Shown: positions 1-64,000 of the stretch, piece by piece
How positions within the stretch are numbered: position 1 is the first letter of the stretch
How the letters are laid out: each line of letters starts with the position of its first letter
Origin: Armatimonadota bacterium
GTDB taxonomy: Bacteria; Sysuimicrobiota; Sysuimicrobiia; Sysuimicrobiales; Humicultoraceae
DNA length: 64,000 nucleotides
Direction of reading: 5' to 3'
NCBI GenBank assembly: GCA_037443565.1
Contig: JBBIOB010000001.1
Coordinates: 97,774-161,773, forward strand
Translations under genes and position numbers: made by a program
The notes under the pieces: model-generated
Databases searched by the model: none
Told to the model about the DNA's origin: nothing
The model's input: the letters and a program-made list of their open reading frames with translations, nothing else

Positions 1-1
1 C

Positions 2-394
2 TCGGTGACGCTCGGGCTGGCGTCGTCGGCGCTGATCGCGCGCATGACCCGGAGCAGTCTGCTCGAAGTGCTGGGAGCGGACTACGTCCGGACCGCGCAC
101 GCGAAGGGCCTGGCGGAGCGTGTCGTTCTGCTGCGCCACGCGTTGCGCAACGCGCTCATCCCGGTGGTGACGGTCATCGGGTTGCAGCTCGGCGGACTGC
201 TCGGCGGTGCTGTGCTGACCGAGACGGTGTTCGCCTGGCCCGGCCTGGGCCGTCTGGCGGTGAACGCCATCTACAGCCGCGACATCCCGCTCGTGCAGGG
301 GACGATCCTCTTCACCGCGGTCGCCTTCGTGGTCATCAACCTGGCGGTCGACGCCCTCTACGCCCTGCTCGACCCGAGGGTGCGATATGACTAG
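2..394 (+). CDS. ABC transporter permease, C-terminal part (DppB/OppB-like); 5' end lies outside the window
   Basis: Open from the window edge. Translation shows the typical ABC inner-membrane permease tail (TETVFAWPGLGRL...ALLDPRVRY). It is followed by a second permease with ATGA start/stop overlap. Confidence 0.7.
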   Translation, partial: SVTLGLASSALIARMTRSSLLEVLGADYVRTAHAKGLAERVVLLRHALRNALIPVVTVIGLQLGGLLGGAVLTETVFAWPGLGRLAVNAIYSRDIPLVQGTILFTAVAFVVINLAVDALYALLDPRVRYD

Positions 395-1238
395 CGCAGG
401 CCGGCGGCGCCTGCGGCACCTGGCACGCCACCGGCCCGCGCTCGTCGGCCTGCTCGTGCTGCTGGCGACGGCCGCGGCCGCGACGCTGGCGCCCTGGGTC
501 TCGCCCTACGACCCCAACGTCCAGGTGTGGGAGCAGGCGCTCCAGGCGCCGTCGGGCCGCCACTGGCTCGGCACCGACGAGTTCGGCCGCGACGTGCTCA
601 CCCGTATCGTCTTCGGTGGCCGGATCTCGCTGGTGGTCGGTTTCCTGGCTGTGACCATCGCGGCCGGGGTGGGCGTGCCGCTCGGGCTCGTCAGCGGCTA
701 CGCCGGCGGCCGCACCGACGCCGTCATCATGCGGATCATGGACGTGCTGCTGGCGTTCCCGGCGATCCTGCTCGCGCTGGCCATCGTCGGTGCGCTGGGG
801 CCCGGCGTGCGGAACGCCATCATCGCCGTGGGGGTCGTCGCGATCCCGGCGTTTGCCCGCGTGGTGCGCGGGGCAACGCTGGTCGTGCGCGCCCAGGAGT
901 ACGTCGACGCGGCGCGCGCGCTGGGCGGCCGCGCGCCCCGCATCCTGGCCCGGCACGTCCTGCCCAACGCCGCGGCGCCGGTGATCGTGCAGGCGACGCT
1001 GGGGGTGGGCACGGCGATCCTGTCGTCGGCAGGACTCTCGTTCCTTGGATTGGGCGCGCAGCCGCCGACACCCGACTGGGGCGGGATGCTGGCCAGTGGC
1101 CGCGAATTCATGCTGCAGGCCTGGTGGATCGCGACGTTTCCGGGACTGGCGATCATGGTGACGGTGCTTGGGTTCAACCTGGTGGGCGACGCGCTGCGGG
1201 ACCTGCTCGATCCGCGGCTGCGGCCGCCGGGAGTGTGA
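387..1238 (+). CDS. ABC transporter permease (DppC/OppC-like)
   Basis: 283 aa. Has the N-terminal TM helix, the EAA-like loop region and the typical DppC C-terminus (NLVGDALRDLLDPRL). The ATG at 387 overlaps the upstream stop; the stop overlaps the next start (ATGA at 1235-1238). Confidence 0.75.
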   Translation: MTSAGRRRLRHLARHRPALVGLLVLLATAAAATLAPWVSPYDPNVQVWEQALQAPSGRHWLGTDEFGRDVLTRIVFGGRISLVVGFLAVTIAAGVGVPLGLVSGYAGGRTDAVIMRIMDVLLAFPAILLALAIVGALGPGVRNAIIAVGVVAIPAFARVVRGATLVVRAQEYVDAARALGGRAPRILARHVLPNAAAPVIVQATLGVGTAILSSAGLSFLGLGAQPPTPDWGGMLASGREFMLQAWWIATFPGLAIMVTVLGFNLVGDALRDLLDPRLRPPGV

Positions 1239-1969
1239 TGGGGAGGGCCATCATGACCGAAGCGCTCTACGTCCGAGACAGCTACCTCAAGGAATTCAAC
1301 GCCACTGTCACCGCCGTCGACGGGCAGGCGGTAGCGCTCGACCGCACGGCCTTCTACCCTGGCGGCGGCGGGTTGCCGCACGACACCGGGCGGCTCACCT
1401 GGGTGGGCAGGGAAGGCCGCGTCGTCGAGGTGAAGCGCGACGGTACCACGATCTGGCACGTCCTCGACGGCCCGGCCCCGGCCGACGGCACCGCGGTGCA
1501 CGGGACGATCGACTGGGACCGCCGGTACGGCGTCATGCGCCATCATACGGCGCTGCACGTGCTGGTCGGCGCGGTCTACAGGCTCTTCGGCGCGCTTGTC
1601 ACCGGCGGCCAGATCCATTCCGACCGCGCACGCATGGACTTCTCGCTCGCGGACCTCAGCAAGGAGCGCGTCGCCGCGATCGAGGCCGAGGCCAATCGGG
1701 TGATCGCCGAGGGGCACCGGGTGCTGGTCCGATTCGTCTCGCGCGAGGAGTACGAGCGTTCGGATCTTACCCGGCTGGCGAAGAACCTGCTGCCGCCCGA
1801 TATCACCGAGGTCCGCGTGGTCGAGATCGAGGGGTACGACGCGCAGGCCGACGGCGGCACGCATGTGGTCAGCACGGCAGAGATCGGCCGGCTGCGGGTG
1901 ACCAAGACCGAGAACAAGGGAAAGACGAACCGCAGGCTCGAGATCGCGCTAGAGAATCCAGGGGAGTAG
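1238..1969 (+). CDS. AlaX-like alanyl-tRNA editing protein (tRNA synthetase class II SAD domain)
   Basis: 243 aa starting at the ATG at 1238, in frame with the long spurious ORF 527..1969. HxxxH motif (RHHTALHVL) and GGTHV motif are present, but Asp replaces the usual Cys of CGGTH. An alternative start is the ATG at 1253. Confidence 0.55.
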   Translation: MGRAIMTEALYVRDSYLKEFNATVTAVDGQAVALDRTAFYPGGGGLPHDTGRLTWVGREGRVVEVKRDGTTIWHVLDGPAPADGTAVHGTIDWDRRYGVMRHHTALHVLVGAVYRLFGALVTGGQIHSDRARMDFSLADLSKERVAAIEAEANRVIAEGHRVLVRFVSREEYERSDLTRLAKNLLPPDITEVRVVEIEGYDAQADGGTHVVSTAEIGRLRVTKTENKGKTNRRLEIALENPGE

Positions 1970-2452
1970 GCGCCTGGTGCGCGCCCGGTAGCCGGCGTAC
2001 TCGGGGAACCGGGACTCGAGGTATCGCTCCTCGACCCGGGACTTGGCGGTTATGTAGGCGGCCAGGGCTCCGGCGAGGACCAGGTGCAGGGCGCTCGTCT
2101 TCCACAGCGCCCATCCGATCGCCGCGACGATCAGGCCGCCGTAGATCGGATGGCGCGCTCTCGCGTAGATGCCGCGTTGTACCAGAACGCCGTGCCGCCG
2201 CGGCTTCGGGAAAGCTGTGAGGTTTGGTCCCAGATCGAGGATGGCCCGCGCTGCCAGGCCGAGCCCGACGACGAGCAGCACCGTGCCGAGCCTGCCCCCC
2301 AGGGCGCCCCAGGGCGGCGGCCATGGCCATCTCGCGGGCGCGAATGCCAGGGCTGCCAGGAGGACACCCTGGCCGACGACCCACCACTCGCCGCGCGAGT
2401 TTCTCCACCAGGGGAGGCGGGGGTTGCTCATGCCTGACCTCATGGGGATCAC
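1949..2452 (-). CDS. Isoprenylcysteine carboxyl methyltransferase / phospholipid methyltransferase family membrane protein
   Basis: 167 aa. C-terminal RHPIYGG motif typical of the ICMT/PEMT family, several TM helices. The start may be an internal Met. Confidence 0.55.
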   Translation of the reverse strand: MIPMRSGMSNPRLPWWRNSRGEWWVVGQGVLLAALAFAPARWPWPPPWGALGGRLGTVLLVVGLGLAARAILDLGPNLTAFPKPRRHGVLVQRGIYARARHPIYGGLIVAAIGWALWKTSALHLVLAGALAAYITAKSRVEERYLESRFPEYAGYRARTRRLLPWIL

Positions 2453-2507
2453 AGGAAGAAACGCTCGGCCCCGGCGGGGGATTCCGCCGCGGCCTGGTCG
2501 TTCGCCG

Positions 2508-3638
2508 CTATCGCCGCGCCGGTTGCGGCTGCCGGCTCGCTCGGAACGCCTGGGTCACCATCCAGGCCACCACGCCGAGCCCGGCGACGAACAGGATCAG
2601 GAACAGCACCAGCGGGCTCCACTGGATGTTCAGCGGCGCGTCGGTCACGTCCACGAACCGCCGCAGTTCCGCGTTCTGCACGACCTGCCGGCTGATTCCG
2701 TTCAACGCGAGGACGGCGATCTGCGCCAGGGCGGTCATCAGCGCCGTCGCCTGCGTGATCCGGCCCCGCTGCGCGGCGAGGACCAGCCAGACCAGGCCGG
2801 GGCTGAGCGCCGTCAGCGCTGTCAGCACGACCAGCGGAGCGTTGAACATCAGGGCGCGGACCTCGGGAATCCAGGTCCCGAAGACATACCACGAGCCCGC
2901 GAGCGCGAACCAGAGGATGCCCAGAGAGTACAGCCGCAGGGCAAAGCCCGAGACCCACCGCCGGTAGGCCTCGGTCTCCCGCACTGCGAACATGCCGGCG
3001 TCCACCGCCGCGTAGGCCGCGGTGGTCGTCAGCGCCAGCCCGAACACCATGAGCCAGCGCGACCAGATCGCGGGCTCGCCCAGGAGCACCGCCGTTCCGC
3101 GGACCGCGCCGGCGACACTCGTCCGCTCCCAGAGCCCAGGCCAGACGTCCACGTTCGCCATCAACACGAAGGCGTGGGTGAAGACGAAGCCCATGGCGAT
3201 GAACAGGATCGCGGCGGTCCATCCAGAGGCGCGGCGCAGCGGGGTGAGCTTTCCCTCGCGCAGCCCGATGGCGTACAGGTACACGCCGTAGTACGCGATG
3301 ATCAAGAGGCCGACGATCGAGACCCAGGGCCACGCCATCAGGATCGTCGCCGGGTAGAAGACGCGGTGGTAGGCCACTTGGAGAAACAGCAGGGGCACGA
3401 TCCCGAAGTTGATCCCCAGCGCGATGATGATCGGCATCTGGTTCATCAGGCGGTCTGAGAACCGCCGCGCGTGCTCGCCGCGCGACCGCATCAGCATGGC
3501 GATCAGGATCCCCGCAAACCACAGGTTCATCGGCACAAGATGCAGCACGAAGCCCAGGACCTTGAGTACGGCCATGAACCAGTACGGGGCGGGGTATCCC
3601 AGCGGGCCCGGTGGCGCCAGCAGCTGGGTTACGTCCAT
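2508..3638 (-). CDS. Polytopic membrane protein of unknown function (possible partner subunit of the downstream bd-like oxidase)
   Basis: 376 aa, about 10 hydrophobic helices, no recognisable catalytic motif. It is co-directional with and 30 bp downstream of the CydA-like gene. Confidence 0.4.
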   Translation of the reverse strand: MDVTQLLAPPGPLGYPAPYWFMAVLKVLGFVLHLVPMNLWFAGILIAMLMRSRGEHARRFSDRLMNQMPIIIALGINFGIVPLLFLQVAYHRVFYPATILMAWPWVSIVGLLIIAYYGVYLYAIGLREGKLTPLRRASGWTAAILFIAMGFVFTHAFVLMANVDVWPGLWERTSVAGAVRGTAVLLGEPAIWSRWLMVFGLALTTTAAYAAVDAGMFAVRETEAYRRWVSGFALRLYSLGILWFALAGSWYVFGTWIPEVRALMFNAPLVVLTALTALSPGLVWLVLAAQRGRITQATALMTALAQIAVLALNGISRQVVQNAELRRFVDVTDAPLNIQWSPLVLFLILFVAGLGVVAWMVTQAFRASRQPQPARR

Positions 3639-3668
3639 GGCGGGCTCCTCCTCGGTCTGCTCATGCGG

Positions 3669-5045
3669 TCATCGGCCGAGCTCGGGCTCCATGCCCCGCG
3701 GCCGCGGGTGGGCGATCGAGGCCAGGTACCGGGCGAGGGCATCGGCCTCCTCGGGGGTACCCACCCAGGGCGGCATGAAGAACGTGGCTTCGTTGAGGTG
3801 GGCGAGCACGCTGCGGATGAGCTCGGGGGTCCAGCCCCGCGTGAGGTGGCTCACCGCCGAATAGCCCACGCGCGTGGCGTGGCAGTTGTTGCACTGGAAC
3901 TTGAAGATCGCCTCGCCGACGCGGCGCTGGTCGTCTTCGGGCAGCGCCGCGAGCCGGTCGGCCGCGACCTTTCCATCCTGCATCACCTGGGGGTACCGCG
4001 AAGCCACCCAGGCCTTCGTCCAGACCCCCGACTCCAGGAAGCCCCGCTGGTGGACGTCGCGCACCTCGTCCACGAGGAGCTGGTTGCCCATGACCACGTT
4101 GTAGACGATGTACGGCTTGCGCACCGCCTCGCGGATGAACTCGCCGGTCGAGAAGGCGGCCAGCCCGAACGCGAAGAGCAGGATCGCGAACCCCGGCGAC
4201 AGCCAGCCGGGGTGCCGGTACGGGCCGAAGTAGAGCATTACGAAGACCGCGATGGTGATGGCGAAGATGAGTACCATCATCACGTTCAGCGCCGCGGCCG
4301 CGGCCAGTGCCGCCCTCGCTGACTCCGGGAGGAACGCGTACCAGGTCAGGCCGCCCAGGACGATCAACACCGCGCCCAGCAGGGCCGGCCTGGCCGATCG
4401 CGCCGCGATGAGGTCGCGCAGCGCCGCCTCCTTCACCTTGAACGAGGCGTGCAGGTACACGTACAGCGACGCGAGCAGGAGCGCGCCGCCGGTCCTGGCC
4501 AGCGTCTGCGGCACGAACTGCGGGTTGAGAAACCCGGTCCAAAACGTCCGGTGCTCGGGCCAGGCGCCGGGGTGCAGCATGAACGCCGTGATGCCAGTGA
4601 TCAGGACCAGGCTCATCCACGCCGACCCCGCGTAGATCCAGCCGATGGTCGTGTGGATCTTCGGCGCGAGCCGGCCCCAGTAGTAGTAGAAGATGAACGC
4701 CGAGACGATCTCCAGCACGAAGAACACGTACTCCATCGCCCAGCCGAAGACGAAGGTGTGGATCAGGGTCTCAGTCGCCAGCGGGGAGGCCAGCCCGATC
4801 GTCCACCAGATGCCGACGCCCGTGATGGCGCCGAAGACCACGGTCAGCAGGATGAAGAACCAGGCATGCCCGCGCAGGTAGTCGAGATAGGCGCGGTTCT
4901 TGGTCCGGTAGGCGTACTGTGTCTCAAACGCGAGAAACAGGCCGCCGCCGACCGCGTAGTGTGCCACCAGCACGTGGACGACCGCAATGCCGGCGATGAG
5001 CATCGGCGCGGTGAGATAGGGCACATACCACCAGGGGTAGTGCAT
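3669..5045 (-). CDS. Cytochrome bd ubiquinol oxidase subunit I (CydA) homolog fused to a C-terminal monoheme cytochrome c domain
   Basis: 458 aa. The N-terminal 300 aa align by eye to CydA: HYAVGGGLFLAFETQY, TGVGIWWTIG, GWAMEYVFFVLEIVSAFIFYYYWGRL, and KIH at the CydA His186 position. The C-terminal soluble domain carries CNNCHA (a CXXCH heme c site). Confidence 0.55.
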   Translation of the reverse strand: MHYPWWYVPYLTAPMLIAGIAVVHVLVAHYAVGGGLFLAFETQYAYRTKNRAYLDYLRGHAWFFILLTVVFGAITGVGIWWTIGLASPLATETLIHTFVFGWAMEYVFFVLEIVSAFIFYYYWGRLAPKIHTTIGWIYAGSAWMSLVLITGITAFMLHPGAWPEHRTFWTGFLNPQFVPQTLARTGGALLLASLYVYLHASFKVKEAALRDLIAARSARPALLGAVLIVLGGLTWYAFLPESARAALAAAAALNVMMVLIFAITIAVFVMLYFGPYRHPGWLSPGFAILLFAFGLAAFSTGEFIREAVRKPYIVYNVVMGNQLLVDEVRDVHQRGFLESGVWTKAWVASRYPQVMQDGKVAADRLAALPEDDQRRVGEAIFKFQCNNCHATRVGYSAVSHLTRGWTPELIRSVLAHLNEATFFMPPWVGTPEEADALARYLASIAHPRPRGMEPELGR

Positions 5046-5165
5046 GGATCCCCCTCCGTCCCGGGGCTTTGCCCGTAGGATGCCACATCGGGGACCAGGA
5101 CCGCATCAGGTGGCCACCGGAGCAAGGGCAGGGCGGGCCGCCGGGAGCGCGAACTCCCTGACGCA

Positions 5166-5789
5166 GTGAGTCTCGCAGCCTTCTTCGTGCGCGGGCTGGT
5201 GATCGGATTCGCCATTGCGGCGCCCGTCGGCCCCATCGGGATCCTCTGCATCCGGCGGACCCTGGCCCACGGCCGGCTGGCCGGCTTCGTCTCGGGCCTG
5301 GGCGCGGCGACCGCCGACGCGGCCTACGGCGCGGTCTCCGGCTTCGGGCTGACGTTCGTCGCGGGATTCCTGATCGGTCAGCAAGACTGGCTGCGTCTTG
5401 TCGGCGGCGCATTCCTGCTCTATCTGGGCGTGCGGACCTTCGTCGCGCGGCCCACAGACCGATCGGCCGATGCGCAGGGCACCGGCCTGCTCGGCGCATA
5501 CGCCTCGACGCTGGCCTTGACCCTGACCAACCCCATGACGATCCTGTCATTCGCGGCGATCTTCGCCGGCCTTGGCCTGGCCGGCGCCGCGGGCAACTAC
5601 GCGTCGGCCAGCACGCTCGTGCTGGGCGTGTTTCTCGGCTCGGCGGCCTGGTGGTTCATCCTGAGCGCGGGCGCCGGCGCCGTGCGAGAGAGGATGACCC
5701 CTGCGGGGTTGCGGTGGGTGAACCGCGCCTCAGGCGCCATCATCGCGGGGTTCGGCCTGCTCGCGCTCGGGGGCCTCCTGCGCCCATGA
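5166..5789 (+). CDS. LysE/RhtB family amino-acid exporter
   Basis: 207 aa, six TM helices, N-terminal motif (FAIAAPVGPIG...RRTL) typical of LysE-type translocators. Confidence 0.75.
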   Translation: MSLAAFFVRGLVIGFAIAAPVGPIGILCIRRTLAHGRLAGFVSGLGAATADAAYGAVSGFGLTFVAGFLIGQQDWLRLVGGAFLLYLGVRTFVARPTDRSADAQGTGLLGAYASTLALTLTNPMTILSFAAIFAGLGLAGAAGNYASASTLVLGVFLGSAAWWFILSAGAGAVRERMTPAGLRWVNRASGAIIAGFGLLALGGLLRP

Positions 5790-5816
5790 TAGAGGGCAGC
5801 CGGTGGAGTAGCGGCG

Positions 5817-6719
5817 ATGACGATTGACGAGATCATCAACCGCATGGGCTGGGATCGACGCGATGATCTCCGCGTCGAGATGCTCCCCGGCGGTATCACC
5901 AACCTGAACTATCGGGTAGACGTGGGCGATGAGGCATATGTCGTCCGCATCCCCGGACAAGATAGCGAGCGGCTCGGCATCGACCGGTCCCGCGAGCACG
6001 GGTGCACGGTCGCGGCGCATCGGGCCGGGGTCGCCCCGGCCGTCATCGCCTACTTCGAGGAAGACGGCGTGCTGGTGACCCGATTCCTCCCGGGCCGAGG
6101 GCTTGCCGAGGACGAGATGCGCCGGCCGCGCATGCTCACCCGCGTGGCCGAGACCATGCGCCGCTACCATGAGGGCCCCGAGTTCCCTGGCGTGTTCTCG
6201 CCCTTCCAGACGGTCCGGGACTACCTGGCATTCGCCGCGCCACGCGGGGCGCCGCTGCCGGAGCGCTTCGACTGGATGCTGGCGCAGGCCGACCGTCTGG
6301 AGTCGGTCATGGGCGCGCCGGATCGGCTCCGGCCGTGCCACAACGACCTGTTGCTGGCCAACTGGATCGACGACGGCGCGCGCCTCTGGATCGTCGACTG
6401 GGAGTACGCGGCGATGGGCGGCATCTTCTTCGATCTCGGGAACTTCGCGGTGCACCTTCAGCTCGGCGATGCTGAAGAGGAGACGTTGCTGCGGGCCTAC
6501 TTCGGGCGACCGCTGCCCGCGGCCGCCGCGCGCCTGAAGCTCATGAAGATCATCTCGGACCTGCGCGAGGCGATGTGGGCCATGGTGCAGGTGACGATCT
6601 CGACGCTCGACTACGACTTCGCGGCCTACGGCAGGAAGCACTTCGACCGGTACACGGCGCAGCTGGGGGACCCGCGTCTGGACAGATGGCTGCGCGAGGC
6701 AGGCCGCGGCCAGGACTGA
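5817..6719 (+). CDS. Choline/ethanolamine kinase-like phosphotransferase (APH/ChoK family), paralog 1
   Basis: 300 aa. Brenner motif HNDLLLANWI and IVDWEYA (Mg-binding D) match the choline-kinase/aminoglycoside-phosphotransferase fold. It is a paralog of 16468..17376. Confidence 0.7.
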   Translation: MTIDEIINRMGWDRRDDLRVEMLPGGITNLNYRVDVGDEAYVVRIPGQDSERLGIDRSREHGCTVAAHRAGVAPAVIAYFEEDGVLVTRFLPGRGLAEDEMRRPRMLTRVAETMRRYHEGPEFPGVFSPFQTVRDYLAFAAPRGAPLPERFDWMLAQADRLESVMGAPDRLRPCHNDLLLANWIDDGARLWIVDWEYAAMGGIFFDLGNFAVHLQLGDAEEETLLRAYFGRPLPAAAARLKLMKIISDLREAMWAMVQVTISTLDYDFAAYGRKHFDRYTAQLGDPRLDRWLREAGRGQD

Positions 6720-6787
6720 TTGGGAGCTCGACGGCCCTATCCGCGGTGAAGCCTTCCCCTCGGTCGGCCACGCTGGCCGGTGCATAG

Positions 6788-7485
6788 TCACCGTCGTGCG
6801 ACGGAGCGAGTGAACCGCCGGACCTGAGCGTTGAACTCCGCCGGGGCTTCCGCATTCGCCAGATGACCCACGCCGGGAATCACGACGAGTGCAGCAGCGG
6901 GAATTCCAGCACGGAGATCCTCGGCGACGCGGAGCGGGGACCGCTCATCCAGTTCTCCATACAACAGAAGGGTGGGAACCTGTATCCGGTGGAGCACGTC
7001 ACGTAAGTCCGCCTCAGCCATTGAATACGCCATCGCGCGATATCCTCCGGGATGGCTGCTGCCGGCATTGTCCGCCGCGATGGCCACGATCTCCTGAACC
7101 AACTCAGGAGCAGCCGCGCTGCTCAGGACCAAGCCAGGATGAGGGATGCTGGAATGTGGGAATGCCGTCGGTAGAATTCCAGCGCGAGCGAGCTGCCCCA
7201 CGACAAGCCGAGAACGTGGGCGTGCTCCACGTGCACAGCATTGAGCCACGCTGCCAACGCATCGGCGTAGTCGGCCAACCGCCAGCTCTCCGGGACATCG
7301 GAGGATTGGCCGCATCCCGGCGCGTCCCAGGCGAGCACTGTGAACTCGTTCGCAAGACCGTCCAGCTGGCGCCGCCATGCGCGGCTGTCCTCCATCCCAC
7401 CATGAAGGAGCACAAGAGTCGGCCCCTGGCCGGCCTGCCGGTAGGTGATCCGAAGACCAGAAACGCTCACCTCTCTCATGTCCAC
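6788..7485 (-). pseudogene. Alpha/beta hydrolase disrupted by a single frameshift (or sequencing error)
   Basis: ORF 7123..7485 encodes the N-terminal half (HGG oxyanion motif, GLSWGS nucleophile elbow). ORF 6788..7378, in another frame, encodes the C-terminal half (catalytic D and H region, LYGELDE...PGVGHL). The frame switch lies near 7110-7150, around LILAWS* versus LVLSSAAAPE. Confidence 0.55.
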
Positions 7486-7512
7486 ACCCCGGCGGCCTGG
7501 GTCAAATACATC

Positions 7513-7800
7513 CTAATCCCGCGCATCGAGCGCAGCGGCACGGATCGCCTCGAACTGCGCCTCCAGCTCCGCCGCGACGGTCTCGGCGACGTCCCCGGGC
7601 GCGCCGGCGCGTGCCAGCACCGGTCCGGTTCGCCAGCCATCCAGATAGGCATCGGTGCCGGTCAGGCCCTGCCGCATCGCCGCAGCGTCGATCAGCTCCT
7701 GGAAACGCGGGCCCAGGAGGCGGCGGACCCGTTCGGGTCCCTCGAAGGCCTCCACCTGCGAAGGAATAGTCTGCCAGTAGGTGATCCGGTACTGCGCCAT
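7513..7800 (-). CDS. Small hypothetical protein (95 aa)
   Basis: In-frame Met (MAQYRITYW...) within the longer six-frame ORF. It sits directly downstream of the ALDH gene on the same strand. No recognised motif. Confidence 0.3.
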   Translation of the reverse strand: MAQYRITYWQTIPSQVEAFEGPERVRRLLGPRFQELIDAAAMRQGLTGTDAYLDGWRTGPVLARAGAPGDVAETVAAELEAQFEAIRAAALDARD

Positions 7801-7814
7801 CGCGGCCGACGGTC

Positions 7815-9281
7815 TTAGAACGCGATGAAGACGTTCTTGACCTCCGTGTAGAGGTCCAGCGCGTGCATCCCCAGCTCGCGGCCGAACCCGCTCATCTTGA
7901 CCCCGCCGAACGGCGCCTCCTGATGGACGCTGTGGTTGCTGTTGATGCTGAGCACGCCGGTGTGGATGGCCTTCGCCATGCGCAGTGCCCGGCCGACGTC
8001 GCGGGTCCACACCGACCCCGACAGGCCGTAGGGCGAGTCGTTGGCCATGCGGACCGCGTCGGCTTCATCGTCGAAGGGGATCAGGCAGGCTACCGGTCCG
8101 AAGATCTCTTCCTGCGCCACCTGCATCTCGTTGCGCACGCCGGCCAGCACCGTGGGGAGCAGGAAGGCGCCGGCGGCCAGCCGCGGATCATCGGGCGGCG
8201 CGCCGCCGAAGACGACCTCCGCGCCCTCATCCCGGCCGATGGCGACATAGCGCAGGATATGCTCACGCTGGCGGCCGGAGACGACCGGGCCCATCTCCGT
8301 GGCCCCGTCCATGGGATCGCCGACGCGGAGCCGGCGGGCCGCCTCGGTGAACAGGTGGGTGAAGTGCTCGTAGACCGGCCGCTGGACGAAGACCCGGCTC
8401 CGCGCGCAGCAGTCCTGTCCCGCGTTACCGTAGACCGCGCCGACCCCGCTCTGCGCCGCGCGCTCCAGGTCGGCGTCGGCGAAGATCACGTTCGGCGATT
8501 TGCCGCCCAGCTCCAGCGACACGCGTGTCATCCGATCGGCGGCCAGCTTCATGATCTGGATCCCGGTAGTCGTCTCGCCCGTCAGCGCCACCTTCCTGAC
8601 CGCCGGATGCGTGACGATCGCCGCGCCCACCGAGGCGCCCGGCCCAGTCACGACGTTGAGCACGCCCGGCGGCACGCCGGCCTCCAGCGCCAACGTCCCG
8701 AGCCGCAGGGCCGTCAGCGGCGTGTAGGACGCGGGCTTGAGGATGACGGTGTTCCCGGTCGCCAGCGCCGGCGCGACCTTCCACGAGGTGATGAGGAAGG
8801 GGAAGTTCCAGGGGACGATCAGCCCGACGACCCCGATCGGCTCGCGCAGCGTGAAGTCGAGCCCGCGGTCGGCCACAGGGATCGTGGCGCCGAAGACCTT
8901 GTTTGCGGCGCCCGCGTAGTATTCGAAGCATCCCGCGGCGGCCTCGACCTCCCCACGGGCGTCGCTGATGGTCTTGCCGCCCGAACGCACCTCGAGGGTG
9001 ACCAGTTCGTCGGCATGGGTTCGGATCGCGTCGGCCAGACGCAGGAGCACGCGGCCGCGCTCCGTGGCGCTCATCGCCGGCCAGGGGCCCCCATCGAAGG
9101 CGGCCCGCGCCGCCGTCGCGGCCCGGTCTACATCCTCCGGGCCCCCGCGCGGGACCTCGGCGATCACCTCGCCGTCGGCGGGGTTGACGACGTCGAACGT
9201 CTCGCCGCCCGCGGCGGGAACCTCCTCCCCCCCAATGCACATGCGGGCCTGCACGCGCTGTTCGGCCTGTCGTGGGTTCAT
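7815..9281 (-). CDS. NAD(P)-dependent aldehyde dehydrogenase
   Basis: 489 aa from the ATG at 9281 (MNPRQAE...). Motifs: VPWNFP, GNTVILKP, ELGGKSP, catalytic Cys in GQDCCA, EEIFGPV. The upstream part of the 815-aa six-frame ORF is non-coding read-through. Confidence 0.85.
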   Translation of the reverse strand: MNPRQAEQRVQARMCIGGEEVPAAGGETFDVVNPADGEVIAEVPRGGPEDVDRAATAARAAFDGGPWPAMSATERGRVLLRLADAIRTHADELVTLEVRSGGKTISDARGEVEAAAGCFEYYAGAANKVFGATIPVADRGLDFTLREPIGVVGLIVPWNFPFLITSWKVAPALATGNTVILKPASYTPLTALRLGTLALEAGVPPGVLNVVTGPGASVGAAIVTHPAVRKVALTGETTTGIQIMKLAADRMTRVSLELGGKSPNVIFADADLERAAQSGVGAVYGNAGQDCCARSRVFVQRPVYEHFTHLFTEAARRLRVGDPMDGATEMGPVVSGRQREHILRYVAIGRDEGAEVVFGGAPPDDPRLAAGAFLLPTVLAGVRNEMQVAQEEIFGPVACLIPFDDEADAVRMANDSPYGLSGSVWTRDVGRALRMAKAIHTGVLSINSNHSVHQEAPFGGVKMSGFGRELGMHALDLYTEVKNVFIAF

Positions 9282-9341
9282 GGGATCGCCTCCGGACGCA
9301 TCTGCACAGGATTTCCCTGCCTCGCGACGAACACCCTCCGC

Positions 9342-10205
9342 ATGCTGCTGCGATTCTGCGTCATCAACGGCTATCCCGCGAAGAACCGTGAGGTGCTGCT
9401 CGAGGCCGGCCACTGCAGCGCCGACCAGATGTACCTCTGGGTGTTCCGGAAGCTCCATCCCGACGCCCGGCTCGACGTGCTCTACCTCGCCGACCTCGAG
9501 GTGCCGGTACCCGATGACCGGTGGATCGAGAGGTACGACGCCTTCCTGTGGACGGGGTCCAACCTGACGATCTACGAGGACGATCCCCGCGTGATCCGTC
9601 AGATCGAGTTCTGCCGGCGAATCTTCGAGATCGGCCGGCCGCAGTGGGGGAGCTGCTGGGGTGTGCAGATGGCCGCGGTGGCCGCCGGCGGCGAGGTGCG
9701 CAAGAACCCGCGCGGCCGCGAGATGGCCTTCGCCCGCAGGATCCACCTGACGCCCGAAGGCCGTGCCCACCCGATGTACGACGGCAAGCCCGACGTCTTC
9801 GATGGGTTCATCTCCCACCTCGACGAGGTCACGCGGATTCCTGACGGCGGCGTGCTGCTGGCCACCAACGACCACACGCGCGTGCAGGCGCTTGAGGTCA
9901 GGTACAGGAACGGGACCTACTGGGCCACGCAGTACCATCCTGAGTACGACCTGCATCAGATGACCCGGCTGATCGTGGCCCGGGGCGAGGCGCTGATCAA
10001 GGAAGGCTTCTTCGCCGACCGGGCCGCCCTGGAGCATCGCGTGGCGCGGATGGAGGCGCTCGAGCGGGATCCGTCGCGCAAGGACCTGCGATGGGACCTG
10101 GCTATCGGTGACGACCTGCTGGACGAGCGCATCCGCTGGGTCGAGCTGCGAAACTGGCTGGAGAAGCTGGTGATCCCTGCCGCGCGGCGGTTGGAGCGCG
10201 TCTGA
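9342..10205 (+). CDS. Class I glutamine amidotransferase-like protein (PuuD/peptidase C26-like)
   Basis: 288 aa from the ATG at 9342. Nucleophile elbow GSCWGVQ and a His near the C-terminus (YHPEYD). The remainder of the 780-aa six-frame ORF is antisense to the ALDH gene and was rejected. Confidence 0.65.
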   Translation: MLLRFCVINGYPAKNREVLLEAGHCSADQMYLWVFRKLHPDARLDVLYLADLEVPVPDDRWIERYDAFLWTGSNLTIYEDDPRVIRQIEFCRRIFEIGRPQWGSCWGVQMAAVAAGGEVRKNPRGREMAFARRIHLTPEGRAHPMYDGKPDVFDGFISHLDEVTRIPDGGVLLATNDHTRVQALEVRYRNGTYWATQYHPEYDLHQMTRLIVARGEALIKEGFFADRAALEHRVARMEALERDPSRKDLRWDLAIGDDLLDERIRWVELRNWLEKLVIPAARRLERV

Positions 10206-10216
10206 CGCCAGGCGTG

Positions 10217-11368
10217 CTAGTCGGCCGGCAGCAGGTGCAGGACCTCCGGAAGCTCGACCCACACCCGCCGACCCCGAGGTAGCACCGCCGCGCGGGGATC
10301 TGGCAGGTCCACCAGGAGCTGCGAGGCGCTCAGCCGCACCACGTAGCGCACGATGGTGCCAAAGTACTCCGCGTCCTCAACGATGCCCTCCAGGGCCGAG
10401 GCTGGCCCTGCGCGTCGCGCCCCTGCCGCGGGGCCGTCAGCCGGTGCGGGAGCATCGGCGTCACGAATCCGCACCGCTTCCGGCCGCACCACCGCCAGCA
10501 CCCGCTGGCCCGTCTGCCAGGCCCGCCCGGTCCCGTGGACGTGCGCTTCGCCGTCAGGCAGGCGCAGCCGCAGCGTGCCGTCATCGACGGTGATCACTTC
10601 CGCCGGCAGCATGTTGACCTGTCCGACGAACCGGGCCACGAAGGGATCGGCCGGCCGCAGGTAGATCTCCTGCGGGGTCCCCACCTGGACCAGGCGGCCG
10701 TCGTGCATGACGGCCATGCGGTCGGAAATGCTCATGGCTTCCTGCTGGTCGTGGGTTACGAAGACCATGGTCAGATCGAGCTCGTCCTTGAGCCGGCGGA
10801 TCTCGGACCGCATCGCGATGCGCAGGTTGGCATCGAGGTTCGAGAGCGGCTCGTCCAGGAGCAGCACCCTGGGCCGCAGGACCAGCGCCCGGGCCAGCGC
10901 CACCCGCTGCTGCTGCCCGCCGGAGAGCTGATGGGGCCGGCGGCCTTCCAGCCCTTCGAGGCGGACGAGCCGGAGCGCATCGGCGACCCGCGCGCGGATC
11001 TCAGACGCAGGCCGCCGTCGCACCGAGAGGCCGTAGGCGACGTTCTCGAACACCGTCATGTGCGGGAACAGCGCGTAGTTCTGGAACACCATCGCGGTGG
11101 GGCGAAGGTTCGGCGGGACGCGGGTGATGTCGCGGTCCTCCAGGAGCACCGTCCCCTCGTCCGGCGTAGCGAAGCCGGCGATCACCCGCAGCAGCGTCGT
11201 CTTCCCACAGCCGCTCGGACCGATGAACGACGCGAGCTCACCGGCGGCAACAGACGCGGTCAGGCCGTCCACGGCGACCGTGGGGCCGAAGCGCTTGGTG
11301 ATCCCGCGGAGCTCCAGCGCGGGGCCGGGCGACCTCGGAGTCCGGGAATCGGGCGCGGATGGTATCAC
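10217..11368 (-). CDS. ABC transporter ATP-binding protein (PotA/FbpC family)
   Basis: Walker A GPSGCGKTT, signature LSGGQQQRV, Walker B LLLDEP, H-loop VTHD, plus a C-terminal TOBE-like regulatory domain. Confidence 0.85.
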   Translation of the reverse strand: MIPSAPDSRTPRSPGPALELRGITKRFGPTVAVDGLTASVAAGELASFIGPSGCGKTTLLRVIAGFATPDEGTVLLEDRDITRVPPNLRPTAMVFQNYALFPHMTVFENVAYGLSVRRRPASEIRARVADALRLVRLEGLEGRRPHQLSGGQQQRVALARALVLRPRVLLLDEPLSNLDANLRIAMRSEIRRLKDELDLTMVFVTHDQQEAMSISDRMAVMHDGRLVQVGTPQEIYLRPADPFVARFVGQVNMLPAEVITVDDGTLRLRLPDGEAHVHGTGRAWQTGQRVLAVVRPEAVRIRDADAPAPADGPAAGARRAGPASALEGIVEDAEYFGTIVRYVVRLSASQLLVDLPDPRAAVLPRGRRVWVELPEVLHLLPAD

Positions 11369-11369
11369 C

Positions 11370-13070
11370 CTACATCCCCAGCGCCTGGTCCCCGAACCTT
11401 CGGGCCACCAGGCGGATGATCAAGGTGCACGCCAGGACGATGGCGATCAGGATCACCGAGAGCGCGGCCGCCAGCCCGTACTCGCCCTGCTCGGCCAGGC
11501 TCAGCACGTACACCGCGGCCAGCCGGGTGCCGGGCGCGATCAGGAAGATCAACGAGCTGATGGTGATCATGCTGCTCATGAAGGCGTAGAGCAGCCCCAC
11601 CAGAAAGGCCGAGCCCAGCAGCGGGGCCACCACGCGCACAAACGTGGTCACCGGCGTGGCCCCGGCGTCCAGCGAGGCCTCTTCCAGCGACCGGTCGATC
11701 TGCTGCAGCCGGCTGATGCCGGCCTGCACCGCGACGCCCACGTAGCGGGCGACCAGGCTGATGACCAGGATGGCGGTAGTCCCGGTGAGCAGCAGGGGCG
11801 GGTGGTTAAAGGCCAGGATGTAGCCGATCCCCACGACGGTACCCGGGACCATGAGGCCGAACAGGGTCAGAAACTCAAGCGCGCCCCGGGCCGGCACTGG
11901 TTTGCGCGCGACCAGGTAGGCCAGCACGATGCCCGGAATGGCCGCGGCGAATCCGGCGGCCAGGGAGACCCGGAGGCTCGTGGCCAGCGCCCGCCATCCC
12001 ACCGGGCTCTCGAAGTGCTCGAGCGTGAAGGTGTAGTCCAGGCCGAAGACCCTGGTGAACGCCGTGGCCACGACCACGCCGAACGTGGAGACGATGACCA
12101 GCACGACCGCGAGGGCCAGCAGCACCAGCGGGATCAGCACCGCGGCGGGGAGCGGCCGCTCTTCGGACGCGACGCCGATCCCGCCGATGGTGGTGTACGC
12201 GCGCTCCTGCAGCAGGTAGCGGTGCACCACGAAGACCAGGAGCGCGGGCACGATCAGGAAGACGCTGAGGACCGCCGCGAGTTCCAGCTTCTGCTGTCCG
12301 ACGACCAGCAGGTAGGACTCGGTGGCCAGGAACGGCAGGCCCCGGCCGATCATCATGGGATTGGCGAAGTCGGCCAGGCACATCACGAAGACCAGCAGCG
12401 CTCCCTTGAGCACCCCGGGCATCGCCAGGGGAAGGGTGATCGTGCGCATCACCGTCCACGCGCCGGCGCCCAGGTCGGCGGCCGCGTCCTCGAGGGGCCG
12501 CCCCCGGGCACTCAGCACGTTCTCGCACATCATGTAGCCGACCGGAAAGAAGGCGATGGCCTGCGCCAGGATAACGCCGGTCCAGCCGTAGATGCTGAAC
12601 TCGATGTCCAGCGTCCGGGCGATGAGGCCCCGCCGCCCGCCCAGGATGATCAGCGCCAGCGAAAAGATGAAGGGGGGCGCCAGCAGCGGCAGCAGCGCGA
12701 CCAGGCGCAGCAGGCCGGTCCAGGCCCCCCGCATCCGCGTGACCAGCAGGGCGCAGGCCAGCCCGCCCACCATGATGATCGCGGTGGCCGCAGACGAGGT
12801 GACGAGGCTGTTGCGCAGCGCCCGCAGGTAGTAGCTCTGGGAGAAGAACTCCTGAAAGTGCCGCAGCGTCAGCCCGTCAGGCGTGCCCCACCCGAGGCTG
12901 CGGGCCAGGACCGCGGCGATCGGGAGGAAGATGAACACCACGACCCCGACGACGAGCGCCGCGGTGACGCCCACCAGCGGCGGTTCTGTCAGGAACGCGC
13001 GCAGCTCCTGCCGCCAGGTGGGCGCAGGCGCCGTCGGGGGTCGGGCCGCCGCCTGGAAGAGGTCTGCCAC
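11370..13070 (-). CDS. ABC transporter permease, fused two-domain type (FbpB/PhnUV-like)
   Basis: 566 aa with two repeats of the permease core (about 12 TM helices, two EAA-like loops). It lies directly upstream of the ATPase with a 1-bp gap. Confidence 0.8.
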   Translation of the reverse strand: MADLFQAAARPPTAPAPTWRQELRAFLTEPPLVGVTAALVVGVVVFIFLPIAAVLARSLGWGTPDGLTLRHFQEFFSQSYYLRALRNSLVTSSAATAIIMVGGLACALLVTRMRGAWTGLLRLVALLPLLAPPFIFSLALIILGGRRGLIARTLDIEFSIYGWTGVILAQAIAFFPVGYMMCENVLSARGRPLEDAAADLGAGAWTVMRTITLPLAMPGVLKGALLVFVMCLADFANPMMIGRGLPFLATESYLLVVGQQKLELAAVLSVFLIVPALLVFVVHRYLLQERAYTTIGGIGVASEERPLPAAVLIPLVLLALAVVLVIVSTFGVVVATAFTRVFGLDYTFTLEHFESPVGWRALATSLRVSLAAGFAAAIPGIVLAYLVARKPVPARGALEFLTLFGLMVPGTVVGIGYILAFNHPPLLLTGTTAILVISLVARYVGVAVQAGISRLQQIDRSLEEASLDAGATPVTTFVRVVAPLLGSAFLVGLLYAFMSSMITISSLIFLIAPGTRLAAVYVLSLAEQGEYGLAAALSVILIAIVLACTLIIRLVARRFGDQALGM

Positions 13071-13091
13071 TGTCAGGTGGCGCGCAGCCCC

Positions 13092-14117
13092 CTACTGCGC
13101 GAACCGCTCCCTCCAGGTACGCATGATCCGGTCGCGGTTGTCACCGGCCCAGACCGCGTCGTACTTGATGAGGTTCGGCTGGAACGGCACCAGCGACTGG
13201 ACGCCCGGCCGCGTGACCTTCGAGCGCATCTTGCCGGCCATGGCCTGGCCCGCGGGGGTGCCCAGGAAGTGCACCAGCCGCTTGGCGGCGTCGAGGTTGC
13301 GCGCGCCCTTGAAGATCCACACCACGTCGAGATCGAAGCCGACGCCTTCTTCGGGGATGATGGCCTCGATCGGAAAGCCGCGGTCCTTGCGAACGAAGAC
13401 CGCCTGGTCCCAGGTGACGGCCATGGCGTACTCGCCGCGCGCGACCATCTCCGCCGGGGCCGAGCCCGAGCTGGTGTACTGGGCAACGTTGCGGTGCAGC
13501 GCGGCCAGGTACTGCCACCCCCGGGTCTCGCCCATGATCTGCAGCACCGAGCTCACGGCCAGGTAGGCCGTGCCCGAGGTGCCGGGGTTGGGCATGACGA
13601 TCTCCCCGCGGTACTGTGGCTTGACTAGATCCTGCCAGGTCTTCGGCATCGGCAGGTTCTTCCGCCGCATGAGGTCGGTGTTGACCGCGATGACGTTGAA
13701 CCAGTAGGACCAGCCGTGCCAGCGACCTTCGGGATCTCTGAACTCGGCCGGGATGGCTTCCCACGACGGCGCCTTGTAGCGCTCCAGGAAGTCTTCCTTG
13801 ACGGCGAGCAGCGCCGTGCTGTGCAGCATGCCAAACACGACGTCGGCCCCGAAGCGCGGCTTCTCGGCCTGGACCCGGGCCCACAGCTCACCCGAGGACA
13901 TCCGAACGATCTCCATCCGGATGCCGGTGAGCTCCTCAACCGTCTTGACGAAGAACTCGTTCTCGCGCTCGTCGTTGTGCGTGTAGACGCGCAGCACCGC
14001 CCGGGCCTGCGCGTCCACCGGCGCCGTCGGCGCCGCTCCGATGACGAACCCGGCCACCAGCGTCAGGGTGGCCAGGCCTGCAGTGATCGTCCGTCCGATT
14101 GCTCTCATCGCGGGCAT
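13092..14117 (-). CDS. Periplasmic substrate-binding protein (Fe3+/2-aminoethylphosphonate/polyamine SBP family)
   Basis: 341 aa, N-terminal signal peptide (TAGLATLTLVAGFVIGAA). SBP_bac_8-like sequence. First gene of the ABC operon. Confidence 0.75.
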   Translation of the reverse strand: MPAMRAIGRTITAGLATLTLVAGFVIGAAPTAPVDAQARAVLRVYTHNDERENEFFVKTVEELTGIRMEIVRMSSGELWARVQAEKPRFGADVVFGMLHSTALLAVKEDFLERYKAPSWEAIPAEFRDPEGRWHGWSYWFNVIAVNTDLMRRKNLPMPKTWQDLVKPQYRGEIVMPNPGTSGTAYLAVSSVLQIMGETRGWQYLAALHRNVAQYTSSGSAPAEMVARGEYAMAVTWDQAVFVRKDRGFPIEAIIPEEGVGFDLDVVWIFKGARNLDAAKRLVHFLGTPAGQAMAGKMRSKVTRPGVQSLVPFQPNLIKYDAVWAGDNRDRIMRTWRERFAQ

Positions 14118-14323
14118 CCTCCTCTGTGATTCGGATCAAGAGGCGGGGTTGTGCCGTCCCTCGCCTCGGCCCAGGATCAACTCGACGGCGATGTGTCTCG
14201 GAGCCACCTCCGAAGGTCCTCAGAGTCCTGCGGTGTGCCTACTCCATTATGGGTGCGGGCAGTTCACTCCTTCCGGCGCCCGGTGGGCCTGGGTGCGAGG
14301 GGGCGATCGACAGGGCCGGCAGT

Positions 14324-15223
14324 CTACGGCAGGAAGTGCGGCTGCGTCCACGCGACGCCGCCGTTGGACGAGTACACTCTTGCGCGGACGTAGCCCTCGT
14401 CGCCCCGCGGTCGATAAGCCGGATCCAGCCCGCCGACCGTGGCCAGGATCCCGCCGCCTGAGCCGATGAAGTGCGTCGTGTAGCGGTAATTGTGCTCAGG
14501 GGCGATGTGGACCACGATGGCGCCGTCGCGGAACTCGATCTCGCGCAGCGTGACTTCGGTCGACGCGTAGAAGTCGCCGCGCTCCAACGCCCCCAGGACG
14601 GCCGCCGCCGTCTTCTCGCGGGCACGGACGACGACCCAGGCTCCGCCCGGCAGAGAGCGGTGTCCCCAGCAGTCGCCGCGGAAGTGATGCGCGTCGTCGG
14701 CGGCCACCGCCCACACGCGCTGCCCTCTCTCGAGCAGCCGGTCCCACATCTCCTCGACGCCCGGCCGTCCGTCGCCGCCGAAGTTGTTGCTCTCGGTGCT
14801 CGTGTTGAGGATCTCGAGCAGATAGGCGCCGCGCACGGCGCGCATCTCGGCGTCGCCAAACGCCCACCGGTAGTTGGGGTGGTTGACCTGGGGGATGCCT
14901 CCAGCGGCGCGCGCGGCCTCGACCTCGCGCTGCAGCAGCAGCGAGACGGTCTCTTCCCTCGGGAGCTCCGACCGGGCGGCGCTGCCCAGTGAGTTCACGT
15001 GTACCGGCTTCCCCTCGGCGAACAGGCTGATCTCGCACCCCGGGATCAGCAGCAGCGAGTGGTCCGCGCGGTTCCACGCCGTCACGTCCGTCACGGCGTT
15101 GTGGTCGGTGATGGCGAGGAAGTCATAGCCGCGCGCCTGGTACCAGCCCGCGACCTCCTCCAGCGGCGCGTCGCCGTCAGAATTGTTGGTGTGCGCGTGC
15201 GTGTTACCCTTGAGCCACATCAT
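14324..15223 (-). CDS. PHP-domain metal-dependent phosphoesterase
   Basis: About 300 aa from the in-frame Met (MMWLKGNTHAHTNNSDGD...). HxH N-terminal motif and DHN, typical of the polymerase/histidinol-phosphatase (PHP) fold. The long N-terminal extension of the six-frame ORF was rejected (it overlaps the MFS gene). Confidence 0.6.
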   Translation of the reverse strand: MMWLKGNTHAHTNNSDGDAPLEEVAGWYQARGYDFLAITDHNAVTDVTAWNRADHSLLLIPGCEISLFAEGKPVHVNSLGSAARSELPREETVSLLLQREVEAARAAGGIPQVNHPNYRWAFGDAEMRAVRGAYLLEILNTSTESNNFGGDGRPGVEEMWDRLLERGQRVWAVAADDAHHFRGDCWGHRSLPGGAWVVVRAREKTAAAVLGALERGDFYASTEVTLREIEFRDGAIVVHIAPEHNYRYTTHFIGSGGGILATVGGLDPAYRPRGDEGYVRARVYSSNGGVAWTQPHFLP

Positions 15224-16475
15224 TGCGCCGCTCCTGTGGTGGGCGCGCTCGCAGAGGACCCAGCGCCGCGATCCCGGCCAGCGGGCCCAGGGCCAGCAGG
15301 CCAAACGCCCAGCCCCACTGGCCCGAAGCACTGAACCCCAGCGTCTTGCCCAGATCCATCGCCAGGCCGGCCACCGCGGGCGACGCCGCGGTGGCCGCCC
15401 ATCCGAACAGCATCTGGACCGCAAACGCCCCGCCCAAGGAGCGGGGAGGCACCACCTCCATCAGCGCGGCAGTGTACGATGGGGAATCTGCCAGGCTGAC
15501 GGTACCGTAGGCCAGGGCGACCGCTGCGGTGAGCGCGATCGGCGCAGCCACAAGCCATCCAAAGGCCAGCGAGCAGACCAGGCTTGCGGTCAGCATGACG
15601 GTTGCCGCCCGCGCCCGGCCCAGGCGGTCCGAGAGCCGGCCGCCGGCAATCGCGCCGGTCGCGCCTCCCAGGCCAACCGCGCCCGCGGCCAGCAGGCCTC
15701 CCCACGCCAACGCGGCGCCTTCAGGATGCCCGTGGGCCGCGAGCGAGGCGACCATGAACGGTGCGAGCCAGCCCCATAGGCCGAACAACTCCCAGTTGTG
15801 GCCGGTATAGGCCACGATGACCCGACGCGCCGGGACATTCTTCAAGACATCGCCGAGATACCGCGAGAGGGTGGGCGGGCCCGCGGTCGCGGCTGCCGTC
15901 ACGCTGGGGACCCTCCAGGCCATGACGAGGGCGCCCAGTAACTCGAGCACGCCGATCGCGGCCATCGTGGCCCGCCAGCCGATCTGCGGCGCAAGCACGC
16001 CGACATAGAACAGCGGGATGGCGTACGCGGCGACGATTGTGGCGATGTAGATCCCGGTGGCCGCTCCCCGTCCTGCCGCGGGAACGGTGTCGGCAATCTG
16101 CTTCAGTGCCGGAAGGTAGAGGCCGCCGATGAGCACACCGACGAGCAGGCGCAATGCCAGTCCGGAGGCGAAGTCGCGCGCCGCCAGGGCGAAGAGGAGG
16201 TCGCCGAGCCCCACCAGCGCGGCCGACACCACCATGATCGGCTTGCTCCGCATCCGGTCGAGCAGGAAGCCCACGACCACATACGCGGCCAGCGTCCCCA
16301 GCTGAAAAGCCCCCAGGATGATCCCGGCCTGGCTGCTGCTCAGGTGCCACTCGGGCCCGACGACTGGGATGAGCACGGAGAAGGTGAGCCCGGTCTGGTG
16401 GGCCAGGAACTGTCCGATACAGAGGGTTACGAAGCCGGCGGTCCAGCCCCTCCGGCCCGCGGCGGCGTCAGCCAT
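15204..16475 (-). CDS. MFS transporter
   Basis: About 424 aa from the internal Met (MADAAAG...), 12 predicted TM helices, MFS motif region LLDRMRSKP. Its stop overlaps the PHP gene start; its start overlaps the kinase-like gene by 8 bp. Confidence 0.7.
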   Translation of the reverse strand: MADAAAGRRGWTAGFVTLCIGQFLAHQTGLTFSVLIPVVGPEWHLSSSQAGIILGAFQLGTLAAYVVVGFLLDRMRSKPIMVVSAALVGLGDLLFALAARDFASGLALRLLVGVLIGGLYLPALKQIADTVPAAGRGAATGIYIATIVAAYAIPLFYVGVLAPQIGWRATMAAIGVLELLGALVMAWRVPSVTAAATAGPPTLSRYLGDVLKNVPARRVIVAYTGHNWELFGLWGWLAPFMVASLAAHGHPEGAALAWGGLLAAGAVGLGGATGAIAGGRLSDRLGRARAATVMLTASLVCSLAFGWLVAAPIALTAAVALAYGTVSLADSPSYTAALMEVVPPRSLGGAFAVQMLFGWAATAASPAVAGLAMDLGKTLGFSASGQWGWAFGLLALGPLAGIAALGPLRARPPQERRNDVAQG

Positions 16476-17376
16476 TCCCGACCTGCACCAGGTACGCTCC
16501 CAGCCGGGGATCGCCGAGCGCGTCCCGGCAGCGGGCGAAGTGTACCGCGGCGTGCCCCGCGAACTCCGGGAGGGCCGCCGCCAGGTGTTGCGCCACAACG
16601 TACCACATCGCCTCGCGGAGCTCGGCGACGATCTTGAGGAGCCTCAGCCGGGCGAACGCGGCATCCGAGATCTCGCCGAAGTAGGTCCGCAGCAGCGCCT
16701 CATCGGTCTCGTCAGACGGCGAATGGTGAATGGCAAAGTTGGCCAGGTCGAAGAAGACGTCCCCATTCCCGGCGTACTCCCAGTCCACGATCCACGCCCG
16801 GCGGCCGTCATCGATCAGGTTGGGCCCCCAGAGATCGTTGTGACAGGGCCGGTGGGACACGCGGTCTGGGCGCATCGCCGACTCGATGCTGGACAGGGAC
16901 CGGTAGAGAGCGTCGATGTCTTGCGGGAGCGGGGTGTCGAGCCGGCGGGAGACCTCGCGATAGCCCTCCAGCGTCCTGAACGGCGAGAAGGATGTCTCGA
17001 AGGCCGCGCCCTGGTGGCACCGCCGGATCGCCCGGATCACGCGCTCGACCACCTCCGGTCCCGGCGTCTCGCCGGGCGCCAAGTGCCGACCATGGATGAA
17101 CCGCATGACCGACACTCCCAGCTCGGGCAGGAAGCAGACCACTTCCGGGCCGACGCCGGCCTGCCCGGCGGCCAGCGCGCAGCGGTACTCCCGATGGCGG
17201 TCGACGCCCAGCAGGGCGGCGTCCGCCGCGCAGATCCGGACGACGTACGCCTCACCGTCGACGTCGACCCGACAGCTGTAGTTGGTGATCCCGCCGGCCA
17301 GGGGCGAGATCGTCACCGCCTGGGCGTGCTTCCACAGCGGAATGTGGCTCAGCGCCTCGTCGATGGTGAGCGGCAT
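16468..17376 (-). CDS. Choline/ethanolamine kinase-like phosphotransferase, paralog 2
   Basis: 302 aa. HNDLWGPNLI (Brenner motif) and IVDWEYAGNGD. Alignable over the full length with 5817..6719 (LPGGITNLNYRV vs LAGGITNYSCRV; EAYVVRI in both). Confidence 0.7.
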   Translation of the reverse strand: MPLTIDEALSHIPLWKHAQAVTISPLAGGITNYSCRVDVDGEAYVVRICAADAALLGVDRHREYRCALAAGQAGVGPEVVCFLPELGVSVMRFIHGRHLAPGETPGPEVVERVIRAIRRCHQGAAFETSFSPFRTLEGYREVSRRLDTPLPQDIDALYRSLSSIESAMRPDRVSHRPCHNDLWGPNLIDDGRRAWIVDWEYAGNGDVFFDLANFAIHHSPSDETDEALLRTYFGEISDAAFARLRLLKIVAELREAMWYVVAQHLAAALPEFAGHAAVHFARCRDALGDPRLGAYLVQVGNG

Positions 17377-17402
17377 CGGCCGGATCGGGGCCGCGTCCGG
17401 GT

Positions 17403-18188
17403 TTACGTCCCTGCCCGCCGCCGGAGGAACTCGGTCGACATGCCCAGGGCCACGGTGAGGACGATGAAGACGACCGAGATGGCGTTGATGGTGGGCGAGA
17501 GGCCGAGCCTCACCGTGGTGTAGATCTGAATCGGGAGCGTCGTGTCGTTCCCGATGAGGAAGAACGTGGTGTTGAAGTTGTCAAAAGAGAGCAGGAACGC
17601 GACGACGCACGCGGCCACGATGGCGGGACGCAGGTACGGCAGGGTGATGAGGAGCACGGCGCGCAGGGGCGTAGCCCCCAGATCCTGTGCCGCCTCTTCG
17701 AGCGAGCGGTCGAACTTCTGGAGGCGTGCCGAGGCGATGAGCAAGACGAACGACGCGATGAACGATGTCTGACCCAGCACCGCCGTCGGCAGACCGGCCC
17801 GCAGGCCCAGGCTGTCGAAGAAGATCAGCATCGATACCCCCAGGATGACGCCCGGGGTGACCAGCGGCGAGAGTACGAGGGCATAGAGGAGTCCTTTGCC
17901 GGGGAACCGGTACCGCACCAGCAGGAACGCGGTCGTCACACCCAGCGGAATCGAGAGGGCGACCACCGCCAGTCCGACGAGGACGCTGTTGCCCACCGCG
18001 CGGAGCAGCAGCGGGTCCTGGACGATCGCGGCGAACCACTGCAGGGTGAGCCCGCGCCAGGGGAACTGCGGCATGGCGCTGTCGTTGAAGGCGAGCGCGG
18101 CGACCACCGCCAGCGGCACATAGAGATACAGGAGGAAGATGCCCACGTAGAGCAGGGTGGTCACCCGGGCGAGCCACCGCGCCGTCAT
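17403..18188 (-). CDS. ABC permease (PotC/PotI-like)
   Basis: 262 aa from the ATG at 18188 (MTARWLARV...). Six TM helices and an EAA motif region (SLEEAAQDLGATPLR). Confidence 0.8.
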   Translation of the reverse strand: MTARWLARVTTLLYVGIFLLYLYVPLAVVAALAFNDSAMPQFPWRGLTLQWFAAIVQDPLLLRAVGNSVLVGLAVVALSIPLGVTTAFLLVRYRFPGKGLLYALVLSPLVTPGVILGVSMLIFFDSLGLRAGLPTAVLGQTSFIASFVLLIASARLQKFDRSLEEAAQDLGATPLRAVLLITLPYLRPAIVAACVVAFLLSFDNFNTTFFLIGNDTTLPIQIYTTVRLGLSPTINAISVVFIVLTVALGMSTEFLRRRAGT

Positions 18189-19063
18189 GGCGACTGGATC
18201 ACCCTGCGGACCGACAGGCCGAACAGCCGCAGGAGGCCGACCACGAAGAGCAGCGACAGGGCAAGCAGGATGAACGCGAACGCCGAACCGAGATTCCAGT
18301 TCAGCGCGTCGTAGAAGCGACGATAGATGAGCTCGACGAACCAGACCGCCCCGCGGCCCCCCAGGAACGAGGGGACGACAAAGGTCCCGACGCTCAACAT
18401 GAACACCATGATGCCGCCGGCGACCGCCCCGGGCACCACGTGCGGGAGGATGATATGGCGCAGCACCCGCAGGTGGCTGGCCCCCAGATCCTGCGCCGCC
18501 TCGATGAGCGAGGTGTCCAGGCTCTCCAGCACCGCGTACAACGGGAAGATCATGAACAGCATGTACGCGTAGGTCATCCCCAGGATGACCGTCCCATCGC
18601 GGTAGAGGTACGACACCGGCTCGCCGATAAGGCCCAGGGTCCCCAGGATCTGGTTGAACACGCCCTGCTCGGTCAGGATCAGCAGCCAGGCGTAGGTGCG
18701 GACGATCTCGTTGACCCAGAAGGGGATGAGGATGAGGATCAGCAGCCGCCGGCGCCACGACGTCGCGGCCACCTTGGCCAGAATGTACGCGATCGGAAAT
18801 GCGGCCACGAAGGACACCACGGTGACGGCCACGGCCGCGTACAGCGTCTTCACAAAGACTTTCCAGTACAACGGCGTGGTGAAGAAGGCGTGGTAATGGG
18901 TCAGCGTGTGCACGTCCACGGCCGTGCCGACCTGATCGTAGGGCAGCATGAAGCGCAGCGAGAGGTCCAGCATCTTGAGCTGGGGGATGACGAGCAGCAG
19001 GAGGACCCACAGGAGCGCGGGGATGCTGAGCACCGCCACCGCAGCTGCCGTCCGGCCGGACAT
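18185..19063 (-). CDS. ABC permease (PotB/PotH-like)
   Basis: 292 aa. EAA loop LIEAAQDLGASHLRV. 4-bp overlap with the downstream permease. Confidence 0.8.
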   Translation of the reverse strand: MSGRTAAAVAVLSIPALLWVLLLLVIPQLKMLDLSLRFMLPYDQVGTAVDVHTLTHYHAFFTTPLYWKVFVKTLYAAVAVTVVSFVAAFPIAYILAKVAATSWRRRLLILILIPFWVNEIVRTYAWLLILTEQGVFNQILGTLGLIGEPVSYLYRDGTVILGMTYAYMLFMIFPLYAVLESLDTSLIEAAQDLGASHLRVLRHIILPHVVPGAVAGGIMVFMLSVGTFVVPSFLGGRGAVWFVELIYRRFYDALNWNLGSAFAFILLALSLLFVVGLLRLFGLSVRRVIQSP

Positions 19064-20181
19064 CAGGGCTCTCCCTCGGGCAGGGCATAGGCGTCCTCGC
19101 TGGAGAACGTGACCGTCGCCGGTCCCCCCACCGCGGGCAGGACGGTAGTGCCCACATTCGGAACGACTACCGCCATCTGACGGCCGCTGGCTAGCCGCAC
19201 GCGCATCCGAACCACCGGCCCCTCGTAGAAGACCTCCTCAAGCGTCCCCCGCAGGGCGTTGGCGCCTCCGGGGGTCTCGACGCCGGGCTCGTTCCCTGCG
19301 ACACACCGCAGCTTCTCGGGGCGGACGAACACCAGGCCCTGACGGCCGGCCTCGAGCCGTTCGGGGTTCCGGCAGACCAGCCGGCCTTCGGGGGTCTCCA
19401 CGACGACGCGCCCGTCCTCGACCGCGACGGTCCGGCCCGCGATGGCGTTGTTCTCGCCGACGAAGTACGCGACGAACTGCGTCTGCGGCTGCTCATAGAT
19501 CTCCGCCGGCGTGCCGATCTGCTCGATGCGGCCGCGGCTCATCACCGCGACCCGGTCCGACATCGCCAGGGCTTCACCCTGGTCGTGCGTAATGTAGATG
19601 AACGTTGTGCCCACGCGGTGCTGGATGGCCTTGAGCTCTTCCTTCATGTGCTCGCGCAGCTTGAGGTCCAGGGCGCCCAGCGGCTCGTCGAGCAGCAGCA
19701 CGGTCGGCTCGATGATGAGCGACCGGGCGATGGCCACCCGCTGCTTCTCGCCCCCCGACAGCTCATCGACGCGCTTGCTCCCATACCCGGGAAGGTTGAT
19801 GAGGTCGAGCTTGGCCGCCACGCGTGTGGCGATCTCACGCTCGGACACCCCGCGCATCCGCAGGCCGAAGGCGATGTTGTCGTACACGTTCATCAGCGGG
19901 AAGAGGGCGAGGTGCTGGAAGATCAGGCTGGTGGGCCGGCGGTTGGGTGGCACGCCCCGCATCGGCCGGCCGCCGATCAGGATCTCCCCTTCGTCGGGAT
20001 CGATGAATCCCGAGATCATGCGGAGGATGGTGGTCTTGCCGCACCCGCTGGGGCCGAGGATCGAGAAGAACTCGCCTCGGCCCACGTCGAGCGCGACGCC
20101 GGCGACCGCCGTGATATCGTGGTAGCGCTTGGTGACGTTGACGAGCTCGACGTCGACGTCGCGCCGGTGGGGATCGCTCAC
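19063..20181 (-). CDS. ABC transporter ATP-binding protein (PotA-like)
   Basis: Walker A GPSGCGKTT, LSGGEKQRV, LLLDEP, ITHDQ. C-terminal TOBE-like domain. Confidence 0.85.
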   Translation of the reverse strand: MSDPHRRDVDVELVNVTKRYHDITAVAGVALDVGRGEFFSILGPSGCGKTTILRMISGFIDPDEGEILIGGRPMRGVPPNRRPTSLIFQHLALFPLMNVYDNIAFGLRMRGVSEREIATRVAAKLDLINLPGYGSKRVDELSGGEKQRVAIARSLIIEPTVLLLDEPLGALDLKLREHMKEELKAIQHRVGTTFIYITHDQGEALAMSDRVAVMSRGRIEQIGTPAEIYEQPQTQFVAYFVGENNAIAGRTVAVEDGRVVVETPEGRLVCRNPERLEAGRQGLVFVRPEKLRCVAGNEPGVETPGGANALRGTLEEVFYEGPVVRMRVRLASGRQMAVVVPNVGTTVLPAVGGPATVTFSSEDAYALPEGEP

Positions 20182-20232
20182 AGGACACCGGATGGGAACC
20201 GGGGAGGCGGCGGAGCCGCCTCCCCGGTGATA

Positions 20233-21426
20233 CTAGGCCGCCTTCAGCCGGTCCACGTACCCGGCGAACATATTCAGCCACCAGGTGTGCTCGATGCCGT
20301 ACCACCAGAGGTTCCTGATGTCCTCGGGCGTGAACGACTCCTCGTACTGCTTCTTGATCGCCGGATCGAGGTGCGCCGCGGCGCCGTCGATAGCCGTGAA
20401 GTAGCCGCTCTCTTTCGTGAACAACGCCGCGTTGCTCGGATCGTACATGAAGTTCATCCACGCGTAGGCGGCGTCGAGGTTCGTCGCGCCCCTGGGGATG
20501 GCGAAACCGTCCATCCAGGTCATGGCGCCTTCCTTGGGAGCCACGAACTTGATGTCATGCCCGGCGCGGTCGAGCTTCCAGCCGGTGCCGTCCCAGGTCT
20601 GCGCGATCCACACCTCTTCCGTGGTGAGGAGCTTCTCGATCTCAGCGGCCGTGGCCCAGTAGGTCTTCACGTTCTTCTTCTTGCTGATGAGGAAGGCGAG
20701 AATCCGGTCGAGGATCGGCCGGGCCCTCTCCTCGCTCACGTAGACGTCGCGCATGCGGTTCCCCAGCCCCATCCACAGGCCGGTCGAGACGAACACGTGG
20801 AAGGTCGCCCGATAGGCCACCCGCCCGGCGAACTGATCCTGGTGGACCGAGCCGTACGAAGTCGGCCGGCGGGGAATCCTGAAGGTGTTGTGGGAGATCC
20901 CTTCGGTGCCCCAGTCGAAGGGGAGCCCGTACCGTCTGCCCCTCGACATGCCGCCGAGGTCCTCGGAGGCCTTGACCATGCTGGGAATCAGGTTCCTGAA
21001 GTTGGGGATTCGCCGTTCGTCAACCGTCTGGTAGAGGTTGAAGTCGAGCGCGGCCGGAATCAAGGTGACCGAGGGCTGGACCAGATCGTAGCCGGTGGCG
21101 CGCGTGGCCCTGAGCTTGCTGATCAGCTCGCCGTTACTGGCGTAGTAGGTGACCCGCACACTGTAGCCGGTCTCCTGCTCGAACTTCCTGACCAGGGGGG
21201 TCGGCGCGTAGCCTTCCCAGGTGAACAGGTTCAGCGTCCTGGCCGGCGCGGACTGCACCCGCTCCGGCCACGCGAGCGTTCGGCCCAGCACCGCCGCCGC
21301 GCCCGAGGCCAGGCCGGCCTTGAGCACGGTCCGCCGGGAGAGCTTGGCTTCCAGAGATCTGGAGCCATAGATGCCATCGGACATGATCCCACCCCATTCC
21401 CGGATGAGCTGCCGTGCACCTGTCAA
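20233..21426 (-). CDS. Periplasmic polyamine/amine-binding protein (PotD/PotF family) with a Tat-type signal
   Basis: 397 aa; SRRTVLKAGLASGAAAVLG is twin-arginine-like; PotD/PotF-like fold length and composition. The true start may be the internal Met at about 21384. Confidence 0.7.
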   Translation of the reverse strand: MTGARQLIREWGGIMSDGIYGSRSLEAKLSRRTVLKAGLASGAAAVLGRTLAWPERVQSAPARTLNLFTWEGYAPTPLVRKFEQETGYSVRVTYYASNGELISKLRATRATGYDLVQPSVTLIPAALDFNLYQTVDERRIPNFRNLIPSMVKASEDLGGMSRGRRYGLPFDWGTEGISHNTFRIPRRPTSYGSVHQDQFAGRVAYRATFHVFVSTGLWMGLGNRMRDVYVSEERARPILDRILAFLISKKKNVKTYWATAAEIEKLLTTEEVWIAQTWDGTGWKLDRAGHDIKFVAPKEGAMTWMDGFAIPRGATNLDAAYAWMNFMYDPSNAALFTKESGYFTAIDGAAAHLDPAIKKQYEESFTPEDIRNLWWYGIEHTWWLNMFAGYVDRLKAA

Positions 21427-21483
21427 CGCAGGTTCCTTCTTCGCGTTCTGCCATGATGCTCCTTCACCAGGCCGACGGGGCGG

Positions 21484-22158
21484 CTAGGCGCGGCCGGCCG
21501 CGCGCATCTGTTCGACGAACTGGATGGCCAGGTTTACCCCGTCCTGTGCCGTCTCGCCGTAGCCATCCGCCTGGATCTTCCGGCAGTAGGCCTCTGTGAC
21601 CGGCCCGCCACCGACCATGATCGTGTGTGTCTCGCGTATGCCGCGGGCATCGAAGAACTCGATCACCTCGCGCATCGACGGCATGGTCGTGGTCATGAGG
21701 GCTGAGAGCCCCACGATCTGGGCGCCGGTCTCCTCGGCCTTCTCCACGAACTTCCCGGGGTGCACGTTCACCCCAAGGTTGTGGACCTCGAAGCCCGCGA
21801 CCTTGAGCAGCGTCCCGAACAGGTCCTTGCCGATCGAGTGGACGTCGCCCTTGACGGTGCCGATCACGGCCACGCCGCGCTTCAGCCGGCCTTCACCCAT
21901 GGCCATGATGGCCGGTTCCAGGACCTTCATCGCCTCCAGGAAGACCTTGGCGGCCATCATCAGCTCGGGCAGAAAGATCTCCATCGCCTGGAACTTCTGG
22001 CCGATGATCGCGATGCCGCGCGACAGGCCGTCGTCGATGAGTTTCAGGGGAGGAATGCCCGCGTCCAGGCCCTTCTGGACCAGGCGCGCGCCCGCCTCGG
22101 CGTCGTAGTCGAGGACCGCCTCTCTCAGACCTTCGAGGATCGCTGCTTCATCACTCAT
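21484..22158 (-). CDS. Corrinoid (cobalamin)-binding protein of a methyltransferase system (MtmC/MttC/MetH B12-domain-like)
   Basis: 225 aa from the ATG at 22158. N-terminal four-helix cap plus a Rossmann B12-binding domain with a DxHxxG His-ligand motif (GDVHSIGKD) and GxxG loops. Confidence 0.75.
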   Translation of the reverse strand: MSDEAAILEGLREAVLDYDAEAGARLVQKGLDAGIPPLKLIDDGLSRGIAIIGQKFQAMEIFLPELMMAAKVFLEAMKVLEPAIMAMGEGRLKRGVAVIGTVKGDVHSIGKDLFGTLLKVAGFEVHNLGVNVHPGKFVEKAEETGAQIVGLSALMTTTMPSMREVIEFFDARGIRETHTIMVGGGPVTEAYCRKIQADGYGETAQDGVNLAIQFVEQMRAAGRA

Positions 22159-22175
22159 GGTCTCCTCCACGGCTG

Positions 22176-23549
22176 TTACCGGAGCGGCAGCCCGAGCCGT
22201 CGCAGATCTTCCTTGGCCTCGGCGTAGACAGCGTAGTGCTGCGGCGTAGGAGTCAGCGTGTCCAGATTGTAGCAGTCCTGGAACCGGTACCCTTCGGGCG
22301 GGTTGTCCAGGTGCGACTCGTACCGGGCGAGCAGCGTTGTGACGATCTCGTTGGCCTCCCGCCGGCCGAGCCCCGCGGCCGCGTGGGCTACCTCGCAGGC
22401 GAACCGCATCTCCATGGGGCTGTAGTTGTCCAACAGGACGCCCTTCGCCGGATGGACCGTCTCGATGTTGGCGCCCGAGACGACGTCGGTGATGATGCGG
22501 GCCGCGGTCTCGTCGTAGAGCTGCGGCGTGGCGGTGCCCGCGGCGGCGTACCCCAGGTCGAAGTACGGGAACCGCATGTTGCGGCTCACGGCCTGGCAAC
22601 CCAGGGCCACGCTGGTCAGCATCTCGCGCGCCGTGGAGTTGGACTGCTGGATGTGGAGCGAGTACAGTAGGTGGTAGGTGGCGCCGACCAACAGCGGCCC
22701 GGCCATGATGTACGCGGCATTGAGCACCGCCGAGCCGATCACCCCTCCGGCGAACCCGCCGTAGATGGCGCCGGCGGCGAACCCCACGTTGCCGCCGAAC
22801 GACAGGACGGCGGCCGTCTTGTTCATCACGTTGTAGTCCAGTTTCATCTCCGACAGTGACACGATCAACCATCCGTCGGAGGGGCGCAGGCCGTATTCGG
22901 AATTCGTGACGGCGAGCACCCCCATCGGCGAGGCCGAGCTGGAGAGCAGGTTGATGATCGGCAGGCCCGGCCTACCGGCGCGGCGCATGGACTCCCGCCC
23001 CAGGCGCACCGACTGGATGGCGGCGTAGATCTCCGACGGCGCGCCCGCCTGCACTGGCATCCCGCGAATCTGGGTCAGCGCCGGGATGCTCATGGAGTCG
23101 GCGTGCGGGATCCGCGCGTAGCCTTCCACCACGGCCGAGGCGATCTCGTCCGACGACACCGGGATGCCGCCGCCGACATGACACCAGGGAATCTGGGAGT
23201 CCTCGGGCCGGCGGGGCCGCATGAACTTCGCCTCTTTGCCTTCGCCCAGCGGACACTGCGTCGGCGCCAGGTGGATCGCCTCGTCGAGCTCTTCCCGCGA
23301 GAAGGTGATGACCCGGTTGGTGTCCGGGCAGTATGCGCCCGTCTCCACCAGGAAGTCGCCGGCGGCCAGAAAGATCCGATCGGCCAGATCGTCGTCCCAG
23401 GGGATGACGACATCCCTGGGTGGCGCGGTGAGCCCATGCTTCTTGATCGCCTTCTGGAGGTTTGGGACGAACCGCTGCATGTCGAAATCGTCGGGTGCGA
23501 CGATCGGTCCCATCGCCGCGCGCCGGCAGATCTCCAGGAAGCTCACCAT
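22176..23549 (-). CDS. MtmB-family methyltransferase (monomethylamine methyltransferase homolog) WITHOUT the pyrrolysine codon
   Basis: 457 aa, length matches archaeal MtmB (458 aa). Aligns by eye over the full length to M. barkeri MtmB: YCPDTNRVITFSREELDEAI vs YCTDTHRIVKYTEDEIWDAI; RRAGRPG vs AMAGRPG; C-terminus YRFQDCYNLDTLTPTPQHYAVYAEAKEDLRRLGL vs KTFQECYDVKTVTPTEEYMQVYDGARKKLEDLGL. At the Pyl position (MGV-O-GPE in MtmB) this protein reads LPIINLL with no in-frame TAG. RBS AAAGGAG lies 7 nt before the ATG at 23549. Confidence 0.8.
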   Translation of the reverse strand: MVSFLEICRRAAMGPIVAPDDFDMQRFVPNLQKAIKKHGLTAPPRDVVIPWDDDLADRIFLAAGDFLVETGAYCPDTNRVITFSREELDEAIHLAPTQCPLGEGKEAKFMRPRRPEDSQIPWCHVGGGIPVSSDEIASAVVEGYARIPHADSMSIPALTQIRGMPVQAGAPSEIYAAIQSVRLGRESMRRAGRPGLPIINLLSSSASPMGVLAVTNSEYGLRPSDGWLIVSLSEMKLDYNVMNKTAAVLSFGGNVGFAAGAIYGGFAGGVIGSAVLNAAYIMAGPLLVGATYHLLYSLHIQQSNSTAREMLTSVALGCQAVSRNMRFPYFDLGYAAAGTATPQLYDETAARIITDVVSGANIETVHPAKGVLLDNYSPMEMRFACEVAHAAAGLGRREANEIVTTLLARYESHLDNPPEGYRFQDCYNLDTLTPTPQHYAVYAEAKEDLRRLGLPLR

Positions 23550-23570
23550 GGCTGGCTCCTTTCGTCTCTG

Positions 23571-24503
23571 TCAGGTGCGACGCCTGCGCACCGCCGCGGC
23601 GATGAGCCGGATGTGCTCGGGCGTGCTGCCGCAGCAGGCACCGACGATGTTGGCCCCGGCGTCGAGGATCGCGGGATACGCCCCTGCCATCGCCTGAGGC
23701 GACAGGTCGTACACGGTGCGATCGTCCACGATCTTGGGCATCCCGGCGTTGGGATACGCCGCCAGCCGGCCGGAGGTTACCCCCCGCATCTCCCGGATGA
23801 TGACCGCGGCGCGGACCGGACCGCCCTCCCCGCAGTTGCAGCCCACGATGTCCGCGCCCGCGTCGAACAGCAGCCGTGCGACGTCCGTCGGCGTCGAGCC
23901 CCACAGCGTCCGGTCTATGCCCTTCCGGGCGCTATACTGGAAGAACATCGTGGCCATCACGGGCAGGTCGGCGGCGGACTTCGCGGCCTTGATGGCGGTC
24001 ACGACCTCATCGGGGACCATCATCGTCTCCACGGCGAAGAGGTCTACGCCGCCCTCGGCCAGCGCAACGGCCTGCTCGGTGAAGTTGGCGCGCATCTCGT
24101 CCAGCGAGGTGTCGCCCATTGCCGCGAGCGTGTCGGGGAGATGCCCTGTCGGTCCGATCGACCCTGCCACGTACTTCCCCGGTGGGCAGACGGCGCGCGC
24201 CAGGCGCGCGGCCATGATGCTCAGGTCGCGCGCCCGTCCCTGCAGCTCGTAGGGCGCCAGCTTGAGGCGTGTGCCGCCGAACGTATTCGTCTCGACGATG
24301 TCGGCGCCGGCGTCGAAGTAGGCCCGGTGAATGCCGGAGACCACCTCGGGGTGGGTTTCGTTCCACAGCTCCGGGCAGGCGCCATCGACGAGGCCGGCCT
24401 CGAACAGCATCGTGCCCATGGCGCCGTCGAGGACCAGCACCTCGGAGGTCAACCGGTCGAGCAGCTCGCGCCCTCTCGGATGCATATCCCGTCCCTCACT
24501 CAA
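23571..24503 (-). CDS. Homocysteine/thiol S-methyltransferase domain protein (MetH Hcy-binding module as a separate protein)
   Basis: 310 aa. N-terminal VLVLDGAMGTML, zinc-ligand motifs GCNCG and GACCGSTPEHI as in the MetH/BHMT Hcy-binding barrel. Confidence 0.75.
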   Translation of the reverse strand: MSEGRDMHPRGRELLDRLTSEVLVLDGAMGTMLFEAGLVDGACPELWNETHPEVVSGIHRAYFDAGADIVETNTFGGTRLKLAPYELQGRARDLSIMAARLARAVCPPGKYVAGSIGPTGHLPDTLAAMGDTSLDEMRANFTEQAVALAEGGVDLFAVETMMVPDEVVTAIKAAKSAADLPVMATMFFQYSARKGIDRTLWGSTPTDVARLLFDAGADIVGCNCGEGGPVRAAVIIREMRGVTSGRLAAYPNAGMPKIVDDRTVYDLSPQAMAGAYPAILDAGANIVGACCGSTPEHIRLIAAAVRRRRT

Positions 24504-26355
24504 ACCGTAACGCCGTCAGAAACGCGTCCTGGAACTCAGGATGCGTTGCCAGCGAAACGTGTCTGATCTGTCCGGCCAGCGCGTCGGCGCGCCGGCGCTC
24601 GGTCTCGGAGACCAGGGCCATCTGCGCGCCCAGGCCCGCGGCGTTGCCGACGTAGCTCACGCGGTCGGCCGGCATCCGCGGGATGAGGCCGATTCGAATC
24701 GCGCTGCGGATGTTCAGGTAGTTGCCGAATCCGCCGGCCAGCATCAGCTCCGCGAGGTGATCCGCGGGTGTGCCGCTCAGGCGCTGCAGCATCGCGAGCC
24801 CGCTTCGGATCGCGCCCTTGGCGAGCTGCACCTGGCGGATGTCCGCCTGCGTCAGGACGATGTCCCTGCCCGTGGCGCTCTGGGACCCGGGCGCCAGGAC
24901 AAACGCTGGGAGCCCGTCGGGCAATGTGATGATGCGGCGGCGCAGCGCGTCAGGCACGGCTCCGGACGGCTCGGGGTGCAGCCGGCCTGTGGCGTCCACG
25001 ACCCCCGCGTCGAGCAGGCCGGCGATCGCATCGAGGATCCCCGAGCCACACACCCCCAGGGGTGATCCCGCGCCGATCACGTGGGAATCCACATCCTGCT
25101 CGATGCGGACCTGATCGATGGCGCCCCGGGCGGCGCGCATGCCGCACTGGAGCTGTGCACCTTCCAGCGCGGGTCCCGCAGGAGCCGAGCAGGCCGTCAG
25201 GCCGTCCGTGGACGCGAGGACCATCTCGCCGTTCGTGCCGATGTCCACGGCGATCCGGGGTTCGCGGCTCTCGTCGAGCCGGGTGGACAGGACCATGCCC
25301 ACGGCATCCGCGCCCACGAAGCCCGCCACGATGGGCAGCAGGAAGATGGGCGTCGGCGGACGCAGGCGCAGCCCCACCTCGGCGGCGGTGACTTTGACGC
25401 TCCGCCGGACGGCGGGCGCATACGGCGCCTGACCGACATAGGTGGGGTCGATGCCCAGGAAGAGGTGATGCATCACCGTGTTCCCCACGACGACGCCCTT
25501 GTAGATACGATCGCGATCGACGCCGGCCCTGGCGCACGCGTCCTCGATCTGCTCGTTCAGCATCCGGATGATACGGGTGTGGAGCTGACGAACGTTCGAT
25601 GGGCCTTCCTGCGCGAAGGCGATCCGTGACATCAGGTCGCCGCCGAAGGCCGCCTGAGCGTTGAGGCCGGATGCGGTGGCCGCCACGACCCCGCTCGCCA
25701 GATCCACCAGATACCCGACAACCGTCGTCGTGCCGATGTCAAAGGCGATGCCGTAGGCCTCGGCACGAGTGTCCCCGGGTTCGGCGGCCAGCAGCGTGCG
25801 GTTGAAGCGCGCCAGGGTGAAGCCGGCGGGCTGCGATCGCAGCAGCAACGGGATGCGCCGGAGCGCCTCGAGGGACGCGTCGGCCACCTCCCCCTCGAGG
25901 CGGCGCAGCACCGCTTCCAGGTCCGAGTCGGGGCGATCCTCGTCGGACGGTGGCAACGCGGTGACGAACATCTTGTGCACACCTGAATCCAGGGTGAACC
26001 CCGCCGCCGAGCGCAGCGTCCGGGTCTCGGCCAGGATCTGAAACGCGGTCTCTTCGAAGATCGGCGCGGCCGCGACCGTCAGATCGCCCCAGGCTTCGGT
26101 CTGGCAGGCCAGGCGGTAGCGCTCTCTTACCTCGTCGTCGCCGAGTTGGATCCGGTCGGCCAGCCCGGCCGGCGGCGGGTTTCCGGCGACGATCTGCACC
26201 CGGCAGCTCCGGCAGCGGCCGCGCGCCCCGCAGGTCGCCACGATCTCGCACCCAGCCTGCTGCGCCGCCTGGAGGATCGTCGTGCCCACGGGCACATGCA
26301 CCCGGTATCCGTTGGGCGCAAACACGACGGTGACCGTGGTGCCGGTCATGGCCAT
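24496..26355 (-). CDS. RamA/RACo-like reductive activator of corrinoid proteins (N-terminal 2Fe-2S ferredoxin plus ASKHA ATPase domain)
   Basis: 619 aa. N-terminal plant-type ferredoxin motif CGARGRCRSCRV, then a large actin-like ATPase region (DIGTTTV..., DIGTNGE...) as in COG3894 activators. Confidence 0.7.
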   Translation of the reverse strand: MAMTGTTVTVVFAPNGYRVHVPVGTTILQAAQQAGCEIVATCGARGRCRSCRVQIVAGNPPPAGLADRIQLGDDEVRERYRLACQTEAWGDLTVAAAPIFEETAFQILAETRTLRSAAGFTLDSGVHKMFVTALPPSDEDRPDSDLEAVLRRLEGEVADASLEALRRIPLLLRSQPAGFTLARFNRTLLAAEPGDTRAEAYGIAFDIGTTTVVGYLVDLASGVVAATASGLNAQAAFGGDLMSRIAFAQEGPSNVRQLHTRIIRMLNEQIEDACARAGVDRDRIYKGVVVGNTVMHHLFLGIDPTYVGQAPYAPAVRRSVKVTAAEVGLRLRPPTPIFLLPIVAGFVGADAVGMVLSTRLDESREPRIAVDIGTNGEMVLASTDGLTACSAPAGPALEGAQLQCGMRAARGAIDQVRIEQDVDSHVIGAGSPLGVCGSGILDAIAGLLDAGVVDATGRLHPEPSGAVPDALRRRIITLPDGLPAFVLAPGSQSATGRDIVLTQADIRQVQLAKGAIRSGLAMLQRLSGTPADHLAELMLAGGFGNYLNIRSAIRIGLIPRMPADRVSYVGNAAGLGAQMALVSETERRRADALAGQIRHVSLATHPEFQDAFLTALRFE

Positions 26356-26379
26356 CGACTCGGGAGGATCATGGATCGG

Positions 26380-27009
26380 TCAGGCATCAGCACGGGAGGC
26401 CGGGATCAGGCCGTAGATCCCGGTGATGGACTTCCGCGGCAGCATCACACATGACTCGGTCAGGTGCACCGACAGGTCGCCGCCTGCAAACGTCGAGAAC
26501 AACACTCGCTGCTGGTCCAGGGGCCAGTCCGCAAAGCCCGGCGCTGTGCGCCCGGTCAGGCGTAGCCCGCGTGCGGCGGCCTCGGCCCGCAGCCTGTCCC
26601 GCAGCTGCCCGGTCAGCGCCTCCAGCGCGACCCATCCCGCTGTGTCGAGCAGTAGCCCGTCGGCGAATTGTTCCTCCGCAATCAACGCCTGTACGCGGCC
26701 TTCCAGCGCCGGTCCAATGGTCAGGATGACGAGCACGGCCTCAGTGGCGTCATGGAGGAGCCGTGCCAGGGCGCGGCTGGTGAACTCGGTCCCGTCGGCC
26801 AGGCGCACGCAGCCGTCGGGTTCGGCGCGGCTCACCGGTTCCCGCCGCATCCACCCGCGCGGCACCACCAGCGCCTCGGCCAGCGATGCCATCCGGCGCG
26901 CCGTCTCACTGACGACCGGGGCGATCCTGTCAAGATCCCGGTACTTCTGCAGCCGCAGGATGAGATCCGGATCCACGCGCGGCCGTTGGAGGTCCAGATT
27001 CTCGACCAT
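26380..27009 (-). CDS. Methionine synthase reactivation (AdoMet-binding) domain homolog, standalone
   Basis: 209 aa. C-terminal APGFADWPLDQQRVLF...LTESCVMLPRKSITGIYGL parallels E. coli MetH RPAPGYPACPEH...LTESFAMWPGASVSGWYF. Confidence 0.6.
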   Translation of the reverse strand: MVENLDLQRPRVDPDLILRLQKYRDLDRIAPVVSETARRMASLAEALVVPRGWMRREPVSRAEPDGCVRLADGTEFTSRALARLLHDATEAVLVILTIGPALEGRVQALIAEEQFADGLLLDTAGWVALEALTGQLRDRLRAEAAARGLRLTGRTAPGFADWPLDQQRVLFSTFAGGDLSVHLTESCVMLPRKSITGIYGLIPASRADA

Positions 27010-27012
27010 GGC

Positions 27013-27888
27013 TCAGCCTGACGACCGCGGGCCTCCTCCTGCCGCTCTGGCCGCCGGCGGCGTCTTCATGAAGTCTAACGTCCCGGCGCGCACGCCGGCC
27101 AGGTAGCGGCGGCAGAACTCGTCCTGCCCTAGCAGCATCTGGGCCGTGGTCAGGTTGGCCATCAGCCTCCGGTCGAGCGGATCGAGGATGAACGCGTCCA
27201 TGCCGTGCGCCATACACAGGACGAGGAACACCTGATTGATCTGGGCGCGATAGGGCAGCCCGAACGAGACGTTGCTGAGCCCGCAGATCGTCCGCACCTC
27301 GGGAAACCGCGCCTTGATCAGGTCCAGCGCCCCCAGGAAGACCACGGCAGACCGGCTGTCCGTCGCGATGGGGAACAGCAGCGGGTCGACGAGGATGTCG
27401 TGCGGCGGCACCCCGACCGCGGTGAGGCCATCGATCAGCCTGGACGCGAACTCCAGCTTGCCCGCGGCCGTGGACGGAATCCCCTGGTCGTCCATGCACA
27501 GGGCCACGACCTCCGGCTGGAACTCCTGGATCACCGGCAGGAGGGCCGCCCACCGGTCCTGCTCCAGGTTGATCGAGTCCAGCAGGGCCTTGCCCCGGTG
27601 CACCTCGAGGCCCCGGCGCAGCGCGATCGGGTTGGGGCTGTCGATGCTGATCCGCACGTCGAGGGCGTCCTGGATGGTCCGCACGGCCCACTCCATGCAC
27701 GCGACCTCGTCCTCCATCAACGTCGCGCAGTTGACATCCACCAGGTGCGCGCCGGCCTCGACCTGCCGCCGGGCGAGATCGACGATGGCTGCGGCATCGC
27801 GGGCTTCCAGCAGCGGCTGGATCTGCTTGCGGGTGGAGTTGATGAGCTCGCCGACGATCAGCGTGGCCGGTCCTCCGGATGTCTTCCA
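27013..27888 (-). CDS. Methyltetrahydrofolate:corrinoid methyltransferase (pterin-binding MeTr/MtrH/MetH folate module); start codon unresolved
   Basis: TLIVGELINSTRKQIQ...EAGAHLVDVN is the canonical pterin-binding (DHPS-like) barrel N-terminus. No ATG/GTG/TTG lies in frame between the upstream gene stop (27858) and the domain start. The only in-frame starts are over 150 nt upstream, inside the MetF-MetV gene. GGAGGA plus a 9-nt spacer precedes a CTG at about 27864. Confidence 0.6.
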   Translation of the reverse strand, partial: WKTSGGPATLIVGELINSTRKQIQPLLEARDAAAIVDLARRQVEAGAHLVDVNCATLMEDEVACMEWAVRTIQDALDVRISIDSPNPIALRRGLEVHRGKALLDSINLEQDRWAALLPVIQEFQPEVVALCMDDQGIPSTAAGKLEFASRLIDGLTAVGVPPHDILVDPLLFPIATDSRSAVVFLGALDLIKARFPEVRTICGLSNVSFGLPYRAQINQVFLVLCMAHGMDAFILDPLDRRLMANLTTAQMLLGQDEFCRRYLAGVRAGTLDFMKTPPAARAAGGGPRSSG

Positions 27889-29444
27889 GACACCATTTCC
27901 AACCTCACCAGTCGCATGCCTCCTCCTTGGAAGTGGGTGACCCAGGAGCAGGTGTTCCGGCTCTCTTCGGGGACCGGAGGGATCAAGACCTCTTCCAGGT
28001 CGGCCAGCCGGCCGGCCTTCCTGGACAGACGGTAGATCCCGTTGTGGATGCACTCCCGATCGCCGAACTCGCAGATGCCGTCGTGCGTGCCGCCGCACGG
28101 TCCGTTCGCCAGTCCCTTCGGACAGGTCTCCGGGCAGACGTACGCGGTGGCCGGGAGCCGGCAGGAGCCGCACCCCCGGCAGCCGACCAGCGGGCGTTTG
28201 ATCGCCAGCTCAAGCATGAGCAGGAACCCGTCCGACCCGAACCGGGCGCCGAGCCCCCGGACCAAAGGCCCCACCACGCGCGCGCCCGGTGAGCCGTCGT
28301 GGAAGGCGAGACGGTCGACCAGGTCCAGCGCGCGGAACCGCAGCGACTCGCCGAGTCTTGGGCCGATATTGCCGTCGAGCGTGCCCGCATCCAGGTACAG
28401 ACCGTGCTCGGGCGCGACCTGCGCCTGCCGGTCATCGGCGAATGTCAGCGCCCGCCGCCAGGCCCTCTGCCAGTCCTCGAGGGTCGGGCATTCCGTCGCG
28501 ACGCCGTCGACCGTGTCGAGCAGCCGGGCGACCTTCGAATAGGTGTGAAGGCCGCTGATCTGCGCCCCGGCATAGCCCATCAGACGCGCGCCCACCACCT
28601 GCAGCGCCAGACGTCGGTACGCCGCATCCCGGCCACTGTCGGGCGCGCGCGACTCTTCCTCGAGCTTCTCGGCCAGGTCATTGGTGATCGTCACGCCGGG
28701 CAGGCCCACCTGACGGATGCGACGGCACCGGCCGGGCGTGAGGAAGAGCAATCCCGCCAGTAGCGGGGCGGGATATCCCCGGCCGGCGAGGACCCGGCGC
28801 GCCTCCTCAAGCTTGCACATGTCCCAGCCGATCTGCGTGACCAGGAAGTCGGCGCCCGCCCGCAGCTTCTTGCCTGCCTTGAGGTACTGATTCAGCAGGT
28901 CTTCTTCACGGTACTTGAATGGACAGACCGCCGCGGCCAGAAGACAGGCGCCGGAGTGCTGTCGGGCGGCCCGAAGGGCGTGCACCGAGTCCAGATACCG
29001 CACCGGCCGGTCGGCGGGCGGCGCCTTCAGGCCGTCTCCGGTGACGAGCAGGAACGTGTCGAGCCCCAGCGCTCCGGCCCGCCGCAGGTGCTCCTCCAGG
29101 TTGTGCAGGCTGCGATCCTTGCCGGCCAGGTGGACGATCGGCATCGCACCGGAGACCTCCAGGACCCTGTGGCCGATCGCGACCGGATCGTGGTCGTGGT
29201 CGGATCGGCTGCGGTCGGTCAGGGCGAGCGCGGCGATCCTGGGGTCACCTCGGATCGCCTTTGCCAGGGCAAGGATGGGCGCCACGGCGCCGTCGAAGGG
29301 CTCGCTCGCCACCGGCGACGCGTACTCGATCGTGATCGCGAACCGGCCGGCGGCCAGCGCCGCGCACAAGCGGTGGGTGCCCGCCTGCCGGAGCACGTCG
29401 CTCATCTGGGACGTAACGTACGGAGGGGGCGATACCCGGGGCAA
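27858..29444 (-). CDS. Methylenetetrahydrofolate reductase MetF domain fused to an MTHFR C-terminal (MetV-like, Cys-rich) domain
   Basis: 528 aa. N-terminal FAITIEYASP and the MTHFR barrel. C-terminal CRGCGSCRLPATAYVCPETCPKGLANGPCGG is the MetV-type zinc-ribbon domain. The start may be the internal Met at 29402. Confidence 0.7.
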   Translation of the reverse strand: MPRVSPPPYVTSQMSDVLRQAGTHRLCAALAAGRFAITIEYASPVASEPFDGAVAPILALAKAIRGDPRIAALALTDRSRSDHDHDPVAIGHRVLEVSGAMPIVHLAGKDRSLHNLEEHLRRAGALGLDTFLLVTGDGLKAPPADRPVRYLDSVHALRAARQHSGACLLAAAVCPFKYREEDLLNQYLKAGKKLRAGADFLVTQIGWDMCKLEEARRVLAGRGYPAPLLAGLLFLTPGRCRRIRQVGLPGVTITNDLAEKLEEESRAPDSGRDAAYRRLALQVVGARLMGYAGAQISGLHTYSKVARLLDTVDGVATECPTLEDWQRAWRRALTFADDRQAQVAPEHGLYLDAGTLDGNIGPRLGESLRFRALDLVDRLAFHDGSPGARVVGPLVRGLGARFGSDGFLLMLELAIKRPLVGCRGCGSCRLPATAYVCPETCPKGLANGPCGGTHDGICEFGDRECIHNGIYRLSRKAGRLADLEEVLIPPVPEESRNTCSWVTHFQGGGMRLVRLEMVSGRHPEDRPR

Positions 29445-29474
29445 TAGCCCGTCCTGGGGGGATCGCGGTCCGCG

Positions 29475-30725
29475 TTACTTCTGGAGGTACCGGACCGCCG
29501 CTTCTGTGCGCGTGTGGACCTGGAGCTTGTCGAAGATGCTCCGCAGATGGCCGTGAACCGTCCAGGCACTGATCCCGAGCCGCTGGGCGATCTCCTTGTC
29601 CACATATCCCTTGCTCAGGGCCTCGAGAATCTCTTGCTCGCGGGGCGTCAGTTGGGCCATGGTGCGAGTCTCGTCCCCGGCCGGCGCGTCGAAGAGGCTC
29701 TGGAAGTAACGACGGATGCGCTGGGAGACCTGCACCATCCGCATCGTCGGCGCCAAAGGAAGCCCCAGGGGTTCCAGCAGCAGCCCGGGCGGTCGTCGGC
29801 GGAGGATGTACCCGGCGCGCACGCCGCCGAAGGAGAGGAACAGGCGATCGCTGTCGCTGTACGTGCCGTAGGTGAACACGGGAAGGTCTGGATGCCGGGT
29901 GCGCAGTCCCTCGGCGCACGCGCTTGCGCCGATGCCTGGAAGGTCTCGGTTGAGCAGCACAAGCGCAGGTCTGACGTCCGAGGTGAGTCGAAGCGCCTCT
30001 TCAGCGGCGGCCAGGATCGCGACGGTCAATCCCGGAGGGTGGCGTTCGACGCACGAGGCCAGCGTGCGGCCCACACCCGGGTCAGCCTCCACGATCCAGA
30101 CCACGCCTTCACGTGTCGGCTCGGTGCGCCTGCTCAGGCCGTCCGGATTCCCTTCGGGAGTCGTGACGAGGGTTCCGTAGGTGCAGGCCAGGGGGTCCAT
30201 CGCCCAGAGGACGGCGACGGTGAGCTCCCGCGGAAACCGCTCCCTGGCCGCCGACCACCCGGCCGTCAGGATGGTGCGGTAGATCGTGGCCGCCCGCCGC
30301 GCCGCGTCTGTTCGCGTTGCGGTCCCCAAAGCGAAGTAGTGGCCTTCACCGTCATGCTCAATCCGCGCCGAAAACTCGCCTGGGTGCGCGGGCCTGAGGC
30401 CCTCGGTGTACCGGCGCACCAGGAGCCGGCGACTCCAGTACCTGGCCTGATCCCTCACGGCGGCAGGAGGCGCCGGCGCGATACGCGGCCGGGATTGCGC
30501 GATCGCGGCATCCCATCCCCGGGTGAGGATGGCGCGGAAGAGCGCACGTGCGCGCCTCGCCGCCTCGATGCGCGGCCCCGCGCCGAGCGAGACGGTATGC
30601 CGCCGTCCCTGATGCTGGATCTTGACCGACCAGCCCCGCACGCGGAGCAGTCGGCCGCCCCGGGTGTACGAGTTCCTGAACACCCGTCGGGTCCAGTAGC
30701 CGATGCTTGGACTCTGCTTGGACAT
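29475..30725 (-). CDS. LuxR-family transcription regulator: two tandem AP2-like DNA-binding domains, a degenerate receiver domain and a LuxR HTH
   Basis: C-terminal LTPREQEILEALSKGYVDKEIAQRLGISAWTVHGHLRSIFDKL is a LuxR HTH. The central REC-like fold has N at the phospho-acceptor position (LVLLNRDLPG). Two N-terminal repeats (YWTRR...FSVKIQHQGRRHTVSLGAG...AARRA...ILTRGW and YWSRR...FSARIEHDGEGHYFALGTA...AARRA...ILTAGW) resemble AP2/integrase-type domains. Confidence 0.65.
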   Translation of the reverse strand: MSKQSPSIGYWTRRVFRNSYTRGGRLLRVRGWSVKIQHQGRRHTVSLGAGPRIEAARRARALFRAILTRGWDAAIAQSRPRIAPAPPAAVRDQARYWSRRLLVRRYTEGLRPAHPGEFSARIEHDGEGHYFALGTATRTDAARRAATIYRTILTAGWSAARERFPRELTVAVLWAMDPLACTYGTLVTTPEGNPDGLSRRTEPTREGVVWIVEADPGVGRTLASCVERHPPGLTVAILAAAEEALRLTSDVRPALVLLNRDLPGIGASACAEGLRTRHPDLPVFTYGTYSDSDRLFLSFGGVRAGYILRRRPPGLLLEPLGLPLAPTMRMVQVSQRIRRYFQSLFDAPAGDETRTMAQLTPREQEILEALSKGYVDKEIAQRLGISAWTVHGHLRSIFDKLQVHTRTEAAVRYLQK

Positions 30726-30880
30726 GAACTGGCAGCATCGTACCACATCTCCGCGCCCATCTGCCCGGCCCGGGGACACCTGGCGGCGCCCCCGGTCCCT
30801 TGGACGGGCTATTGTTGCGGCGCGCGGCCTCCCTGTACAGTGGGGTGGGTCGAAGGAGTAGACGACGCAGAGGAGGATCC

Positions 30881-33328
30881 GTGAAGTCTGAGGCGCAGGC
30901 GGTCATCATCGGTGGCGGGGTCTATGGGTGCAGCATCGCGTATCACCTCACCCGGATGGGGTGGCGCGACGTCGTGCTGGTGGAGAAAGGTGGGCTGACG
31001 GGCGGCGCCACCTTTCACGCCGCCGGCCTGGTCGGGCAGCTCCGCGGCTCGGTGACGCTCACACGGATGATCATGTACAGCGTGGAGCTCTACCGCGCGC
31101 TGCTGGCGGAGACCGGCCACGATCCCGACTGGCGCGAGACCGGGAGCCTGCGGCTCGCGTCGACCCCTGAACGCATGATCGAGCTCAAGCGCCACGCGGC
31201 CACGGCCCGGACCTTCGGCCTGCCCATGGAGCTGCTGACGCCGAAGGAGGCGGTCGACCTCTTCCCGGTGATGAGCCCCGAGGGGCTGCTGGGCGCGGCA
31301 TATCTCCCCACGGACGGCAGCGTCGACCCCAATGGTCTGACCTTTGCCTTCGCCAGGGGTGCGAGGAACTACGGTGCGGAGATCTCCACCGAGACCGAGG
31401 TCACCGGGATCACCGTGCGGGACGGCCGGGTCCGGGGCGTCGTCACGAACCGCGGGACGATTCGGACCGACGTGGTGGTGAACTGCGCGGGAATCTGGGC
31501 GGCGACCATCGGAGCCATGGCGGGCGTCACGGTCCCGGTCGTCGGCATCGAGCACCAGTACCTCCTCACCGGCCCGGTCGAGGGGACGCACCGCCGCATG
31601 CCGGTGGTGCGCGATCCGGACCTGCTCATCTACTTCCGCGAAGAGGTCCGCGGGCTGTGCATCGGTGGCTACGAGGCCAACCCGATTCCCTTCGGGCTCG
31701 ATGGGATCCCTGACGACTTCCACCACCGTCTGCTCGCGCCCAACTGGGAGCAGTTCGAGCAGCTCGCGAAGAACGCCGCGATCCGCATTCCCGCCGTGGA
31801 GAAGGCCGGTGTGCACAAGCTTATCAACGGGCCCGACGGATTCACCCCTGACGGCGACCTGATCCTGGGCGAGGCCCCGGAGGTGCGAGGCTTCTTCGTG
31901 GCCGGAGGCTCTCCGGGCATCGCGTGCGGGGGCGGGGTCGGCAAGGTCATGGCCGAGTGGATCGTCGAGGGCGCGCCCGGTATGGACATGTGGCGCATGG
32001 ACGTCCGGCGCTTCCAGGCGCACTACGCGGACCGGCGCTACGCGGCCGCGCGGGCGCTGGAAACCTACGAGAAGAACTACCTCCTGCATCCGCCATATGA
32101 GGAGCGGGAGTCCGCGCGCGGGCTGCGCCTGAGCCCGCCGCATCCGCGCCTGCGGGCGCTTGGCGCAGCCTTCGGCGAGAAGGCGGGCTGGGAGCGGCCG
32201 AACTGGTTTGCCAGCAACGAACCGGCGCAGGCCGCGGGCACCCCCCACACTCCTGCGCCGGCAGACTGGGCGCCGGCCGGATGGGCACGGCTCAACTGGT
32301 CGCCGGCGATCGGTGTCGAGCACCGGGCGGTGCGGGAAGCGGCCGGCCTGTTCGACTTCACCTCGTTCAGCAAGTTCGAGATGGAGGGACCGGGTGCGCT
32401 CAAGACCCTGCAGTGGCTGACCGACAATCAGATGGACAAGCCGCCCGGCAGCGTGATCTACACTCAGATGCTCAATGCGCGCGGCGGGATCGAGTGCGAC
32501 CTGACCGTCACCCGCCTTTCGGCCGAGCGCTTCATGATCGTCACCGGGAGCGGTTTTGGGGTGCACGATCTCGACTGGATCCGGCGGCACCTGCCGGACG
32601 ACGGCTCGGCGGCGATCCGTGAGGTCACGGCGGAGCTGTCCTGCATCGGCGTGTGGGGGCCGAACGCGCGGGAGATTCTGCGGCGGGTATGCGACGACGA
32701 CGTTTCGAATGCGGCGTTTCCGTACATGACGTGCAGGGAGATTCAGATCGTCGGTGTGCCCGTGCGCGCTCAGCGCGTGACCTACGTGGGCGAGCTGGGC
32801 TGGGAGCTGTATGTGCCGATCGGAGATGGCCTGAAAGTCTGGGACGCGCTGTGGGAGGCGGGACGGCCGTTTGGGCTTCGGCCCATTGGCTATCGCGCCG
32901 TCGACTCGCTGCGGCTGGAGAAGGCATACCGCTACTGGAGCGTCGACATCACCCCCGAGTACACGCCCTATGACTCCGGCCAGGCGTTCTGCGTCAGGCT
33001 CGACAAGGGCGACTTCCAGGGCCGCGGGGCGCTGCTGCGGCAGAAGGCCGACGGGCTGACGCAGCGGCTCTGCTGCCTGGTGCTGGCCGACCCCCGAATC
33101 GTTGCGCTCGGGAACGAGCCGGTGTACGAGGCCGAGCGGGTGGTCAGCCGGGTGACGAGCGGTGGATACGGGTACACGGTCGGCGAGAGTATCGCCTACG
33201 CGTACCTACCGGTCGGCCTGTCGGCCGTCGGCACGGGGTTGGCTGTCAGCATCGACGGTGAACGTGTTCCGGCCACGGTGGCGCGCGAGCCGCGCTACGA
33301 TCCCGCGAACAGCCGGATCAAGGCCTGA
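30881..33328 (+). CDS. Dimethylglycine/sarcosine dehydrogenase family protein (FAD DAO domain plus GcvT-like folate-binding domain), paralog 1
   Basis: 815 aa from the GTG at 30881 (AGGAGG 4 nt upstream). GGGVYGCSIAYHL dinucleotide fold, FHAAGL (covalent-FAD His motif), C-terminal aminomethyltransferase fold. About 65% identity to paralog 2. Confidence 0.8.
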   Translation: MKSEAQAVIIGGGVYGCSIAYHLTRMGWRDVVLVEKGGLTGGATFHAAGLVGQLRGSVTLTRMIMYSVELYRALLAETGHDPDWRETGSLRLASTPERMIELKRHAATARTFGLPMELLTPKEAVDLFPVMSPEGLLGAAYLPTDGSVDPNGLTFAFARGARNYGAEISTETEVTGITVRDGRVRGVVTNRGTIRTDVVVNCAGIWAATIGAMAGVTVPVVGIEHQYLLTGPVEGTHRRMPVVRDPDLLIYFREEVRGLCIGGYEANPIPFGLDGIPDDFHHRLLAPNWEQFEQLAKNAAIRIPAVEKAGVHKLINGPDGFTPDGDLILGEAPEVRGFFVAGGSPGIACGGGVGKVMAEWIVEGAPGMDMWRMDVRRFQAHYADRRYAAARALETYEKNYLLHPPYEERESARGLRLSPPHPRLRALGAAFGEKAGWERPNWFASNEPAQAAGTPHTPAPADWAPAGWARLNWSPAIGVEHRAVREAAGLFDFTSFSKFEMEGPGALKTLQWLTDNQMDKPPGSVIYTQMLNARGGIECDLTVTRLSAERFMIVTGSGFGVHDLDWIRRHLPDDGSAAIREVTAELSCIGVWGPNAREILRRVCDDDVSNAAFPYMTCREIQIVGVPVRAQRVTYVGELGWELYVPIGDGLKVWDALWEAGRPFGLRPIGYRAVDSLRLEKAYRYWSVDITPEYTPYDSGQAFCVRLDKGDFQGRGALLRQKADGLTQRLCCLVLADPRIVALGNEPVYEAERVVSRVTSGGYGYTVGESIAYAYLPVGLSAVGTGLAVSIDGERVPATVAREPRYDPANSRIKA

Positions 33329-33334
33329 CGGTCC

Positions 33335-34657
33335 GTGCCGGCGCCCTCCGAGCCAACGCCCGCCGAACGCGCCCTGGTTGTCTTCCCGGCAGGCTCCCCG
33401 GGCGAGTACAACCTCCCACCCAACCTGGTGACCGTCCTGGTTCGTGGGGAAGGCGCGTCGGTGTGGGACGCGCAGGGGCGCCGGTTCACCGACTTCACCA
33501 TGGGCTGGGGCTCGGTGCTGCTCGGCCACGCGCATCCCGCGGTGGTTGGCGCGGTCCGCGATCGCGCCGGCGACGGATCCAACTTCGCCTATGTGAGCGA
33601 GCCAGCGCTCAAGCTCGCGGAGGAGCTGGTCCGGGCGGTGCCCTGCGCCGAGCGCGTCCGGTTCTGCGCGTCCGGAACCGAAGCGACCGCCTACGCCGTC
33701 CGGCTGGCGCGTGCCGCTACCGGGCGGCCGAAAGTGCTGAAGTTCGAGGGCGCCTACCACGGCGCGAACGAGGTCGGGACCGCCAGTCTGTTTCCGACCC
33801 GCATGCTGGAGTTTCCGCAGGCCGAGCCCACGTCGGCCGGCCTGCCCCCGGGGGCCGTCGCCAACATCCTGGTCGGGCCGTACAACGATCTCGAGACGAC
33901 CGCGCGCATCACTGCGGCGTACCGGCGTGAGCTGGCCGCGATCATCGTGGAACCGCTCCACCGATGCACGCCGCCGCGCTCCGGCTTCCTCCAGGGGTTG
34001 CGCGACCTGGCCACCGAGGCCGGCGCGCTATTGGTGTTCGACGAGGTGGTGACCGGGTTTCGCCTGGCTTACGGTGGCGCGCAGGAGTACTACGGCGTGC
34101 GCCCCGACCTCGCGGCGCTGGGAAAGGCGCTCGGCGGCGGATATCCGATCGGCGCGGTCGCCGGACGTGCGGACATCCTCGACCTGGTGCGCGAGGATCG
34201 GCTGGGTCGGGACGACTACGTGTGGTTCGCATCATCCCTGGGCGGGAATCCCATCTCCACCGCGGCCGGGCTGGCGACGCTGGCCGAGCTGCGGAAGCCC
34301 GGCACCTACGATCGCCTCTTCGCGCTGGGGACGGGGCTACGCGACGGGCTGCGGTCGGTGCTGGAGGATGAAGGGATAACGGCCCATGTGCAGGGCGACG
34401 GTCCGCTGGCCGCGGTAGTGTTCACCGATCAGGAGGTCACCGACTACCGCGCGGCCGCGCGCGCAGACCGGCGGCGCGGCCGCGCGTTCCTCCTGGGCCT
34501 CTTTCGCCGCGGGATCTTCCTGAATCCCATGTCCACCAAGCTCTACCTTTCGCTCGCCCACACCGAGGCCGACATCGCGCGGCTCCTGGAGGCCGCGCGC
34601 GCGACCTTACGGGAGGAGATCAAGATCGCATCGCCTGGAGGTCACGATGAAGTCTGA
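33335..34657 (+). CDS. Class III (PLP-dependent) aminotransferase, glutamate-1-semialdehyde aminomutase-like
   Basis: 440 aa starting at the GTG at 33335. AT-III fold (GWGSVLLGHAHP, ASGTEA, EVVTGFR, PLP-Lys region); sits between the two DMGDH paralogs. Confidence 0.75.
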   Translation: MPAPSEPTPAERALVVFPAGSPGEYNLPPNLVTVLVRGEGASVWDAQGRRFTDFTMGWGSVLLGHAHPAVVGAVRDRAGDGSNFAYVSEPALKLAEELVRAVPCAERVRFCASGTEATAYAVRLARAATGRPKVLKFEGAYHGANEVGTASLFPTRMLEFPQAEPTSAGLPPGAVANILVGPYNDLETTARITAAYRRELAAIIVEPLHRCTPPRSGFLQGLRDLATEAGALLVFDEVVTGFRLAYGGAQEYYGVRPDLAALGKALGGGYPIGAVAGRADILDLVREDRLGRDDYVWFASSLGGNPISTAAGLATLAELRKPGTYDRLFALGTGLRDGLRSVLEDEGITAHVQGDGPLAAVVFTDQEVTDYRAAARADRRRGRAFLLGLFRRGIFLNPMSTKLYLSLAHTEADIARLLEAARATLREEIKIASPGGHDEV

Positions 34658-37109
34658 GGCACAGGCCGTCGTCATCGGCGGCGGGATCGTCGGCTGCAGC
34701 ATCGTCTACCACCTGTCGTTCATGGGATGGCGCGACGTCGTGCTCGTGGACAAGGCCGATCTCACCAGCGGATCCACCTGGCATGCCGCCGGGCTCGTGG
34801 GACAGCTGCGGGGCTCGCTCAGCCTGACGCGCATCATGATGTTCAGCGTCGAGCTGTATGCGCGCCTCGCCCAGGAGACCGGGCAGGAGACGGACTGGCG
34901 CCAGTGCGGCAGCCTGCGGCTGGCCTCGACGCCCCTGCGCATGGAAGAGAACCTGCGCCAGGCCGCGCTGGCGCGGACATTCGGGCTGCCCGTCGAGGTG
35001 CTGAGCGCCCACGAGGCGGTAGGGCTGTTCCCGCTGCTGAGTGAGACGGACCTCGTCGGCGCGGTCTACATGCCGACGGACGGCCGCGTGGACGGCAGCG
35101 GTGTGACGTTTGCAATGGCGCGCGGCGCGCGGAGCCGGGGCGTGGACATCTATACCAATACGACGGTGCAGCAGATCCAACTCAAGAACGGTCACGTGGA
35201 CGCGGTGGTCACCGACCGGGGAACCATCCGGACGCCGGTCGTGGTCAACGCCGCGGGCATGTGGGCCGACCAGATCGGCCGGATGGCCGGTGTGCGCGTG
35301 CCGATCGTCCCAATGCAGCACCAGTACCTGCTGACCGAGCCGATCGACGGCATGCGGCCCGAGTTCCCGGTGGTGCGCGATCCCGACCTGCGCGTGTACG
35401 CGCGCGAGGAGGTCCGGGGTCTCGTCGTCGGCGGGTTCGAGGCGCAGCCCGAGCCGTGGTCGACCGACGGTGTGCCCAACGAGTTCGTCCACCGGCTGCT
35501 GCCGACCAACTGGCCGATCTTCGAGCCGGTGGTCCGCAACGCGGCAAAGCGCATCCCGGCGTTCGAGCACGCCGAGATCTCGAAGGTCATCAACGGGCCC
35601 GAGGCGTTCACGCCCGACGGGGAGTTCATGATGGGCGAGGCGCCCGGCGTCCGGGGGTTCTTCGTCGCCGCGGGTTTCAACGCGTACGGGATCGCGGCCG
35701 GCGGCGGCGTGGGCCGCGTGCTTGCCGAGTGGATCGTCGACGGCCAGCCGAGCCTGGACGTATGGCGGATGGACATCCGGCGGTTCGGGCCGCAGTACGC
35801 GCACGCGTCGCACACGATAAGCCGGTCGGTGGAGGCATACACGCGCCGGTACGGCGCCGTGAGCCTGCCGTTCGAGGAATGGGACACCGCCCGCCGCTTC
35901 CGGTTGAGCCCGGTCTATCCGCGCCTAGTGGACCTGCGTGCGGCATTCGGCGAGAAGGGCGGATGGGAGCGGCCGAACTGGTTTGCCAGCAATGAGCCTG
36001 CCGGCGGCGGCACGGGCGCCGGGACCGTGGCGGCCCCTGCGGGGAGCTGGACCCCGCTGGGCTGGGCGCGGCACAACTGGTCGCCGGCCATGGCTGCGGA
36101 GCACCTGGCCGCGCGAGAGGCGGCAGGCCTCTTCGACTTCACGTCGTTCAGCAAGCTCGAGGTCAAAGGCGCGGGGGCGCTGGCGGCGTTGCAGTGGCTG
36201 ACGGACAACGAGATGGACAGGCCGCCGGGCAGCGTGACCTACACGCAGATGCTGAACGCCCGGGGCGGTATCGAGTGCGACCTGACGGTCACGCGACTGG
36301 GCCCGGACAGGTTCATGATCGTCACCGGCAGCGCCTTCGGCCCCCATGACCTGGACTGGATCCGCAAGCACCTGCCGGCCGACGGTTCGGTGACGGCAAC
36401 GGACATCACGACGGACCTCGCCTGCATCGGGCTATGGGGCCCCCGCGCCCGCGACGTCCTGCGGCGGGTGTGCGAGGAAGACCTGTCCGAGGCCGCGTTC
36501 CCCTACATGACGTGGCAGGAGATCCGTGCGGCAGGGGTTCCGGTGCGCGCGCTGCGCGTGACGTACGTCGGCGAGCTCGGCTGGGAGCTGTACGTGCGCC
36601 CCGACGATGCCCTGCGCCTCTGGGACGCGCTGTGGGAAGCGGGACGGCCGCTGGGCCTGCGGCCGGTCGGCTACCGCGCGGTGGACTCGCTGCGACTCGA
36701 GAAGGGCTACCGGTACTGGAGCGCGGACATCACGCCGGACTACACACCGTACGAGTCCGGCCAGGCGTTCTGCGTCAAGCTCGACAAGGGCGACTTCCAG
36801 GGCCGCGGCGCGCTGCTGCGGCAGAAGGCTGAAGGATTGACGCGGATGCTGTGCTGTCTGGTGCTGGCCGACCCGCAGCGGGTCGTGCTCGGCAACGAGC
36901 CGGTGTTCGAGGACGATCGGCTGGTGAGTCGCGTCACAAGCGGCGGATACGGCTACTACGTGGGCGAGAGCATCGCCTACGCGTACCTGCCGGTGCGCCT
37001 GGCGACGCTGGGTGCCGAGGTGAGCATCGAGGTCGACGGGATGCGCATCCCGGCGACGGTCCAGCGCGACCCGCGCCACGACCCGACCGGCAGCCGCATC
37101 AAGGCATAG
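34647..37109 (+). CDS. Dimethylglycine/sarcosine dehydrogenase family protein, paralog 2
   Basis: 820 aa, ATG at 34647 overlapping the aminotransferase stop by 11 bp. GGGIVGCSIVYHL, STWHAAGL (covalent FAD His), GcvT-like C-terminal domain. Confidence 0.8.
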   Translation: MKSEAQAVVIGGGIVGCSIVYHLSFMGWRDVVLVDKADLTSGSTWHAAGLVGQLRGSLSLTRIMMFSVELYARLAQETGQETDWRQCGSLRLASTPLRMEENLRQAALARTFGLPVEVLSAHEAVGLFPLLSETDLVGAVYMPTDGRVDGSGVTFAMARGARSRGVDIYTNTTVQQIQLKNGHVDAVVTDRGTIRTPVVVNAAGMWADQIGRMAGVRVPIVPMQHQYLLTEPIDGMRPEFPVVRDPDLRVYAREEVRGLVVGGFEAQPEPWSTDGVPNEFVHRLLPTNWPIFEPVVRNAAKRIPAFEHAEISKVINGPEAFTPDGEFMMGEAPGVRGFFVAAGFNAYGIAAGGGVGRVLAEWIVDGQPSLDVWRMDIRRFGPQYAHASHTISRSVEAYTRRYGAVSLPFEEWDTARRFRLSPVYPRLVDLRAAFGEKGGWERPNWFASNEPAGGGTGAGTVAAPAGSWTPLGWARHNWSPAMAAEHLAAREAAGLFDFTSFSKLEVKGAGALAALQWLTDNEMDRPPGSVTYTQMLNARGGIECDLTVTRLGPDRFMIVTGSAFGPHDLDWIRKHLPADGSVTATDITTDLACIGLWGPRARDVLRRVCEEDLSEAAFPYMTWQEIRAAGVPVRALRVTYVGELGWELYVRPDDALRLWDALWEAGRPLGLRPVGYRAVDSLRLEKGYRYWSADITPDYTPYESGQAFCVKLDKGDFQGRGALLRQKAEGLTRMLCCLVLADPQRVVLGNEPVFEDDRLVSRVTSGGYGYYVGESIAYAYLPVRLATLGAEVSIEVDGMRIPATVQRDPRHDPTGSRIKA

Positions 37110-37156
37110 CTGCGCAGGGTGATGGGAAACCGCTTACGCGGGACCCATCTAGTGTG

Positions 37157-37162
37157 TATAAT
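37157..37162 (+). promoter_or_regulatory. Candidate -10 element (TATAAT) inside an AT-rich TGTGTA-repeat operator-like sequence upstream of vapBC
   Basis: TAGTGTGTATAATTGTGTGTAG is the only strongly AT-rich patch in the 37110-37190 intergenic region, about 30 nt upstream of the vapB start. Confidence 0.3.
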
Positions 37163-37192
37163 TGTGTGTAGAAGTGACCTCATGTGAGGGCG

Positions 37193-37459
37193 ATGCGCAT
37201 TAACGTTGTTCTACCCGTCGACCTCCTGCGGGAGATCGACCGCGTCGCGGGTGCGCGCCGGCGCAGCCGTTTTCTCGCAGACGCGGCGCAGGAGAAGCTG
37301 GCGCGGCTGCGGTTCGAGCGGGCCGCCGCGGCAGCCTTTGGCGCCTGGAAGGACCACGACCATCCCGACCTGATGACCAGCGCCGACATGCGGCGGTTCC
37401 GCCGGCGTATTCGAGGCCCTGCCGATCGACGGCTGCGGCGGCGACTGGTCCGTGGGTAG
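37193..37459 (+). CDS. vapB: VapB-type antitoxin (ribbon-helix-helix)
   Basis: MRINVVLPVDLLREIDRV is a classic RHH beta-strand/helix start. Overlaps the vapC start by 8 bp. The GTG at 37184 is an alternative start. Confidence 0.6.
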   Translation: MRINVVLPVDLLREIDRVAGARRRSRFLADAAQEKLARLRFERAAAAAFGAWKDHDHPDLMTSADMRRFRRRIRGPADRRLRRRLVRG

Positions 37460-37847
37460 GGCGCTGCTGGACACCGATGTCATCATCTGGCATCTGCGCG
37501 GGCGGGAACACACACGGCGCTGGATCGGCGAACTACAAGCGGACGGCGTGCCCGCCTGCTCGGCCCTGTCGATAACCGAAGTCGTCGTGGGGATGCGGCC
37601 CAGAGAGGTGGGGGTGACCCGTGCGTTTCTGGAAGCCCTCGACGTCATCCCGGTGGATCGCGAGATCGCCTGGTTGGCAGGTGAGCTGATTCAAACCTAC
37701 GGCCGCCGTGGGATTACCCTGGACTTCGTGGACGCCACCGTTGCCGCGACATGCCTCGTCGAGCGTCTGGCCCTTGCCACCTACAACATCGGGCACTATC
37801 CTATGCCGGATCTTCACCGCGCCAACGTTCCTTTGTACGAAGGCTAA
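37452..37847 (+). CDS. vapC: VapC PIN-domain toxin
   Basis: 131 aa. LLDTDVIIW (first acidic residue), then conserved E and D positions of the PIN fold (SITEVV..., FVDATVAA). Confidence 0.7.
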   Translation: MGRALLDTDVIIWHLRGREHTRRWIGELQADGVPACSALSITEVVVGMRPREVGVTRAFLEALDVIPVDREIAWLAGELIQTYGRRGITLDFVDATVAATCLVERLALATYNIGHYPMPDLHRANVPLYEG

Positions 37848-37887
37848 GACTCCCCGGTTGGTTCCGTCTCGGCGCCTTTAGTTTTAG

Positions 37888-39015
37888 TCAGCCTGCCGCC
37901 GGTACCGGGACCCCGATCCCCATCTCCTCTAACACCTCTCGAATCGCCGCCAGGGCGCCGCGTATGTCGTCTTCGGTGAGCCGGCCGATGCAGCCGATGC
38001 GGAAGGAGTCGGTCACCGTCAGCTTGCCCGGATAGATCAGGTAGCCCCGCTGCGCGAGCCGGTCGTAGAACGTCTTGAATTCGAACCGGGGGTCGGCGGG
38101 CGTGTGGAAGGTGACGATGATGGGCGCCTGAAGCGCATCCGGCAGCAGCGGCCTGAAGCCCATCGCCCGCATGCCGTCGACCAGCACCCGGCAGTTGCGC
38201 CGGTAGCGCGCGCCGCGGGCCTCGACGCCCCCCTCGGCCGCGTGCTCGTCCAGGGCCCGATCGAATGCCGCAAGCACGTGCGTCGGCGGCGTGAAGCGCC
38301 ACTGACCGGTCCGCTCCATGTAGGTCCACTGGTCGTGGAGGTCCAGTGAGACCGAATGGGCGTTGCCGGCAGCGGCCTCGAGGGCCTGTCTGCGGCAGAT
38401 GACAAACGCCGCCCCGGGCACTCCTTCGATGCACTTGTTGAACGACGACGCCAGCGCGTCGAACGGGACCTCGCGCGTGTCGCAGCGCAGCGCGCCGAAC
38501 GCGCTCATCGCGTCGATCAGGAGCCGCCGCCCGGCCCGGGCGACGGCCGCGGCCACCTCCGCCAGCGGGTTGAGGATGCCCGAGGTCGTCTCGCAATGCA
38601 CCACGGCCACATGCGTGATCGCGGGATCGGCCGCCAGCCTCGTGGCCACGGCCCCGGGATCCACCGCGGCGTCTTCGGGCCACTCCAGGGGTGTGTGCGG
38701 ACGCCCGATGACACCGCAGATCCGCGCCATCCGCTGGCCGTAGGCGCCGTTGATCAGGATCAGCACGTTGCCGTCGCGGGGCACGAAGGTTCCGAGCATC
38801 GCCTCGACCGCGAACGTGCCCGATCCCTGGAGCAGGACGGCCACGTGCGAGCCGGCCCCGCCCACCATCGCGACCAATCGCTCGCGCACCCTGGCGTTCA
38901 TAGCGATGAACGTGCCGTCGCGCGACCCCCAGTCACGGAGCATCGCCTCTTTGGTCGTCCGCGACGTCGTCAGCGGTCCGGGTGTGAGCAGCAGGGGGTC
39001 GGCGTGGTGCGCCAT
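37888..39015 (-). CDS. phnW: 2-aminoethylphosphonate:pyruvate aminotransferase (PhnW), class V aminotransferase
   Basis: 376 aa from the ATG at 39015. [27 protein letters not shown] matches the PhnW N-terminal signature (Salmonella [20 protein letters not shown]). Similarity continues over the full length ([18 protein letters not shown]). Confidence 0.85.
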   Translation of the reverse strand: [375 protein letters not shown]

Positions 39016-39023
39016 CGAGCGCT

Positions 39024-40730
39024 TCACCTCTTCCTCCAGGCCTGCGTGCGGCGGTCCAGGTACCGCGACAGCAGCACGTGCAGCAGCTTGACCGTCGCCG
39101 ACGTGTAGGCGATCATCATCGCCATGGCCGCGGCCGCGCCCTGCTGGCCCGTCTCGTCCATGTAGACCACGGCGATCGACGCCACCCGGGTCTCGGGGAC
39201 CCACAGGAAGATCAGCGCAGAGACCGTGGTCATCGCATTCACGAAGAAGTAGACCGCGATGTCGAGGATCGCCGGCAGGCACACCGGCACCGTCACCTTC
39301 CAAAAGGTCCGGTAGAACGGCGCCCGCAGCGACGCGGAGACCGCCTCGAACTCGCTGTCGAGCTGCTTGAGCGCCGTCGTGGCCGTGAGATGGCTCACGG
39401 TATAGAAGTGGGCAATGGTGTTGATGACCATGATCGCCAGCGTGCCATAGAAGAAGCCCAACGGGTTCCTCGGATGATTGAAGAAGAAGATGTAGCTGAG
39501 ACCCAGCACCAGCCCCGGCACGGCGAGCGGCAGCATGGCGAAGAGCTGGGTGATCGAGCGCAGCGTGGGGTTCCCGCGGATCTTCTCCTGGAAGTAGGCT
39601 CCGGTGAACACGACGGCCGTGCCGATCAACGCGGCCAATCCCGCCAGGCGCAGCGAGTTGAAGTACGGAAGCCAGCCCGCGGTCTCAAAGCGCGCGAACT
39701 CGTAGTTCCGCAAGCCCAGCGTCAGGTTGTACGGCCAGAACCGGATGAACGAGCCCCAGGCCGCAGTGGCCAGGAGCCCGACGACAGGAACAACGATGAG
39801 CGCGCACATCGCGAAGAAGGGCCAGTCCGTCAGTGGCCGAGGGCGGGGCTCCAGCGGCACCGCCTGCGCCGTGAGCGCGGCCATCTGCCTGCGCCGCACG
39901 AAGCGCTCGGCCGCGAACGATAGCAGGGCCGGGACGAGCAGCACCATGCTCACCACCGCGCCCATCTCGAAGTTCTGCCGGCCGTAGACCTGCTTGTAGA
40001 TGTCGGTGGCTAGAACGTTGAACTGGCCGCCGATGACCTTGGGGATGCCGAAGTCGGTAATGACCAGGGTGAAGACGACGAAGGCGGCGCTGATGATCCC
40101 ATACCGGGCCCCGGGCAGCGTGACTGTGAAGAACACCCGCCGCGGCGAGGCGCCCAGCGCCGCCGCCGACTCGTAGAGCCGCGCATCCGAGGTCCGCAGC
40201 GCGGTAACCAGGATCATCAGCGCGTGCGGGAAACAGTAAATCGACTCAGCGAGGATGATCCCGATCGGGCCGTAGATCGAGTGGCCGAACAGCCAGCTTC
40301 GCAGGAACCCCTGGTTTCCGAACAGGTAGACCAGGGCGAGGGCCTGCAGGAACGAAGGCGCGAGAATCGGGATGAGGGCCAGGGCGCCGAACAACCCCTT
40401 GGCCCGCATGGACGTCCTGGTCAGCGCGTAGGCGTAGAGGAACGAGCCCGGAAGCACCAGCGCCGTGGCCACGGCGGCGATCATGAGGCTGTTCCAGAGC
40501 GACGAGAGGAGGGCCGGGTTGGAGAAGTACTCGGCGTAGTTGGCCAGCCCGACGAACTGTCCCTGACGGTCCAGGACGCTCTTGGAGAGCAGCGCCCACA
40601 GCGGGAGGGCCACGGTGATCAGCAGCCACAGGGTCAGGGCCGCAAGGCCCGCGCGGGCCAGCCACTCGTCGCGGGCGAGCTTCTGCCGGACCGGAGCCGC
40701 CGCCGCTGTCGCGGTCGCCATGGCGCTCAC
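39024..40730 (-). CDS. Fused two-domain ABC permease (PhnU/PhnV-like)
   Basis: 568 aa, two permease repeats. 4-bp overlap with the upstream ATPase gene. Confidence 0.8.
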   Translation of the reverse strand: MSAMATATAAAAPVRQKLARDEWLARAGLAALTLWLLITVALPLWALLSKSVLDRQGQFVGLANYAEYFSNPALLSSLWNSLMIAAVATALVLPGSFLYAYALTRTSMRAKGLFGALALIPILAPSFLQALALVYLFGNQGFLRSWLFGHSIYGPIGIILAESIYCFPHALMILVTALRTSDARLYESAAALGASPRRVFFTVTLPGARYGIISAAFVVFTLVITDFGIPKVIGGQFNVLATDIYKQVYGRQNFEMGAVVSMVLLVPALLSFAAERFVRRRQMAALTAQAVPLEPRPRPLTDWPFFAMCALIVVPVVGLLATAAWGSFIRFWPYNLTLGLRNYEFARFETAGWLPYFNSLRLAGLAALIGTAVVFTGAYFQEKIRGNPTLRSITQLFAMLPLAVPGLVLGLSYIFFFNHPRNPLGFFYGTLAIMVINTIAHFYTVSHLTATTALKQLDSEFEAVSASLRAPFYRTFWKVTVPVCLPAILDIAVYFFVNAMTTVSALIFLWVPETRVASIAVVYMDETGQQGAAAAMAMMIAYTSATVKLLHVLLSRYLDRRTQAWRKR

Positions 40731-41857
40731 CCCCTGGCGAACACGCGGATGCGATCGGCCGGGAGCGACACGGTGATGGTCTTCCCTGGGGCCAGGTCGC
40801 CTTCACGCTGGAGGTGGATGGGCACGTCGGCCCGGACCTCCGCCGTGCCCGCGGCCGCGGGCCGCAGCGTCGCGCGATAAAACGATCCCAGGAAATCCAG
40901 GGCGACAATCTCCACCGGCATGGCATTGACGGCGGGGGCGCCCGCGTTTCGGACATCCACATCCTCGGGCCGGAAACACACCCGAACCAGGGCGCCCGGG
41001 GACAGTCCGTCCGTGGTGTCGCACCGCAGCTCCGTGGTCCCCACGCGGATCACGTCAGGGCCCATCAGCACGCCGTCCAGGAAGTTCATCTCTCCCACGA
41101 AGTCGGCGACGAACGGCGTCGCGGGATTCCGGTAGATCTCGATCGGCGTGCCGATCTGCTCCACGACCCCATGGTTCATGACGACGATGCGGTCGGCCAT
41201 CGTCAGCGCCTCTTCCTGGTCGTGGGTGACCAGGACCGTCGTGATGCCGAGCCGGCGCTGGAGGCTGCGAATCTCGTGCCGGAGGCGGATGCGCAGCCGG
41301 GCGTCGAGGGCCGAGAGCGGTTCGTCGAGGAGCAGCAGGCCCGGCGACGGCGCCAGTGCCCGCGCGAGCGCCACCCGCTGCTGCTGCCCGCCGGAGAGCT
41401 GCGCCGGATACTTGCGCGCCGCATCGGGCATGCCGATGAGCGCCAGGAGCTCACCCACCCGCGCGGCGATCTGCTCGCGCCTCATCCTCCGGCTGTGCAG
41501 CCCGTACGCGACGTTGTCGAAGACCGTCAGGTTCGGAAAGAGCGCGTACGACTGAAACACGATGCCGAAGTCGCGCTGCGCGGGCGGCAGAGCGGAGATG
41601 TCGCGATCCTGATGCAGGATCCGGCCCTGCGTCTGGACCTCCAGGCCCATGATGATCCGCAGCAGCGTCGTCTTGCCGCACCCCGAGGGGCCGAGCAGGC
41701 AGACGAACGCGCCGTGCTCGATGTCGAACGAGACGTCCATCAGCGCGGTGAAGGTTCCAAACCGCTTCCAGATGGACTCGATGCGCAGATAGGCCGCCGC
41801 GGTGTGGCCTGCTGCAGTGTGCTGTGCGCCGGCGGCGCCGGAGTGCACGCGATTCAT
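40727..41857 (-). CDS. ABC ATP-binding protein (PhnT/PotA-like)
   Basis: Walker A GPSGCGKTT, LSGGQQQRV, LLLDEP, VTHDQ. The start is assigned to MNRVH...; an upstream Met at 41914 is possible. Confidence 0.8.
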   Translation of the reverse strand: MNRVHSGAAGAQHTAAGHTAAAYLRIESIWKRFGTFTALMDVSFDIEHGAFVCLLGPSGCGKTTLLRIIMGLEVQTQGRILHQDRDISALPPAQRDFGIVFQSYALFPNLTVFDNVAYGLHSRRMRREQIAARVGELLALIGMPDAARKYPAQLSGGQQQRVALARALAPSPGLLLLDEPLSALDARLRIRLRHEIRSLQRRLGITTVLVTHDQEEALTMADRIVVMNHGVVEQIGTPIEIYRNPATPFVADFVGEMNFLDGVLMGPDVIRVGTTELRCDTTDGLSPGALVRVCFRPEDVDVRNAGAPAVNAMPVEIVALDFLGSFYRATLRPAAAGTAEVRADVPIHLQREGDLAPGKTITVSLPADRIRVFARG

Positions 41858-41935
41858 GGTAAAGGCGCCAGCCCCCGTCCTGACGACACCCGAGACGGGG
41901 GCTGGCCGGTGCATCTCACCCGACTGCCCGGTCGA

Positions 41936-42988
41936 TCAGCGCCGAGCCGACTTGCCGTCGTAGCGCCGCGTCCACTCTTTGAGAATGCGGTCGCGGTTCT
42001 TCGCCATCCAGGCGAAGTCGTTCTTGATCATCGAGGTTTCACCCTGAGGGGGGTAGAAGGGAGGAACGTTGGTGATGCCTGGATAGGCGACCACCGCGTA
42101 CCACTGGTTGTACATCTCATTGGCCTTGCGGGTGACCGACCAGTCGGCCAACCGCTGGGCCGCCGCCAGGTTGCGCGTCCCGCGGTGGATGGCCGTGGCC
42201 TCCATCTCCCAGCCGGAGCCTTCTCGCATGACCAGGACGTCGATCGGTGCGCCTTCCTGCTTCAGCCGGGCGCCGCGCATGTCGAACCCGATGCCCAGCG
42301 TGAACTCGCCACGGGCCGCCTGCACGCAGGGCGCCGACCCCGAGTGCAGATAGACGGCGACGTTCTCGTGGAGCTGGTTCATGAAGTTCCAGCCGTCCTG
42401 CTCGCCGAAGAGCTGCAGCCAGGCCGCGATAGTCAGGAATCCGGTCCCCGACGACGCCGGGTTCGGCATGACGATCTGCCCCTTGTAGAGGGGGTTGGCC
42501 AGGTCCTTCCAGGACCGAGGCTGGCGGATGTTGCGCCTGGCGGCCTCGCGCGTGTTGAAGCACACCACGGAGAGGTAGGCGTCCATGCCGGTCCAGGTCA
42601 TGGGGTTCCTGGAGCTGCGGAACTGCGGCTTGAGCTGATCGGCCCCTCTGGGCGTGTAAGGCTGGATCATGTTGAGTTCTTCGAAGACGAGGACGCTGGA
42701 GGCAGACAGGCCCCAGATGATGTCGGCCCGGGGGTTGTCCTTCTCCGCGATGAGGCGCGAGGTGACGGTGCCGGTCGAGTCGCGGACCCACGAGATGGTG
42801 ATGCCGGGGTTATCGGCCTCGAACATCTCCTTGTAGGGTCCCATCTGGTCGTTTTCGATCGCGGTGTAGACCGTCAACCGGACCGGCGCCTGAGCGAGAG
42901 CCTCGCCCGCTAGACCTGCGGCGAGAGCCAGGAGCACCACGAGCACTGCTGCCCGCATGAGCACACTACCAATCGCGACTCGCGGCAT
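41936..42988 (-). CDS. Periplasmic substrate-binding protein (PhnS/FbpA family)
   Basis: 350 aa. Sec signal peptide (AAVLVVLLALAAGLAGEALA), SBP_bac_8-like. Confidence 0.75.
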   Translation of the reverse strand: MPRVAIGSVLMRAAVLVVLLALAAGLAGEALAQAPVRLTVYTAIENDQMGPYKEMFEADNPGITISWVRDSTGTVTSRLIAEKDNPRADIIWGLSASSVLVFEELNMIQPYTPRGADQLKPQFRSSRNPMTWTGMDAYLSVVCFNTREAARRNIRQPRSWKDLANPLYKGQIVMPNPASSGTGFLTIAAWLQLFGEQDGWNFMNQLHENVAVYLHSGSAPCVQAARGEFTLGIGFDMRGARLKQEGAPIDVLVMREGSGWEMEATAIHRGTRNLAAAQRLADWSVTRKANEMYNQWYAVVAYPGITNVPPFYPPQGETSMIKNDFAWMAKNRDRILKEWTRRYDGKSARR

Positions 42989-43105
42989 AGATACCCTCCC
43001 CCTCTGGATCGAGCCGTCTGGCGATTGCAGTAGCCGGTAGTATTCATCAGGATCCTGTCGAGTCCTTGTGCACCTTTCCCGCCGCCCGGCACCCCAGGCC
43101 GGCGG

Positions 43106-44572
43106 CTACGTGCCCAGCCGCATCCGGATGCTCTTGATCTGGGTGTAACTCAACATTTCCTCCAGGCATTCCTCTCTGCCGATCCCGCTCTGCTTGATGC
43201 CGCCGTAGGGCAGCCCCAGCGCGTGGCCGCCGGGGATGTTCACCCAGATGTACCCGGCCTCGAGCCGCCTCGCGACCCGCTGGGCGCGCGCGTGGTCCCG
43301 CGTGTAGATCGCCGCGCTCAGGCCGTAGATGACCCCGTTGGCCTGTCGGATCATTTCGTCCTCGTCGTCCCACGTCAGCACAGCCATCACCGGTCCGAAG
43401 ATCTCTTCCTGCGCGATGCGCATCTCGGGGCGCACGCCGCCGAACACCGTGGGTTCGACGAAGTAGCCGTGCCGGAGTGCCGGATCGTCTGGCGGCCCGC
43501 CACCGCACAGCAGGCGGGCGCCCTCGCGGCGGCCGGCCTCGATGTAGGTCATCACCTTCTCGTACTGCTCCTTTGAGATCAGGCACCCCACCTGGCTCTC
43601 CTCGGCCTCGGGTAGGCCCAGGCGCAGATCCCGCAGGCGGGCGAGGAGTGCCTCGATGAACGCGGCGTGCAGGCTGTTGTGCACGAAGATGCGCGAGGTG
43701 CTGCTGCACGACTGACCGGCCCGGTTGAGATTCATGGCCCCCACCGCGGCGTCGGCGGCCTCGCTAGGGTCCACGTCGGGGAAGAGGATCAGCGGGTTCT
43801 TGCCGCCCAGTTCGAGGGTGACCGTCTTCAACCCGTCGCTGGCCGCGCGCATGACGGCCCGCCCGGCCTCCACCGACCCGATCAGGGCGATGCGCCGCAC
43901 GAGCGGGTGGCGGACCAGCGCCGCGCCGGTCGTCGGCCCGTCTCCCGTGACGATGTTGACCACGCCCGGCGGGAAGATCTCTTGAATCAGGGATCCGAGC
44001 ACCAGCGACGACAGGGGCGCCTGCTCGGGCGGCTTGAGGACCACGGTGTTCCCGGCGGCCAGAGGCGCCGCCAGCTTCTCCGCCGCAAAGCGCAGCGGGT
44101 GGTTGTAGGGATTGATCTTCGCGACCACGCCGAACGGCTCGCGGAGCGTGTAGGCGAGCGTGGCAGCGTCGGTCGGCAGCACCTCGCCCTTGATCTCCGG
44201 GATGAGGCCCGCGAAGTAGTCGAGCGAGTCCGCGGCCCAGTCCACATCGCGCCGCATGCCGGTGATGACGTTGCCGGAGTTAAGGGCATCCAGCCGCGCC
44301 AGGTCCTCGCCGTGCCCGCGCAATGCGGCCGCCAGCGCCCGCAGGCGCGCTCCCCGCTCGGGCCCGGGGGTCTCGGCCCACGACGGGAACGCATCGGCCG
44401 CGGCGCGGACCGCCCGGTCGACGTCTGCCTCGTCGGCCAGCGGCACCCGGCCGAGCGCCGCGCGCGTGGCGGGGTTGTACGTCGTGATCATGCGGTCTGA
44501 ACGGCTGTCCTCCCACCGCCCGCCGATGAACAGCCGGCCCTGCGGGATCTGCTCAAGGAGCGCCGGGCCCAT
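43106..44572 (-). CDS. Aldehyde dehydrogenase (candidate phosphonoacetaldehyde dehydrogenase PhnY-like)
   Basis: 488 aa. GNTVVLKP, ELGGKNP, catalytic Cys (GQSCSS), EEIFGPV. The function is inferred from the phnW/ABC context only. Confidence 0.7.
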   Translation of the reverse strand: MGPALLEQIPQGRLFIGGRWEDSRSDRMITTYNPATRAALGRVPLADEADVDRAVRAAADAFPSWAETPGPERGARLRALAAALRGHGEDLARLDALNSGNVITGMRRDVDWAADSLDYFAGLIPEIKGEVLPTDAATLAYTLREPFGVVAKINPYNHPLRFAAEKLAAPLAAGNTVVLKPPEQAPLSSLVLGSLIQEIFPPGVVNIVTGDGPTTGAALVRHPLVRRIALIGSVEAGRAVMRAASDGLKTVTLELGGKNPLILFPDVDPSEAADAAVGAMNLNRAGQSCSSTSRIFVHNSLHAAFIEALLARLRDLRLGLPEAEESQVGCLISKEQYEKVMTYIEAGRREGARLLCGGGPPDDPALRHGYFVEPTVFGGVRPEMRIAQEEIFGPVMAVLTWDDEDEMIRQANGVIYGLSAAIYTRDHARAQRVARRLEAGYIWVNIPGGHALGLPYGGIKQSGIGREECLEEMLSYTQIKSIRMRLGT

Positions 44573-44575
44573 GGC

Positions 44576-45433
44576 TTAGCGCGCTCCTTCCTGCCGTCGG
44601 GAGAAGGGACGATCCGGGGGGCCATCGTAGAACTCCGGCTTCTGCAGCGACAGGTCCAGTGGCTGCACGATCGAGGCGTTGGTCGATGCCCGCCAGCCCC
44701 GCTCGCGGTGCAGCTCTTCGTAGGTATGGGCGATCAGCGATACGGTGCGCGACAGCAGGTACACGCCCTTGATCAGGTCCAGATCGAATCCCATGTCCAT
44801 GCAGATTGCGCCCACCGCGCCGGGACCGTTCAGGTAGATGCGCCGCCCCCAGAACTCCTCGGTGGCCGACTCGATGGCCCTTGCCATCTCCACGTGGCGG
44901 GCGGCGACGCCGTATTCATCCGCCAGCTCGAGGAGGCGCGCCGTGCGCGGGTCGATGATGTGCTGCGCGTGATGGTACCCCGGCAGCCGCCGGCCTTCGC
45001 GCCTGGCCTCGCCCGCAGTCCGGCGGGCGGCATCTCCGAGGGAGAGTCCATCGCGATCCATCAGGGCGACCGCGTCTCTGAAGAGCTCGGCTGGGCGGTC
45101 GGCTGTGCCGTGCAGTGACCCCAGGGTCATGATCCCGCCGGCCACGCCGACGTTCAGCGGAACCCCGCCGGAGGTGACGAACCGGCAGGCCGCCGACGAG
45201 GGGGAGAACGCGTGCTCGGCCTGGTTGACCAGGATGGCGTCGAGCATGCGCGCGTGATGTTCGGGCGGCAGCTCCCCCCGCCAGACGAGATAGGCCATCT
45301 CGGTGAACGAGATGTTGCCGGTCAGGTCGTTGATGTTGTAGCCGCGGACGACCACGCGGTCCCTGGTCTTGTACGCGATCGCCGTCCGCCAGTGAAACGG
45401 CTCGCGCTCCTTGACCGCCGCAGAATCCATCAT
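44576..45433 (-). CDS. Citrate synthase-family small protein (citryl-CoA lyase-like)
   Basis: 285 aa. PGYHHAQHIIDPRTARL parallels the citrate synthase GFGHRVYK..DPRA catalytic His loop. Its size matches citryl-CoA lyase-type short homologs. Confidence 0.5.
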   Translation of the reverse strand: MMDSAAVKEREPFHWRTAIAYKTRDRVVVRGYNINDLTGNISFTEMAYLVWRGELPPEHHARMLDAILVNQAEHAFSPSSAACRFVTSGGVPLNVGVAGGIMTLGSLHGTADRPAELFRDAVALMDRDGLSLGDAARRTAGEARREGRRLPGYHHAQHIIDPRTARLLELADEYGVAARHVEMARAIESATEEFWGRRIYLNGPGAVGAICMDMGFDLDLIKGVYLLSRTVSLIAHTYEELHRERGWRASTNASIVQPLDLSLQKPEFYDGPPDRPFSRRQEGAR

Positions 45434-46251
45434 GCCCTCCTTGAAGACGCTGCCTCTTCGGCCTTCAGATAGAGCCGCCCGGGATCCAGCTCGTCACGCA
45501 GCACGCGGAGGTCATCCGACGCCGGCGGCGCCACCGCGCGCAGATCCGGTGCCACCTCCGGTCGAAACCCCGTCTCCGCCAGCACCTCCTCGACCCGGAC
45601 ACCGGGCATGAGCGCGGTCACGCGGAGGGCGCAGGTCTCGGGGTCGTTCTCCATGACCGCCAGGTCGGTCACCACGGCGACTGAGAAATCCGGGTTCAAT
45701 CCGGCCCGCTGCCGGCCGCCGGGGCCGTCCAAGAATCCGGGGCTCGTGATGTAGTCGCAGCGTTCGGGAAACCTCCGGCGCTCGTGATGCGTGATGATCA
45801 GCAGGCGCCTGCAGTGGGAAGCCATGTCGTTGGCCCCGCCGCTGCCCGGCAGCCGGCGAATGCCGTGTGGACGAGCGATCTGGGTCGAGTTGATGTTGGC
45901 GTACCGGTCGATCTGGGCGCCCCCGAGAAAGCCGACGTCGATGAGGCCCCGCTGGAGCAGGCCGCCCAGGACCTCGCGCAGCGTCCCGAGCCGCACCGCC
46001 CTATACATGGCCTTCGGGTCCGACACCGAGATGGGGGTGGGGCGGACCTGCGGCGCGATCACGCCGCTCTCGATGACCATGACGATGTGGGGCGCGTGGG
46101 TGCGCTGGGCCAGCGTGGTCGCCAGCAGCGGCAGTCCCGTGCCGACGAACACCACCTCGCCGTCCCGAAGCCGCCTGGCGGCCTCGATGACCATCAACTC
46201 CTGGCGCGAGGCTCCTGCGCCGACGGCGGGTGTGTCGCCGGAAGGCATCAC
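45430..46251 (-). CDS. CoA-transferase subunit B (3-oxoacid/glutaconate CoA-transferase family)
   Basis: 273 aa. VNLGIG-like region (VGTGLP) and the glutamate-containing C-terminal region of family I CoA transferases. 4-bp overlaps on both sides. Confidence 0.65.
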   Translation of the reverse strand: MMPSGDTPAVGAGASRQELMVIEAARRLRDGEVVFVGTGLPLLATTLAQRTHAPHIVMVIESGVIAPQVRPTPISVSDPKAMYRAVRLGTLREVLGGLLQRGLIDVGFLGGAQIDRYANINSTQIARPHGIRRLPGSGGANDMASHCRRLLIITHHERRRFPERCDYITSPGFLDGPGGRQRAGLNPDFSVAVVTDLAVMENDPETCALRVTALMPGVRVEEVLAETGFRPEVAPDLRAVAPPASDDLRVLRDELDPGRLYLKAEEAASSRRA

Positions 46252-47162
46252 GTTATCTCCCGCATGGCCTCGGCCAGCGCTTCGAGGTGCGGCGGGCCCG
46301 CGGCCCGCATCAGGTAGCCGTCGAAGGTGCCGTGTGCCCAGACGTTCGCCGCGAGGTAGGCCTCAACGGCCGGACCGCCGGCGCGCGCGGCCTCCTGGTA
46401 GGCGGACACTTCGTCGGCATCGTAGTCGTAGAAGCCATAGGTGGACGTGGGGTAGGCGCCGCAGGGCTGCACTACCACGGCGTCCACATACAGGAACGGC
46501 ACCGTCGTGCGCTCGGGATGGGCCCGGACCTCGTCGGTCGTGATGAGCGTCTCGCAGCTGACGATGACGTGCCGCGAGGCGCGGATCATCTCGGGCTCGT
46601 GCGTCGCAAACCCCTCGATGATGATGTTGCCGAGGGGGTCGGCGCGCTGCACGTGCACGATCGAGACGTCCGGCTGGAGGGCGGGAACCAGCACCACCGG
46701 CTCGGCCGGACTCCACGGGTTCTCGGTAACGACGGCTTTCCCCGGCCGGCCGCCGTCTGGTGGCGGCAACAGGTCTGAGCCCAGCAGGCTCCGGACCGGC
46801 ATGAACGGCACGCCCATCTCGCCCGCGAGGAAGCGGCTCACCATCGCCAGATGGCTGTAGTCTTCCACCTCAAGGGTGCCGTCCTCGATGCCGCGCCGCC
46901 AGCAGAACGTGGTGCCAAACCGCTCTAGATTGCCGGAGCCGCTCTCGCACCGCCTCACGAGCCCGGCGCCTACGAGCTGGTCCATCCCGATCGACAGGTT
47001 GCAGCCCACGACGGTCAGGCCGCCGATCCGCTGGCGGATGATCTCATGGGTCAGGGCCATCGGCACCCGGCCGATGTTCTGCCCGCCCATGCCGAGTACG
47101 GCGCCGGGGCGTACGAACCGCGCCACGGCCTCGGCCGCGCTCATGACCTTGTCCGCGTACAT
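46248..47162 (-). CDS. CoA-transferase subunit A
   Basis: 304 aa. Family I CoA-transferase A subunit fold (VLGMGGQNIG... , VDYSHLA...). First gene of the minus-strand operon. Confidence 0.65.
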   Translation of the reverse strand: MYADKVMSAAEAVARFVRPGAVLGMGGQNIGRVPMALTHEIIRQRIGGLTVVGCNLSIGMDQLVGAGLVRRCESGSGNLERFGTTFCWRRGIEDGTLEVEDYSHLAMVSRFLAGEMGVPFMPVRSLLGSDLLPPPDGGRPGKAVVTENPWSPAEPVVLVPALQPDVSIVHVQRADPLGNIIIEGFATHEPEMIRASRHVIVSCETLITTDEVRAHPERTTVPFLYVDAVVVQPCGAYPTSTYGFYDYDADEVSAYQEAARAGGPAVEAYLAANVWAHGTFDGYLMRAAGPPHLEALAEAMREIT

Positions 47163-47224
47163 GCTTGCAGTGGATTATCGGCCCCGCCGACAAATAAAGT
47201 CAAATAAGGAGATTTGCTCATCCT

Positions 47225-47239
47225 ATAAGTGGCACTTAT
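47225..47239. promoter_or_regulatory. Perfect 15-bp palindrome ATAAGTG-G-CACTTAT (a T-N11-A LysR box) in the divergent promoter
   Basis: Read directly from the sequence. It lies between the CoA-transferase operon start (47162) and the LysR gene, preceded by the AT-rich direct repeat CAAATAAAGTCAAATAAGGAG. Confidence 0.45.
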
Positions 47240-47357
47240 GAAAGGCCCGCGGCAGGCTGGAGGGATTCGCCGGCCCGAGGTTCAATCATCTCCTGACAAC
47301 GGCATGGGACGTTCTCCCTTTCGCACCCCGTCGGGATCGACACTCGCCGCGGGACAG

Positions 47358-48320
47358 ATGGGCGGCGGCATCCCGCTGGCGCCGTTGAGGACTTTTCACC
47401 TTGCGGCGATGCATCAGAGTTTCAACCGGGCCGCCCGGCATCTGGGCGTCACGCAGCCGGCGGTGACGCAGCAGATCCGCCGGCTGGAGCAGGCCGTCGG
47501 GCTCCGGCTGTTCCACCGGGAGGGCCGGCGCCTGGCGTTGACCGACGCGGGGCACACCCTTCGCACCTTTACCGGCCGCATCTTCCATCTCGTCGAGGCC
47601 GCGCGTGAAGCCCTCGAGGGCGCCTCGGCGCTGCAGACCGGCCACCTGCGGGTGGGAGCCAGCCGCACCGCCGGTGCTTATTACATCGCCGCCCTGATCG
47701 ACCGGTTCAAGCGGCGCTATCCCGGGGTGAAGGTGAGCCTCTCGGTCGGCAACTCTCAGATGATCGTGGCCGGCGTCCTGGACTTCAGCCTGCACGCGGG
47801 GCTGGTTGCCGGCCGGCCCGACGACCCTCACCTGGTCGCGCTGCCGCTCATCCGAGACCGGATGCTGGTCGTGCTCCCGCCCGACCACCGCCTCGCGCGC
47901 AAGTCCGCGCTCTCCATTGAGGATCTCCGCGGATCCCCCCTGGCGATGCGCGAGCCCGGCTCCACGACCCGGCACCTGATCGAGCAGGCGTTCGCGGCGT
48001 CCGGGTTGACCGTGGATCCTTCCATGGAGCTCGAGAGCAACGAAGCGATCAAGAGCGCGGTGGCCGATGGCATCGTGGTGGCGATCATGGCCCACGCCGC
48101 GGTGGCGGACGACCTGGCCGCGGGGCGCCTTGTCGGCCGCCGGCTGCGCCGACCGCTCTGGATCGACTTCGCGCTGGTTTACCACCGCGACCGCATCCTC
48201 TCACCTGTGCTTGCTTCGTTCCTGGCCCTGCTGCCGCGCCGTCAGCCGCCGGCGCGGCCGCGGCAGACATCGAGCGGGACGGCCCGACGCGGGCCGGCCG
48301 GACATCTGGAGGTCTCGTGA
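47358..48320 (+). CDS. LysR-family transcriptional regulator
   Basis: HTH LRTFHLAAMHQSFNRAARHLGVTQPAVTQQIRRLE plus a LysR substrate-binding domain. The start is assigned to the Met immediately before the HTH; the six-frame ORF extends upstream to 47229. Confidence 0.75.
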   Translation: MGGGIPLAPLRTFHLAAMHQSFNRAARHLGVTQPAVTQQIRRLEQAVGLRLFHREGRRLALTDAGHTLRTFTGRIFHLVEAAREALEGASALQTGHLRVGASRTAGAYYIAALIDRFKRRYPGVKVSLSVGNSQMIVAGVLDFSLHAGLVAGRPDDPHLVALPLIRDRMLVVLPPDHRLARKSALSIEDLRGSPLAMREPGSTTRHLIEQAFAASGLTVDPSMELESNEAIKSAVADGIVVAIMAHAAVADDLAAGRLVGRRLRRPLWIDFALVYHRDRILSPVLASFLALLPRRQPPARPRQTSSGTARRGPAGHLEVS

Positions 48321-49696
48321 TGGATGCGATGATGCCCGACCGGTCGGAAGGCGACATCAACCTGACGTCGCTACGCACGGCCTGGCAGGCGGAGGCCCTC
48401 GACGCGCAGACGCGGGCGCTGCTCGATGAGGACGCCCGCTACTTCCTGCACCAGTCGCTGTCCACCCCCTGCCTGAACGCGCTGCGGCGTGCGGACGGCA
48501 TCTACCTCGAGGACCTCCAGGGCCGGCGCTACATGGACTTCCACGGAAACAGCGTCCACCAGGTCGGCTTCGCGAATCCCGCGGTGATCGCCGCGGTCAA
48601 GGCGCAGCTCGATGACTTGAGCTTCTGTCCTCGCCGCTACACGAACCGGACCGCGGTGGCCCTGGCGCGGAAGCTCGCCGCGCTCGCGCCCGACGACCTC
48701 AACAAGGTGCTGCTCTGCCCGAGCGGGACCGGCGCGATCGGCATCGCGCTCAAGCTCGCCCGGGTGGTCACCGGCCGCCACAAGACCATCTCAATGTGGG
48801 ATTCGTTCCACGGCGCCTCGCTCGATGCCATTTCGGTCGGCGGGGAGGCGCTCTTCCGGCGCGGGATTGGCCCCCTCCTGCCAGGGGCGGCGCATGTGCC
48901 GCCGCCCGATCCCTACCGCTGCGCCTGGGACTGCGGCGGCCGCGGCGGGTGCGATCTGCAGTGCGCCCGACACATCGAGTACGTGCTGGAGAAGGAAGGC
49001 GATGTGGCCGCCGTGATGGCCGAGACCGTACGCAGCCTTCCGGTGATCCCGGCCCCCGACTTCTGGCGGACCGTCCGGCGCGCCTGCGACCGCCACGGCG
49101 CGCTGCTGATCCTCGACGAGATCCCCAACGGCCTCGGCCGCACCGGCGCGATGTTCGCCTGCGAGCACTTCGGCGTCACGCCCGACGTGCTCGTGCTCGG
49201 GAAGGGGCTGGGCGGCGGGATCCTTCCGATGGCCGCGGTCATCACGCGCGATCGCTTCAACGTCGCGGGGGACCTCGCGCTCGGCCACTACACGCACGAG
49301 AAGAACCCGGTGGCCTGCGCGGCCGCGCTCGCGACGATCCGGTACATCGAGGAGCACGGGCTGATCGCGCACGCGCGGGACCTCGGGCGGTCCGCGATGA
49401 GGCGGCTGTCGGCGATGCAGGCGCGCCATCCGCTGGTCGGCGATGTCCGCGGCCTGGGGCTGCTGATGGGGGTCGAGCTCGTGACCGACCGCGCGTCGCG
49501 GACCCGCGCCGTGGCCGAGGCCGAGGCGGTCATGTACCGCGCGCTCACCAGGGGGCTGAGCTTCAAGTTGACGATGGGCAACATCATCACGCTCAGCCCG
49601 CCGTTGACGATCACCCGCGAGGAGATGGATCGGGCCCTCGACATCCTGGACGCCTGCCTGACCGAGGTCGAATCTCTCAAGGAGAGGCGCGGATGA
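48317..49696 (+). CDS. Class III aminotransferase (omega-amino acid/ taurine-pyruvate aminotransferase-like)
   Basis: 459 aa. The AT-III fold with GNSVHQVGFANP, DEIPNGLGRTG, PLP-Lys region (VLGKGLGGG). Start overlaps the LysR stop. Confidence 0.8.
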   Translation: MMDAMMPDRSEGDINLTSLRTAWQAEALDAQTRALLDEDARYFLHQSLSTPCLNALRRADGIYLEDLQGRRYMDFHGNSVHQVGFANPAVIAAVKAQLDDLSFCPRRYTNRTAVALARKLAALAPDDLNKVLLCPSGTGAIGIALKLARVVTGRHKTISMWDSFHGASLDAISVGGEALFRRGIGPLLPGAAHVPPPDPYRCAWDCGGRGGCDLQCARHIEYVLEKEGDVAAVMAETVRSLPVIPAPDFWRTVRRACDRHGALLILDEIPNGLGRTGAMFACEHFGVTPDVLVLGKGLGGGILPMAAVITRDRFNVAGDLALGHYTHEKNPVACAAALATIRYIEEHGLIAHARDLGRSAMRRLSAMQARHPLVGDVRGLGLLMGVELVTDRASRTRAVAEAEAVMYRALTRGLSFKLTMGNIITLSPPLTITREEMDRALDILDACLTEVESLKERRG

Positions 49697-50352
49697 TCGA
49701 TCAACCGGAGTGTGCCCCCGGCCAGACCCTGCTCTACACGCTGCGGCACGGGCTGACCGAGCTCAACCGGTCGAAGCGGACCGGCGGCCGGCTGGATGCT
49801 CCCCTCATCGACGTGGGACGACAGCAGGCCCAGGAGGCCCGCGCCAACTTCAATGGGACGCCGCTGGACGTGGTCATCGCCTCCAGCCTGCGGCGCGCCG
49901 TCGAGACGGCGGAGATCGTGACCGGGTGGCCGCGCGAGCGCATCATCATCGACGACCTGGCCATCGAGCGGTCGTTCGGCGAGATGGAAGGGCTGACGCA
50001 GGACGAGATCCGCGTCCGCTTTCCCCAGGTGATCTACGTGCCGATCGAGCACGTCCGGTACTCGCTCAATCCGCCGAGTGGCGAGTCGTTCGAGGCCCTG
50101 CGGGCGCGGGCCCGGGCGTTTCTGGAGAAGACCCTCGGCGCCCATCGCGGCAGGAGGGTCCTCGTCTCGTCGCACCAGAACTTCATGCAGCAGCTCCACG
50201 CCGAGTTGCGCGGACTGGACCCGTACGCCGCGCTGCGGTACGACATCCTGAACCTGGAGCTCAACCAGTTCCACCTCGACACCGACGGCCGGCTGCTTGG
50301 CCACCGCGTCTACTACCTCTGTCCGGACGCCTCGAAATACCCTTCATTCTGA
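49693..50352 (+). CDS. Histidine phosphatase (phosphoglycerate-mutase-like) family protein
   Basis: 219 aa. RHG catalytic motif (LRHGLTELN) and a later H (SSHQNF). ATGA overlap with the upstream stop. Confidence 0.6.
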   Translation: MIDQPECAPGQTLLYTLRHGLTELNRSKRTGGRLDAPLIDVGRQQAQEARANFNGTPLDVVIASSLRRAVETAEIVTGWPRERIIIDDLAIERSFGEMEGLTQDEIRVRFPQVIYVPIEHVRYSLNPPSGESFEALRARARAFLEKTLGAHRGRRVLVSSHQNFMQQLHAELRGLDPYAALRYDILNLELNQFHLDTDGRLLGHRVYYLCPDASKYPSF

Positions 50353-50365
50353 GGCGGCGCGCGTC

Positions 50366-51661
50366 GTGACGGTGTCTCGAGCGTTGCGCGTGCCGGTCCC
50401 GGCCGCCATTGAAGCTCTGGCCGACCAGTATGGTCGCCGTTTCCCGCCGGCGCTGCGCGGCATGCGCCGGATCGGCCGCGAGGCGGAGTTCCCGCTCGTC
50501 TGGCCCGATGGGCGCGCCGGCGACGCCTCGCTGTTGTGGGAACCGCTGCTGGCCGAGGGCGGCGGTCGGGTGGCCTACGATGATGCCGCCGGCGGGAGCA
50601 TGATCGTGAGGGTGGACTTCGGCGCCGTGGGCTACGAGATCGAGATGGGACGCGCGACGGTGGAGGTCGTCCTCCCGCCGGCCGACGATCTCCACCAACT
50701 CGCGGCAATCTCGGAGGTGGCGGTCGGACGTCTGGTGCGCGCGGCGACGTCCCGGGGGATGGTTGTGATGGGGTATGGCATCCAGCCCCGCACCCCGGGT
50801 CTTGCGGCGTTGATGACGCCGAAGCGGCGCTACATCGCCCTGCACCGCGCCGTCGGACGGCACTGGTTGCACTTCACCACCACTGCCAGCGACCAGACGC
50901 AGGTCGACGTTGCCAGGTCCGAGCTCGTCGACGTCACCAACGTGATGAACCTCCTGGCCGGACCGATCATCGCGCTCACGGCAAATTCCTCGGTGTATGC
51001 GGGCCGGGTCGGCCGCTTCGTCTCCGGACGAGAGGGGTTGCTGGGCACGTTAGGCCGTCACCGCCACGGCATGACTCCCCGCAGGTTCACCTCTCTTGAG
51101 GACTGGCTCGCGTTCATCTGCGGGCAGACCTGTCACGTGTTGCCGCGGGGCAGGCGCTTCGTGCCGTACGGCCGGCCGTTCGCGGCGTATCTGGCGACCC
51201 ACGGTCCGGACCTCAAGGCATACCTGTGGCATGAGCACTACGTCTGGCACAGCGCGCGCCTGCGCGCGCACCATGCGACCATCGAGATCCGGCCGGCCTG
51301 CCAGCAGCCGCCGGACCAGCCGTTGGCCGCCGCGGCGCTGTCGCTGGGGCTGGTCGAAGCCTGGCCGAGCCTATGGGCGCTCGTACGCGATCGGCTCGGC
51401 CCCGATCCATGGCCGGCCATGAAGATCTATCGTGCCGGAGCGATACGCCGCGGGCTTCGGGCCCGCGAGCCCGCGCCCGGCTTCCTCGCCGAACTGGTGG
51501 CCCTCTGCGAGGAGGCGTTGCGGCGCCGGGGCCGCGGTGAGGAAACGTTCCTGCAGCCGATCCACCACCGCCTGGAGATGCGCCAGGTGCCGGCGGATCG
51601 TGCCGCGCGGCTGTTCCGCTCCGGCGGCATCCTGGCGCTGATCGACGGCATGAAGTTCTGA
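50366..51661 (+). CDS. Glutamate-cysteine ligase family 2 (GCS2/YbdK-type carboxylate-amine ligase)
   Basis: About 431 aa from the GTG at 50366. EAEFPLV..., the GCS2 central fold, and length all fit YbdK/EgtA-type ligases. Confidence 0.55.
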   Translation: MTVSRALRVPVPAAIEALADQYGRRFPPALRGMRRIGREAEFPLVWPDGRAGDASLLWEPLLAEGGGRVAYDDAAGGSMIVRVDFGAVGYEIEMGRATVEVVLPPADDLHQLAAISEVAVGRLVRAATSRGMVVMGYGIQPRTPGLAALMTPKRRYIALHRAVGRHWLHFTTTASDQTQVDVARSELVDVTNVMNLLAGPIIALTANSSVYAGRVGRFVSGREGLLGTLGRHRHGMTPRRFTSLEDWLAFICGQTCHVLPRGRRFVPYGRPFAAYLATHGPDLKAYLWHEHYVWHSARLRAHHATIEIRPACQQPPDQPLAAAALSLGLVEAWPSLWALVRDRLGPDPWPAMKIYRAGAIRRGLRAREPAPGFLAELVALCEEALRRRGRGEETFLQPIHHRLEMRQVPADRAARLFRSGGILALIDGMKF

Positions 51662-51689
51662 GCGCAGCGCACCACACATCCACGGAGGG

Positions 51690-52466
51690 ATGACGATGGG
51701 ACGCCTGGACGGTAAGGTCGTACTGATCACCGGAGCCGGCAGCGGCATGGGCCGGCTGGCCTCAGAGCTGTTCGCGCGGGAGGGCGCGCGGATCGTCGTG
51801 AGCGAGATCGTCGAGGCGGCGGGCCAGGAGACGGTCGCGCGGGTGCGCGCAGCGGGCGGTGAGACCGTCTTCGTCCGCACCGACGTGTCCCGGGAGGCCG
51901 ATGTCGCCGAGGCGGTGCGTGCCGGCGAGGCCGCGTTCGGCAGGATCGACGTGCTCTACAACAACGCGGGTATCTTCCCGGCCGAGGATGGATCGGTCGT
52001 GGATCTCGACGAGGCCGTGTGGGACCGCGTCATGAGCATCAACCTCAAGGGCATCTACCTGGTCTGCAAGCACGGCGTCCCGGCGCTGCTGCGGGCCGGG
52101 GGCGGATCGATCATCAACATCGCGTCGTTCGTGGCGCTCGTCGGCTGCACGGTGCCCCAGGACGCCTACACGGCCAGCAAGGGTGCGGTGATCGCGCTGA
52201 CCAAGTCGCTGGCCGTGCAGTTCGGGCCGAAGGGGATCCGCAGCAATGCGATCTGTCCCGGACCGATCGAGACGCCGCTGCTGACCGAGTGGCTGCTTAC
52301 CAACCCCGAGGCCAAGCGCGTCCGGCTGGCCCGGATTCCGATGGGGCGCTTCGGCCGATCCGAGGACATCGTCTACCTGGCCATGTACCTGGCCTCCGAC
52401 GAGTCGAGCTGGACCAACGGCGCGGTGCTGGTGGCGGACGGAGGCATCACGTCCAACTACTTTTAG
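51690..52466 (+). CDS. Short-chain dehydrogenase/reductase (SDR)
   Basis: TGAGSGMGR (TGxxxGxG), NNAG, YxxxK (YTASKGAV), PG motif. Confidence 0.85.
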   Translation: MTMGRLDGKVVLITGAGSGMGRLASELFAREGARIVVSEIVEAAGQETVARVRAAGGETVFVRTDVSREADVAEAVRAGEAAFGRIDVLYNNAGIFPAEDGSVVDLDEAVWDRVMSINLKGIYLVCKHGVPALLRAGGGSIINIASFVALVGCTVPQDAYTASKGAVIALTKSLAVQFGPKGIRSNAICPGPIETPLLTEWLLTNPEAKRVRLARIPMGRFGRSEDIVYLAMYLASDESSWTNGAVLVADGGITSNYF

Positions 52467-53317
52467 ACCGGCTGCCCCAGCGGTTCCACCTGCCAGGCGC
52501 CGTTGCGCAGCACTGCCAGCGCAACGCAGCCCACCTCGCGAAGCCGCGCCAGGGCCTCATCGTGGAAGCCCGTGACGCCGCGCGGCGCGTGGGCGTCCGT
52601 CGTGACCACGAGGGGTATCTTCAACTCGAGTGCCCGGCGCAGGATCCAGGGGCTGGGATAGGCGTTCCGGACGGCGTTGCCCCAGCCGATCGTGTTGAGT
52701 TCAACGATGAGCCCCGCGCGGGCGCAGGCCGCCAGCGCCGCCTCGACCTCGCCCCGGTACCAGCTCTCATCTTCTTTGAAGTACCGGCCGCCAGTGTTCC
52801 ACTTCTTGATGCGGTCGAGGTGCCCGACAATGACCGCGCGGCCCCAGGACGCCAGGCCGCGGACGCGCTCGTAGTACGCGCCGACCAGCCGGCGGATGTC
52901 GCCGCCGAAGTACCGGTGGAGGCCGGCCTCGAACCCGCGCCGGCTGAGATCGAAGGCCCACGGCACGCCGTCCTCCGTCTCGCCGATGAAGTGCACCGAG
53001 CCGATGAGGTACTCGAAGGGATAGGGCTCGACCAGAGCCCACAGCTGCGCATGACGCTCAGGGATATAGTCGAACTCCAGGCTGAGGTGCACCCGCAGGC
53101 GGTCGCGGTTGGCCTCGCGCAGCCCGGCGACCTCGGCGCAGTAGGCCGGCAGGTGCTCGGCGCGCATCGCCGCCTCGTCGGGAAAGGTAAGCGGCGAATG
53201 GCTGGAGATGCCCAGCGCGTCCAGCCCCGCGGCCGCGGCGGCCTCCACGTACTCGGCGATCTCGCCCCTGCCGTCACAGTAGCGGTTGTGTGTGTGATAG
53301 CTCGTGCGGATCCTCAT
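52463..53317 (-). CDS. PHP-family histidinol-phosphatase-like phosphoesterase
   Basis: 285 aa from the ATG at 53317 (GGAGGAG RBS). MRIRTSYHTHNRYCDGRGE (HxH), GSVHF, TDAH motifs of HisK-type PHP enzymes. The longer six-frame extension was rejected. Confidence 0.65.
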   Translation of the reverse strand: MRIRTSYHTHNRYCDGRGEIAEYVEAAAAAGLDALGISSHSPLTFPDEAAMRAEHLPAYCAEVAGLREANRDRLRVHLSLEFDYIPERHAQLWALVEPYPFEYLIGSVHFIGETEDGVPWAFDLSRRGFEAGLHRYFGGDIRRLVGAYYERVRGLASWGRAVIVGHLDRIKKWNTGGRYFKEDESWYRGEVEAALAACARAGLIVELNTIGWGNAVRNAYPSPWILRRALELKIPLVVTTDAHAPRGVTGFHDEALARLREVGCVALAVLRNGAWQVEPLGQPV

Positions 53318-54552
53318 CGGCGCTCCTCCGGAGGCCGGATGTTGCGGAACATCCCGAACAACAACAGATCGTAGACGATCTTCAACCCGCCACCCAGGAA
53401 GAACGGCACGCCCAGGCCCACGACCTGCATCGAGGCTCCGGCGACGACCGGCGTGATGGCCTGGGCGACGTTCCGGGCGATGTTCGTGACGCCGGCGGCG
53501 GCGACACGCTCCCCGGGATCGACGACCGCGACGATGTACGACTGGCGCGTCGGCACGTCCATTTGCGAGAGCGCGTGGCGCGCGAGCAGCAGGCCGATGG
53601 CCCAGGGCAGCGAGGGCGCCAGGGGAATCGCCATGAGCAGTACATTGGAGGGCAGATGCGTGAAGACCATGGTGTTGATGAGGCCGATGCGCTCGGCCAG
53701 GCGGCCGGCCGCCCAGAACGAGCCGGCCTGGAGCAGGCCGACCCACAGGAAGATCGGGCCCAGCAGCTCAGGCCCGGTCGCCCACCGCAAGTGGAAGTAG
53801 AACGCGATCAGACTCTGGACCACGAAGCCGCCGGCCAGCGAGTCGAGGCTGAACAGCCCGGCCAGGCGTAGGACGACGGACCGCGAGCGGCCCAGGCCTG
53901 AGGTGGCGGCGCCGGAAGGCGCCGCCTCGACCCCGTCACTCATCCCGCGGAACAGCGCCCAGGCTGCGACCGCGCACACCGCGTACCCTGCGAACATCAC
54001 CCGGAACGATGCGTCGGGATCCAGCCCCGGCCAGCGCTGCAGCAGCGCCGGAGTCCCGGCGGCCAGCGCGCCGACCGAGCCGGAGACGGCGCCGACGAGG
54101 TTGTAGAGCGAGAACAGACGGGTGCGCCGCTCGGCCGCGACGGTCTGCGGGATGATGGCCTGTTCGAGCGTGAGAAATGGGCCGACCTCGCCCGAGGTGG
54201 CGCCGACCGTACCGGTCAGCGACGCCAGAATCAGGAGCGGGTACGACGTGGTGAGAGCGAACGCGGCGCCGCTGCCTGCCATGAACAGGGCCGAGAGCCG
54301 CAGCATGCGGCGGCGTCCGTACCGGTCGGCGGTCGCGGCGAACAGCGCGGTGAGCGCGGCCGAGCCCAGCAGGGTGGCGGTGAGCACGGCGCCGACCTGC
54401 CACGGCGCGAATCCGACCTGCCCCAGGTAGATCCCTAGCAGGACGGACTGGAACCCGTAGGCGAAGGTGCGTACGCCACGGGCGGCCAGGATCCGCCGGC
54501 CGTCCGGGCTGACCCAGGAGGGATCTCCGCGCGCTCTCGAAGAACCAGGCAC
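53314..54552 (-). CDS. MFS transporter
   Basis: 412 aa, 12 TM helices, MFS loop motif (ADRYGRRRML). 4-bp overlap with the PHP gene. Confidence 0.7.
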   Translation of the reverse strand: MPGSSRARGDPSWVSPDGRRILAARGVRTFAYGFQSVLLGIYLGQVGFAPWQVGAVLTATLLGSAALTALFAATADRYGRRRMLRLSALFMAGSGAAFALTTSYPLLILASLTGTVGATSGEVGPFLTLEQAIIPQTVAAERRTRLFSLYNLVGAVSGSVGALAAGTPALLQRWPGLDPDASFRVMFAGYAVCAVAAWALFRGMSDGVEAAPSGAATSGLGRSRSVVLRLAGLFSLDSLAGGFVVQSLIAFYFHLRWATGPELLGPIFLWVGLLQAGSFWAAGRLAERIGLINTMVFTHLPSNVLLMAIPLAPSLPWAIGLLLARHALSQMDVPTRQSYIVAVVDPGERVAAAGVTNIARNVAQAITPVVAGASMQVVGLGVPFFLGGGLKIVYDLLLFGMFRNIRPPEERR

Positions 54553-54749
54553 GCTCGATCATTCGGCGGGTGGCGGCGGCGCCCTTTGCGCCGCGCCGCC
54601 GGGCGCAGAAAGGGCTTTGGTGCCGCCAGCGGACCGGCGCTGCGTGAAGGCTGGCACGGGGGGAAGGTATCAGCAGAGGACAGAACTCTGTGGTGAGTGT
54701 TCCGCGGTGGCGGTCTACGACCGGCCGCGGGCTGAGGGGGTGGACTATC

Positions 54750-56351
54750 GTGGCCATCGAAGAGGGCGTGCGCAGCCGTCTCGGACTCGAGGCACACGGC
54801 ATTCAGGCCGAGGCCGTCGCGTGGAACCTGTCGGTGCCGGCGCTGTACGAGCACTCGGTGCGCCGACGCGAAGGCCTGATCGCCCAGGCGGGCCCGCTGG
54901 TCGTCCACACCGGGCACCACACCGGCCGCTCGCCGCGGGACAAGTTCATCGTGAAGGAGCCGTCGAGCGAGGAGCGGATCTGGTGGGGCCAGCACAACCG
55001 GCCGTTCGACGCCGAGAGGTTCGACCGGATTCACCGTCGGCTGCAGGCCTACCTGCAGGGCAAGGAGGTGTTCGTCCAGGACGTGTTCGTCGGCGCCGAC
55101 GAACGCTACCGCAAGAACGTCCGGGTGATCACCGAGTACGCCTGGCACAGCCTGTTCGCCCGCACGATGTTCATCGTGCCGGATCGGGAGGCGCTGGCGA
55201 CGCACGACCCAGAGTTTACGATCATCGACGTGCCCCGGTTCCACGCTGAGCCCGAGGTCGACAGCACGCGCACCGAGGTCTTCGTGCTGATGCACCTGGC
55301 GAGGAAGCTCGTGCTCATCGGCGGGACCTCGTATGCCGGCGAGATCAAGAAATCGGTCTTCACGCTCATGAACTACCTGCTGCCGTTGGAAGACGTACTG
55401 CCGATGCACTGCTCGGCCACCGTCGGTCGCGAGGGAGACACCGCGCTCTTCTTCGGCCTCTCCGGCACCGGGAAGACGACGCTGTCGTCCGACCCGGAGC
55501 GGACGCTGATCGGTGACGACGAGCACGGATGGTCGGATGCGGGGATCTTCAACTTCGAGGGCGGCTGCTACGCGAAGACGATCCGGCTCTCGCCCGAGGG
55601 CGAGCCCGAGATCTATGCCACGACCCGCATGTTCGGCACCGTGCTCGAGAACGTGGCGATCGATCCCGTCTCGCGGCACCTCGACCTGGACGATGACTCC
55701 CTGACCGAGAACACCCGCGGCGCGTATCCGCTGCGCTTCATTCCCAACGCGTCCGAGACCGGCCTGGCGGACCACCCGCGCACCGTGGTGTTCCTGACGG
55801 CCGACGCGTTCGGCGTCATGCCACCCATCGCGCGCCTGACCCCCGATCAGGCCATGTACCACTTCCTGTCCGGCTACACCGCGAAAGTGGCCGGTACCGA
55901 GAAGGGGGTGACCGAGCCCCAGGCCACCTTCAGCCCCTGCTTCGGCGCGCCGTTCATGGTGCAGCAGCCCTGCCTCTACGCCGAGATGCTGGGTCGGCGC
56001 ATCGCGCAGCACGGCACGAAGGTGTGGCTCATCAACACCGGCTGGACCGGCGGTCCGCACGGCGTCGGCCATCGGATGAAGCTGGCCTACACGCGTGCGA
56101 TGGTGCGCGAAGCCCTTGCCGGGGCGCTGGACGACGTCCCGACAACACCCGACCCGATCTTCGGCGTGCAGGTGCCCAGGCAGGTGCGCGGCGTCCCGTC
56201 CGAGATTCTCGTCCCGCGTAACACGTGGAGTGATCCGGCAGCTTACGACGCCACCGCCCAGAAGCTTGCCCGCATGTTCGTGGAGGCGTTCGCTGAGTTC
56301 ATCCCGTGTGTCCCGGAGTCTGTCAGCGCGGCAGGGCCCAAGCCTGACTGA
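54750..56351 (+). CDS. pckA: Phosphoenolpyruvate carboxykinase (ATP)
   Basis: PEPCK-ATP motifs: HTGRSPRDKF, kinase-1a GLSGTGKTTLS, NTGWTGG. The GTG at 54750 follows a GAGGGGG RBS; the ATG at 54690 is an alternative. Confidence 0.85.
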   Translation: MAIEEGVRSRLGLEAHGIQAEAVAWNLSVPALYEHSVRRREGLIAQAGPLVVHTGHHTGRSPRDKFIVKEPSSEERIWWGQHNRPFDAERFDRIHRRLQAYLQGKEVFVQDVFVGADERYRKNVRVITEYAWHSLFARTMFIVPDREALATHDPEFTIIDVPRFHAEPEVDSTRTEVFVLMHLARKLVLIGGTSYAGEIKKSVFTLMNYLLPLEDVLPMHCSATVGREGDTALFFGLSGTGKTTLSSDPERTLIGDDEHGWSDAGIFNFEGGCYAKTIRLSPEGEPEIYATTRMFGTVLENVAIDPVSRHLDLDDDSLTENTRGAYPLRFIPNASETGLADHPRTVVFLTADAFGVMPPIARLTPDQAMYHFLSGYTAKVAGTEKGVTEPQATFSPCFGAPFMVQQPCLYAEMLGRRIAQHGTKVWLINTGWTGGPHGVGHRMKLAYTRAMVREALAGALDDVPTTPDPIFGVQVPRQVRGVPSEILVPRNTWSDPAAYDATAQKLARMFVEAFAEFIPCVPESVSAAGPKPD

Positions 56352-56468
56352 TCGCGATGAGCGACGAACGCTGAACTTGCGCGGGCAGCACCCTCAGCAT
56401 ACTCTGATAACGAAGCAGCGCTTGCCTGCAGCACGACAACGACACGGCGAGCGGAAAGGGAGAGACTG

Positions 56469-57494
56469 ATGCACATCGGCGTGCTGACCGGCGGCGGGGA
56501 CGCGCCCGGTCTGAATGCAGCCATCCGGGCGATCGTCCGTCGAGCCCTCGAAGGGACACACGAGGTCACGGGTATCCGCAATGGCTGGCTCGGGTTGCTC
56601 GAAGGGGATGTCATCCCGCTGACGCGCGACAGCGTGTCGGGCATCCTGCACCGGGGGGGGACGATCCTCGGTACCTCGCGGACGAATCCATTCAAGAATC
56701 CCGACGGCGGCGAGCGCCTGCTGGAGGCGCTCGAGCGTCTGGGCATCAACGCGCTGATTCCCATCGGCGGCGACGACACGCTCAGCGTGGCGCTGAAGCT
56801 CTCGCAGATGGGCGTGCGGGTGGTGGGGGTTCCTAAGACGATGGACAACGATGTGCCCGGGACCGACTACACGATCGGCTTCGACACGGCCGTGAATACC
56901 GTCATGGACGCGTGCGACAAGCTCCACACCACGGCCGAGGCGCATCACCGGGTCATGATCGTCGAGGTGATGGGCCGCGACGCGGGATGGGTGGCCGGTA
57001 TCGGCGGTCTGGCCGGCGGGGCCGATGTGGTCCTCGTGCCCGAGGTGCCCTTCACCATCGACGAGGTCTGCGAGATCGTCCGGCGGCGCCGGGAGCGGAC
57101 CCGGACGTTCAGTATCGTCGTGGTGTCCGAGGGGGCCAAGCCCAGCGACTTCGGGGTGCAGATCACGCAGGACGCGCGCGTCGACGAGTTCGGACACGTG
57201 CGCCTGGGCGGCGTCGGGTCCCTGCTGGCGCGAGAGATCGAGGCCCGCACCGGCTACGAGACGCGCGTGACGGTGCTGGGACACCTGCAGCGCGGCGGCG
57301 CGCCGACGGTCTTCGACCGCGTGCTCGCCACGCGCTACGGTGTGGCCGCGGTGGAAGCGCTGGAGGCCGGCCAGTCGGGCGTGATGGTCGCGGCGCAGGG
57401 GACGAAGATCATCTCGGTCAGCCTCGAGGAGGCGCTCTCGGGCTCAAACAAGCTCGATTTGCAGCTCTACCGGCTTACGAGGCTGTTTCATTGA
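56469..57494 (+). CDS. pfp: 6-phosphofructokinase, probably pyrophosphate-dependent type
   Basis: GGGDAPGLNAAIRA, GGDDT (Asp instead of Gly) and PKTMDND (Lys) match the PPi-PFK signature positions; MGR motif present. Confidence 0.8.
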   Translation: MHIGVLTGGGDAPGLNAAIRAIVRRALEGTHEVTGIRNGWLGLLEGDVIPLTRDSVSGILHRGGTILGTSRTNPFKNPDGGERLLEALERLGINALIPIGGDDTLSVALKLSQMGVRVVGVPKTMDNDVPGTDYTIGFDTAVNTVMDACDKLHTTAEAHHRVMIVEVMGRDAGWVAGIGGLAGGADVVLVPEVPFTIDEVCEIVRRRRERTRTFSIVVVSEGAKPSDFGVQITQDARVDEFGHVRLGGVGSLLAREIEARTGYETRVTVLGHLQRGGAPTVFDRVLATRYGVAAVEALEAGQSGVMVAAQGTKIISVSLEEALSGSNKLDLQLYRLTRLFH

Positions 57495-57550
57495 ATGCGT
57501 TCTTTCAAGGAGGCTACACCGCTACATCGAACTCTTCCACAAGTACGTCC

Positions 57551-57596
57551 TAACCCGGCGGAGCCGGAACCAAACAGGGCCGGCTCCGCCGGGTTA
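57551..57596 (+). terminator. GC-rich perfect hairpin (17-bp stem, 12-nt loop) downstream of pfp; likely factor-independent terminator lacking a U-tract
   Basis: TAACCCGGCGGAGCCGG / loop AACCAAACAGGG / CCGGCTCCGCCGGGTTA. It abuts the IS left end. Confidence 0.45.
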
Positions 57597-57621
57597 GTCC
57601 CTTACGAGTCAGATCGTGCGC
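57594..57621. repeat. IS left terminal inverted repeat (28 bp)
   Basis: Exact reverse complement of 59195-59222. Confidence 0.8.
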
Positions 57622-57651
57622 CGCACGAGCTGGTGAGCGACAATAGGGAGC

Positions 57652-59187
57652 ATGAACACATTCCTCGAACGGCACGCGCAGAGGATTGCGGGGACCCTCT
57701 CCTGCTTTGACCGGGTGGTGATCCCCGGCACACTCCCGGAGATCTGCCACGCCGAGGCCGTGGCCCGGCACCTGACCGCAAAGGGGGTTCGCTTCTTCGA
57801 CTACCCCCGGTGGGCCGAACCGTTCCGCGAGGCCCTCCGCGCCCACGCCGAGCGGTTGGCCCAGGAGCACGGCCTGGAGATCGAGTTCATCCGGCGCAAG
57901 AACTTCCGGAAGGAGGAGCGCATCAAGGAGATCGTTGCCACACGCGGAGACCACGAAGGGCTCGTCCACATCTTCTCGGCGATGGAGCCGTGCCCCTCGT
58001 TCCGCCCCTGGCATGACAAGGCCACCGGCAAGACCTTCCTCCGCCCCACGGAGGCCAAGTGCCTCCACTACTACTTCTACTTCATCGACCGGGAGCTGGG
58101 GCTCTGCTACCTGCGGGTGCCGACCTGGGCCCCGTTCCGTCTGCAGTTCTACTTCAACGGCGACAACGCCCTGGCCCGTAAGCTCCAGCGGGCCGGCATT
58201 CGCTACACCCTGCGCGACAACGCCTTTGTGGAGTGCGCCGACTACCTCCGGGCGCAGGCCTTGGCCGATGCCCTGGATGTCCACCGCCTGCACCGGCACC
58301 TGAACCGGCTGGCGGCCCGCTACTGCCCGGTAGTCCGGCACTTTCCTGCGGGCTACCACTGGAGCCTGATGCAGGTCGAGTACGCCACCGACGTGGTGTT
58401 CCGGCGCCAGGCCGACTTCCAGCCGCTCTACGCGGCGCTCACGTACACCGCCATCCACGCCATCAAGCCCGAGCACGTGGCCACCTTCCTCGGGCGCCGG
58501 CTGACTGATGCCTACCAAGGAGAAGCCGGCAACGCCTTCGACACCCGCATCCTGGGGACGCGGATCAAGCACCACCTGGGGCCCGTGGCGATCAAGCTCT
58601 ACGACAAGTGCGGCCTGCTCGGCCGCGTCGAGTGTACCGCCAATGATGTCAGCTTCTTCAAACACCACCGCACGGTGGAACACCGCGACGGGACCGCAGA
58701 GGTCAAGCTGGCCCCGGTGCGCAAGTCGATCTACAGCCTGCCGGTCCTGCGGGACCTCATGCGGGCGGCCACCCGTCGCTACCTGGACTTCCTGGCGGCC
58801 ATCGACGACCCCACGCCGGGGCTGCGCACCCTGGAGAAGATCGCGGCACCCGTCCGCGAGGGCGAGCGCAGCTACCGGGGGTTCAACCTGTTTCATGGCG
58901 CGGACCTCGACCTATTCCAGGCCATCCTGCGAGGGGAATTCACGATCAGCGGATTCCAAGCGCGCCAGCTCCGTGCCATCCTGCCCGGGCTCTCCAGTGC
59001 CCAGTTGTCGCGCCTGCTCAAGCGGCTCCGCCTCCACGGGCTCATCAAGAAGATCGGCAAGCGCTACAAGTACTATCTCACGACCATGGGCCGTACCATC
59101 GCCACTGCGGCGCTGAAACTGCGCGAGCTCGTGATCATCCCAGCCCTTAATCACCCGATCTCCACTCCCGCAGGGCGAACTTCATGA
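57652..59187 (+). CDS. IS transposase (511 aa) with a C-terminal winged-helix-like segment
   Basis: Single long ORF filling the element between the IRs. C-terminal LSSAQLSRLLKRLRLHGLIKKIGKRYKYYLTTMG resembles a wHTH. Acidic-residue-rich central region consistent with a DDE transposase. Family not determined from memory. Confidence 0.65.
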   Translation: MNTFLERHAQRIAGTLSCFDRVVIPGTLPEICHAEAVARHLTAKGVRFFDYPRWAEPFREALRAHAERLAQEHGLEIEFIRRKNFRKEERIKEIVATRGDHEGLVHIFSAMEPCPSFRPWHDKATGKTFLRPTEAKCLHYYFYFIDRELGLCYLRVPTWAPFRLQFYFNGDNALARKLQRAGIRYTLRDNAFVECADYLRAQALADALDVHRLHRHLNRLAARYCPVVRHFPAGYHWSLMQVEYATDVVFRRQADFQPLYAALTYTAIHAIKPEHVATFLGRRLTDAYQGEAGNAFDTRILGTRIKHHLGPVAIKLYDKCGLLGRVECTANDVSFFKHHRTVEHRDGTAEVKLAPVRKSIYSLPVLRDLMRAATRRYLDFLAAIDDPTPGLRTLEKIAAPVREGERSYRGFNLFHGADLDLFQAILRGEFTISGFQARQLRAILPGLSSAQLSRLLKRLRLHGLIKKIGKRYKYYLTTMGRTIATAALKLRELVIIPALNHPISTPAGRTS

Positions 59188-59194
59188 CCACCTT

Positions 59195-59222
59195 GCGCAC
59201 GATCTGACTCGTAAGGGACTAA
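59195..59222. repeat. IS right terminal inverted repeat (28 bp)
   Basis: Exact reverse complement of 57594-57621. Confidence 0.8.
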
Positions 59223-59303
59223 GGGGTTGAATGCTGCCTGGGTCGGAAAGACTGCCTGCCTGACTTCCTCCAGCACCTCCGGATCCATCCGGGAGGGTCC
59301 GCG

Positions 59304-60242
59304 GTGGGCCGTATTGCGCGCGAACTGGGCATCAGCCGGCAGCACGTCTACAGGCTGCGCGACCGCGTGCGGGAGATCTACGGGATCTGGGTGGACGACG
59401 CCTCATCAGACCCTCTCGTCCCACGGGGCTATCTGAGGATCCGAGCCCGCGAGACCTCCGGTGTAGCCGTCACGCTCAGCGCGCAGGAGGCGGGGGCGCT
59501 GCTCACCGCTGCCGCGCGCATCGAGAACCTGCCTCCCCCAGTGAGGCAAGCCCTCCGGCGTATCGTCCAAGGGACCCCGGTTGCGTCGGAAGCGGAGCGC
59601 GGCCCCATCGTTTACTCCCCCTTGGCGGACGAGTATGCCCCCGGACTCTACGAGAAGGTCGCAGAGGCGATTCGCGGGCGACGCACCGCGCGGATCACCT
59701 ACCGCAATGCCAGGGGCGAGGAGAAGACCTACCGGTTCGACCCCTACATCCTGATCGCCCGCGACCCCCACCTCTACCTGGTGGGCGCCAACCACAACAG
59801 CCGGGCCGCGGGTCACGACCCGGTCCACGAACTGCGACTGGACCAGATTGTCGAGTTCCGCCTTCTGCGGGACCGTTTTCCCCTTCCGGACTTCGACGTG
59901 CGGGCCTACTGCCGGGGAAGGTTCCGATGGTTTCCCGGCGAGGGTAAACCCATCCGAGTCCGGGTGCGTTTCAGCCCTCAGAAGGCAGGCTTCATCCGCC
60001 GCATGCGCCACCATCCCACGCAGACCCTCACCGAGGAATTGGACGGAAGCGTGGTGTGGGAAGTGCGAGTCCCCTTCTGCGAAGACCTCGTACACTGGAT
60101 AGTGGGCTACGGCCCCCACGCCACCGTCATCGAGCCCTACGACCTCAGGCGCAGGGTAGTGGAGTGGGCAAGAGGTGCCGCGGAAGCCAACTTGTCGCCC
60201 GAGGGTGCGACAGTCGAGGCGTATCCTGGGATGAGAAGGTGA
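59304..60242 (+). CDS. WYL-domain transcriptional regulator (wHTH - WYL - WCX), CRISPR-Cas/defence-associated type
   Basis: HTH IARELGISRQHVYRLRD, WYL domain ITYRNARGEEKTYRFDPYILIARDPHLYLVGANH...HELRLDQIVEF, C-terminal WCX-like region. The annotated GTG start lies 81 nt from the IS right end. The reading frame stays open back to the stop inside the IS IRR. Confidence 0.75.
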   Translation: MGRIARELGISRQHVYRLRDRVREIYGIWVDDASSDPLVPRGYLRIRARETSGVAVTLSAQEAGALLTAAARIENLPPPVRQALRRIVQGTPVASEAERGPIVYSPLADEYAPGLYEKVAEAIRGRRTARITYRNARGEEKTYRFDPYILIARDPHLYLVGANHNSRAAGHDPVHELRLDQIVEFRLLRDRFPLPDFDVRAYCRGRFRWFPGEGKPIRVRVRFSPQKAGFIRRMRHHPTQTLTEELDGSVVWEVRVPFCEDLVHWIVGYGPHATVIEPYDLRRRVVEWARGAAEANLSPEGATVEAYPGMRR

Positions 60243-60338
60243 AGAGGGGGTACCATCACCGCTTTCGCGGCACCCCCGATGAATTGGACATGGACGGCAG
60301 GTGACACGGGGCAGGATCCGATGGCTCGCCAGGAGGCA

Positions 60339-60512
60339 ATGAGGGTGCGGGATTTCAAGACCTTCTTCAGGATGGCGACGGGTAAGGATCCGTTCCCCTA
60401 CCAGACGTCGCTCGCCGAGGGCAAGGCGTTCCCTGAGCTCGTCCGCATTCCCGCGCGAGCAGGAAAGACCGCAGGGGCGATCCTGGCGCGGTGTGCGAAG
60501 AGAGTCGCATGA
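60339..60512 (+). other. Small ORF mimicking the Cas3 N-terminal Q-motif and Walker A (cas3 5' duplicate or remnant), ATGA-coupled to cas3
   Basis: FFRMATGKDPFPYQTSL...IPARAGKTAGAIL parallels cas3 FWSLTGFSPMNWQCRL...IPTGLGKTSVIVI. The ORF stops right after the Walker A. Its stop TGA (60510-12) overlaps the cas3 ATG (60509-11). Upstream in-frame ATGs at 60279 and 60321. Confidence 0.4.
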
Positions 60513-63220
60513 ACAGCAGCTTCGAGGAGCGCTTCTGGAGTCTGACGGGGTTCTCACCCATGAACTGGCAGTGCCGGTTGTTCAAGCGCTTTGTCGCGGA
60601 CGACCTGCCAGATGCCTGCGATATCCCGACCGGTCTAGGGAAAACCTCTGTTATTGTCATCTGGCTACTTGCACTCGTCCGGCAAGCCGAGGACGGCAGG
60701 GTGAACCTGCCGCGACGCCTTGTCTACATCGTCAACCGACGCACCGTGGTCGATCAGGCGACAGAGACGGTGGAGCGCTTGCGGAGCCGTCTCCTGGAGC
60801 CAGGAGCCCAGGAATGGCAAGACCACGCCGATACGCTGTCCGAAATCGCGGAGGCCCTGGACTGTCTGCGTGCCTCCGACGGGGCCCCGCTGGGAGTTAG
60901 CACGCTGCGCGGAGAGCTTGCGGACAATGAAGAGTGGAAAGCCGATCCCGCACGGCCGGCGATCGTTGTCGGCACCATTGACATGATTGGCAGCAAGCTT
61001 CTCTTCAGCGGCTACGGCGACGGACGCTACGGACGTGCGCATCATGCTGGCCTAATCGGGCAGGACGCGCTAGTTGTCCATGACGAGGCACACCTCACGC
61101 CCGCCTTCAGCGATCTTCTCCATGCTATTGCTCAAGAACAGGCCCGAGAAAGCGCGCGCAGCGCCTGCTTCGGGCATCCCGTCCGCGTGATCGAGCTATC
61201 GGCGACGACGCGACCGAGCGAAGGAGGGCCCCATTTCGACAAGATCTTCACGTTGGAATCGGAGGACGAAAAGGACGGGATCGCCCGCGACCGCCTGACG
61301 GCGGCGAAGCGACTGCAGGTTCACCCGGCTCCAGAGGACTCGGTCACGAACAAGATGGTCGAGCTCAGCAAGGCGCATGAGGGGGAGAGAGCCAAGATCT
61401 TGATATATGTCCGCTCTCCCGAACAGGCTGGACAGGTTGCCTCGGCTCTCGCGAAGTCCCTGGGGAAGGGCGCCGAGGAACGAGTCGCCCTTCTCACCGG
61501 CACGATCCGCGGGCACGAGCGCGATGGGCTCCTCAAGACAAACCTGGTCTATCGCGCGTTGCTGGATCCTGATTGTCGCGTTGAGAGAACGGTGTATCTG
61601 GTCAGCACTTCCGCTGGCGAGGTCGGGATTGATCTGGATGCCGATCACCTGGTCTGCGACCTGACGACGCTCGATGCGCTGATTCAGCGGGTGGGGCGTG
61701 TCAACCGTCGCGGCGGCAAGGGGCGCGAAGCGCGTGTGCACGTCGTCGGGGACGCTCCGGGCAAGGATAGGCCGTCCAAGGTCGATATGGCCGTCGCGAC
61801 CACGCTCAGACTTCTGCGGCGATGGGACGAAGCATCAGAAGGGGGCGTTGACGTCAGTCCCGGAAACCTCCTGAGGCTTCTCGGAGCCGCGAAGCCTCAG
61901 GATATCGAGAAAGCCTTCTCGCCAAGACCGGAAGGCCCGCCGTTAACCGATATCCTGCTGGACTCCTGGTCGCTGACGAGCATCCAGAAGATGCCGGGCC
62001 GGCCAGAGGTGGCGGCATTTCTCCACGGACTCACGCACGATCCGCCGGACACGTTTGTCGCCTGGCGGCGGGAGATTTCCATTCTCGAGAAGGCCACGGT
62101 CGACGAACCCTCCCTCCGTGACTGGTTTGGTGCCTGTCGCGTCAATGCTCGGGAGCGGCTGCGGGACCGAACGGATCGCGTAAAGGCGTCGCTGGCCCGA
62201 TTGCTCAAGGTCCACCGGGACACCGACAAACACTTCGACTTCTCCGTTGTCCTGCTCGACGAGCGCGGCGATGCTCGGTGGTCCAAGCTGTCGGAGATCG
62301 TGAAAGAGGACGTCAACCTGGACTATCGCACGGTGGTACTCCCGGTGGAAGCAGGCGGTCTCGACCGGAACGGGATGCTCGACCCTACGGCTGTGAAGAT
62401 CCCCGATGGAGTCTCCCCTGATGTGGCCGAGGAGGGCTCGACCGATGACCGCCGGGAGCGGTGGCTGCATCGCCGGTCGGTGGACGGCGAGCGATACGAA
62501 CGGTTGCTTACGCGGGAGATCTTCGACGCCCCACCGGCAGAGCTGCGAGAGAAGGAACGGATTTCGCTGCACCAGCCGGAAGAAGCGGAGGAGGACGAGG
62601 AAGCCGAAACGGTCGAGCTTGTGCTTCTGGTATCGCCCGCGCAGTCGGCGCTGGTGGACCCAGAGACGGCCAGTGGCCGGCAGACCCTGGCGGATCACAC
62701 CGGGGCGATCGCAGCACAGATGTCCGCAATCGCCGAACGATTGGGCCTCGCTGAGCCAATCCGAGTCGCGCTGGTTACAGCTGCGCGCTGGCATGACAGA
62801 GGCAAAGACCGTTCGGTCTGGCAGCGCTATGCGCACAACGATCGCGGCAGTGAGCCTCTGGCGAAGTCCGTGAGATACTTGCATCCCCGCGTCCTCGGAG
62901 GCTATCGTCATGAGTTCGGTTCGCTGCTCGACGCGGTAGCTAGCGACGATCTTCAGCAGTGTACGGAACCTGACTTGGTACTCCACCTAATCGCAGCGCA
63001 TCATGGCTGGGCCCGGCCGCATTTCGAGCCACGATCGCACGACAACACCCACACGACCGCGGCGAACGACAAGGCAGCTTTGCAGGTGATGCGCCGGTTC
63101 GGGCAATTGCAGCAGCGCTTCGGGCGCTGGGGGCTGGCGTGGTTGGAATCATTGCTGCGTTGTGCCGACATCGCGGCTTCCACCGCCACCCCTTCCGGTA
63201 CCGAGACGGCGGGGAGGTGA
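60509..63220 (+). CDS. cas3: Cas3 helicase-nuclease with C-terminal HD domain (type I-G / I-U architecture)
   Basis: N-terminal Q motif/Walker A (PMNWQ, PTGLGKT), DEAH box (VVHDEAH), helicase C motifs. C-terminal HD nuclease motifs LADHTGA, ARWHDRGK, YRHEFGS, IAAHHGW, CADIAAS. HD at the C-terminus is the type I-G arrangement. The GTG at 60491 is an alternative start. Confidence 0.8.
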   Translation: MNSSFEERFWSLTGFSPMNWQCRLFKRFVADDLPDACDIPTGLGKTSVIVIWLLALVRQAEDGRVNLPRRLVYIVNRRTVVDQATETVERLRSRLLEPGAQEWQDHADTLSEIAEALDCLRASDGAPLGVSTLRGELADNEEWKADPARPAIVVGTIDMIGSKLLFSGYGDGRYGRAHHAGLIGQDALVVHDEAHLTPAFSDLLHAIAQEQARESARSACFGHPVRVIELSATTRPSEGGPHFDKIFTLESEDEKDGIARDRLTAAKRLQVHPAPEDSVTNKMVELSKAHEGERAKILIYVRSPEQAGQVASALAKSLGKGAEERVALLTGTIRGHERDGLLKTNLVYRALLDPDCRVERTVYLVSTSAGEVGIDLDADHLVCDLTTLDALIQRVGRVNRRGGKGREARVHVVGDAPGKDRPSKVDMAVATTLRLLRRWDEASEGGVDVSPGNLLRLLGAAKPQDIEKAFSPRPEGPPLTDILLDSWSLTSIQKMPGRPEVAAFLHGLTHDPPDTFVAWRREISILEKATVDEPSLRDWFGACRVNARERLRDRTDRVKASLARLLKVHRDTDKHFDFSVVLLDERGDARWSKLSEIVKEDVNLDYRTVVLPVEAGGLDRNGMLDPTAVKIPDGVSPDVAEEGSTDDRRERWLHRRSVDGERYERLLTREIFDAPPAELREKERISLHQPEEAEEDEEAETVELVLLVSPAQSALVDPETASGRQTLADHTGAIAAQMSAIAERLGLAEPIRVALVTAARWHDRGKDRSVWQRYAHNDRGSEPLAKSVRYLHPRVLGGYRHEFGSLLDAVASDDLQQCTEPDLVLHLIAAHHGWARPHFEPRSHDNTHTTAANDKAALQVMRRFGQLQQRFGRWGLAWLESLLRCADIAASTATPSGTETAGR

Positions 63221-63227
63221 CGGCCGA

Positions 63228-64000
63228 GTGAACCCGCCGAAGCCGAGTGCCGTCGTGCGTCTGGACCCCAGGAATCCAGGCCAGGTCTTGGCGTGTTGCG
63301 GGCTACTGGAGCTTGCGCACCGGCTGTGGCCCGGTGTGGAAGGATGGTTCGGTAGTGAAAGCTTCGCGTTCGGTAATCCGGACCCAGGCGTCGGGGTGGA
63401 CCTAGCTGAGCTCGTACGCAGACTCGCGACCTGCACGCTCTCGACCCTGACGGCGGCGGAGCGCGACGAGCGCGAAGACCTGGAGAAGCGGCGGCGCGAT
63501 CTTAGGAAGGAAAGCAAGCGACTTCCTACTCAAGAGGCGCAGCGTTTGAAGGAACTTGGGAGGCAGGCTCGCGCAGGAGGCCTCCGCATAGAAGCGCCCT
63601 TCAACCTCGTGATTGACTGGTTCGAGGCGGGCGAGGGAGCGGTTGTCCGGGGAACCCCGAAGACGTGGGCGGGCCAGCAAGAACCGCACAAAATCGCGCG
63701 AGCCGCCCAGGATGCGCTTTCGAGCATCAGAGATCTTTCGACCCTGCTGGACTATGGCTGTGTACTGCGCGTCCCCGCCGAGTACCGTAAGGGGAAATCC
63801 CGCGACCAACAGAAGGTCGAGCCATTCTACTTCGATGCTAGGCGTTCCGCCCACGCTTTAGATGCTGGCTTTTCCGCCGATACGCAGGAGATGGAGGTCG
63901 TCGCATACCCGGCGGTTGAGTTACTCTGCCTGGTTGGCCTTCAACGCTTCCGGCCAGTTGTCATGAATGAGAAATGGGTCTTCAACTATTGGATATGGTC
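63228..64000 (+). CDS. Partial CDS directly downstream of cas3; candidate Cas8u2/Csx17-type large subunit. The 3' end lies beyond the window
   Basis: GTG at 63228, 8 nt after the cas3 stop, with a GGGGAGG RBS. The open frame continues to the window end (VNPPKPSAVVRLDPRNPGQVLACCGLLELAHRLW...). Family assigned by position only. Not in the provided ORF track because it has no stop inside the window. Confidence 0.35.
   Translation, partial: MNPPKPSAVVRLDPRNPGQVLACCGLLELAHRLWPGVEGWFGSESFAFGNPDPGVGVDLAELVRRLATCTLSTLTAAERDEREDLEKRRRDLRKESKRLPTQEAQRLKELGRQARAGGLRIEAPFNLVIDWFEAGEGAVVRGTPKTWAGQQEPHKIARAAQDALSSIRDLSTLLDYGCVLRVPAEYRKGKSRDQQKVEPFYFDARRSAHALDAGFSADTQEMEVVAYPAVELLCLVGLQRFRPVVMNEKWVFNYWIW

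Follow-up and report, generated by a model that had tools for sequence, protein, structure and literature searches.

The question raised by this locus is what a bacterial homolog of the monomethylamine methyltransferase MtmB can demethylate when it lacks pyrrolysine (Pyl), the residue on which the MtmB of M. barkeri depends, and to which pathway the methyl group is then delivered. The gene is found within a 64,000-nucleotide stretch of DNA (hereafter the window) from an uncultivated, hot-spring bacterium, and the clade of its product sits in Ca. Sysuimicrobiota. The ORF (1374 nt, ATG to TAA) codes for 457 amino acids, compared with 458 for MtmB, and matches the Pfam MtmB family at 290.6 bits (E = 2.7e-86, cutoff 25), far beyond what chance would explain, with residues 5–454 covering profile positions 4–450 of 450. 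Alignment with M. barkeri MtmB (1L2Q/1NTH) pairs residues 9–454 with 14–456 (E = 1.6e-56), so that both the end-to-end similarity and the equal length claimed by the original prediction hold. The comparison with the MtmB crystal structure that had been proposed as a check was carried out: by Foldseek, the AlphaFold model (pLDDT 93.8) superimposes on 1NTH with a TM-score of 0.95 and an rmsd of 1.4 Å over 453 columns at 30% identity, the next family being MttB with a TM-score of 0.53. The full-length match and this difference in TM-score rule out a mere generic TIM-barrel likeness. In an NCBIfam scan, no model named the protein.

The column occupied by Pyl in MtmB (X202, within GMGVXGPE) is filled by Ile199 (codon ATC, within GLPIINLLSS), exactly as had been read from the letters (LPIINLL, no in-frame amber), and the ORF is free of internal stop codons, amber or other. 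An ordinary Pyl-containing MtmB with a missed amber is thus ruled out. Indeed, the same column is M, I, L, G, V, F, A or N in 120/120 of the closest homologs. Non-Pyl MtmB homologs have been known as a class for years, and one of them, MtqB of Methanococcoides methylutens Q3c (ACT9XH_RS04775), was characterised in 2026 as demethylating tetramethylammonium and choline, with trace monomethylamine activity; its pocket bears a conserved Met/Cys/aromatic signature, and its clade was reported to branch near the Pyl-containing MtmBs (PMC13044021). MtqB therefore establishes quaternary amines as substrates for the MtmB family, and renders outdated two earlier statements on this DNA, namely that the MttB family accounts for all non-Pyl methyltransferases acting on quaternary amines and that no non-Pyl member of the MtmB family has been characterised. 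Compared by description, both systems unite a non-Pyl MtmB-family enzyme with a dedicated corrinoid protein; however, MtqB is archaeal and its methyl group goes to coenzyme M via MtbA/MtqA, whereas the partners in the window clade are a homocysteine methyltransferase, a pterin-binding methyltransferase, a RACo activase, dimethylglycine/sarcosine dehydrogenase (DMGDH/SARDH)-like enzymes and kinases. Non-Pyl MtmB homologs fall into several hundred clusters by sequence, only one of which has so far been assigned a function.

The partner genes (Table 1) point to the general role of the protein. Read in the direction of transcription, the operon comprises the genes for methylenetetrahydrofolate reductase (MTHFR), the pterin-binding enzyme, a 209-aa protein, the RACo activase, the homocysteine methyltransferase, the MtmB-like protein and the corrinoid protein, with intergenic gaps of −8 to 24 nt. 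All the modules of a split methionine synthase are present in this one array (PF00809, PF02607 + PF02310, PF02574, the RACo domains and PF02219), and the full corrinoid partner set that had been predicted is confirmed, as the corrinoid protein, the activase and two methyl-acceptor methyltransferases adjoin the gene. The corrinoid protein bears DVHSIG, i.e., the DxHxxG motif, at residue 105, and is matched by TIGR02370 and MtgC-like models below their cutoffs. The homocysteine methyltransferase bears the zinc-ligand-type cysteine motifs GCNCG and GACCG, and the 2Fe-2S cysteines of the activase are intact, AcsV/RamA models matching below cutoff. PF00809 covers profile positions 2–243 of the pterin-binding enzyme only if the gene is read from 27855, where there is no ATG, GTG or TTG; its start is uncertain, and the orthologs begin with ATG. 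The 209-aa protein, with 55–71% identity among orthologous loci, was found instead of a DUF1638 protein, none of which was detected in the window. Neither PF01208 (URO-D family, including MtbA-type coenzyme M methyltransferases) nor PF06253 (MttB superfamily MT1) was found among the scanned ORFs of the window.

Table 1. Genes of the window discussed in the text, by position.
Feature	Position	Strand	Domains and remarks
Choline/ethanolamine-kinase-family kinase 2 (paralog)	5817..6719	+	GntI-like 272 bits, below cutoff
Aldehyde dehydrogenase, end of co-directional array	7815..9320	-	PF00171; no NCBIfam equivalog reached
ABC importer 2	10217..14117	-	PhnS2/AfuA-like organophosphate-type binding protein (13092-14117), fused permease, ATPase
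PHP-domain CehA/McbA-family metallohydrolase (putative phosphoesterase)	14324..15220	-	
MFS transporter, conserved with kinase	15204..16475	-	PF07690
Choline/ethanolamine-kinase-family (APH) kinase 1	16468..17376	-	PF01636 + PF01633
ABC importer 1	17403..21426	-	PotD/PotF-like TAT-signal binding protein (20233-21426), ATPase (19063-20181), two permeases
Cognate corrinoid protein	21484..22158	-	B12-binding_2 cap + B12-binding domain, PF02607 + PF02310
Non-Pyl MtmB-family methyltransferase (predicted MT1, substrate:corrinoid methyltransferase)	22176..23549	-	PF05369; Ile199 at Pyl position
Homocysteine-binding-type methyltransferase (MT2a; MetH module 3/MtgE-like)	23571..24503	-	PF02574, 1.4e-68
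RACo/RamA-type ATP-dependent reductive activase (2Fe-2S + ASKHA)	24496..26355	-	PF00111, PF17650, PF17651, PF14574
Conserved 209-aa protein	26380..27009	-	Faint MetH activation domain likeness, PF02965, E 2.3e-4, below cutoff
Pterin-binding methyltransferase (MT2b; methylcorrinoid:THF, MtgD/MthA-like)	27013..27855	-	PF00809
Methylenetetrahydrofolate reductase (MetF2-like; would oxidise CH3-THF)	27858..29444	-	PF02219 + PF12225
LuxR/GerE-type regulator	29475..30779	-	PF00196; upstream of operon in orthologous loci
DMGDH/SARDH-type flavoenzyme 1 (predicted THF-dependent oxidative N-demethylase)	30800..33328	+	DAO + FAO_M + GCV_T + GCV_T_C
Class-III PLP enzyme (GSA-aminomutase-like)	33335..34657	+	Between both flavoenzymes
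DMGDH/SARDH-type flavoenzyme 2	34647..37109	+	DAO + FAO_M + GCV_T
PhnW, 2-aminoethylphosphonate:pyruvate transaminase	37888..39303	-	NF010006 548 bits > 296; TIGR02326 497 > 401; match begins at residue 100 of the ORF
ABC importer 3	39024..42988	-	Bona fide PhnS2 binding protein (41936-42988), TIGR03261 446 > 393
Aldehyde dehydrogenase heading PhnS2-PhnW operon (candidate PhnY-like)	43106..44572	-	PF00171; all NCBIfam equivalogs below cutoff
ORF	47229..49696	+	NF049939 717 bits > 525

The conservation of these partners was followed in loci of at least 8 kb, 13 from the close clade and 32 distant. A scan of a genome collection with the focal protein returned five close orthologs; the gene is conserved at 84–94% identity across many samples, and outside the clade the next relative is at most 51% identical. 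The corrinoid protein, the homocysteine methyltransferase and the RACo activase are each present in 12/13 close-clade loci, and DMGDH-like genes in 10/13. Among the distant loci, a corrinoid protein is found in 25/32 and the homocysteine methyltransferase in 0/32, which indicates that the pair formed by the MtmB-like protein and its corrinoid protein is the functional core and that the methionine-synthase modules are clade-specific additions. Where it adjoins the MtmB-like gene in orthologous loci, the corrinoid protein is 76–92% conserved.

The most probable reading, to which we give a probability of about 0.85, is that the focal protein is the MT1 of a cobalamin-dependent methyl-transfer system. 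An N-methylated ammonium compound would be bound in the TIM-barrel cleft of the protein and would lose one methyl group to the Co(I) cofactor of the neighbouring corrinoid protein, whose methyl-Co(III) form could then be unloaded by either of two enzymes. On the one hand, the pterin-binding enzyme would methylate tetrahydrofolate (THF), and MTHFR would oxidise the resulting CH3-THF into the C1 pool. On the other hand, the PF02574 enzyme would methylate homocysteine to methionine. Cobalamin accidentally oxidised to Co(II) would be re-reduced by the RACo activase. We infer the direction of methyl flow, as well as the substrate and all steps past the first demethylation. The family, fold, length and adjacent cognate corrinoid protein are those of the M. 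barkeri MtmB system, whereas the methyl acceptors are of THF and homocysteine type instead of a URO-D-family coenzyme M methyltransferase, Ile199 stands in place of the UAG-encoded Pyl and the host is bacterial and non-methanogenic. Closer in its overall design is the split methionine synthase/glycine betaine demethylase of R. pomeroyi, made up of MtgB/C/D/E, RamA and MetF2 (PMC12478193, 2025), which likewise combines an MT1, cobalamin-binding and pterin-binding proteins, a PF02574 homocysteine methyltransferase, a RamA-type activase and a second MetF in a host that is neither an acetogen nor a methanogen. There, however, the MT1 belongs to the MttB family (PF06253) and the genes are scattered, whereas in the window the MT1 belongs to PF05369 and the genes form one tight operon. 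Judged by its gene context, the focal protein is thus predicted to act on the substrate side of a split methionine synthase to which a methyl-donor module has been added, with an MtmB-family methyltransferase in place of the MttB-family enzyme of Ruegeria. While the design itself is known from Ruegeria, its occurrence would extend from an MttB-type donor module in marine Alphaproteobacteria to an MtmB-type one in an uncultivated hot-spring phylum.

The nature of the substrate can be approached through the pocket, which was described from alignment columns and predicted strand ends (secondary structure). Residues E205, E229, E259 and Q333 of MtmB, which we take to be the acidic and polar surroundings of Pyl, give way to S, L, A and L, respectively, in the focal protein, and these replacements are invariant within the clade. 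Clade-specific aromatic residues (W227, F257, Y263, F266, Y292, F330 and Y334) are located at or just after predicted barrel strands. The loss of acidic residues together with aromatic residues near strand ends fits a cation-pi cage for a trimethylammonium group, and the evidence favours a pocket that has probably been rebuilt as hydrophobic and aromatic, in line with such a substrate. The clade could reveal how the MtmB pocket was rebuilt after pyrrolysine was lost or never acquired.

Together with the pocket, the pair of DMGDH-like enzymes, the kinases and the organophosphate-type transporters favour a trimethylammonium substrate. The two dehydrogenase paralogs, the PotD-like importer and the two choline-kinase-like genes that had been recognised in the vicinity are all real, as judged from domain matches. 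The binding protein of the adjacent importer matches PotF/PotD in the PDB; however, this importer is kept in only two orthologous loci (L002 and L024), whereas a PhnS2-like system recurs family-wide, and its weight as a clue to the substrate, on which the original prediction had relied, was lowered for this reason. Importer 2 is part of the co-directional array of the focal gene, 8 kb away; its binding protein scores 265 bits with TIGR03261, below the cutoff of 393, and matches 8X1A, 4R72 and 6WCE in the PDB. Importers of this type lie within the MtmB operon in L022 and L027 (84%-identical orthologs) and in about 16 distant loci, and the PhnS2/AfuA-like organophosphate-type system, not the PotD-like one, thus appears to be the conserved transporter of the family. 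Kinase 1 (PDB matches 3DXQ and LicA 4R77; GntI-like model below cutoff) comes immediately after the corrinoid gene in L009 and L012, and kinase 2 has a 72% ortholog in L002. The MFS transporter is 71–78% identical in L002, L009, L011 and L012, homologs of the PHP hydrolase adjoin MtmB homologs in L003, L006 and L079, and flavoenzyme 1 has 79–83% orthologs in L002, L010 and L013.

We tentatively place first, at odds below even, a choline-type quaternary 2-(trimethylammonio)ethyl compound, most likely phosphocholine: either choline would be taken up and then phosphorylated by the conserved kinases of the choline/ethanolamine-kinase family, or the organophosphate-type ABC system would bring in phosphocholine as such. 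After the corrinoid step, the two remaining methyl groups of the dimethyl product would be transferred to THF by both DMGDH-type flavoenzymes, whose presence as a pair fits the removal of a second and a third methyl; the class-III PLP enzyme and an aldehyde dehydrogenase would then act on the aminoethyl compound that is left. By analogy, this reading parallels both MtqB and the MthK/MthB system of Eubacterium limosum, in which the kinase MthK and the phosphocholine-specific MthB co-localise widely (PMC12155760, 2025). In both the E. limosum system (MthK/MthB/MthC/MthA) and the window, a kinase gene is co-localised with those for an MT1, a corrinoid protein and a pterin-binding methyltransferase, and the logic would be shared: the amino alcohol is phosphorylated, the quaternary amine gains an acidic group and demethylation follows. 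The two nevertheless differ in several respects: MthB belongs to the MttB family and the MT1 of the window to the MtmB family; MthK is serine-kinase-like, with 19% identity to LicA (PMC12155760), whereas the kinases of the window belong to the APH/choline-kinase family; and the E. limosum pathway ends at dimethylaminoethanol, whereas the window adds two DMGDH-type enzymes that possibly complete demethylation. Counting against the phosphocholine/choline reading, both kinases score best against GntI-type kinases, under every curated cutoff, and the class-III PLP enzyme, whose orthologs (57–64% identity) adjoin MtmB homologs in 11 distant loci, resembles glutamate-semialdehyde aminomutase and not phosphoethanolamine phospho-lyase. 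In addition, the adjacent binding protein is of polyamine type (PotD/PotF) and no known choline binder. As it is self-contained, with importer, kinase, MT1, corrinoid protein, two acceptors and activase, the operon offers a tractable setting for finding a second substrate of the family.

The main competitor, rather unlikely in our estimation, is an N-methylated 2-aminoethylphosphonate (AEP), most likely N,N,N-trimethyl-AEP (M3AEP/TMAEP), which is isosteric with phosphocholine. The MtmB-like enzyme would take the first methyl and the two flavoenzymes the next two, giving AEP for the PhnW route 14 kb away, while hydroxylated analogues would enter via PbfA. With the hydrolytic pathways of AEP catabolism (PhnW/PhnX/PhnA/PhnY, PbfA, PbfB/C/D; PMC10590968, PMC8154272) the window shares PhnW, PhnS2 and PbfA, all above their cutoffs, and the PhnS2-like importer in the array of the focal gene, or inside the operon itself in the L022 and L027 orthologs, speaks for the same reading. 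N-methyl-AEP is handled by FAD oxidases releasing methylamine (PMC10590968, PMC8154272); PhnW is unable to use it, and the sole known M3AEP pathway is oxygenase-based (PMC10590968), a gap that a demethylating route would fill. Aminophosphonate genes occur not only in the window but in many related loci: bona fide PhnW, PhnX or PbfA adjoin MtmB homologs in 8/32 distant loci (16/32 once PhnS2-like binding proteins are also counted). For instance, bona fide PhnX and PhnW genes are interspersed with MtmB homologs in L008, PhnW-PhnX precede such homologs in L079 and L003, PhnW adjoins them in L075 and L091, and PbfA in L007, L059, L075 and L083. Against this, none of PhnW, PhnX and PbfA lies within 10 kb in any of the 13 close-clade loci, those of the window belong to separate operons 14–25 kb from the focal gene, PhnX, PhnA and PhnY were not found in the window at curated cutoffs, the PhnS2-like binding proteins score under the curated cutoff, and a phosphonate pathway has no use for the conserved kinases. 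The motif around the Pyl column gave no clean signature separating phosphonate-linked from other homologs.

A broader proposal, possible but on the whole doubtful, is that non-Pyl MtmB homologs, often together with MttB homologs, are the missing cobalamin-dependent N-demethylases of M1-, M2- and M3-AEP and their hydroxylated forms, yielding AEP/HAEP for PhnW, PhnX and PbfA. The Sysuimicrobiota clade would then be a hybrid, with one corrinoid step and two flavin/THF demethylations wired to a split methionine synthase. Our literature searches found neither a paper describing a link between MtmB homologs and aminophosphonate catabolism nor a description of corrinoid-dependent demethylation of methylated AEPs. 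If true, AEP demethylation by MtmB homologs would provide an oxygen-independent route for phosphonates beyond the reach of PhnW. The recurrent embedding in aminophosphonate clusters yields the testable hypothesis that mineralisation of N-methylated phosphonates, and possibly of phosphocholine, can proceed without oxygenases, which would link the C1, phosphorus and methionine cycles.

The single-N-methyl substrate suggested by the original prediction (sarcosine, N-methylethanolamine or an N-methyl polyamine, demethylated without pyrrolysine) now appears improbable, and phosphocholine or choline, with trimethyl-AEP as rival, is favoured over a mono-N-methyl amine. Its judgement that methylamine itself is an improbable substrate is upheld. 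The adjacent PotD/PotF-like binding protein, the trace monomethylamine activity of MtqB (PMC13044021) and the occurrence of two to four MtmB paralogs in some loci (L039, L059 and L008), some of which may act on partly demethylated amines, speak for such a substrate. Transfer to Co(I), however, needs a good leaving group; the non-Pyl corrinoid amine enzymes characterised so far all act on quaternary amines, and on the established view of the field it is Pyl that provides the activation needed for simple methylamines (PMC13044021). In addition, the gene is not consistently accompanied by the PotD-like transporter, the predicted pocket is hydrophobic or aromatic where MtmB is acidic, and secondary and tertiary N-methyl groups are already provided for by the two DMGDH/SARDH-type enzymes, which would make a corrinoid enzyme redundant for them.

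Decidedly improbable is a glycine betaine methyltransferase functionally analogous to MtgB, with betaine converted to dimethylglycine by methyl transfer to THF or homocysteine, as in Ruegeria, and then to glycine by the two flavoenzymes. The DMGDH/SARDH architecture of the DAO + GCV_T paralogs, the likeness of the PF02574 partner to BHMT-type enzymes and the match of the whole layout with the R. pomeroyi betaine system (PMC12478193) are all consistent with it. However, the importers seen in the window are PotD- and PhnS2-like, none being of betaine type (ProX/OpuA/BCCT), and the kinases, MFS transporter, PHP hydrolase, class-III PLP enzyme and aldehyde dehydrogenases would have no role. Furthermore, the nearest outgroup loci (49–51% identity) keep the class-III PLP enzyme without DMGDH-like genes and, to our knowledge, betaine MT1 enzymes all belong to the MttB family. 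That the cluster is simply the organism's methionine synthase, running from CH3-THF over the corrinoid to homocysteine, with the MtmB-like protein unimportant, regulatory or a methyl acceptor site in reverse, is barely credible: three MetH modules and reactivation functions are present, the homocysteine methyltransferase is strictly co-conserved and Ruegeria cannot make methionine without the shared modules (PMC12478193), but the MtmB-like gene is itself strongly conserved in many samples and always paired with its own corrinoid protein.

The LuxR/GerE-type regulator encoded next to the operon is 56–65% identical in L009, L010, L012 and L013.

The gene that the original prediction had assigned to the family of the monomethylamine methyltransferase MtmB is a single reading frame of 1374 nt, which runs from ATG to TAA and codes for 457 amino acids without an internal stop codon. 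Its product matches the Pfam family PF05369 (MtmB) end to end (290.6 bits, E = 2.7e-86) and is named by none of the NCBIfam models. In a comparison with solved structures, residues 9-454 align with residues 14-456 of M. barkeri MtmB (E = 1.6e-56), and a confident AlphaFold model (pLDDT 93.8, pTM 0.94), made from a 32-sequence alignment, superposes on 1NTH with a TM of 0.95, an rmsd of 1.4 Å and 30% identity; MttB, the next family after MtmB, reaches a TM of only 0.53. Position 202 of MtmB, the pyrrolysine (Pyl) marked X in GMGVXGPE, corresponds to Ile199 (codon ATC) in GLPIINLLSS, which bears out to the letter the predicted LPIINLL motif and the predicted lack of an in-frame amber codon.

The active sites were compared by means of alignment columns checked against the predicted strand ends of the model. 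Pyl202, E205, E229, E259 and Q333 of MtmB are replaced by I, S, L, A and L, all invariant across the clade of Sysuimicrobiota orthologs to which the protein belongs. The same clade has added the aromatic residues W227, F257, Y263, F266, Y292, F330 and Y334 (numbering of the window protein), which lie at or just past the strand ends, while G198, G265/G266, G339, H294 and Y335 (MtmB numbering) are kept. E205, E229, E259 and Q333 are residues that we take to surround Pyl in MtmB. The acidic environment that handles Pyl thus appears to have been rebuilt as a hydrophobic and aromatic one, with the barrel and the glycine scaffolding conserved. Because this scaffold is retained, the likeness to MtmB claimed earlier extends beyond a shared fold, but the catalytic pocket, judging from its residues, does not match a methylamine enzyme and would have the expected look of a cation-π site for a preformed quaternary ammonium.

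The gene is the sixth of seven on the minus strand, spaced by -8 to 24 nt between 29444 and 21484, and the neighbours named in the original prediction are all present in the window (see table). Cofactor motifs are intact in the corrinoid protein (DxHxxG), the homocysteine enzyme (GCNCG and GACCG cysteines) and the reductive activase of corrinoid proteins (RACo; 2Fe-2S cysteines). The pterin-binding gene has no ATG, GTG or TTG at the start of its domain (27741-27860, minus strand): orthologs in loci L009 and L010 begin MGGSATLIVGELINS, the window sequence reads ...TSGGPATLIVGELINS instead, and the nearest in-frame starts lie at 27741, leaving the domain short by ~38 aa, or at 28053, with ~195 nt of overlap with MTHFR. 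The gene may use a non-canonical start or be translationally coupled, or the window may carry a variant or an error in the sequence here.

Features of the MtmB-like locus and of the neighbouring phosphonate genes
Feature	Position	Strand	Remark
MTHFR (operon gene 1)		-	
Pterin-binding methyltransferase (gene 2; 27013-27855)		-	
Conserved 209-aa protein (gene 3)		-	Faint likeness to MetH activation domain
RACo-type activase (gene 4)		-	
Homocysteine-type methyltransferase (gene 5; 23571-24503)		-	PF02574
MtmB-like gene (gene 6)	22176-23549	-	
Corrinoid protein (gene 7)		-	
PotD/PotF-like ABC importer		-	Past the corrinoid gene; binding protein at 20233-21426
Kinase		-	Next, at 16468-17376; choline/ethanolamine-kinase family; a second kinase at 5817-6719
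MFS transporter		-	Next
PHP-domain metallohydrolase		-	Next
Second ABC importer		-	Next; binding protein (13092-14117) PhnS2-like
Aldehyde dehydrogenase		-	Next
Two DMGDH/SARDH-type flavoenzymes on either side of a class-III PLP enzyme (33335-34657)	30800-37109		Divergent
PhnW	37888-39303	-	Score above cutoff
PhnS2-type importer	39024-42988	-	Above cutoff
Aldehyde dehydrogenase beyond PhnS2-type importer	within 37888-44572	-	
LysR and PbfA	47229-49696	+	PbfA above cutoff

Ninety-two related loci, gathered by exact-protein look-ups and from a genome and a metagenome collection, were compared by local tblastn, those of at least 8 kb falling into a close clade (84-94% identity, 13 loci) and a distant tier (41-51% identity, 32 loci). 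The corrinoid protein, the homocysteine methyltransferase and RACo each occur in 12/13 close loci, the 209-aa protein in 11/13 and the DMGDH-like gene in 10/13; the kinase and MFS genes directly follow the corrinoid gene in L009 and L012, and a PhnS2-like importer lies within the operon in L022 and L027. In the distant tier the corrinoid protein is found in 25 of the 32 loci; none of these 32 has a homocysteine methyltransferase, a RACo or a DMGDH-like gene. The core is therefore the pair that the corrinoid protein forms with the substrate:corrinoid methyltransferase (MT1), and the methionine-synthase modules and flavoenzymes are additions particular to the window clade.

We put at roughly 85% the probability that the MtmB-like protein acts as an MT1, taking a methyl group from an N-methyl ammonium donor and loading it onto its corrinoid protein. 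From there the methyl would have two outlets: THF, with MTHFR leading on into C1 metabolism, and homocysteine. Neither the enzyme class nor the operon architecture is without precedent, so the system is not categorically new, and the novelty originally claimed for non-Pyl members of the family is outdated: such proteins have been recorded for many years, and MtqB (ACT9XH_RS04775) of Methanococcoides methylutens Q3c, a non-Pyl MtmB homolog in a family tree of 1,061 members, the function of most of them unassigned, methylates cob(I)alamin from choline and tetramethylammonium (Kashyap et al., 2026, PMC13044021). The aerobic Ruegeria pomeroyi has a split methionine synthase composed of the pterin-binding MtgD, the cobalamin-binding MtgC, the PF02574 protein MtgE, RamA and MetF2 (Mausz et al., 2025, PMC12478193), whose MT1, unlike that of the window operon, is of the MttB family. 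What is new here is an MtmB-family MT1 inside a complete, contiguous split methionine synthase, the fact that, in a phylum without cultivated members, it is coupled to kinases and flavin-dependent demethylases, and a substrate that is now narrowly hypothesised.

As donor we favour a trimethylammonium compound, because a quaternary amine requires no Pyl activation, the characterised precedents all act on quaternary amines, the pocket is rebuilt as hydrophobic and aromatic, and a single corrinoid step together with two of the DMGDH type would account for exactly three methyl groups. Choline processed as phosphocholine is the tentative first candidate, by analogy, since the kinases are conserved, MtqB acts on choline, and Eubacterium limosum makes phosphocholine with a choline kinase and demethylates it with MthB, for which it is the sole substrate (the MthK/MthB precedent), kinase and MT1 genes being neighbours in many genomes (Jiang et al., 2025, PMC12155760); MthB belongs to the MttB family.

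Trimethyl-2-aminoethylphosphonate (M3AEP), which is isosteric with phosphocholine, is a somewhat doubtful alternative to it, favoured by the phosphonate genes of the window and by those seen family-wide; the two substrates may both hold, in different clades. N-methyl-AEP is not usable by PhnW, and the sole known M3AEP pathway employs two oxygenases (Zangelmi et al., 2023, PMC10590968). The secondary N-methyl amine originally proposed is unlikely, as pocket, precedents and methyl count favour a quaternary donor. Glycine betaine, which the Ruegeria system also demethylates, through the MttB-family MtgB (PMC12478193), appears less likely still, and a non-catalytic MtmB-like protein is very improbable.

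The family-wide link of MtmB homologs to aminophosphonate catabolism is the more novel by-product, and can be tested with compounds already synthesised; in the literature that could be searched, methylated aminophosphonates are nowhere connected with homologs of MtmB or MttB. Locus L008 has the order MtmB, PhnX (341 bits, cutoff 220), MtmB, PhnW (546, cutoff 401), MttB, MFS, corrinoid protein, MtmB and pterin-binding protein; MtmB homologs and a corrinoid protein directly follow PhnW and PhnX in L003 and L079, bona fide PbfA adjoins MtmB homologs in L007, L059, L075 and L083, and PhnW is present in L075 and L091. By raw count, PhnW, PhnX or PbfA occur in 8/32 long distant loci, rising to 16/32 if PhnS2-like binding proteins are counted and to 19/32 once orthologs of the middle class-III enzyme of the window (57-64% identity) are added. 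Genes of the phn/pbf type being generally uncommon, 8/32 would probably amount to a strong enrichment. An operon that recurs in at least 10 loci joins an MtmB homolog and a corrinoid protein to two class-III enzymes, one PRK06062-type and one GSA-aminomutase-like, and to a PhnS2-like ABC importer. Among solved structures, the PhnS2-like binding protein comes closest to 8X1A, 4R72-75 (presumably the sugar-phosphate binder AfuA) and the pyridoxal-phosphate binder 6WCE, which fits a phosph(on)ate-bearing ligand.

The shared operon was seen in sediment and freshwater metagenomes (L032, L038, L040, L050, L051, L055, L061, L066 and L089; e.g., L061:734-12068). In L008:10001-21365, L079:1264-6959 and L003:2754-12307, a single strand carries a corrinoid protein, an MttB homolog and two or three MtmB paralogs interleaved with bona fide PhnW and PhnX, an arrangement that suggests stepwise corrinoid-dependent demethylation into the phosphonatase pathway. 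In the window, the genes at 37888-44572 (minus strand) and 47229-49696 (plus strand) form an AEP/HAEP utilisation set; neither PhnX nor PhnA is recognisable within the 64 kb, which leaves its C-P bond-cleaving step unaccounted for.

Of the 280 homologs scored in a word-indexed search, the best 120 are without exception full-length PF05369 proteins; they come from bacterial MAGs labelled Firmicutes, Planctomycetota, Spirochaetota, Gammaproteobacteria and Anaerolineales, and have M, I, L, G, V, F, A or N in the Pyl column. When 1.84 billion cluster representatives were searched exhaustively with HMMER, 965 clusters matched at E <= 1e-3, of which 203 reached E <= 1e-30; the window clade is one 50% cluster, its next relative standing at 44%. 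The closest genomes (91% identity) are Ca. Fervidifonticultor MAGs of the candidate phylum Sysuimicrobiota/CSP1-3, described from hot springs. Some representatives, ~200-260 aa long, end or begin between query residues 198 and 208 (e.g., P0225, P0226, P0239; P0168, P0227), as would be expected if gene calling had broken true Pyl-MtmB genes at their UAG, whereas the window gene reads through. Three to four tandem MtmB paralogs in L039 (20.8 kb) and L059:1736-7316 differ in their Pyl-column motifs (e.g., LPIMNLIST, LPILNLISS, LPIMNLVSA, LPIMNLNST). A homolog near 8541 of L073 (44% identity, LPILNLIST) has an in-frame stop in its tblastn translation, which may mark a pseudogene, recoding of the codon or an error in sequencing.

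Elsewhere in the window, the frame of the aldehyde dehydrogenase that closes the minus-strand array (7815-10262) is open for 815 aa, its Pfam domain covering residues 352-811 only, and is overlapped by a 780-aa antisense frame (7863-10205, plus strand); long spurious frames are typical of this genome, with its 68-70% GC, so that ORF lengths exceed gene lengths. A 285-aa citrate-synthase C-terminal-domain protein lies beside CoA-transferase A and B subunits (44576-47162, minus strand); other CitSynC-like genes lie close to MtmB homologs in L032, L055 and L091, and L032 also has a CoA-transferase B-like gene. A WYL/WCX-domain regulator precedes a type I-G Cas3 (TIGR02621, 667 bits, cutoff 400) at 59304-63220 (plus strand), and between 60 and 64 kb the GC content drops to 0.63 from ~0.69, so that a CRISPR-Cas island may begin here. 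Finally, a 458-aa protein (3669-5045, minus strand) joins an N-terminal part like cytochrome bd subunit I to a C-terminal c-type cytochrome domain like cbb3 subunit III, an unusual fusion.

Follow-up and report, generated by a model that had tools for sequence, protein, structure and literature searches.

A response-regulator look-alike with duplicated N-terminal repeats beside methylated-amine genes in uncultured bacteria

The locus and the layout of the protein

The 64-kb stretch of DNA analysed here (the window) contains, between two putative operons, the gene for a bacterial transcription factor of a kind not yet characterised, which looks like a response regulator (Table 1). Downstream of it, on the same strand, operon 1 encodes an MTHFR-like protein, a pterin-binding methyltransferase, a conserved 209-aa protein, a RACo reductive activase and an S-methyltransferase, followed by an MtmB-family protein, a corrinoid protein and an ABC transporter. 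Operon 2 is divergent from the regulator and encodes a DMGDH/sarcosine-dehydrogenase-like protein, a class III aminotransferase and a second DMGDH-like protein. Pfam scans of both sides thus agree with an earlier sequence-only reading, which had placed the gene between a methyltransferase operon and a divergent DMGDH cluster. The arrangement is conserved: the regulator adjoins a corrinoid methyltransferase operon in all six orthologous contexts, and the divergent DMGDH-like gene is kept in five of them. No paralogue of the regulator was found in the window with tblastn.

Translation from the ATG at 30725 gives MSKQSPS..., in agreement with the family N-terminus MSKQRPS seen in the alignment, so that a longer ORF from a GTG (to 30779) is superfluous. 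The protein comprises, in order, two N-terminal repeats, a β-hairpin, an aspartate-less receiver-like domain and a LuxR/GerE HTH. The four-part architecture, like the pair of repeats of about 65 aa, had been proposed from the sequence and was recovered with BLASTP, Pfam and AlphaFold. The repeats, neither of which is of low complexity, are 45% identical across 65 aa (BLASTP, E 9e-18), and their family profiles align with a probability of 99.2 and an E-value of 8e-20 in hhalign. For repeat 1 AlphaFold predicts a short helix, three antiparallel strands and a long helix, with a core pLDDT of about 88-97. It is very basic (family mean net charge +12 in 73 residues), and its predicted strands bear invariant W, K, Q and R residues. 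Repeat 2 is predicted to fold in the same way but is less basic (mean net charge +3.7), and conserved His, Tyr, Phe and Trp residues are abundant in it. The hairpin that follows is modelled as strands 166-176 and 179-187 and has five invariant residues in the family alignment, namely E167, W174, P178, Y183 and T188. At the C-terminus the LuxR HTH read from the sequence scores 60 bits against PF00196 (E 1.7e-16), far above the cut-off of 23.5, and is near-invariant across the family.

Table 1. Features of the regulator locus, with positions in the window.
Feature	Position	Strand	Basis or remark
Putative target operon 1	17403..29405	minus	Pfam scans; kept beside orthologous regulators
-10-like hexamer TACGTT	29415..29420	minus	21 nt past ATTG, 9 nt before the probable MTHFR-like ATG (29405)
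Operator-like element, copy 1, CCCCCCAGGACGGGCTATTG	29442..29461	minus	13-mer; PWM 24.0; faces the methyltransferase operon
Regulator gene, 416 aa	29475..30725	minus	ORF and translation, family alignment
LuxR/GerE HTH, residues 358-411	29493..29654	minus	PF00196; recognition helix ISAWTVHGHLRSIF
Receiver-like (REC fold) domain, residues 207-330, degenerate active site	29736..30107	minus	Pfam (sub-threshold), NCBIfam, Foldseek, AlphaFold
Arg309 codon CGC, position of the conserved receiver Lys	29799..29801	minus	aligned with NarL K109; in GYILRR
Asn259 codon AAC, position of the phospho-acceptor Asp	29949..29951	minus	aligned with NarL D59 and DosR D54
Conserved β-hairpin, residues 165-188, ELTVAVLWAMDPLACTYGTLVT	30162..30233	minus	between repeat 2 and the receiver-like domain
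Repeat 2, residues 94-164	30234..30446	minus	repeat homology, AlphaFold
Repeat 1, residues 8-78	30492..30704	minus	repeat homology, AlphaFold, charge, weak Arm-DNA-bind_3 match at residues 30-76
Operator-like element, copy 2, GTCCCTTGGACGGGCTATTG	30795..30814	plus	13-mer; PWM 18.3; faces the DMGDH operon
-10-like hexamer TACAGT	30836..30841	plus	21 nt past ATTG
Putative target operon 2	30881..37109	plus	Pfam scan; divergent from the regulator

The same architecture is present in about 1,100 clusters at 50% identity, mainly in Verrucomicrobiota and Sysuimicrobiota/'Armatimonadota' MAGs, and the members all come from uncultured MAGs. More than 287 homologues, 400-470 aa long, are covered over their full length; single-repeat variants of 340-380 aa retain repeat 2 only. 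Database annotation of the family is solely as 'response regulator' (transcription factor), a label which wrongly implies control by a kinase, and NCBIfam has no family for the N-terminal region. Other members adjoin Rieske oxygenases, MttB homologues, glycosidases, and prepilin-like and LamG proteins. An exclusive tie of the family to methylamine loci was rejected, the distant members being those that flank glycosidase, LamG and prepilin-like genes.

A receiver-like domain that has lost its phosphorylation site

The third part of the protein had been read as a REC-like fold, and here the Pfam check falls short: the match to Response_reg (PF00072) over residues 209-293 (profile positions 1-83 of 111) reaches 21.4 bits, under the cut-off of 30.2, a value which many relatives do exceed. 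A receiver fold is nevertheless supported by structure prediction. The AlphaFold model (pLDDT 84) has β1-β5 and α1-α4 of the (βα)5 fold, with a short or degenerate α5, and in Foldseek it matches full-length LiaR, StyR, FixJ, VraR and RcsB with E-values of 1e-7 to 1e-6 (1.7e-7 for the first three). A NarL-like NCBIfam match spans residues 220-414, and NarL itself matches the C-terminal half of the regulator with an E-value of 3.6e-15. In its receiver fold and four-helix LuxR/GerE HTH the protein therefore resembles the NarL/FixJ regulators (NarL, DosR, LiaR, RcsB, FixJ). It departs from them in its degenerate α5, in the identity of three active-site residues, in that no partner kinase was found, and in some 190 extra N-terminal residues, made up of the repeats and the hairpin, that are absent from all solved relatives.

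The two substitutions picked out in the sequence-only reading, Asn for the acceptor Asp and Arg for the conserved Lys, are borne out by alignment with NarL and DosR, which places no normal Asp at the acceptor site (Table 1). Asn259 sits in LVLLNRDLPG, and the equivalent position in 117 family members is N in 99, S in 11, D in six and G in one. Where Arg309 lies, 58 members have K and 52 have R. The T/S position, equivalent to NarL S87, is Gly in the window protein and in 51 members, the others having mainly S (33), T (14) or A (11). To judge from these alignments the protein is not a canonical phosphorylatable response regulator, since acceptor Asp, Lys and Thr/Ser are all replaced; with its predicted receiver fold and non-Asp acceptor residue it belongs instead among the aspartate-less receivers. 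Because Asn takes the place of the acceptor Asp, the domain is expected to be unable to accept a phosphoryl group.

Could the regulator still be controlled by a kinase, through phosphorylation at another residue or by an unlinked enzyme? The pocket does look maintained, the acidic residues E213 and D215 being conserved (the former is Glu in 114 of the 117 members), and since six relatives keep Asp at the acceptor position some members may still be phosphorylated. The window protein also has an Asp, Asp261, two residues past Asn259, but that position is S, A, N, G or T in most of the family. We nonetheless regard kinase control as very improbable. Retention of Asn in 85% of members suggests selection for that residue, Gly predominates at the T/S position and Lys has become Arg in half of the family. 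The ORFs scanned, which extend about 12 kb downstream and 14 kb upstream of the regulator, encode no kinase, and none was found in five orthologous contexts over the 6-8 kb flanking the regulator on each side. Altogether seven of the eight contexts examined lack one, the exception (L005) having a kinase-like gene, receiver plus HATPase_c, about 5 kb upstream of the regulator. Finally, the characterised Asn-type or Asp-less receivers RitR and SecR are independent of phosphorylation.

Aspartate-less receiver (ALR) regulators are defined by a non-Asp acceptor and have been reported to be enriched in Verrucomicrobia (PMC4395418). The present family resembles them (RitR and also the HP1043 and ChxR types) in keeping the receiver fold while replacing the Asp. 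In RitR the Asn at the acceptor site, Asn53, is hydrogen-bonded to a Glu of the acidic triad (PMC4395418), a pairing paralleled by E213 and N259, which are conserved family-wide here. RitR, however, has an OmpR-type winged helix and no N-terminal extension, in place of the LuxR HTH and tandem module of the new family. SecR of Aminobacter is the nearest functional analogue, an atypical RcsB-like, orphan, Asp-less NarL-type regulator of methylamine assimilation which binds the promoters of its own gene and of C1/methylamine-related genes and activates as a constitutive dimer (PMC13199381). It is a two-domain protein of 215-233 aa, encoded next to serine-cycle genes, which it controls in Proteobacteria (PMC13199381). 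It lacks the tandem N-terminal domains, whereas the window protein has 416 aa and lies beside corrinoid methyltransferase and DMGDH genes. These descriptions, in size and domain layout, led us to reject an identification of the protein with SecR.

The N-terminal repeats

A relationship of the repeats to AP2/integrase-type DNA-binding domains, suggested earlier from their sequence, is plausible: the order of predicted secondary structure elements and the alignment register fit, but no Pfam, hhalign or Foldseek score is significant. The comparison is with the arm domains of P4-like integrases (Arm-DNA-bind_3; 3jtz/3rmp, 3ju0), of the AP2/lambda-Int N-terminal fold class, which show the same helix-strand order as that predicted here. 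The local pattern W-x-[VL]-K-[IY]...G-[KR]...[SA]-L-G...A-R is found in the same register by Pfam, Foldseek and hhalign. Against Arm-DNA-bind_3 (PF13356) the window protein scores 13.9-14.9 bits, where the cut-off is 27. The Pfam family is matched at E ≤1 by five of 30 members (best E 0.0017), which makes it the most frequent and best scoring of the recurring N-terminal matches; DUF1651, the sole other to recur in more than two members, is matched by four (best E 0.0045). For hhalign, two P4-type arm profiles were constructed with IntS relatives, 3jtz and 3ju0; their E-values were 0.059-0.068 with repeat 1 and 0.09-0.22 with repeat 2. Reversed controls gave 0.1-0.7 overall, and 0.4-0.7 in the comparison that reached 0.06-0.07, and because these lie so near, and the scores are insignificant for all their sensible register, we do not claim homology with arm domains. 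In Foldseek 3rmp_C is 30% identical over 61 columns, the E-values of arm domains are 0.4-0.7, and repeat 2 gives no arm signal. A further difference is that integrase arm domains form part of a recombinase, while the repeats here are tandemly duplicated and fused to a regulator. Profile searches with the repeats yielded nothing relevant among PDB sequences and no meaningful match in PHROGs.

Structural comparison is similarly equivocal. Both repeats are modelled with high pLDDT as a three-stranded antiparallel sheet with a C-terminal helix, and the N-terminal model has no Foldseek match at E ≤1e-3 in the PDB or BFVD. Matches to 3rmp_C, 3ju0, the AP2 domains of SIP2 and WRI1 and viral HNH proteins are all weaker than that, and tandem dsRBDs score about as well, so that the mixture does not discriminate. 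The best PDB folds are in fact the tandem dsRBD proteins TARBP2 (E 0.0099), R2D2, NF90 and DRB4, and a helix-three-strand-helix order is common to dsRBDs and the repeats. It is accordingly possible, if some way from being the expected outcome, that the N-terminal module is a ligand sensor or a protein-protein or RNA-binding (dsRBD-like) unit, with the LuxR HTH alone reading DNA. The lack of significant similarity to arm domains would suit such a role, as would the mild basicity of repeat 2 and its many conserved aromatic residues and His. So too would two properties of the DNA described below: the loci of single-repeat variants bear the same core motif, which suggests that repeat 1 is dispensable for motif recognition, and no second conserved DNA element accompanies the operator-like site. 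Set against this are the strong charge of repeat 1 and the invariant residues on its strands, as in sheet-type DNA readers, together with the position of arm DNA-binding at the head of the recurring Pfam matches. Moreover, the viral folds matched are those of HNH or intron endonucleases and integrases, and the N-terminus has no match to the dsrm family of Pfam. Our favoured guess is that the repeats make extra DNA contacts through an arm/AP2-like sheet.

A conserved element beside the regulator gene and its possible meaning

The regulator gene has on each side one exact copy of the 13-mer GGACGGGCTATTG (29442-29454 on the minus strand and 30802-30814 on the plus strand), and the window contains no other. 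The 13-mer is part of a conserved element of about 20 bp with the consensus CCCC(N)-RRAC-NGG-NN-ATTG. Each copy abuts a -35/-10-like promoter pointing outward, one towards the methyltransferase operon and the other towards the DMGDH operon. Copy 1 begins 14 nt past the regulator stop codon, and its ATTG provides the TTG of a -35-like hexamer; copy 2 lies 70-89 nt upstream of the regulator ATG, and its -10-like hexamer is upstream of the probable DMGDH start, GTG 30881, which is preceded by GGAGGA. A PWM scan of the window picks out these two sites, any third scoring ≤7.9. Beyond the TTG the -35 hexamers are poor (TTGCCC, TTGTTG, TTGTCT); a simple consensus scan found neither a sigma-70 promoter nor an intrinsic terminator in 29300-31000, and no Rfam family is matched in 29200-31100.

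Five orthologous loci have the element as well, at the position of copy 1 in all of them (L003, L008, L009, L001 and L010) and at that of copy 2 in the last four. Conservation extends to the motif and to the N21 gap before a TAnnnT hexamer but not to the sequence of the spacer, and in L003 the spacing beyond is also the same (TACGGT, 9 nt, GTG). Across 80 genome loci of the family a strict regular expression gave 39 matches against three in a reversed control. Of 76 loci, 30 have a site with a PWM score ≥10 in the 170 nt past the stop codon, as do only five of 480 control windows, the PWM having been trained on sites from the same loci, although many high-scoring sites were outside the training set. 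Site density is 47-fold (post-stop) and 13-fold (divergent upstream) that in the rest of the loci. In all, 56 of the 80 loci have a site just past the stop codon or divergently upstream, and about 30% have none near the regulator gene. Within the family, the residue at x of WTVH-x-H in the recognition helix tracks the fourth core base, Gly going with RRAC and Asn with AAAT/AAAA, a comparison uncorrected for phylogeny. The co-occurrence of regulator and motif is clear, and the link between them is correlative.

Alternatively, the element might be recognised by a different protein, for example an alternative sigma factor or a global regulator, or might be a terminator-like hairpin following the regulator gene. 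Its C-run and G-run could form a short hairpin, and it often begins 10-45 nt past the stop codon; the same element, however, occurs in divergent intergenic regions with no gene end, always oriented to the downstream gene and with no T-run, and the terminator reading was rejected on these grounds. The cores GAAAC and GGAC resemble ECF-type -35 cores, yet there is no conserved CGTC-type -10 at N16-17, and the TAnnnT lies about 18 nt after TTGnnn, a sigma-70-like spacing; an ECF promoter was likewise rejected. There are 76 further PWM matches elsewhere in family loci, as another reader might predict, but the 64-kb window has only two sites, too few for a general feature of promoters. Since, in addition, the regulator is the sole gene constantly beside it across phyla and very different operons, recognition by some other factor seems to us improbable.

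On balance we think it probable that the protein is an orphan, one-component and phosphorylation-independent regulator of both flanking operons, acting via this candidate element. It would consist of a NarL/FixJ chassis (receiver fold and LuxR HTH) extended N-terminally by two basic helix-three-strand-helix domains and the conserved hairpin. It would most likely bind the element abutting the -35 TTG of the two sigma-70-type promoters flanking its own gene, and so control the corrinoid methyltransferase/transport operon downstream and the divergent DMGDH operon, its activity presumably depending on a small molecule or on the amount of the protein and not on a kinase. The earlier suggestion of a signal-independent or ligand-gated regulator is accordingly a conjecture. 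Being flanked by two promoters with the same conserved site, it is a likely local switch of the methylated-amine locus. The role in a methylamine locus suggested earlier is thus supported in the window, by the synteny and the element shared by both promoters, but does not extend to the family, which is not methylamine-specific.

The position of the site makes an activator role probable. A site abutting the -35 could equally serve repression, and the regulator may be a repressor released by a methylated-amine substrate or intermediate. Contact of the candidate site with the -35 hexamer would fit repression, as would a TTG...TAnnnT core that might function alone and the frequent control of catabolic operons by repressors. 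We consider repression rather unlikely, in that all of the element is upstream of the -35 TTG, at roughly -36 to -53 and with rigid spacing, a position typical of LuxR, TraR and NarL-type activators. The poor -35 hexamers point the same way, as does the precedent of SecR, which is an activator. A LuxR HTH and a site touching the -35 at fixed spacing are well-established properties of the LuxR/TraR class II activators, from which the regulator differs in having no autoinducer-binding domain and a mostly asymmetric site in place of a 20-bp palindrome. Inverted repeats are the usual targets of LuxR-type dimers; when this largely asymmetric motif was checked by eye for strict dyad symmetry or covariation, the innermost pair was Watson-Crick in nine of 21 sites, against about five expected, an excess that is not decisive.

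Gene regulation has, to our knowledge, hardly been studied in the Verrucomicrobiota or in candidate phyla such as Sysuimicrobiota. The family offers a defined, unannotated N-terminal domain throughout its many sequence clusters, and a precise candidate operator, the two copies of which are located to the nucleotide in the window. It is linked to genes of methylated-amine breakdown (corrinoid MtmB/MttB, GbcA-like Rieske oxygenases, DMGDH), a process that matters for carbon and nitrogen cycling. Tentatively, the repeats may represent an undescribed arm/AP2-like DNA-binding family, and the protein a multi-module DNA reader which moves together with its promoter element as a cassette, a switch for the demethylation of methylated or quaternary amines and for other substrates in Verrucomicrobiota and Sysuimicrobiota that responds to metabolites and not to kinases. 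Such a cassette, if real, would switch on MtmB/MttB corrinoid, Rieske oxygenase and DMGDH operons as well as operons for other substrates. The N-terminal module would enlarge the known set of DNA-binding or sensing domains in bacteria, and, if the pairing of motif and regulator holds, regulons of uncultured Verrucomicrobiota could become predictable from sequence alone.

Domain architecture and the substituted receiver

The reading frame proposed for the regulator was confirmed, its ATG start giving MSKQSPS..., in agreement with the family N-terminus MSKQRPS. The latter is kept in most two-repeat members, from different phyla (columns 35-41 of A1, the family alignment), and is followed before repeat 1 by a variable linker, often rich in Pro, Ala or Arg. 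The expected C-terminal LuxR helix-turn-helix (HTH) matches Pfam LuxR/GerE at residues 358-411 (E = 1.7e-16). The receiver domain is sub-threshold in the Pfam scan (residues 209-293, 21.4 bits against a cut-off of 30.2) and NCBIfam yields distant NarL-like similarity alone (residues 220-414). The N-terminal repeats are equally real: they share 45% identity over 65 residues (E = 9e-18), and their family profiles align with an hhalign probability of 99.2 (E = 8e-20). A full-length AlphaFold model, built on a 38-sequence alignment, has a mean pLDDT of 84, and its C-terminal half retrieves full-length LiaR, StyR, FixJ, VraR, RcsB and DesR in Foldseek (E = 1e-7 to 1e-6). The protein is an atypical NarL/FixJ regulator: its HTH is of the LuxR type, its receiver lacks the acceptor aspartate and its basic N-terminal domain is duplicated.

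Alignment to solved structures places Asn259 (LVLLNRDLPG) opposite NarL D59 and DosR D54, and Arg309 (GYILRR) opposite NarL K109, bearing out the replacements of acceptor Asp and conserved Lys that had been claimed. Of 117 full-length relatives, 99 carry Asn at the acceptor position, 11 Ser, six Asp and one Gly, so that, judged from these sequences, loss of the acceptor Asp is best regarded as a selected trait of the family. Of the same relatives, 114 have Glu as the first acidic residue and most have Gly at the T/S position; at the Lys position 58 have K and 52 have R, Arg there being common to about half of the family. Asn at the acceptor and an acidic Glu are shared with RitR, a solved aspartate-less receiver whose Asn is hydrogen-bonded to the Glu of the acidic triad (PMC4395418). 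A cryptic phosphorylation route may exist; we infer instead that control would be exerted by a metabolite or by protein level rather than by a kinase. SecR, a NarL-type protein with neither the Asp nor a kinase, activates methylamine assimilation genes as a stable dimer and is a functional precedent for such kinase-free control (PMC13199381), although it has no N-terminal module and is not of the regulator's family.

That family is sizeable, uncharacterised and largely Verrucomicrobiota-centred. A word-indexed search turned up at least 287 relatives (400-470 aa) that share the architecture over their full length; those that a source names at all go by 'response regulator transcription factor' or 'LuxR C-terminal-related'. 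When the N-terminal 195 residues were used for an exhaustive profile search, the number of representative clusters was 1,093 with E <= 1e-3 as cut-off, falling to 493 with <= 1e-10 and to 120 with <= 1e-30. The best 80 loci in species-representative genomes come nearly all from Verrucomicrobiota MAGs, plus Candidatus Fervidifonticultor, a genus of CSP1-3/Sysuimicrobiota (PMC11604079); related MAGs carry an Armatimonadota label in their NCBI names. Some genomes hold two regulator copies. A shorter variant (340-380 aa) comprises only a repeat-2-like domain, hairpin, receiver and HTH, preceded in the six examples tabulated by an unrelated stretch (about 20-55 aa), and is no fragment artefact because it is found on long contigs (up to 546 kb).

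The N-terminal module

Modelled separately, residues 1-195 reach a pLDDT of 87.5, each repeat being predicted to fold as a short helix followed by three antiparallel strands and then a long helix, with a conserved beta-hairpin (166-187) after the repeats. The sequence-only reading had called the repeats AP2-like; their tandem nature stands, but homology to AP2 or integrase arm domains is undemonstrated, the Pfam, hhalign and Foldseek scores being insignificant. Pfam gives a very weak Arm-DNA-bind_3 match to the regulator (residues 30-76, E = 0.059) and weak matches, in constant register, to five of 30 family members (best E = 0.0017). Against arm-domain profiles made from IntS relatives, plus the real 3jtz/3rmp and 3ju0 sequences, repeat 1 scores E = 0.06-0.07 in hhalign, compared with 0.4-0.7 for reversed controls, and in the register that structure predicts (W-x-V-K-I...G-R-R...S-L-G...A-A-R against W-x-L-K-Y...G-K-E...A-L-G...D-A-R); repeat 2 matches none of these profiles.

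Searches with the module in PDB sequences, PHROG and NCBIfam were empty, and Foldseek of its model against the PDB found nothing reaching E = 1e-3. The PDB list is mixed, including P4-like integrase arm domains (3rmp_C, 30% identity over 61 columns, and 3ju0) and the tandem AP2 proteins SIP2 and WRI1. Tandem dsRBD proteins score best in it (E = 0.0099), and the module may alternatively be dsRBD-like, or a sensor. Among viral models, the leading hits are intron or HNH endonucleases (E = 1.5e-3 to 4e-3), and integrases appear further down. Across the family the mean net charge is +12 over 73 residues for repeat 1 and +3.7 for repeat 2, and invariant W, K, Q and R lie on predicted strands of repeat 1; its charge and invariant strand residues offer indirect support for nucleic-acid binding. 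The arm/AP2 resemblance is a reasonable lead, and the rest of the earlier interpretation, namely architecture, non-phosphorylatable receiver and local regulatory role, is supported.

An element flanking the regulator gene

Two conserved promoter-proximal copies of an element flank the regulator gene, and the element accompanies the family across phyla. Comparison of intergenic DNA gave a core 13-mer, GGACGGGCTATTG, with two exact copies in the window and none elsewhere there; allowing two mismatches adds a single match, within a coding region. Both copies point outward, are preceded by a C-rich run and are followed, exactly 21 nt past ATTG, by a TAnnnT hexamer (TACGTT, TACAGT), the resulting layout, TTGnnn-N18-TAnnnT, being sigma-70-like. 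A PWM scanned across the whole window scores the two sites at 24.0 and 18.3 and all else at 7.9 or below. Spacer sequences vary among orthologous loci while the element stays in place.

Features of the regulator locus and of related loci (window coordinates unless a locus, L0xx, is named)
Feature	Position	Strand	Description
Regulator ORF	29475-30725	-	416 aa
N-terminus corresponding to MSKQRPS	30705-30725	-
13-mer copy 1	29442-29454	-	begins 21 nt past regulator stop codon
13-mer copy 2	30802-30814	+	77-89 nt upstream of regulator ATG
Methyltransferase operon	downstream	as regulator	MTHFR-like, pterin-binding methyltransferase, conserved 209-aa protein, RACo-type reductive activase, homocysteine-S-methyltransferase-like, uninterrupted MtmB-family protein, corrinoid protein, ABC transporter
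Divergent operon			two DMGDH-like genes, aminotransferase
MtmB-family ORF	22176-23549	-	457 aa; Pfam model positions 4-450 of 450, E = 2.7e-86
209-aa ORF	26380-27009	-	no Pfam match
L003 element			methyltransferase side GGACTGGCTATTG; locus without DMGDH gene
L008 elements			methyltransferase side AGACAGGCTATTG; DMGDH side exact 13-mer
L009 elements			methyltransferase side exact 13-mer; DMGDH side GGACAAGGGATTG
L001 elements			methyltransferase side GAACCGGTGATTG; DMGDH side AAACGGGGGATTG
L010 elements			methyltransferase side AAACCGGTGATTG; DMGDH side AAACCGGGGATTG
Single-repeat regulators (L080-L082, L084, L087, L089)	about 5830-6985 (L084 to 7074)		342-382 aa
L068 heptamers	7267-7380		GGTCATT, CGTCATT, CGTCAGT; run begins at AACGGGGTCATTG
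L076 heptamers	7228-7340		GGTCAGT

The -10-like hexamer facing the methyltransferase operon is separated by only 9 nt from the probable ATG at 29405 (29403-29420, -), and the same distance precedes the GTG start in the orthologous locus L003 (about 9330-9350); the mRNA may accordingly have no leader, or almost none. Two mechanically assigned ORF starts, TTG 29444 and TTG 30800, overlap the element copies and are probably wrong, the likely starts being ATG 29405 and GTG 30881. The region around the gene showed no explanatory Rfam family (29200-31100) and no consensus promoter or terminator (29300-31000).

In all five further orthologous contexts a regulator 57-66% identical lies immediately upstream of a corrinoid methyltransferase operon, and in four it is divergent from a DMGDH-like gene. 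In the window, the MtmB-family (monomethylamine methyltransferase) ORF, which shares its operon with RACo, the corrinoid protein, the pterin-binding methyltransferase and the MTHFR-like gene, has no in-frame stop and so appears to be a pyrrolysine-free bacterial homologue. Counterparts of the 209-aa ORF (192-218 aa) hold the same position in five other operon contexts, that in L010 matching Met_synt_B12 (methionine synthase activation domain) weakly.

The element across the family and its likely reading

In the best 80 genome loci the pattern [GA][GA]AC.GG..ATTG matches 39 times, against three for the reversed control. The element stands just past the stop codon and/or divergently upstream in 56 of the 80 (just past the stop codon and on the regulator's strand in 36; up to 700 nt upstream and pointing away in 31). 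With a 20-nt PWM (20.9 bits), 30 of 76 loci have a score of >= 10 within 170 nt past the stop codon, compared with 5 of 480 control windows drawn from these loci; site density is 2.14 per kb post-stop and 0.59 per kb upstream against 0.046 per kb elsewhere. Single-repeat variants share the core, three of the six loci (L080, L082, L087) having a strong downstream copy ending ATGG or ATAG.

Among the genes that follow the element are those for Rieske/Ring_hydroxyl_A oxygenases (in five of ten loci sampled, plus L006), an MttB-family methyltransferase, and glucosamine-6-phosphate isomerase-like, prepilin-like and LamG/Ig proteins; many members, therefore, but not all, adjoin N-methyl or quaternary-amine demethylation genes. 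Distant members (39-44% identity) neighbour GH127, arabinofuranosidase, rhamnosidase, LamG, prepilin-like and Rieske oxygenase genes. Of the proposal that the protein regulates a methylamine locus, the local role is supported, but the family is not exclusive to such loci.

A marine Pedosphaerales-type subgroup (L028, L030, L045, L055, L056, L060, L065) carries an identical variant element, CCCCCCAAAATTGGTTATTC, about 14 nt past the regulator stop codon. In L028 it precedes an MttB-family (trimethylamine or glycine-betaine methyltransferase-like) gene, another link of the family to quaternary-amine demethylation. In L068 and L076 tandem heptamers lie directly past the stop codon, in the motif's usual place, and may have arisen by microsatellite expansion from the element's 3' half.

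In the recognition helix, WTVH-x-H (A1, window residues 385-398), which is nearly invariant apart from x, that residue tracks the fourth core base at sites in L001-L090, kinship being ignored: Gly goes with an RRAC core, Asn with AAAT or AAAA (17 of 22 sites) and His with AAAC-C-GG. This correlation points tentatively to the HTH as the reader of the core, and makes x a candidate specificity determinant; another factor may read the element instead.

LuxR, TraR and NarL-type activators have sites abutting the -35 at fixed spacing. The putative site here likewise abuts the -35 TTG at fixed spacing, from which we infer that the regulator would activate both operons; it may alternatively be a repressor. 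The protein would bind the element, probably in dimeric form and by its HTH, the N-terminal sheet domains possibly adding DNA contacts and the divergent copy possibly feeding back on the regulator's own promoter. The regulator comes with a concrete, testable candidate operator.

Follow-up and report, generated by a model that had tools for sequence, protein, structure and literature searches.

2-Aminoethylphosphonate (AEP) is a common natural phosphonate. Published AEP gene clusters are of only two types, phnWX and phnWYA, and known clusters keep the C-P hydrolase beside phnW. The phnWX type combines the transaminase PhnW with phosphonoacetaldehyde hydrolase (PhnX) and the accessory enzymes PbfA, PbfC, PbfD and PbfF. 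In the phnWYA type of S. meliloti, PhnW acts with phosphonoacetaldehyde dehydrogenase PhnY and phosphonoacetate hydrolase PhnA, a zinc enzyme that cleaves the free acid. In citrate lyase (CitF and CitE) and malonate decarboxylase (MdcA and the decarboxylase), an acetyl-thioester donates its thiol carrier to the acid substrate, and a second enzyme expels the leaving group with regeneration of the acetyl-thioester. Here we analyze a 64-kb stretch of DNA (hereafter referred to as the window) in which an aldehyde dehydrogenase (ALDH), a two-subunit CoA-transferase (CoAT-A and CoAT-B) and a short citrate-synthase-fold (CS-like) protein are encoded together with AEP uptake and transamination genes. 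We infer that these four genes replace the PhnX, or PhnY plus PhnA, end of the known pathways.

An operon for AEP uptake and transamination

Positions 37888-47162 of the window carry a tight minus-strand operon of eight genes ending in PhnW, as the first-pass annotation had proposed, and every gene was found where it had placed it. The order is Gct-like CoAT-A, CoAT-B, CS-like protein, ALDH, PhnS2, PhnT2, PhnU2 and PhnW (Table 1). According to the coordinates, CoAT-A and CoAT-B, CoAT-B and the CS-like gene, and PhnT2 and PhnU2 overlap by 4 nt each; gaps of 3, 117, 21 and 8 nt separate the CS-like gene from ALDH, ALDH from PhnS2, PhnS2 from PhnT2 and PhnU2 from PhnW, respectively. The PhnW gene has an ATG start codon and a ribosome-binding site, GGAGGAAGAGG. 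With their 4-nt overlaps and 3-21-nt gaps, the operon genes are translationally coupled. The identical eight-gene order is present in four independent MAG contigs, with proteins 75-85% identical; the arrangement is not due to chance.

Table 1. Features of the locus, with positions counted from the first nucleotide of the window
Feature	Position	Strand	Basis
Convergent neighbour operon	30800..37109	+	Two DAO+GcvT fusion oxidoreductases flanking an aminotransferase
DAO+GcvT fusion oxidoreductases	30800-33328, 34647-37109	+	GcvT, ThiO and SoxA-type matches
Class-III aminotransferase between the fusions	33335-34657	+	
PhnW, 2-aminoethylphosphonate--pyruvate transaminase, last operon gene	37888..39015	-	NF010006, 549 bits (cut-off 296)
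PhnU2, fused double permease, 568 aa	39024..40730	-	TIGR03262, 783 bits (cut-off 593)
PhnT2, ATP-binding subunit	40727..41914	-	TIGR03265, 509 bits (cut-off 458)
PhnS2, substrate-binding protein of AEP ABC importer	41936..42988	-	TIGR03261, 446 bits (cut-off 393)
NAD(P)-dependent ALDH, 488 aa, putative phosphonoacetaldehyde dehydrogenase	43106..44572	-	Pfam Aldedh, 5.8e-157
CS-like protein, 285 aa, lacking the catalytic Asp, putative phosphonoacetyl-CoA C-P hydrolase	44576..45433	-	Pfam Citrate_synt
CoAT-B, 273 aa, catalytic Glu in ESG motif	45430..46251	-	Pfam CoA_trans, 2.1e-27
CoAT-A, 304 aa, glutaconate-CoA-transferase-like, first operon gene	46248..47162	-	Pfam CoA_trans, 1.3e-25
Candidate sigma-70-like promoter of the operon (TTGACT, 18 nt, GATAAT)	47174..47203	-	Consensus match only, 10/12
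Perfect 7-1-7 palindrome ATAAGTGGCACTTAT, T-N11-A LysR-type box, divergent intergenic region	47225..47239	.	Read from sequence
Divergent LysR-family regulator, 320 aa	47358..48320	+	Pfam HTH_1, LysR_substrate; public gene call
PbfA (pbfA)	48317..49696	+	NF049939, 716.6 bits (cut-off 525)
Histidine-phosphatase-superfamily protein, 219 aa, RHG motif, conserved accessory gene	49693..50352	+	Pfam His_Phos_1
GCS2-type carboxylate-amine ligase, possible accessory gene	50366-51661	+	Pfam GCS2
SDR oxidoreductase, possible accessory gene	51696-52466	+	Pfam adh_short

Five proteins of the window, PhnW, PhnS2, PhnT2, PhnU2 and PbfA, score above the cut-offs of curated equivalog models for families specific to phosphonates. 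The earlier identification of PhnW is borne out by NF010006 and by a second model (TIGR02326, 498 bits, cut-off 401); the protein is 56% identical to PhnW of the S. meliloti phnWAY locus and 67% identical to Azospirillum PhnW. PhnS2 is 55% identical to its counterpart in the S. meliloti pSymB phnWAY locus. The importer had been described as four-component and PhnSTUV-like; both descriptions need correction, as it is encoded by three genes, the permease being a fused double domain with two BPD_transp_1 stretches, and belongs to the PhnS2/T2/U2 type, not to the Salmonella PhnSTUV type. A public gene call for PhnT2 in the same sequence begins at position 41857. The pbfA gene, overlooked in the first-pass annotation, is kept after the LysR gene in eight related loci. 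PhnW and PbfA both yield phosphonoacetaldehyde, and thus two enzymes converge on this compound.

A non-phosphonate omega-amino substrate, for instance hypotaurine or an analogue of beta-alanine, had earlier been offered as an alternative. Such a compound (beta-alanine, taurine, hypotaurine or similar) would be converted through an aldehyde and an acid to an acyl-CoA (for example, malonyl-CoA or sulfoacetyl-CoA), from which the CS-like protein would remove CO2 or sulfite. The chemistry, loss of X from X-CH2-CO-SCoA, is formally the same, and in one Rokubacteria locus (L078) the CoAT-A/CoAT-B/CS-like triad is found with a TauA/NMT1-type ABC importer and an ApbA-type reductase, not with phosphonate genes. 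We nevertheless consider a substrate of this kind very improbable in view of the five equivalog matches and the identity of PhnW and PhnS2 to the S. meliloti proteins; moreover, the PbfA family by definition acts on a phosphonate.

The perfect LysR-box palindrome reported earlier is indeed present, ~30 bases upstream of the minus-strand -35/-10-like site, and similar ATAA-N7-TTAT palindromes were found in the same intergenic region of three other loci. A LysR gene beside the operon is conserved in related loci; among NCBIfam models, the regulator matches phn_lysR (TIGR03339) best, with 228 bits against a cut-off of 341. Copies of the histidine-phosphatase gene, 79-87% identical, follow pbfA in six related loci, and the GCS2 ligase and SDR genes (50366..52466) are downstream of pbfA in several. 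In the convergent neighbour operon, the two DAO+GcvT fusions share 48% and 46% identity with the FAD oxidoreductase that adjoins phnWAY on S. meliloti pSymB. Their homologs are found near actinobacterial modules and beside phnW in one of the four contigs with identical gene order (L008). Possibly, this operon feeds N-methylated aminophosphonates into the pathway.

Enzymes encoded in place of a C-P hydrolase

A tblastn search of the 64-kb window with PhnX of Azospirillum and PhnA of S. meliloti as queries gave no match at E<=1e-5, in agreement with the earlier statement that neither is encoded there. No C-P hydrolase, including the HAD-type PhnX of phnWX clusters, was found within 10 kb in full-length Sysuimicrobiota-like clusters. 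As in phnWX clusters, PhnW and PbfA would feed phosphonoacetaldehyde, and accessory feeder enzymes are grouped around the core.

The ALDH had been assigned to the PhnY position. This holds as a functional guess and fails at the level of family: membership in the PhnY family was rejected (TIGR03250, 258 bits, cut-off 636), and the best NCBIfam matches are BADH-like and under cut-off. At the position of PhnY His159, a His (PYNHP) is present in 11/11 orthologs, while ordinary ALDHs have Phe. Actinobacterial modules use a different ALDH subfamily, with Arg at the PhnY Arg290 position (GQRC) in 39/39 cases. We take His159 and Arg290 to be phosphonate-binding in PhnY, as reportedly described by Agarwal and co-workers in 2014. 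Equivalents of PhnY Arg108, Arg290 and Arg447 are missing from the window ALDH in the alignment, which counts against the route proposed below.

The closest solved relative of CoAT-A is GctA (1POI_A, 3e-41), and CoAT-B matches GctB (1POI_B, 1.7e-47), with its ESG motif aligned with that of GctB and retained in 60/61 subunit B homologs. Glutaconate CoA-transferase is a dicarboxylate enzyme using acetyl-CoA. The operon transferase shares with it the two-subunit class I architecture and the active-site ESG Glu and differs in sequence, being ~35-40% identical, an estimate read by eye off the alignments and not a reported figure. The Gct family also includes AibAB and IpdAB, non-transferases that act as decarboxylase or ring-cleaving hydrolase (5MZW, 6CON), and therefore transferase activity of CoAT-A/B is not guaranteed.

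Public annotation names the CS-like protein a citryl-CoA lyase, and NCBIfam citryl-CoA lyase models all fall just under their cut-offs. It matches the Hydrogenobacter thermophilus citryl-CoA lyase (6HXP, 7.7e-43), which is also the top Foldseek match of a structure model of moderate quality (pLDDT 69). The short citrate-synthase fold and the conserved His/Arg set are common to the CS-like protein, 6HXP and the ACL citryl-CoA lyase module, and in the homolog alignment the equivalents of His238, His274, His320, Arg329 and Arg401 are invariant. In contrast to these lyases, 82/82 homologs of the CS-like family carry Pro or Val at the site of the catalytic Asp (Asp375-equivalent). The family further has HHxQH instead of GH, an HGTADRPA insertion and a new C-terminal motif, REKGWRAS; it has gained invariant H154, Q157, H158, D213, R243, W247 and R248, and its genes are found in a setting of phosphonate metabolism, not of the reductive TCA cycle. 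Judging by their titles, PDB entries that trap citryl-CoA are Asp-to-Ala mutants of ACL. We take the mutated Asp to be the position lost in the CS-like family, and it would thus be essential for the ordinary lyase reaction. Lacking the catalytic Asp, the CS-like protein cannot be an ordinary citryl-CoA lyase, and so the earlier label of citryl-CoA-lyase-like is retained for the fold and abandoned for the function. The residue pattern would fit a substrate with an anionic group in place of the acetyl-CoA alpha-proton.

An accidental position of an ordinary citrate (or citramalate or malate) CoA-transferase and citryl-CoA lyase beside phosphonate genes is hardly credible. The annotation, the closest solved relative and the near-miss models speak for it; the absence of the presumed citryl-CoA-trapping Asp from all homologs, the recurrence of the phosphonate linkage across several phyla in differing gene orders and the translational coupling of the operon argue against it.

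The module in other lineages

In at least three phyla, the triad is again found next to genes for PhnW, PbfA and PhnS2T2U2-like proteins. In loci with enough flanking sequence, the three genes are adjacent in 15/15 Sysuimicrobiota-like, 5/5 Rokubacteria-like and 39/39 actinobacterial cases. Remoter Asp-less CS-like paralogs also adjoin CoA-transferase A/B genes. Actinomycetota triads are accompanied by a PhnT2-like ABC importer, which scores 377 bits on TIGR03265; in 12 of the 39 loci, a LysR gene and a gene for a PhnW/AepZ-like transaminase (328 bits) are also within 10 kb. Locus L022 has the triad with PbfA (683 bits), PhnW, PhnS2 and PhnT2 in a different gene order; no ALDH was found in this 13.9-kb contig, which counts against the route proposed below. 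So do triads outside phosphonate contexts, as in L078 with its TauA/NMT1-type importer and in Chloroflexota with dihydrolipoamide-dehydrogenase-like genes.

Among 80 loci holding a CS-like homolog, PhnA is encoded in none and a PhnX or PhnX-like protein in only two. In the first (L023), which has the triad with ALDH and PhnW, a PhnX-like HAD adjoins the module (158 bits against a cut-off of 220); in the second, a spirochaete locus (L037), the CS-like gene is paired with PhnX and an HpnZ-like dehydrogenase. These two combinations count against the route proposed below and speak for a scheme in which PhnX or PhnA cleaves the C-P bond and the ALDH, CoA-transferase and CS-like protein assimilate the carbon product, with acetaldehyde converted via acetate to acetyl-CoA and beyond. 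The window is 64 kb of a genome that could encode PhnX or PhnA elsewhere, and acetaldehyde and acetate activities are frequent among ALDHs and CoA-transferases. However, such a scheme leaves no role for the CS-like protein, in which the base for acetyl-CoA condensation is missing; in full Sysuimicrobiota-like clusters, the hydrolase that known AEP clusters keep by phnW is absent within 10 kb; acetate does not usually call for a Gct-like transferase of its own in bacteria; and the module has acquired ALDHs from two unrelated subfamilies, both of which have basic residues at positions of the PhnY pocket. We regard this explanation as improbable.

In spirochaetes, 13 CS-like homologs are 54-62% identical and keep all motifs; none of the 13 has a CoA-transferase gene within 10 kb. 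In several cases the CS-like gene shares an operon with genes of phosphonate biosynthesis (PEP mutase, phosphonopyruvate decarboxylase, AEP transaminase and nucleotidyltransferase).

A possible CoA-dependent route of C-P cleavage

Taken together, the locus may be, as a tentative but preferred reading, a catabolic system under LysR control that degrades AEP and its 1-hydroxy derivative HAEP, with CoA-dependent C-P cleavage via phosphonoacetyl-CoA. According to family assignments, AEP would be imported by PhnS2T2U2 and transaminated by PhnW to phosphonoacetaldehyde, and (R)-HAEP would be deaminated by PbfA to the same product. The further steps are suggested by gene context and residue patterns. 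The ALDH would oxidize phosphonoacetaldehyde to phosphonoacetate, the Gct-like transferase would move CoA from acetyl-CoA (or succinyl-CoA) to phosphonoacetate, and the CS-fold enzyme would cut the C-P bond of the resulting phosphonoacetyl-CoA to give acetyl-CoA and phosphate. In the active site, the His274-equivalent may stabilize the acetyl-CoA enolate leaving group, and the new invariant His and Arg residues may bind the phosphonate group and either activate a water molecule or allow a phospho-enzyme to form.

Up to phosphonoacetate, the predicted intermediates are those of the S. meliloti phnWYA pathway, which likewise has a PhnS2T2U2 importer, a LysR regulator and an ALDH acting after the transaminase. 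The window locus differs in the lack of PhnA, in the subfamily of its ALDH and in having a CoA-transferase and a CS-fold protein where PhnA would act; the substrate of the proposed cleavage is a thioester and not the free acid. Acetyl-CoA would be regenerated in each round and could prime the next one, and thus the transferase and CS-fold pair would act like citrate lyase or malonate decarboxylase. The match is one of logic, by analogy only, and we claim no sequence relationship: the carrier would be free CoA instead of a prosthetic group on an ACP, the fold of the second enzyme is that of citrate synthase and not that of HpcH or crotonase, and phosphate (PO3) would leave in place of oxaloacetate or CO2.

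The main doubt about this route comes from the spirochaete biosynthesis operons, which have no CoA-transferase gene nearby and in which a C-P hydrolase has no obvious role. Alternatively, the CS-fold protein might act on phosphonoacetaldehyde or another compound derived from it, either as a CoA-independent, PhnX-analogous C-P hydrolase or as a C-C lyase/synthase that accepts phosphonoacetaldehyde at the oxaloacetate site; conversion of the two-carbon product, or of some other intermediate, would then fall to the ALDH and CoA-transferase. In favour of this, all contexts, catabolic (PhnW, PbfA, PhnX, HpnZ-like ADH) and biosynthetic (Ppd, AEP transaminase, Fe-ADH), share phosphonoacetaldehyde and no other intermediate, the spirochaete homologs have no neighbouring CoA-transferase, and the invariant oxaloacetate-binding equivalents His320, Arg329 and Arg401 could bind a phosphonate aldehyde. 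We nevertheless find this role unlikely. The strict triad adjacency in 59/59 non-spirochaete, non-Chloroflexota loci, together with the same pairing in distant paralogs, indicates an acyl-CoA substrate. Hydrolysis of phosphonoacetaldehyde by the CS-fold protein would duplicate the activity of PhnX in L037 and would be futile in biosynthetic operons, the base needed for a Claisen-type reaction is missing, and His or Arg at phosphonate-binding positions of PhnY would be unexpected in ALDHs that handle acetaldehyde.

Of the two readings in the first-pass annotation, the CoA-dependent route is favoured by the PbfA neighbour, the recurrence of the triad, the PhnY-like His of the ALDH and the Asp-less CS-like protein; the interpretation given in that annotation is, as a whole, partly supported. 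A literature search found no paper that links these enzymes to phosphonates or describes such a route; the term 'phosphonoacetyl-CoA' appeared in one work, which is unrelated. If the proposed route is true, the CS-like protein may break the C-P bond in a manner not yet described.

Layout of the locus and predicted entry steps

The window has a G+C content of 68-70%, and the public sequences closest to it come from MAGs of the candidate phylum CSP1-3/Sysuimicrobiota (e.g. Ca. Fervidifonticultor secundus and 'Armatimonadetes bacterium CSP1-3'). Gene coordinates and family scores confirmed the eight-gene minus-strand operon proposed in the first-pass annotation. In the order of transcription it encodes CoA-transferase subunits A and B (CoAT-A, CoAT-B), a short protein of the citrate-synthase fold (CS-like), an aldehyde dehydrogenase (ALDH), PhnS2, PhnT2, PhnU2 and PhnW. 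Adjacent genes overlap by 4 nt or are separated by 3-8 nt, save for one 21-nt gap and a 117-nt stretch that separates the ALDH gene from phnS2; promoter and terminator scanning revealed no convincing terminator inside the operon. Coordinates are collected in the table.

Positions of the operon, its regulatory region and neighbouring genes in the window
Feature	Position	Strand	Remarks
Second importer cluster	7815-17376	minus	
ALDH of the second cluster	7815-9320	minus	
CehA/McbA-type metallohydrolase	14324-15424	minus	
GntI/ThiK-like kinase	16468-17376	minus	
DAO+GcvT fusion and aminotransferase region	27858-37109		
Two small overlapping ORFs	37184-37847	plus	91 and 131 aa
Eight-gene operon	37888-47162	minus	
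ALDH	43106-44572	minus	
CS-like protein	44576-45433	minus	
CoAT-B	45430-46251	minus	
CoAT-A	46248-47162	minus	
-35/-10-like site for the operon	47203..47174		promoter scan
Palindrome ATAAGTGGCACTTAT	47225-47239		divergent intergenic region; direct reading
LysR gene	47358-48320		divergent from the operon
pbfA	48317-49696	plus	
Histidine-phosphatase-family gene	49693-50352		RHG motif; six related loci have copies with 79-87% identity
Histidine-phosphatase to PHP-domain genes	49693-53317		
PHP-domain protein	52463-53317	minus	
PEP carboxykinase (ATP) and phosphofructokinase	54690-57494	plus	

PhnW scored 549 bits on NF010006 (cut-off 296) and 498 bits on TIGR02326 (cut-off 401), an equivalog-level assignment. 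The importer proteins likewise exceeded their NCBIfam equivalog cut-offs (PhnS2, the binding protein at 41936-42988, 446 against 393 bits; PhnT2, 509 against 458; PhnU2, 783 against 593), in families whose own definition calls the 2-aminoethylphosphonate (AEP) ligand 'putative'. An importer is thus present beside phnW, as had been claimed, but it is of the three-gene PhnS2T2U2 type, with PhnU2 a fused double permease, and not a four-component PhnSTUV system. PhnW and PhnS2 are 56% and 55% identical, respectively, to their counterparts in the phnW-phnA-phnY locus on S. meliloti pSymB.

The perfect palindrome previously noticed upstream of the operon, ATAAGTGGCACTTAT, was found in the divergent intergenic region, and similar ATAA-N7-TTAT palindromes occur in related loci. 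The best-scoring family of the divergent LysR regulator is phn_lysR, which groups LysR regulators associated with AEP catabolism (TIGR03339; 228 bits, below the cut-off of 341). Directly after the LysR gene lies pbfA, overlooked in the first-pass annotation. Its product, a member of the PbfA family of ammonia-lyases acting on (R)-HAEP, the 1-hydroxy derivative of AEP, scored 716.6 bits on NF049939 (cut-off 525). Since PhnW and PbfA both yield phosphonoacetaldehyde, the locus has two entries into this intermediate. Judged by family assignment, it would import AEP and convert both AEP and (R)-HAEP to phosphonoacetaldehyde. We consider it very probable that the locus serves AEP/HAEP catabolism and that its end is non-canonical.

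Downstream of pbfA follow genes for a histidine-phosphatase-family protein, a GCS2-type carboxylate-amine ligase and an SDR, all kept in related MAGs, and then a convergent gene for a PHP-domain protein. The SDR was considered as the HAEP racemase PbfF but does not belong to that family, PbfF being a 2-hydroxyacid dehydrogenase of pfam02826. Further downstream of the phosphonate island, PEP carboxykinase and phosphofructokinase are ordinary central-metabolism genes.

Elsewhere in the window, a gene for a HemL/GntE-like class-III aminotransferase stands between those of two paralogous DAO+GcvT fusion oxidoreductases (842 and 820 aa); an MTHFR-like gene and a LuxR regulator gene lie upstream of this group. 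Both fusions share 46-48% identity with an uncharacterised FAD oxidoreductase encoded beside phnWAY on S. meliloti pSymB, and their homologs recur near the ALDH-CoAT-CS-like modules of actinobacteria. These enzymes may demethylate N-methylated AEP in a folate-dependent manner. Membership of the fusions in PbfC or PbfD was unsupported, as the literature places those two enzymes only in the DAO group (PF01266). The two small ORFs between phnW and the convergent 820-aa gene look, by eye, like an antitoxin/toxin pair, a protein with a ribbon-helix-helix-like N-terminus preceding a PIN-like one. A second cluster combines an ABC importer resembling PhnS2/T2/U2, whose binding protein scored 265 bits against a cut-off of 393, with a CehA/McbA-type metallohydrolase, another ALDH and a GntI/ThiK-like kinase; a relative of the metallohydrolase gene adjoins PhnX and HpnZ genes in a spirochaete locus (L037).

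The citrate-synthase-like protein and its partners

The CS-like protein (285 aa) contains the citrate-synthase C-terminal domain (Pfam PF00285, 2.2e-30). Its public gene call begins one codon later than ours and is annotated 'citryl-CoA lyase'. The nearest solved relative is the Hydrogenobacter citryl-CoA lyase (6HXP, 7.7e-43), and nearly all of the top 30 Foldseek matches were citryl-CoA lyase modules; the structure model used (pLDDT 69, termini below 50) served for fold assignment only. Scores on the NCBIfam citryl-CoA lyase models (223.8 against 245, 210.3 against 212, 192.1 against 193 and 174 against 261) were narrow misses, all below cut-off.

Three independent HMMER pairwise alignments and an 85-sequence MAFFT alignment were used to read the position of the catalytic aspartate, Asp375 in pig citrate synthase. 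In the CS-like family it is occupied by Pro (76 of 82 sequences) or Val (6 of 82) and never by Asp, which is kept in all three reference sequences; the NVD motif accordingly reads N-[GAD]-[PV]-G. Equivalents of His238, His274, His320, Arg329 and Arg401 are invariant. Further invariants are specific to the family: HHxQH replaces GH-R, HGTADRPA is inserted, D213 is fixed, and the C-terminal part carries a REKGWRAS motif. On clustering at 50% the family forms a compact clade sharply apart from ordinary short CS-like proteins, in which the Asp is kept; more distant Asp-less paralogs also lie beside CoA-transferase A/B genes. PDB titles returned by the fold search include Asp-to-Ala mutants of ATP-citrate lyase used to trap citryl-CoA. 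We take the mutated residue to be the one missing here, and the ordinary reaction presumably needs it. By its sequence the protein is very probably not the citryl-CoA lyase of its annotation. Its earlier description as 'citryl-CoA-lyase-like' holds for the fold, but is at odds with the absent catalytic Asp and the missed family cut-offs, and we regard a genuine citrate-cleaving pair as scarcely credible.

Both CoA-transferase subunits match Pfam CoA_trans, with the glutaconate CoA-transferase (Gct) chains 1POI_A (3e-41) and 1POI_B (1.7e-47) as the best solved relatives of CoAT-A and CoAT-B, respectively. The ESG active-site motif of CoAT-B falls opposite its GctB counterpart in the alignment and is present in 60 of 61 homologs, which assigns the enzyme to class I CoA-transferases. 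Gct works with acetyl-CoA and dicarboxylates.

The ALDH falls outside the PhnY family (TIGR03250, 258 bits against a cut-off of 636), its best matches being BADH-like. The basic residues Arg108, His159, Arg290 and Arg447 of PhnY reportedly bind the phosphonate in the substrate pocket; we take these to be the relevant positions, as checked against the S. meliloti sequence. Of these, the His159 equivalent is kept in the window ALDH (PYNHP), while Arg290, Arg108 and Arg447 are replaced by Ser, Trp and His. All 11 orthologs carry P[YF]NHP; at this site PWNFP is found in the other ALDH of the window, as it is in typical ALDHs.

Recent systematic surveys of AEP clusters distinguish two types only, phnWX and phnWYA, with PbfA, PbfB, PbfC, PbfD and PbfF as accessory proteins. 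The window cluster differs from the former in that the HAD-family PhnX was not found, and from the latter in that PhnA was not found. As the first reading had it, tblastn gave no match in the 64-kb window to either PhnX (Azospirillum query) or PhnA (S. meliloti query). PhnA was equally without a match in all 80 related loci, and a PhnX or PhnX-like gene was found in two of them. Four Sysuimicrobiota-like loci (L003, L005, L008 and L010) gave no tblastn match to PhnX and so are not of the phnWX type. That PhnX or PhnA is encoded elsewhere, the module merely assimilating C2 units, appears improbable to us; such an arrangement would leave the Asp-less CS-like protein without a role.

Distribution of the module

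The 80 loci were retrieved with a CS-like profile, and window proteins and reference phosphonate enzymes were mapped onto them. In the same four Sysuimicrobiota-like loci the full order is kept, with LysR/PbfA divergent from CoAT-A, CoAT-B, CS-like, ALDH, PhnS2, PhnT2, PhnU2 and PhnW. Two Methylomirabilota/Rokubacteria loci are rearranged: L022 contains LysR, CoAT-A, CoAT-B, CS-like and, further on, PbfA (683 bits), PhnW, PhnS2 and PhnT2, and L023 contains CS-like, ALDH, a LysR fragment, a PhnX-like HAD protein (158 bits, below the cut-off of 220) and PhnW. In 39 actinobacterial genomes (Nonomuraea, Streptosporangium, Actinomadura, Spirillospora, Catenulispora and Sciscionella) the core consists of ALDH, CoAT-A, CoAT-B and CS-like genes adjoining a divergent ABC importer, whose ATPase has PhnT2 as its best match (377 bits). 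A PhnW/AepZ-like transaminase (328 bits against 361) and a LysR gene lie within 10 kb in 12 of the 39. The actinobacterial ALDH belongs to a different subfamily (36% identity), so the ALDH function was recruited to the module twice. It carries GQRC matching PhnY Arg290 in 39/39 genomes and also has Arg at the equivalent of PhnY Arg108; the His159 equivalent is not kept. The CoAT-A, CoAT-B and CS-like genes are adjacent in every locus with enough flank (59/59; Sysuimicrobiota-like, Rokubacteria-like and actinobacterial).

In one Rokubacteria locus (L078, 4343-10843) the three genes are coupled with a TauA/NMT1-type ABC importer and an ApbA-type reductase, without phosphonate genes; it may encode an analogous pathway for sulfonates or other compounds. 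The first-pass annotation had offered two interpretations, a CoA-dependent phosphonate route and a non-phosphonate omega-amino substrate. The TauA-type importer hints at a sulfonate analogue elsewhere, but in the window five equivalog-level phosphonate families contradict a non-phosphonate substrate, which we judge very unlikely; the CoA-dependent phosphonate route is favoured. In another locus (L085, 4210-9116) two distant Asp-less CS-like paralogs stand in tandem with genes for an acyl-CoA dehydrogenase, CoA-transferase A/B, a TAXI/NMT1_3 binding protein and LysR, which suggests that the wider Asp-less clade generally works with CoA-transferases.

The spirochaete homologs do not fit. Thirteen in number (54-62% identity, all motifs kept), they lack a CoA-transferase gene within 10 kb. 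In three loci (L028, 10004-15083; L062, 5350-10846; L031, 239-2255) the Asp-less CS-like gene shares an operon with genes of phosphonate biosynthesis, namely those for PEP mutase, phosphonopyruvate decarboxylase, AEP transaminase and nucleotidyltransferases. In L027 and L055 it has PepM, Ppd and Fe-ADH genes at a distance of 3-4 kb, in L037 it is divergent from genes for PhnX and an HpnZ-like dehydrogenase, and in L035 and L040 it is convergent with genes for a PhnSTU-like importer, an aminotransferase and HAD hydrolases. The biosynthetic-operon context is accounted for by none of the current hypotheses. Phosphonoacetaldehyde is the sole intermediate common to every context of the CS-like gene, which keeps alive the alternative that the CS-like protein acts on phosphonoacetaldehyde or a derivative of it, although we think this unlikely.

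Candidate route and its significance

We regard the locus as an AEP catabolic cluster of a known kind with a new terminal module. In the route that we favour, the ALDH would oxidize phosphonoacetaldehyde to phosphonoacetate, the Gct-like transferase would convert phosphonoacetate to phosphonoacetyl-CoA, and the CS-fold enzyme would cut the C-P bond of the thioester to give acetyl-CoA and phosphate. For this route as a whole we put the chance at not quite even. With acetyl-CoA as CoA donor, the transferase and the CS-fold enzyme would form a catalytic cycle resembling those of citrate lyase and malonate decarboxylase.

In all hydrolytic C-P cleavages known to us, the electron sink is a beta-carbonyl; PhnX employs a Schiff base for this, PhnA and PPH a metal-bound carboxylate or keto group. 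In this role a thioester far surpasses a carboxylate, and stabilising the enolate of acetyl-CoA, via His274, is what the citrate-synthase fold specialises in. Loss of Asp375 would take a negative charge away from the very site expected to hold the alpha-phosphono group of the substrate, and phosphonate binding and provision of the nucleophile could fall to the new His and Arg residues. We tentatively propose that the Asp-less CS-fold protein is a new kind of C-P hydrolase, acting on a phosphonoacetyl-CoA thioester made by the dedicated CoA-transferase. The chemistry of this fold may be a general means of expelling anionic groups (PO3, possibly SO3) from X-CH2-CO-SCoA.

Full-text searching of the literature found no CoA-transferase or citrate-synthase-like protein linked with phosphonate catabolism, nor any description of the module. 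Two genomic papers on CSP1-3/Sysuimicrobiota do not mention phosphonates. 'Phosphonoacetyl-CoA' was met only in the flavophos preprint, an unrelated biosynthetic study, where it is a prediction that was not realised.

The hypothesis is directly testable, since the module occurs in cultured strains of Nonomuraea, Streptosporangium, Actinomadura, Catenulispora and Sciscionella. The enzyme types that break C-P bonds are, as far as we know, few: C-P lyase, PhnX, PhnA, phosphonopyruvate hydrolase and oxygenase pairs of the PhnY*/PhnZ type. If the proposed chemistry is true, the CS-fold enzyme would be a categorically new C-P hydrolase and its reaction new chemistry for the citrate-synthase fold. 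Alongside PhnX and PhnY/PhnA there would be a third, CoA-dependent hydrolytic route for AEP, which is the most abundant phosphonate in nature. This route would extend across Sysuimicrobiota, Rokubacteria/Methylomirabilota, Actinomycetota and possibly Spirochaetota. The names 'citryl-CoA lyase' and 'citrate synthase' would then have to be corrected in hundreds of database entries. Surveys that count phnX, phnA and phnJ would then underestimate phosphonate mineralisation in soil and subsurface phyla, for example CSP1-3/Sysuimicrobiota, Rokubacteria and streptosporangial actinomycetes.
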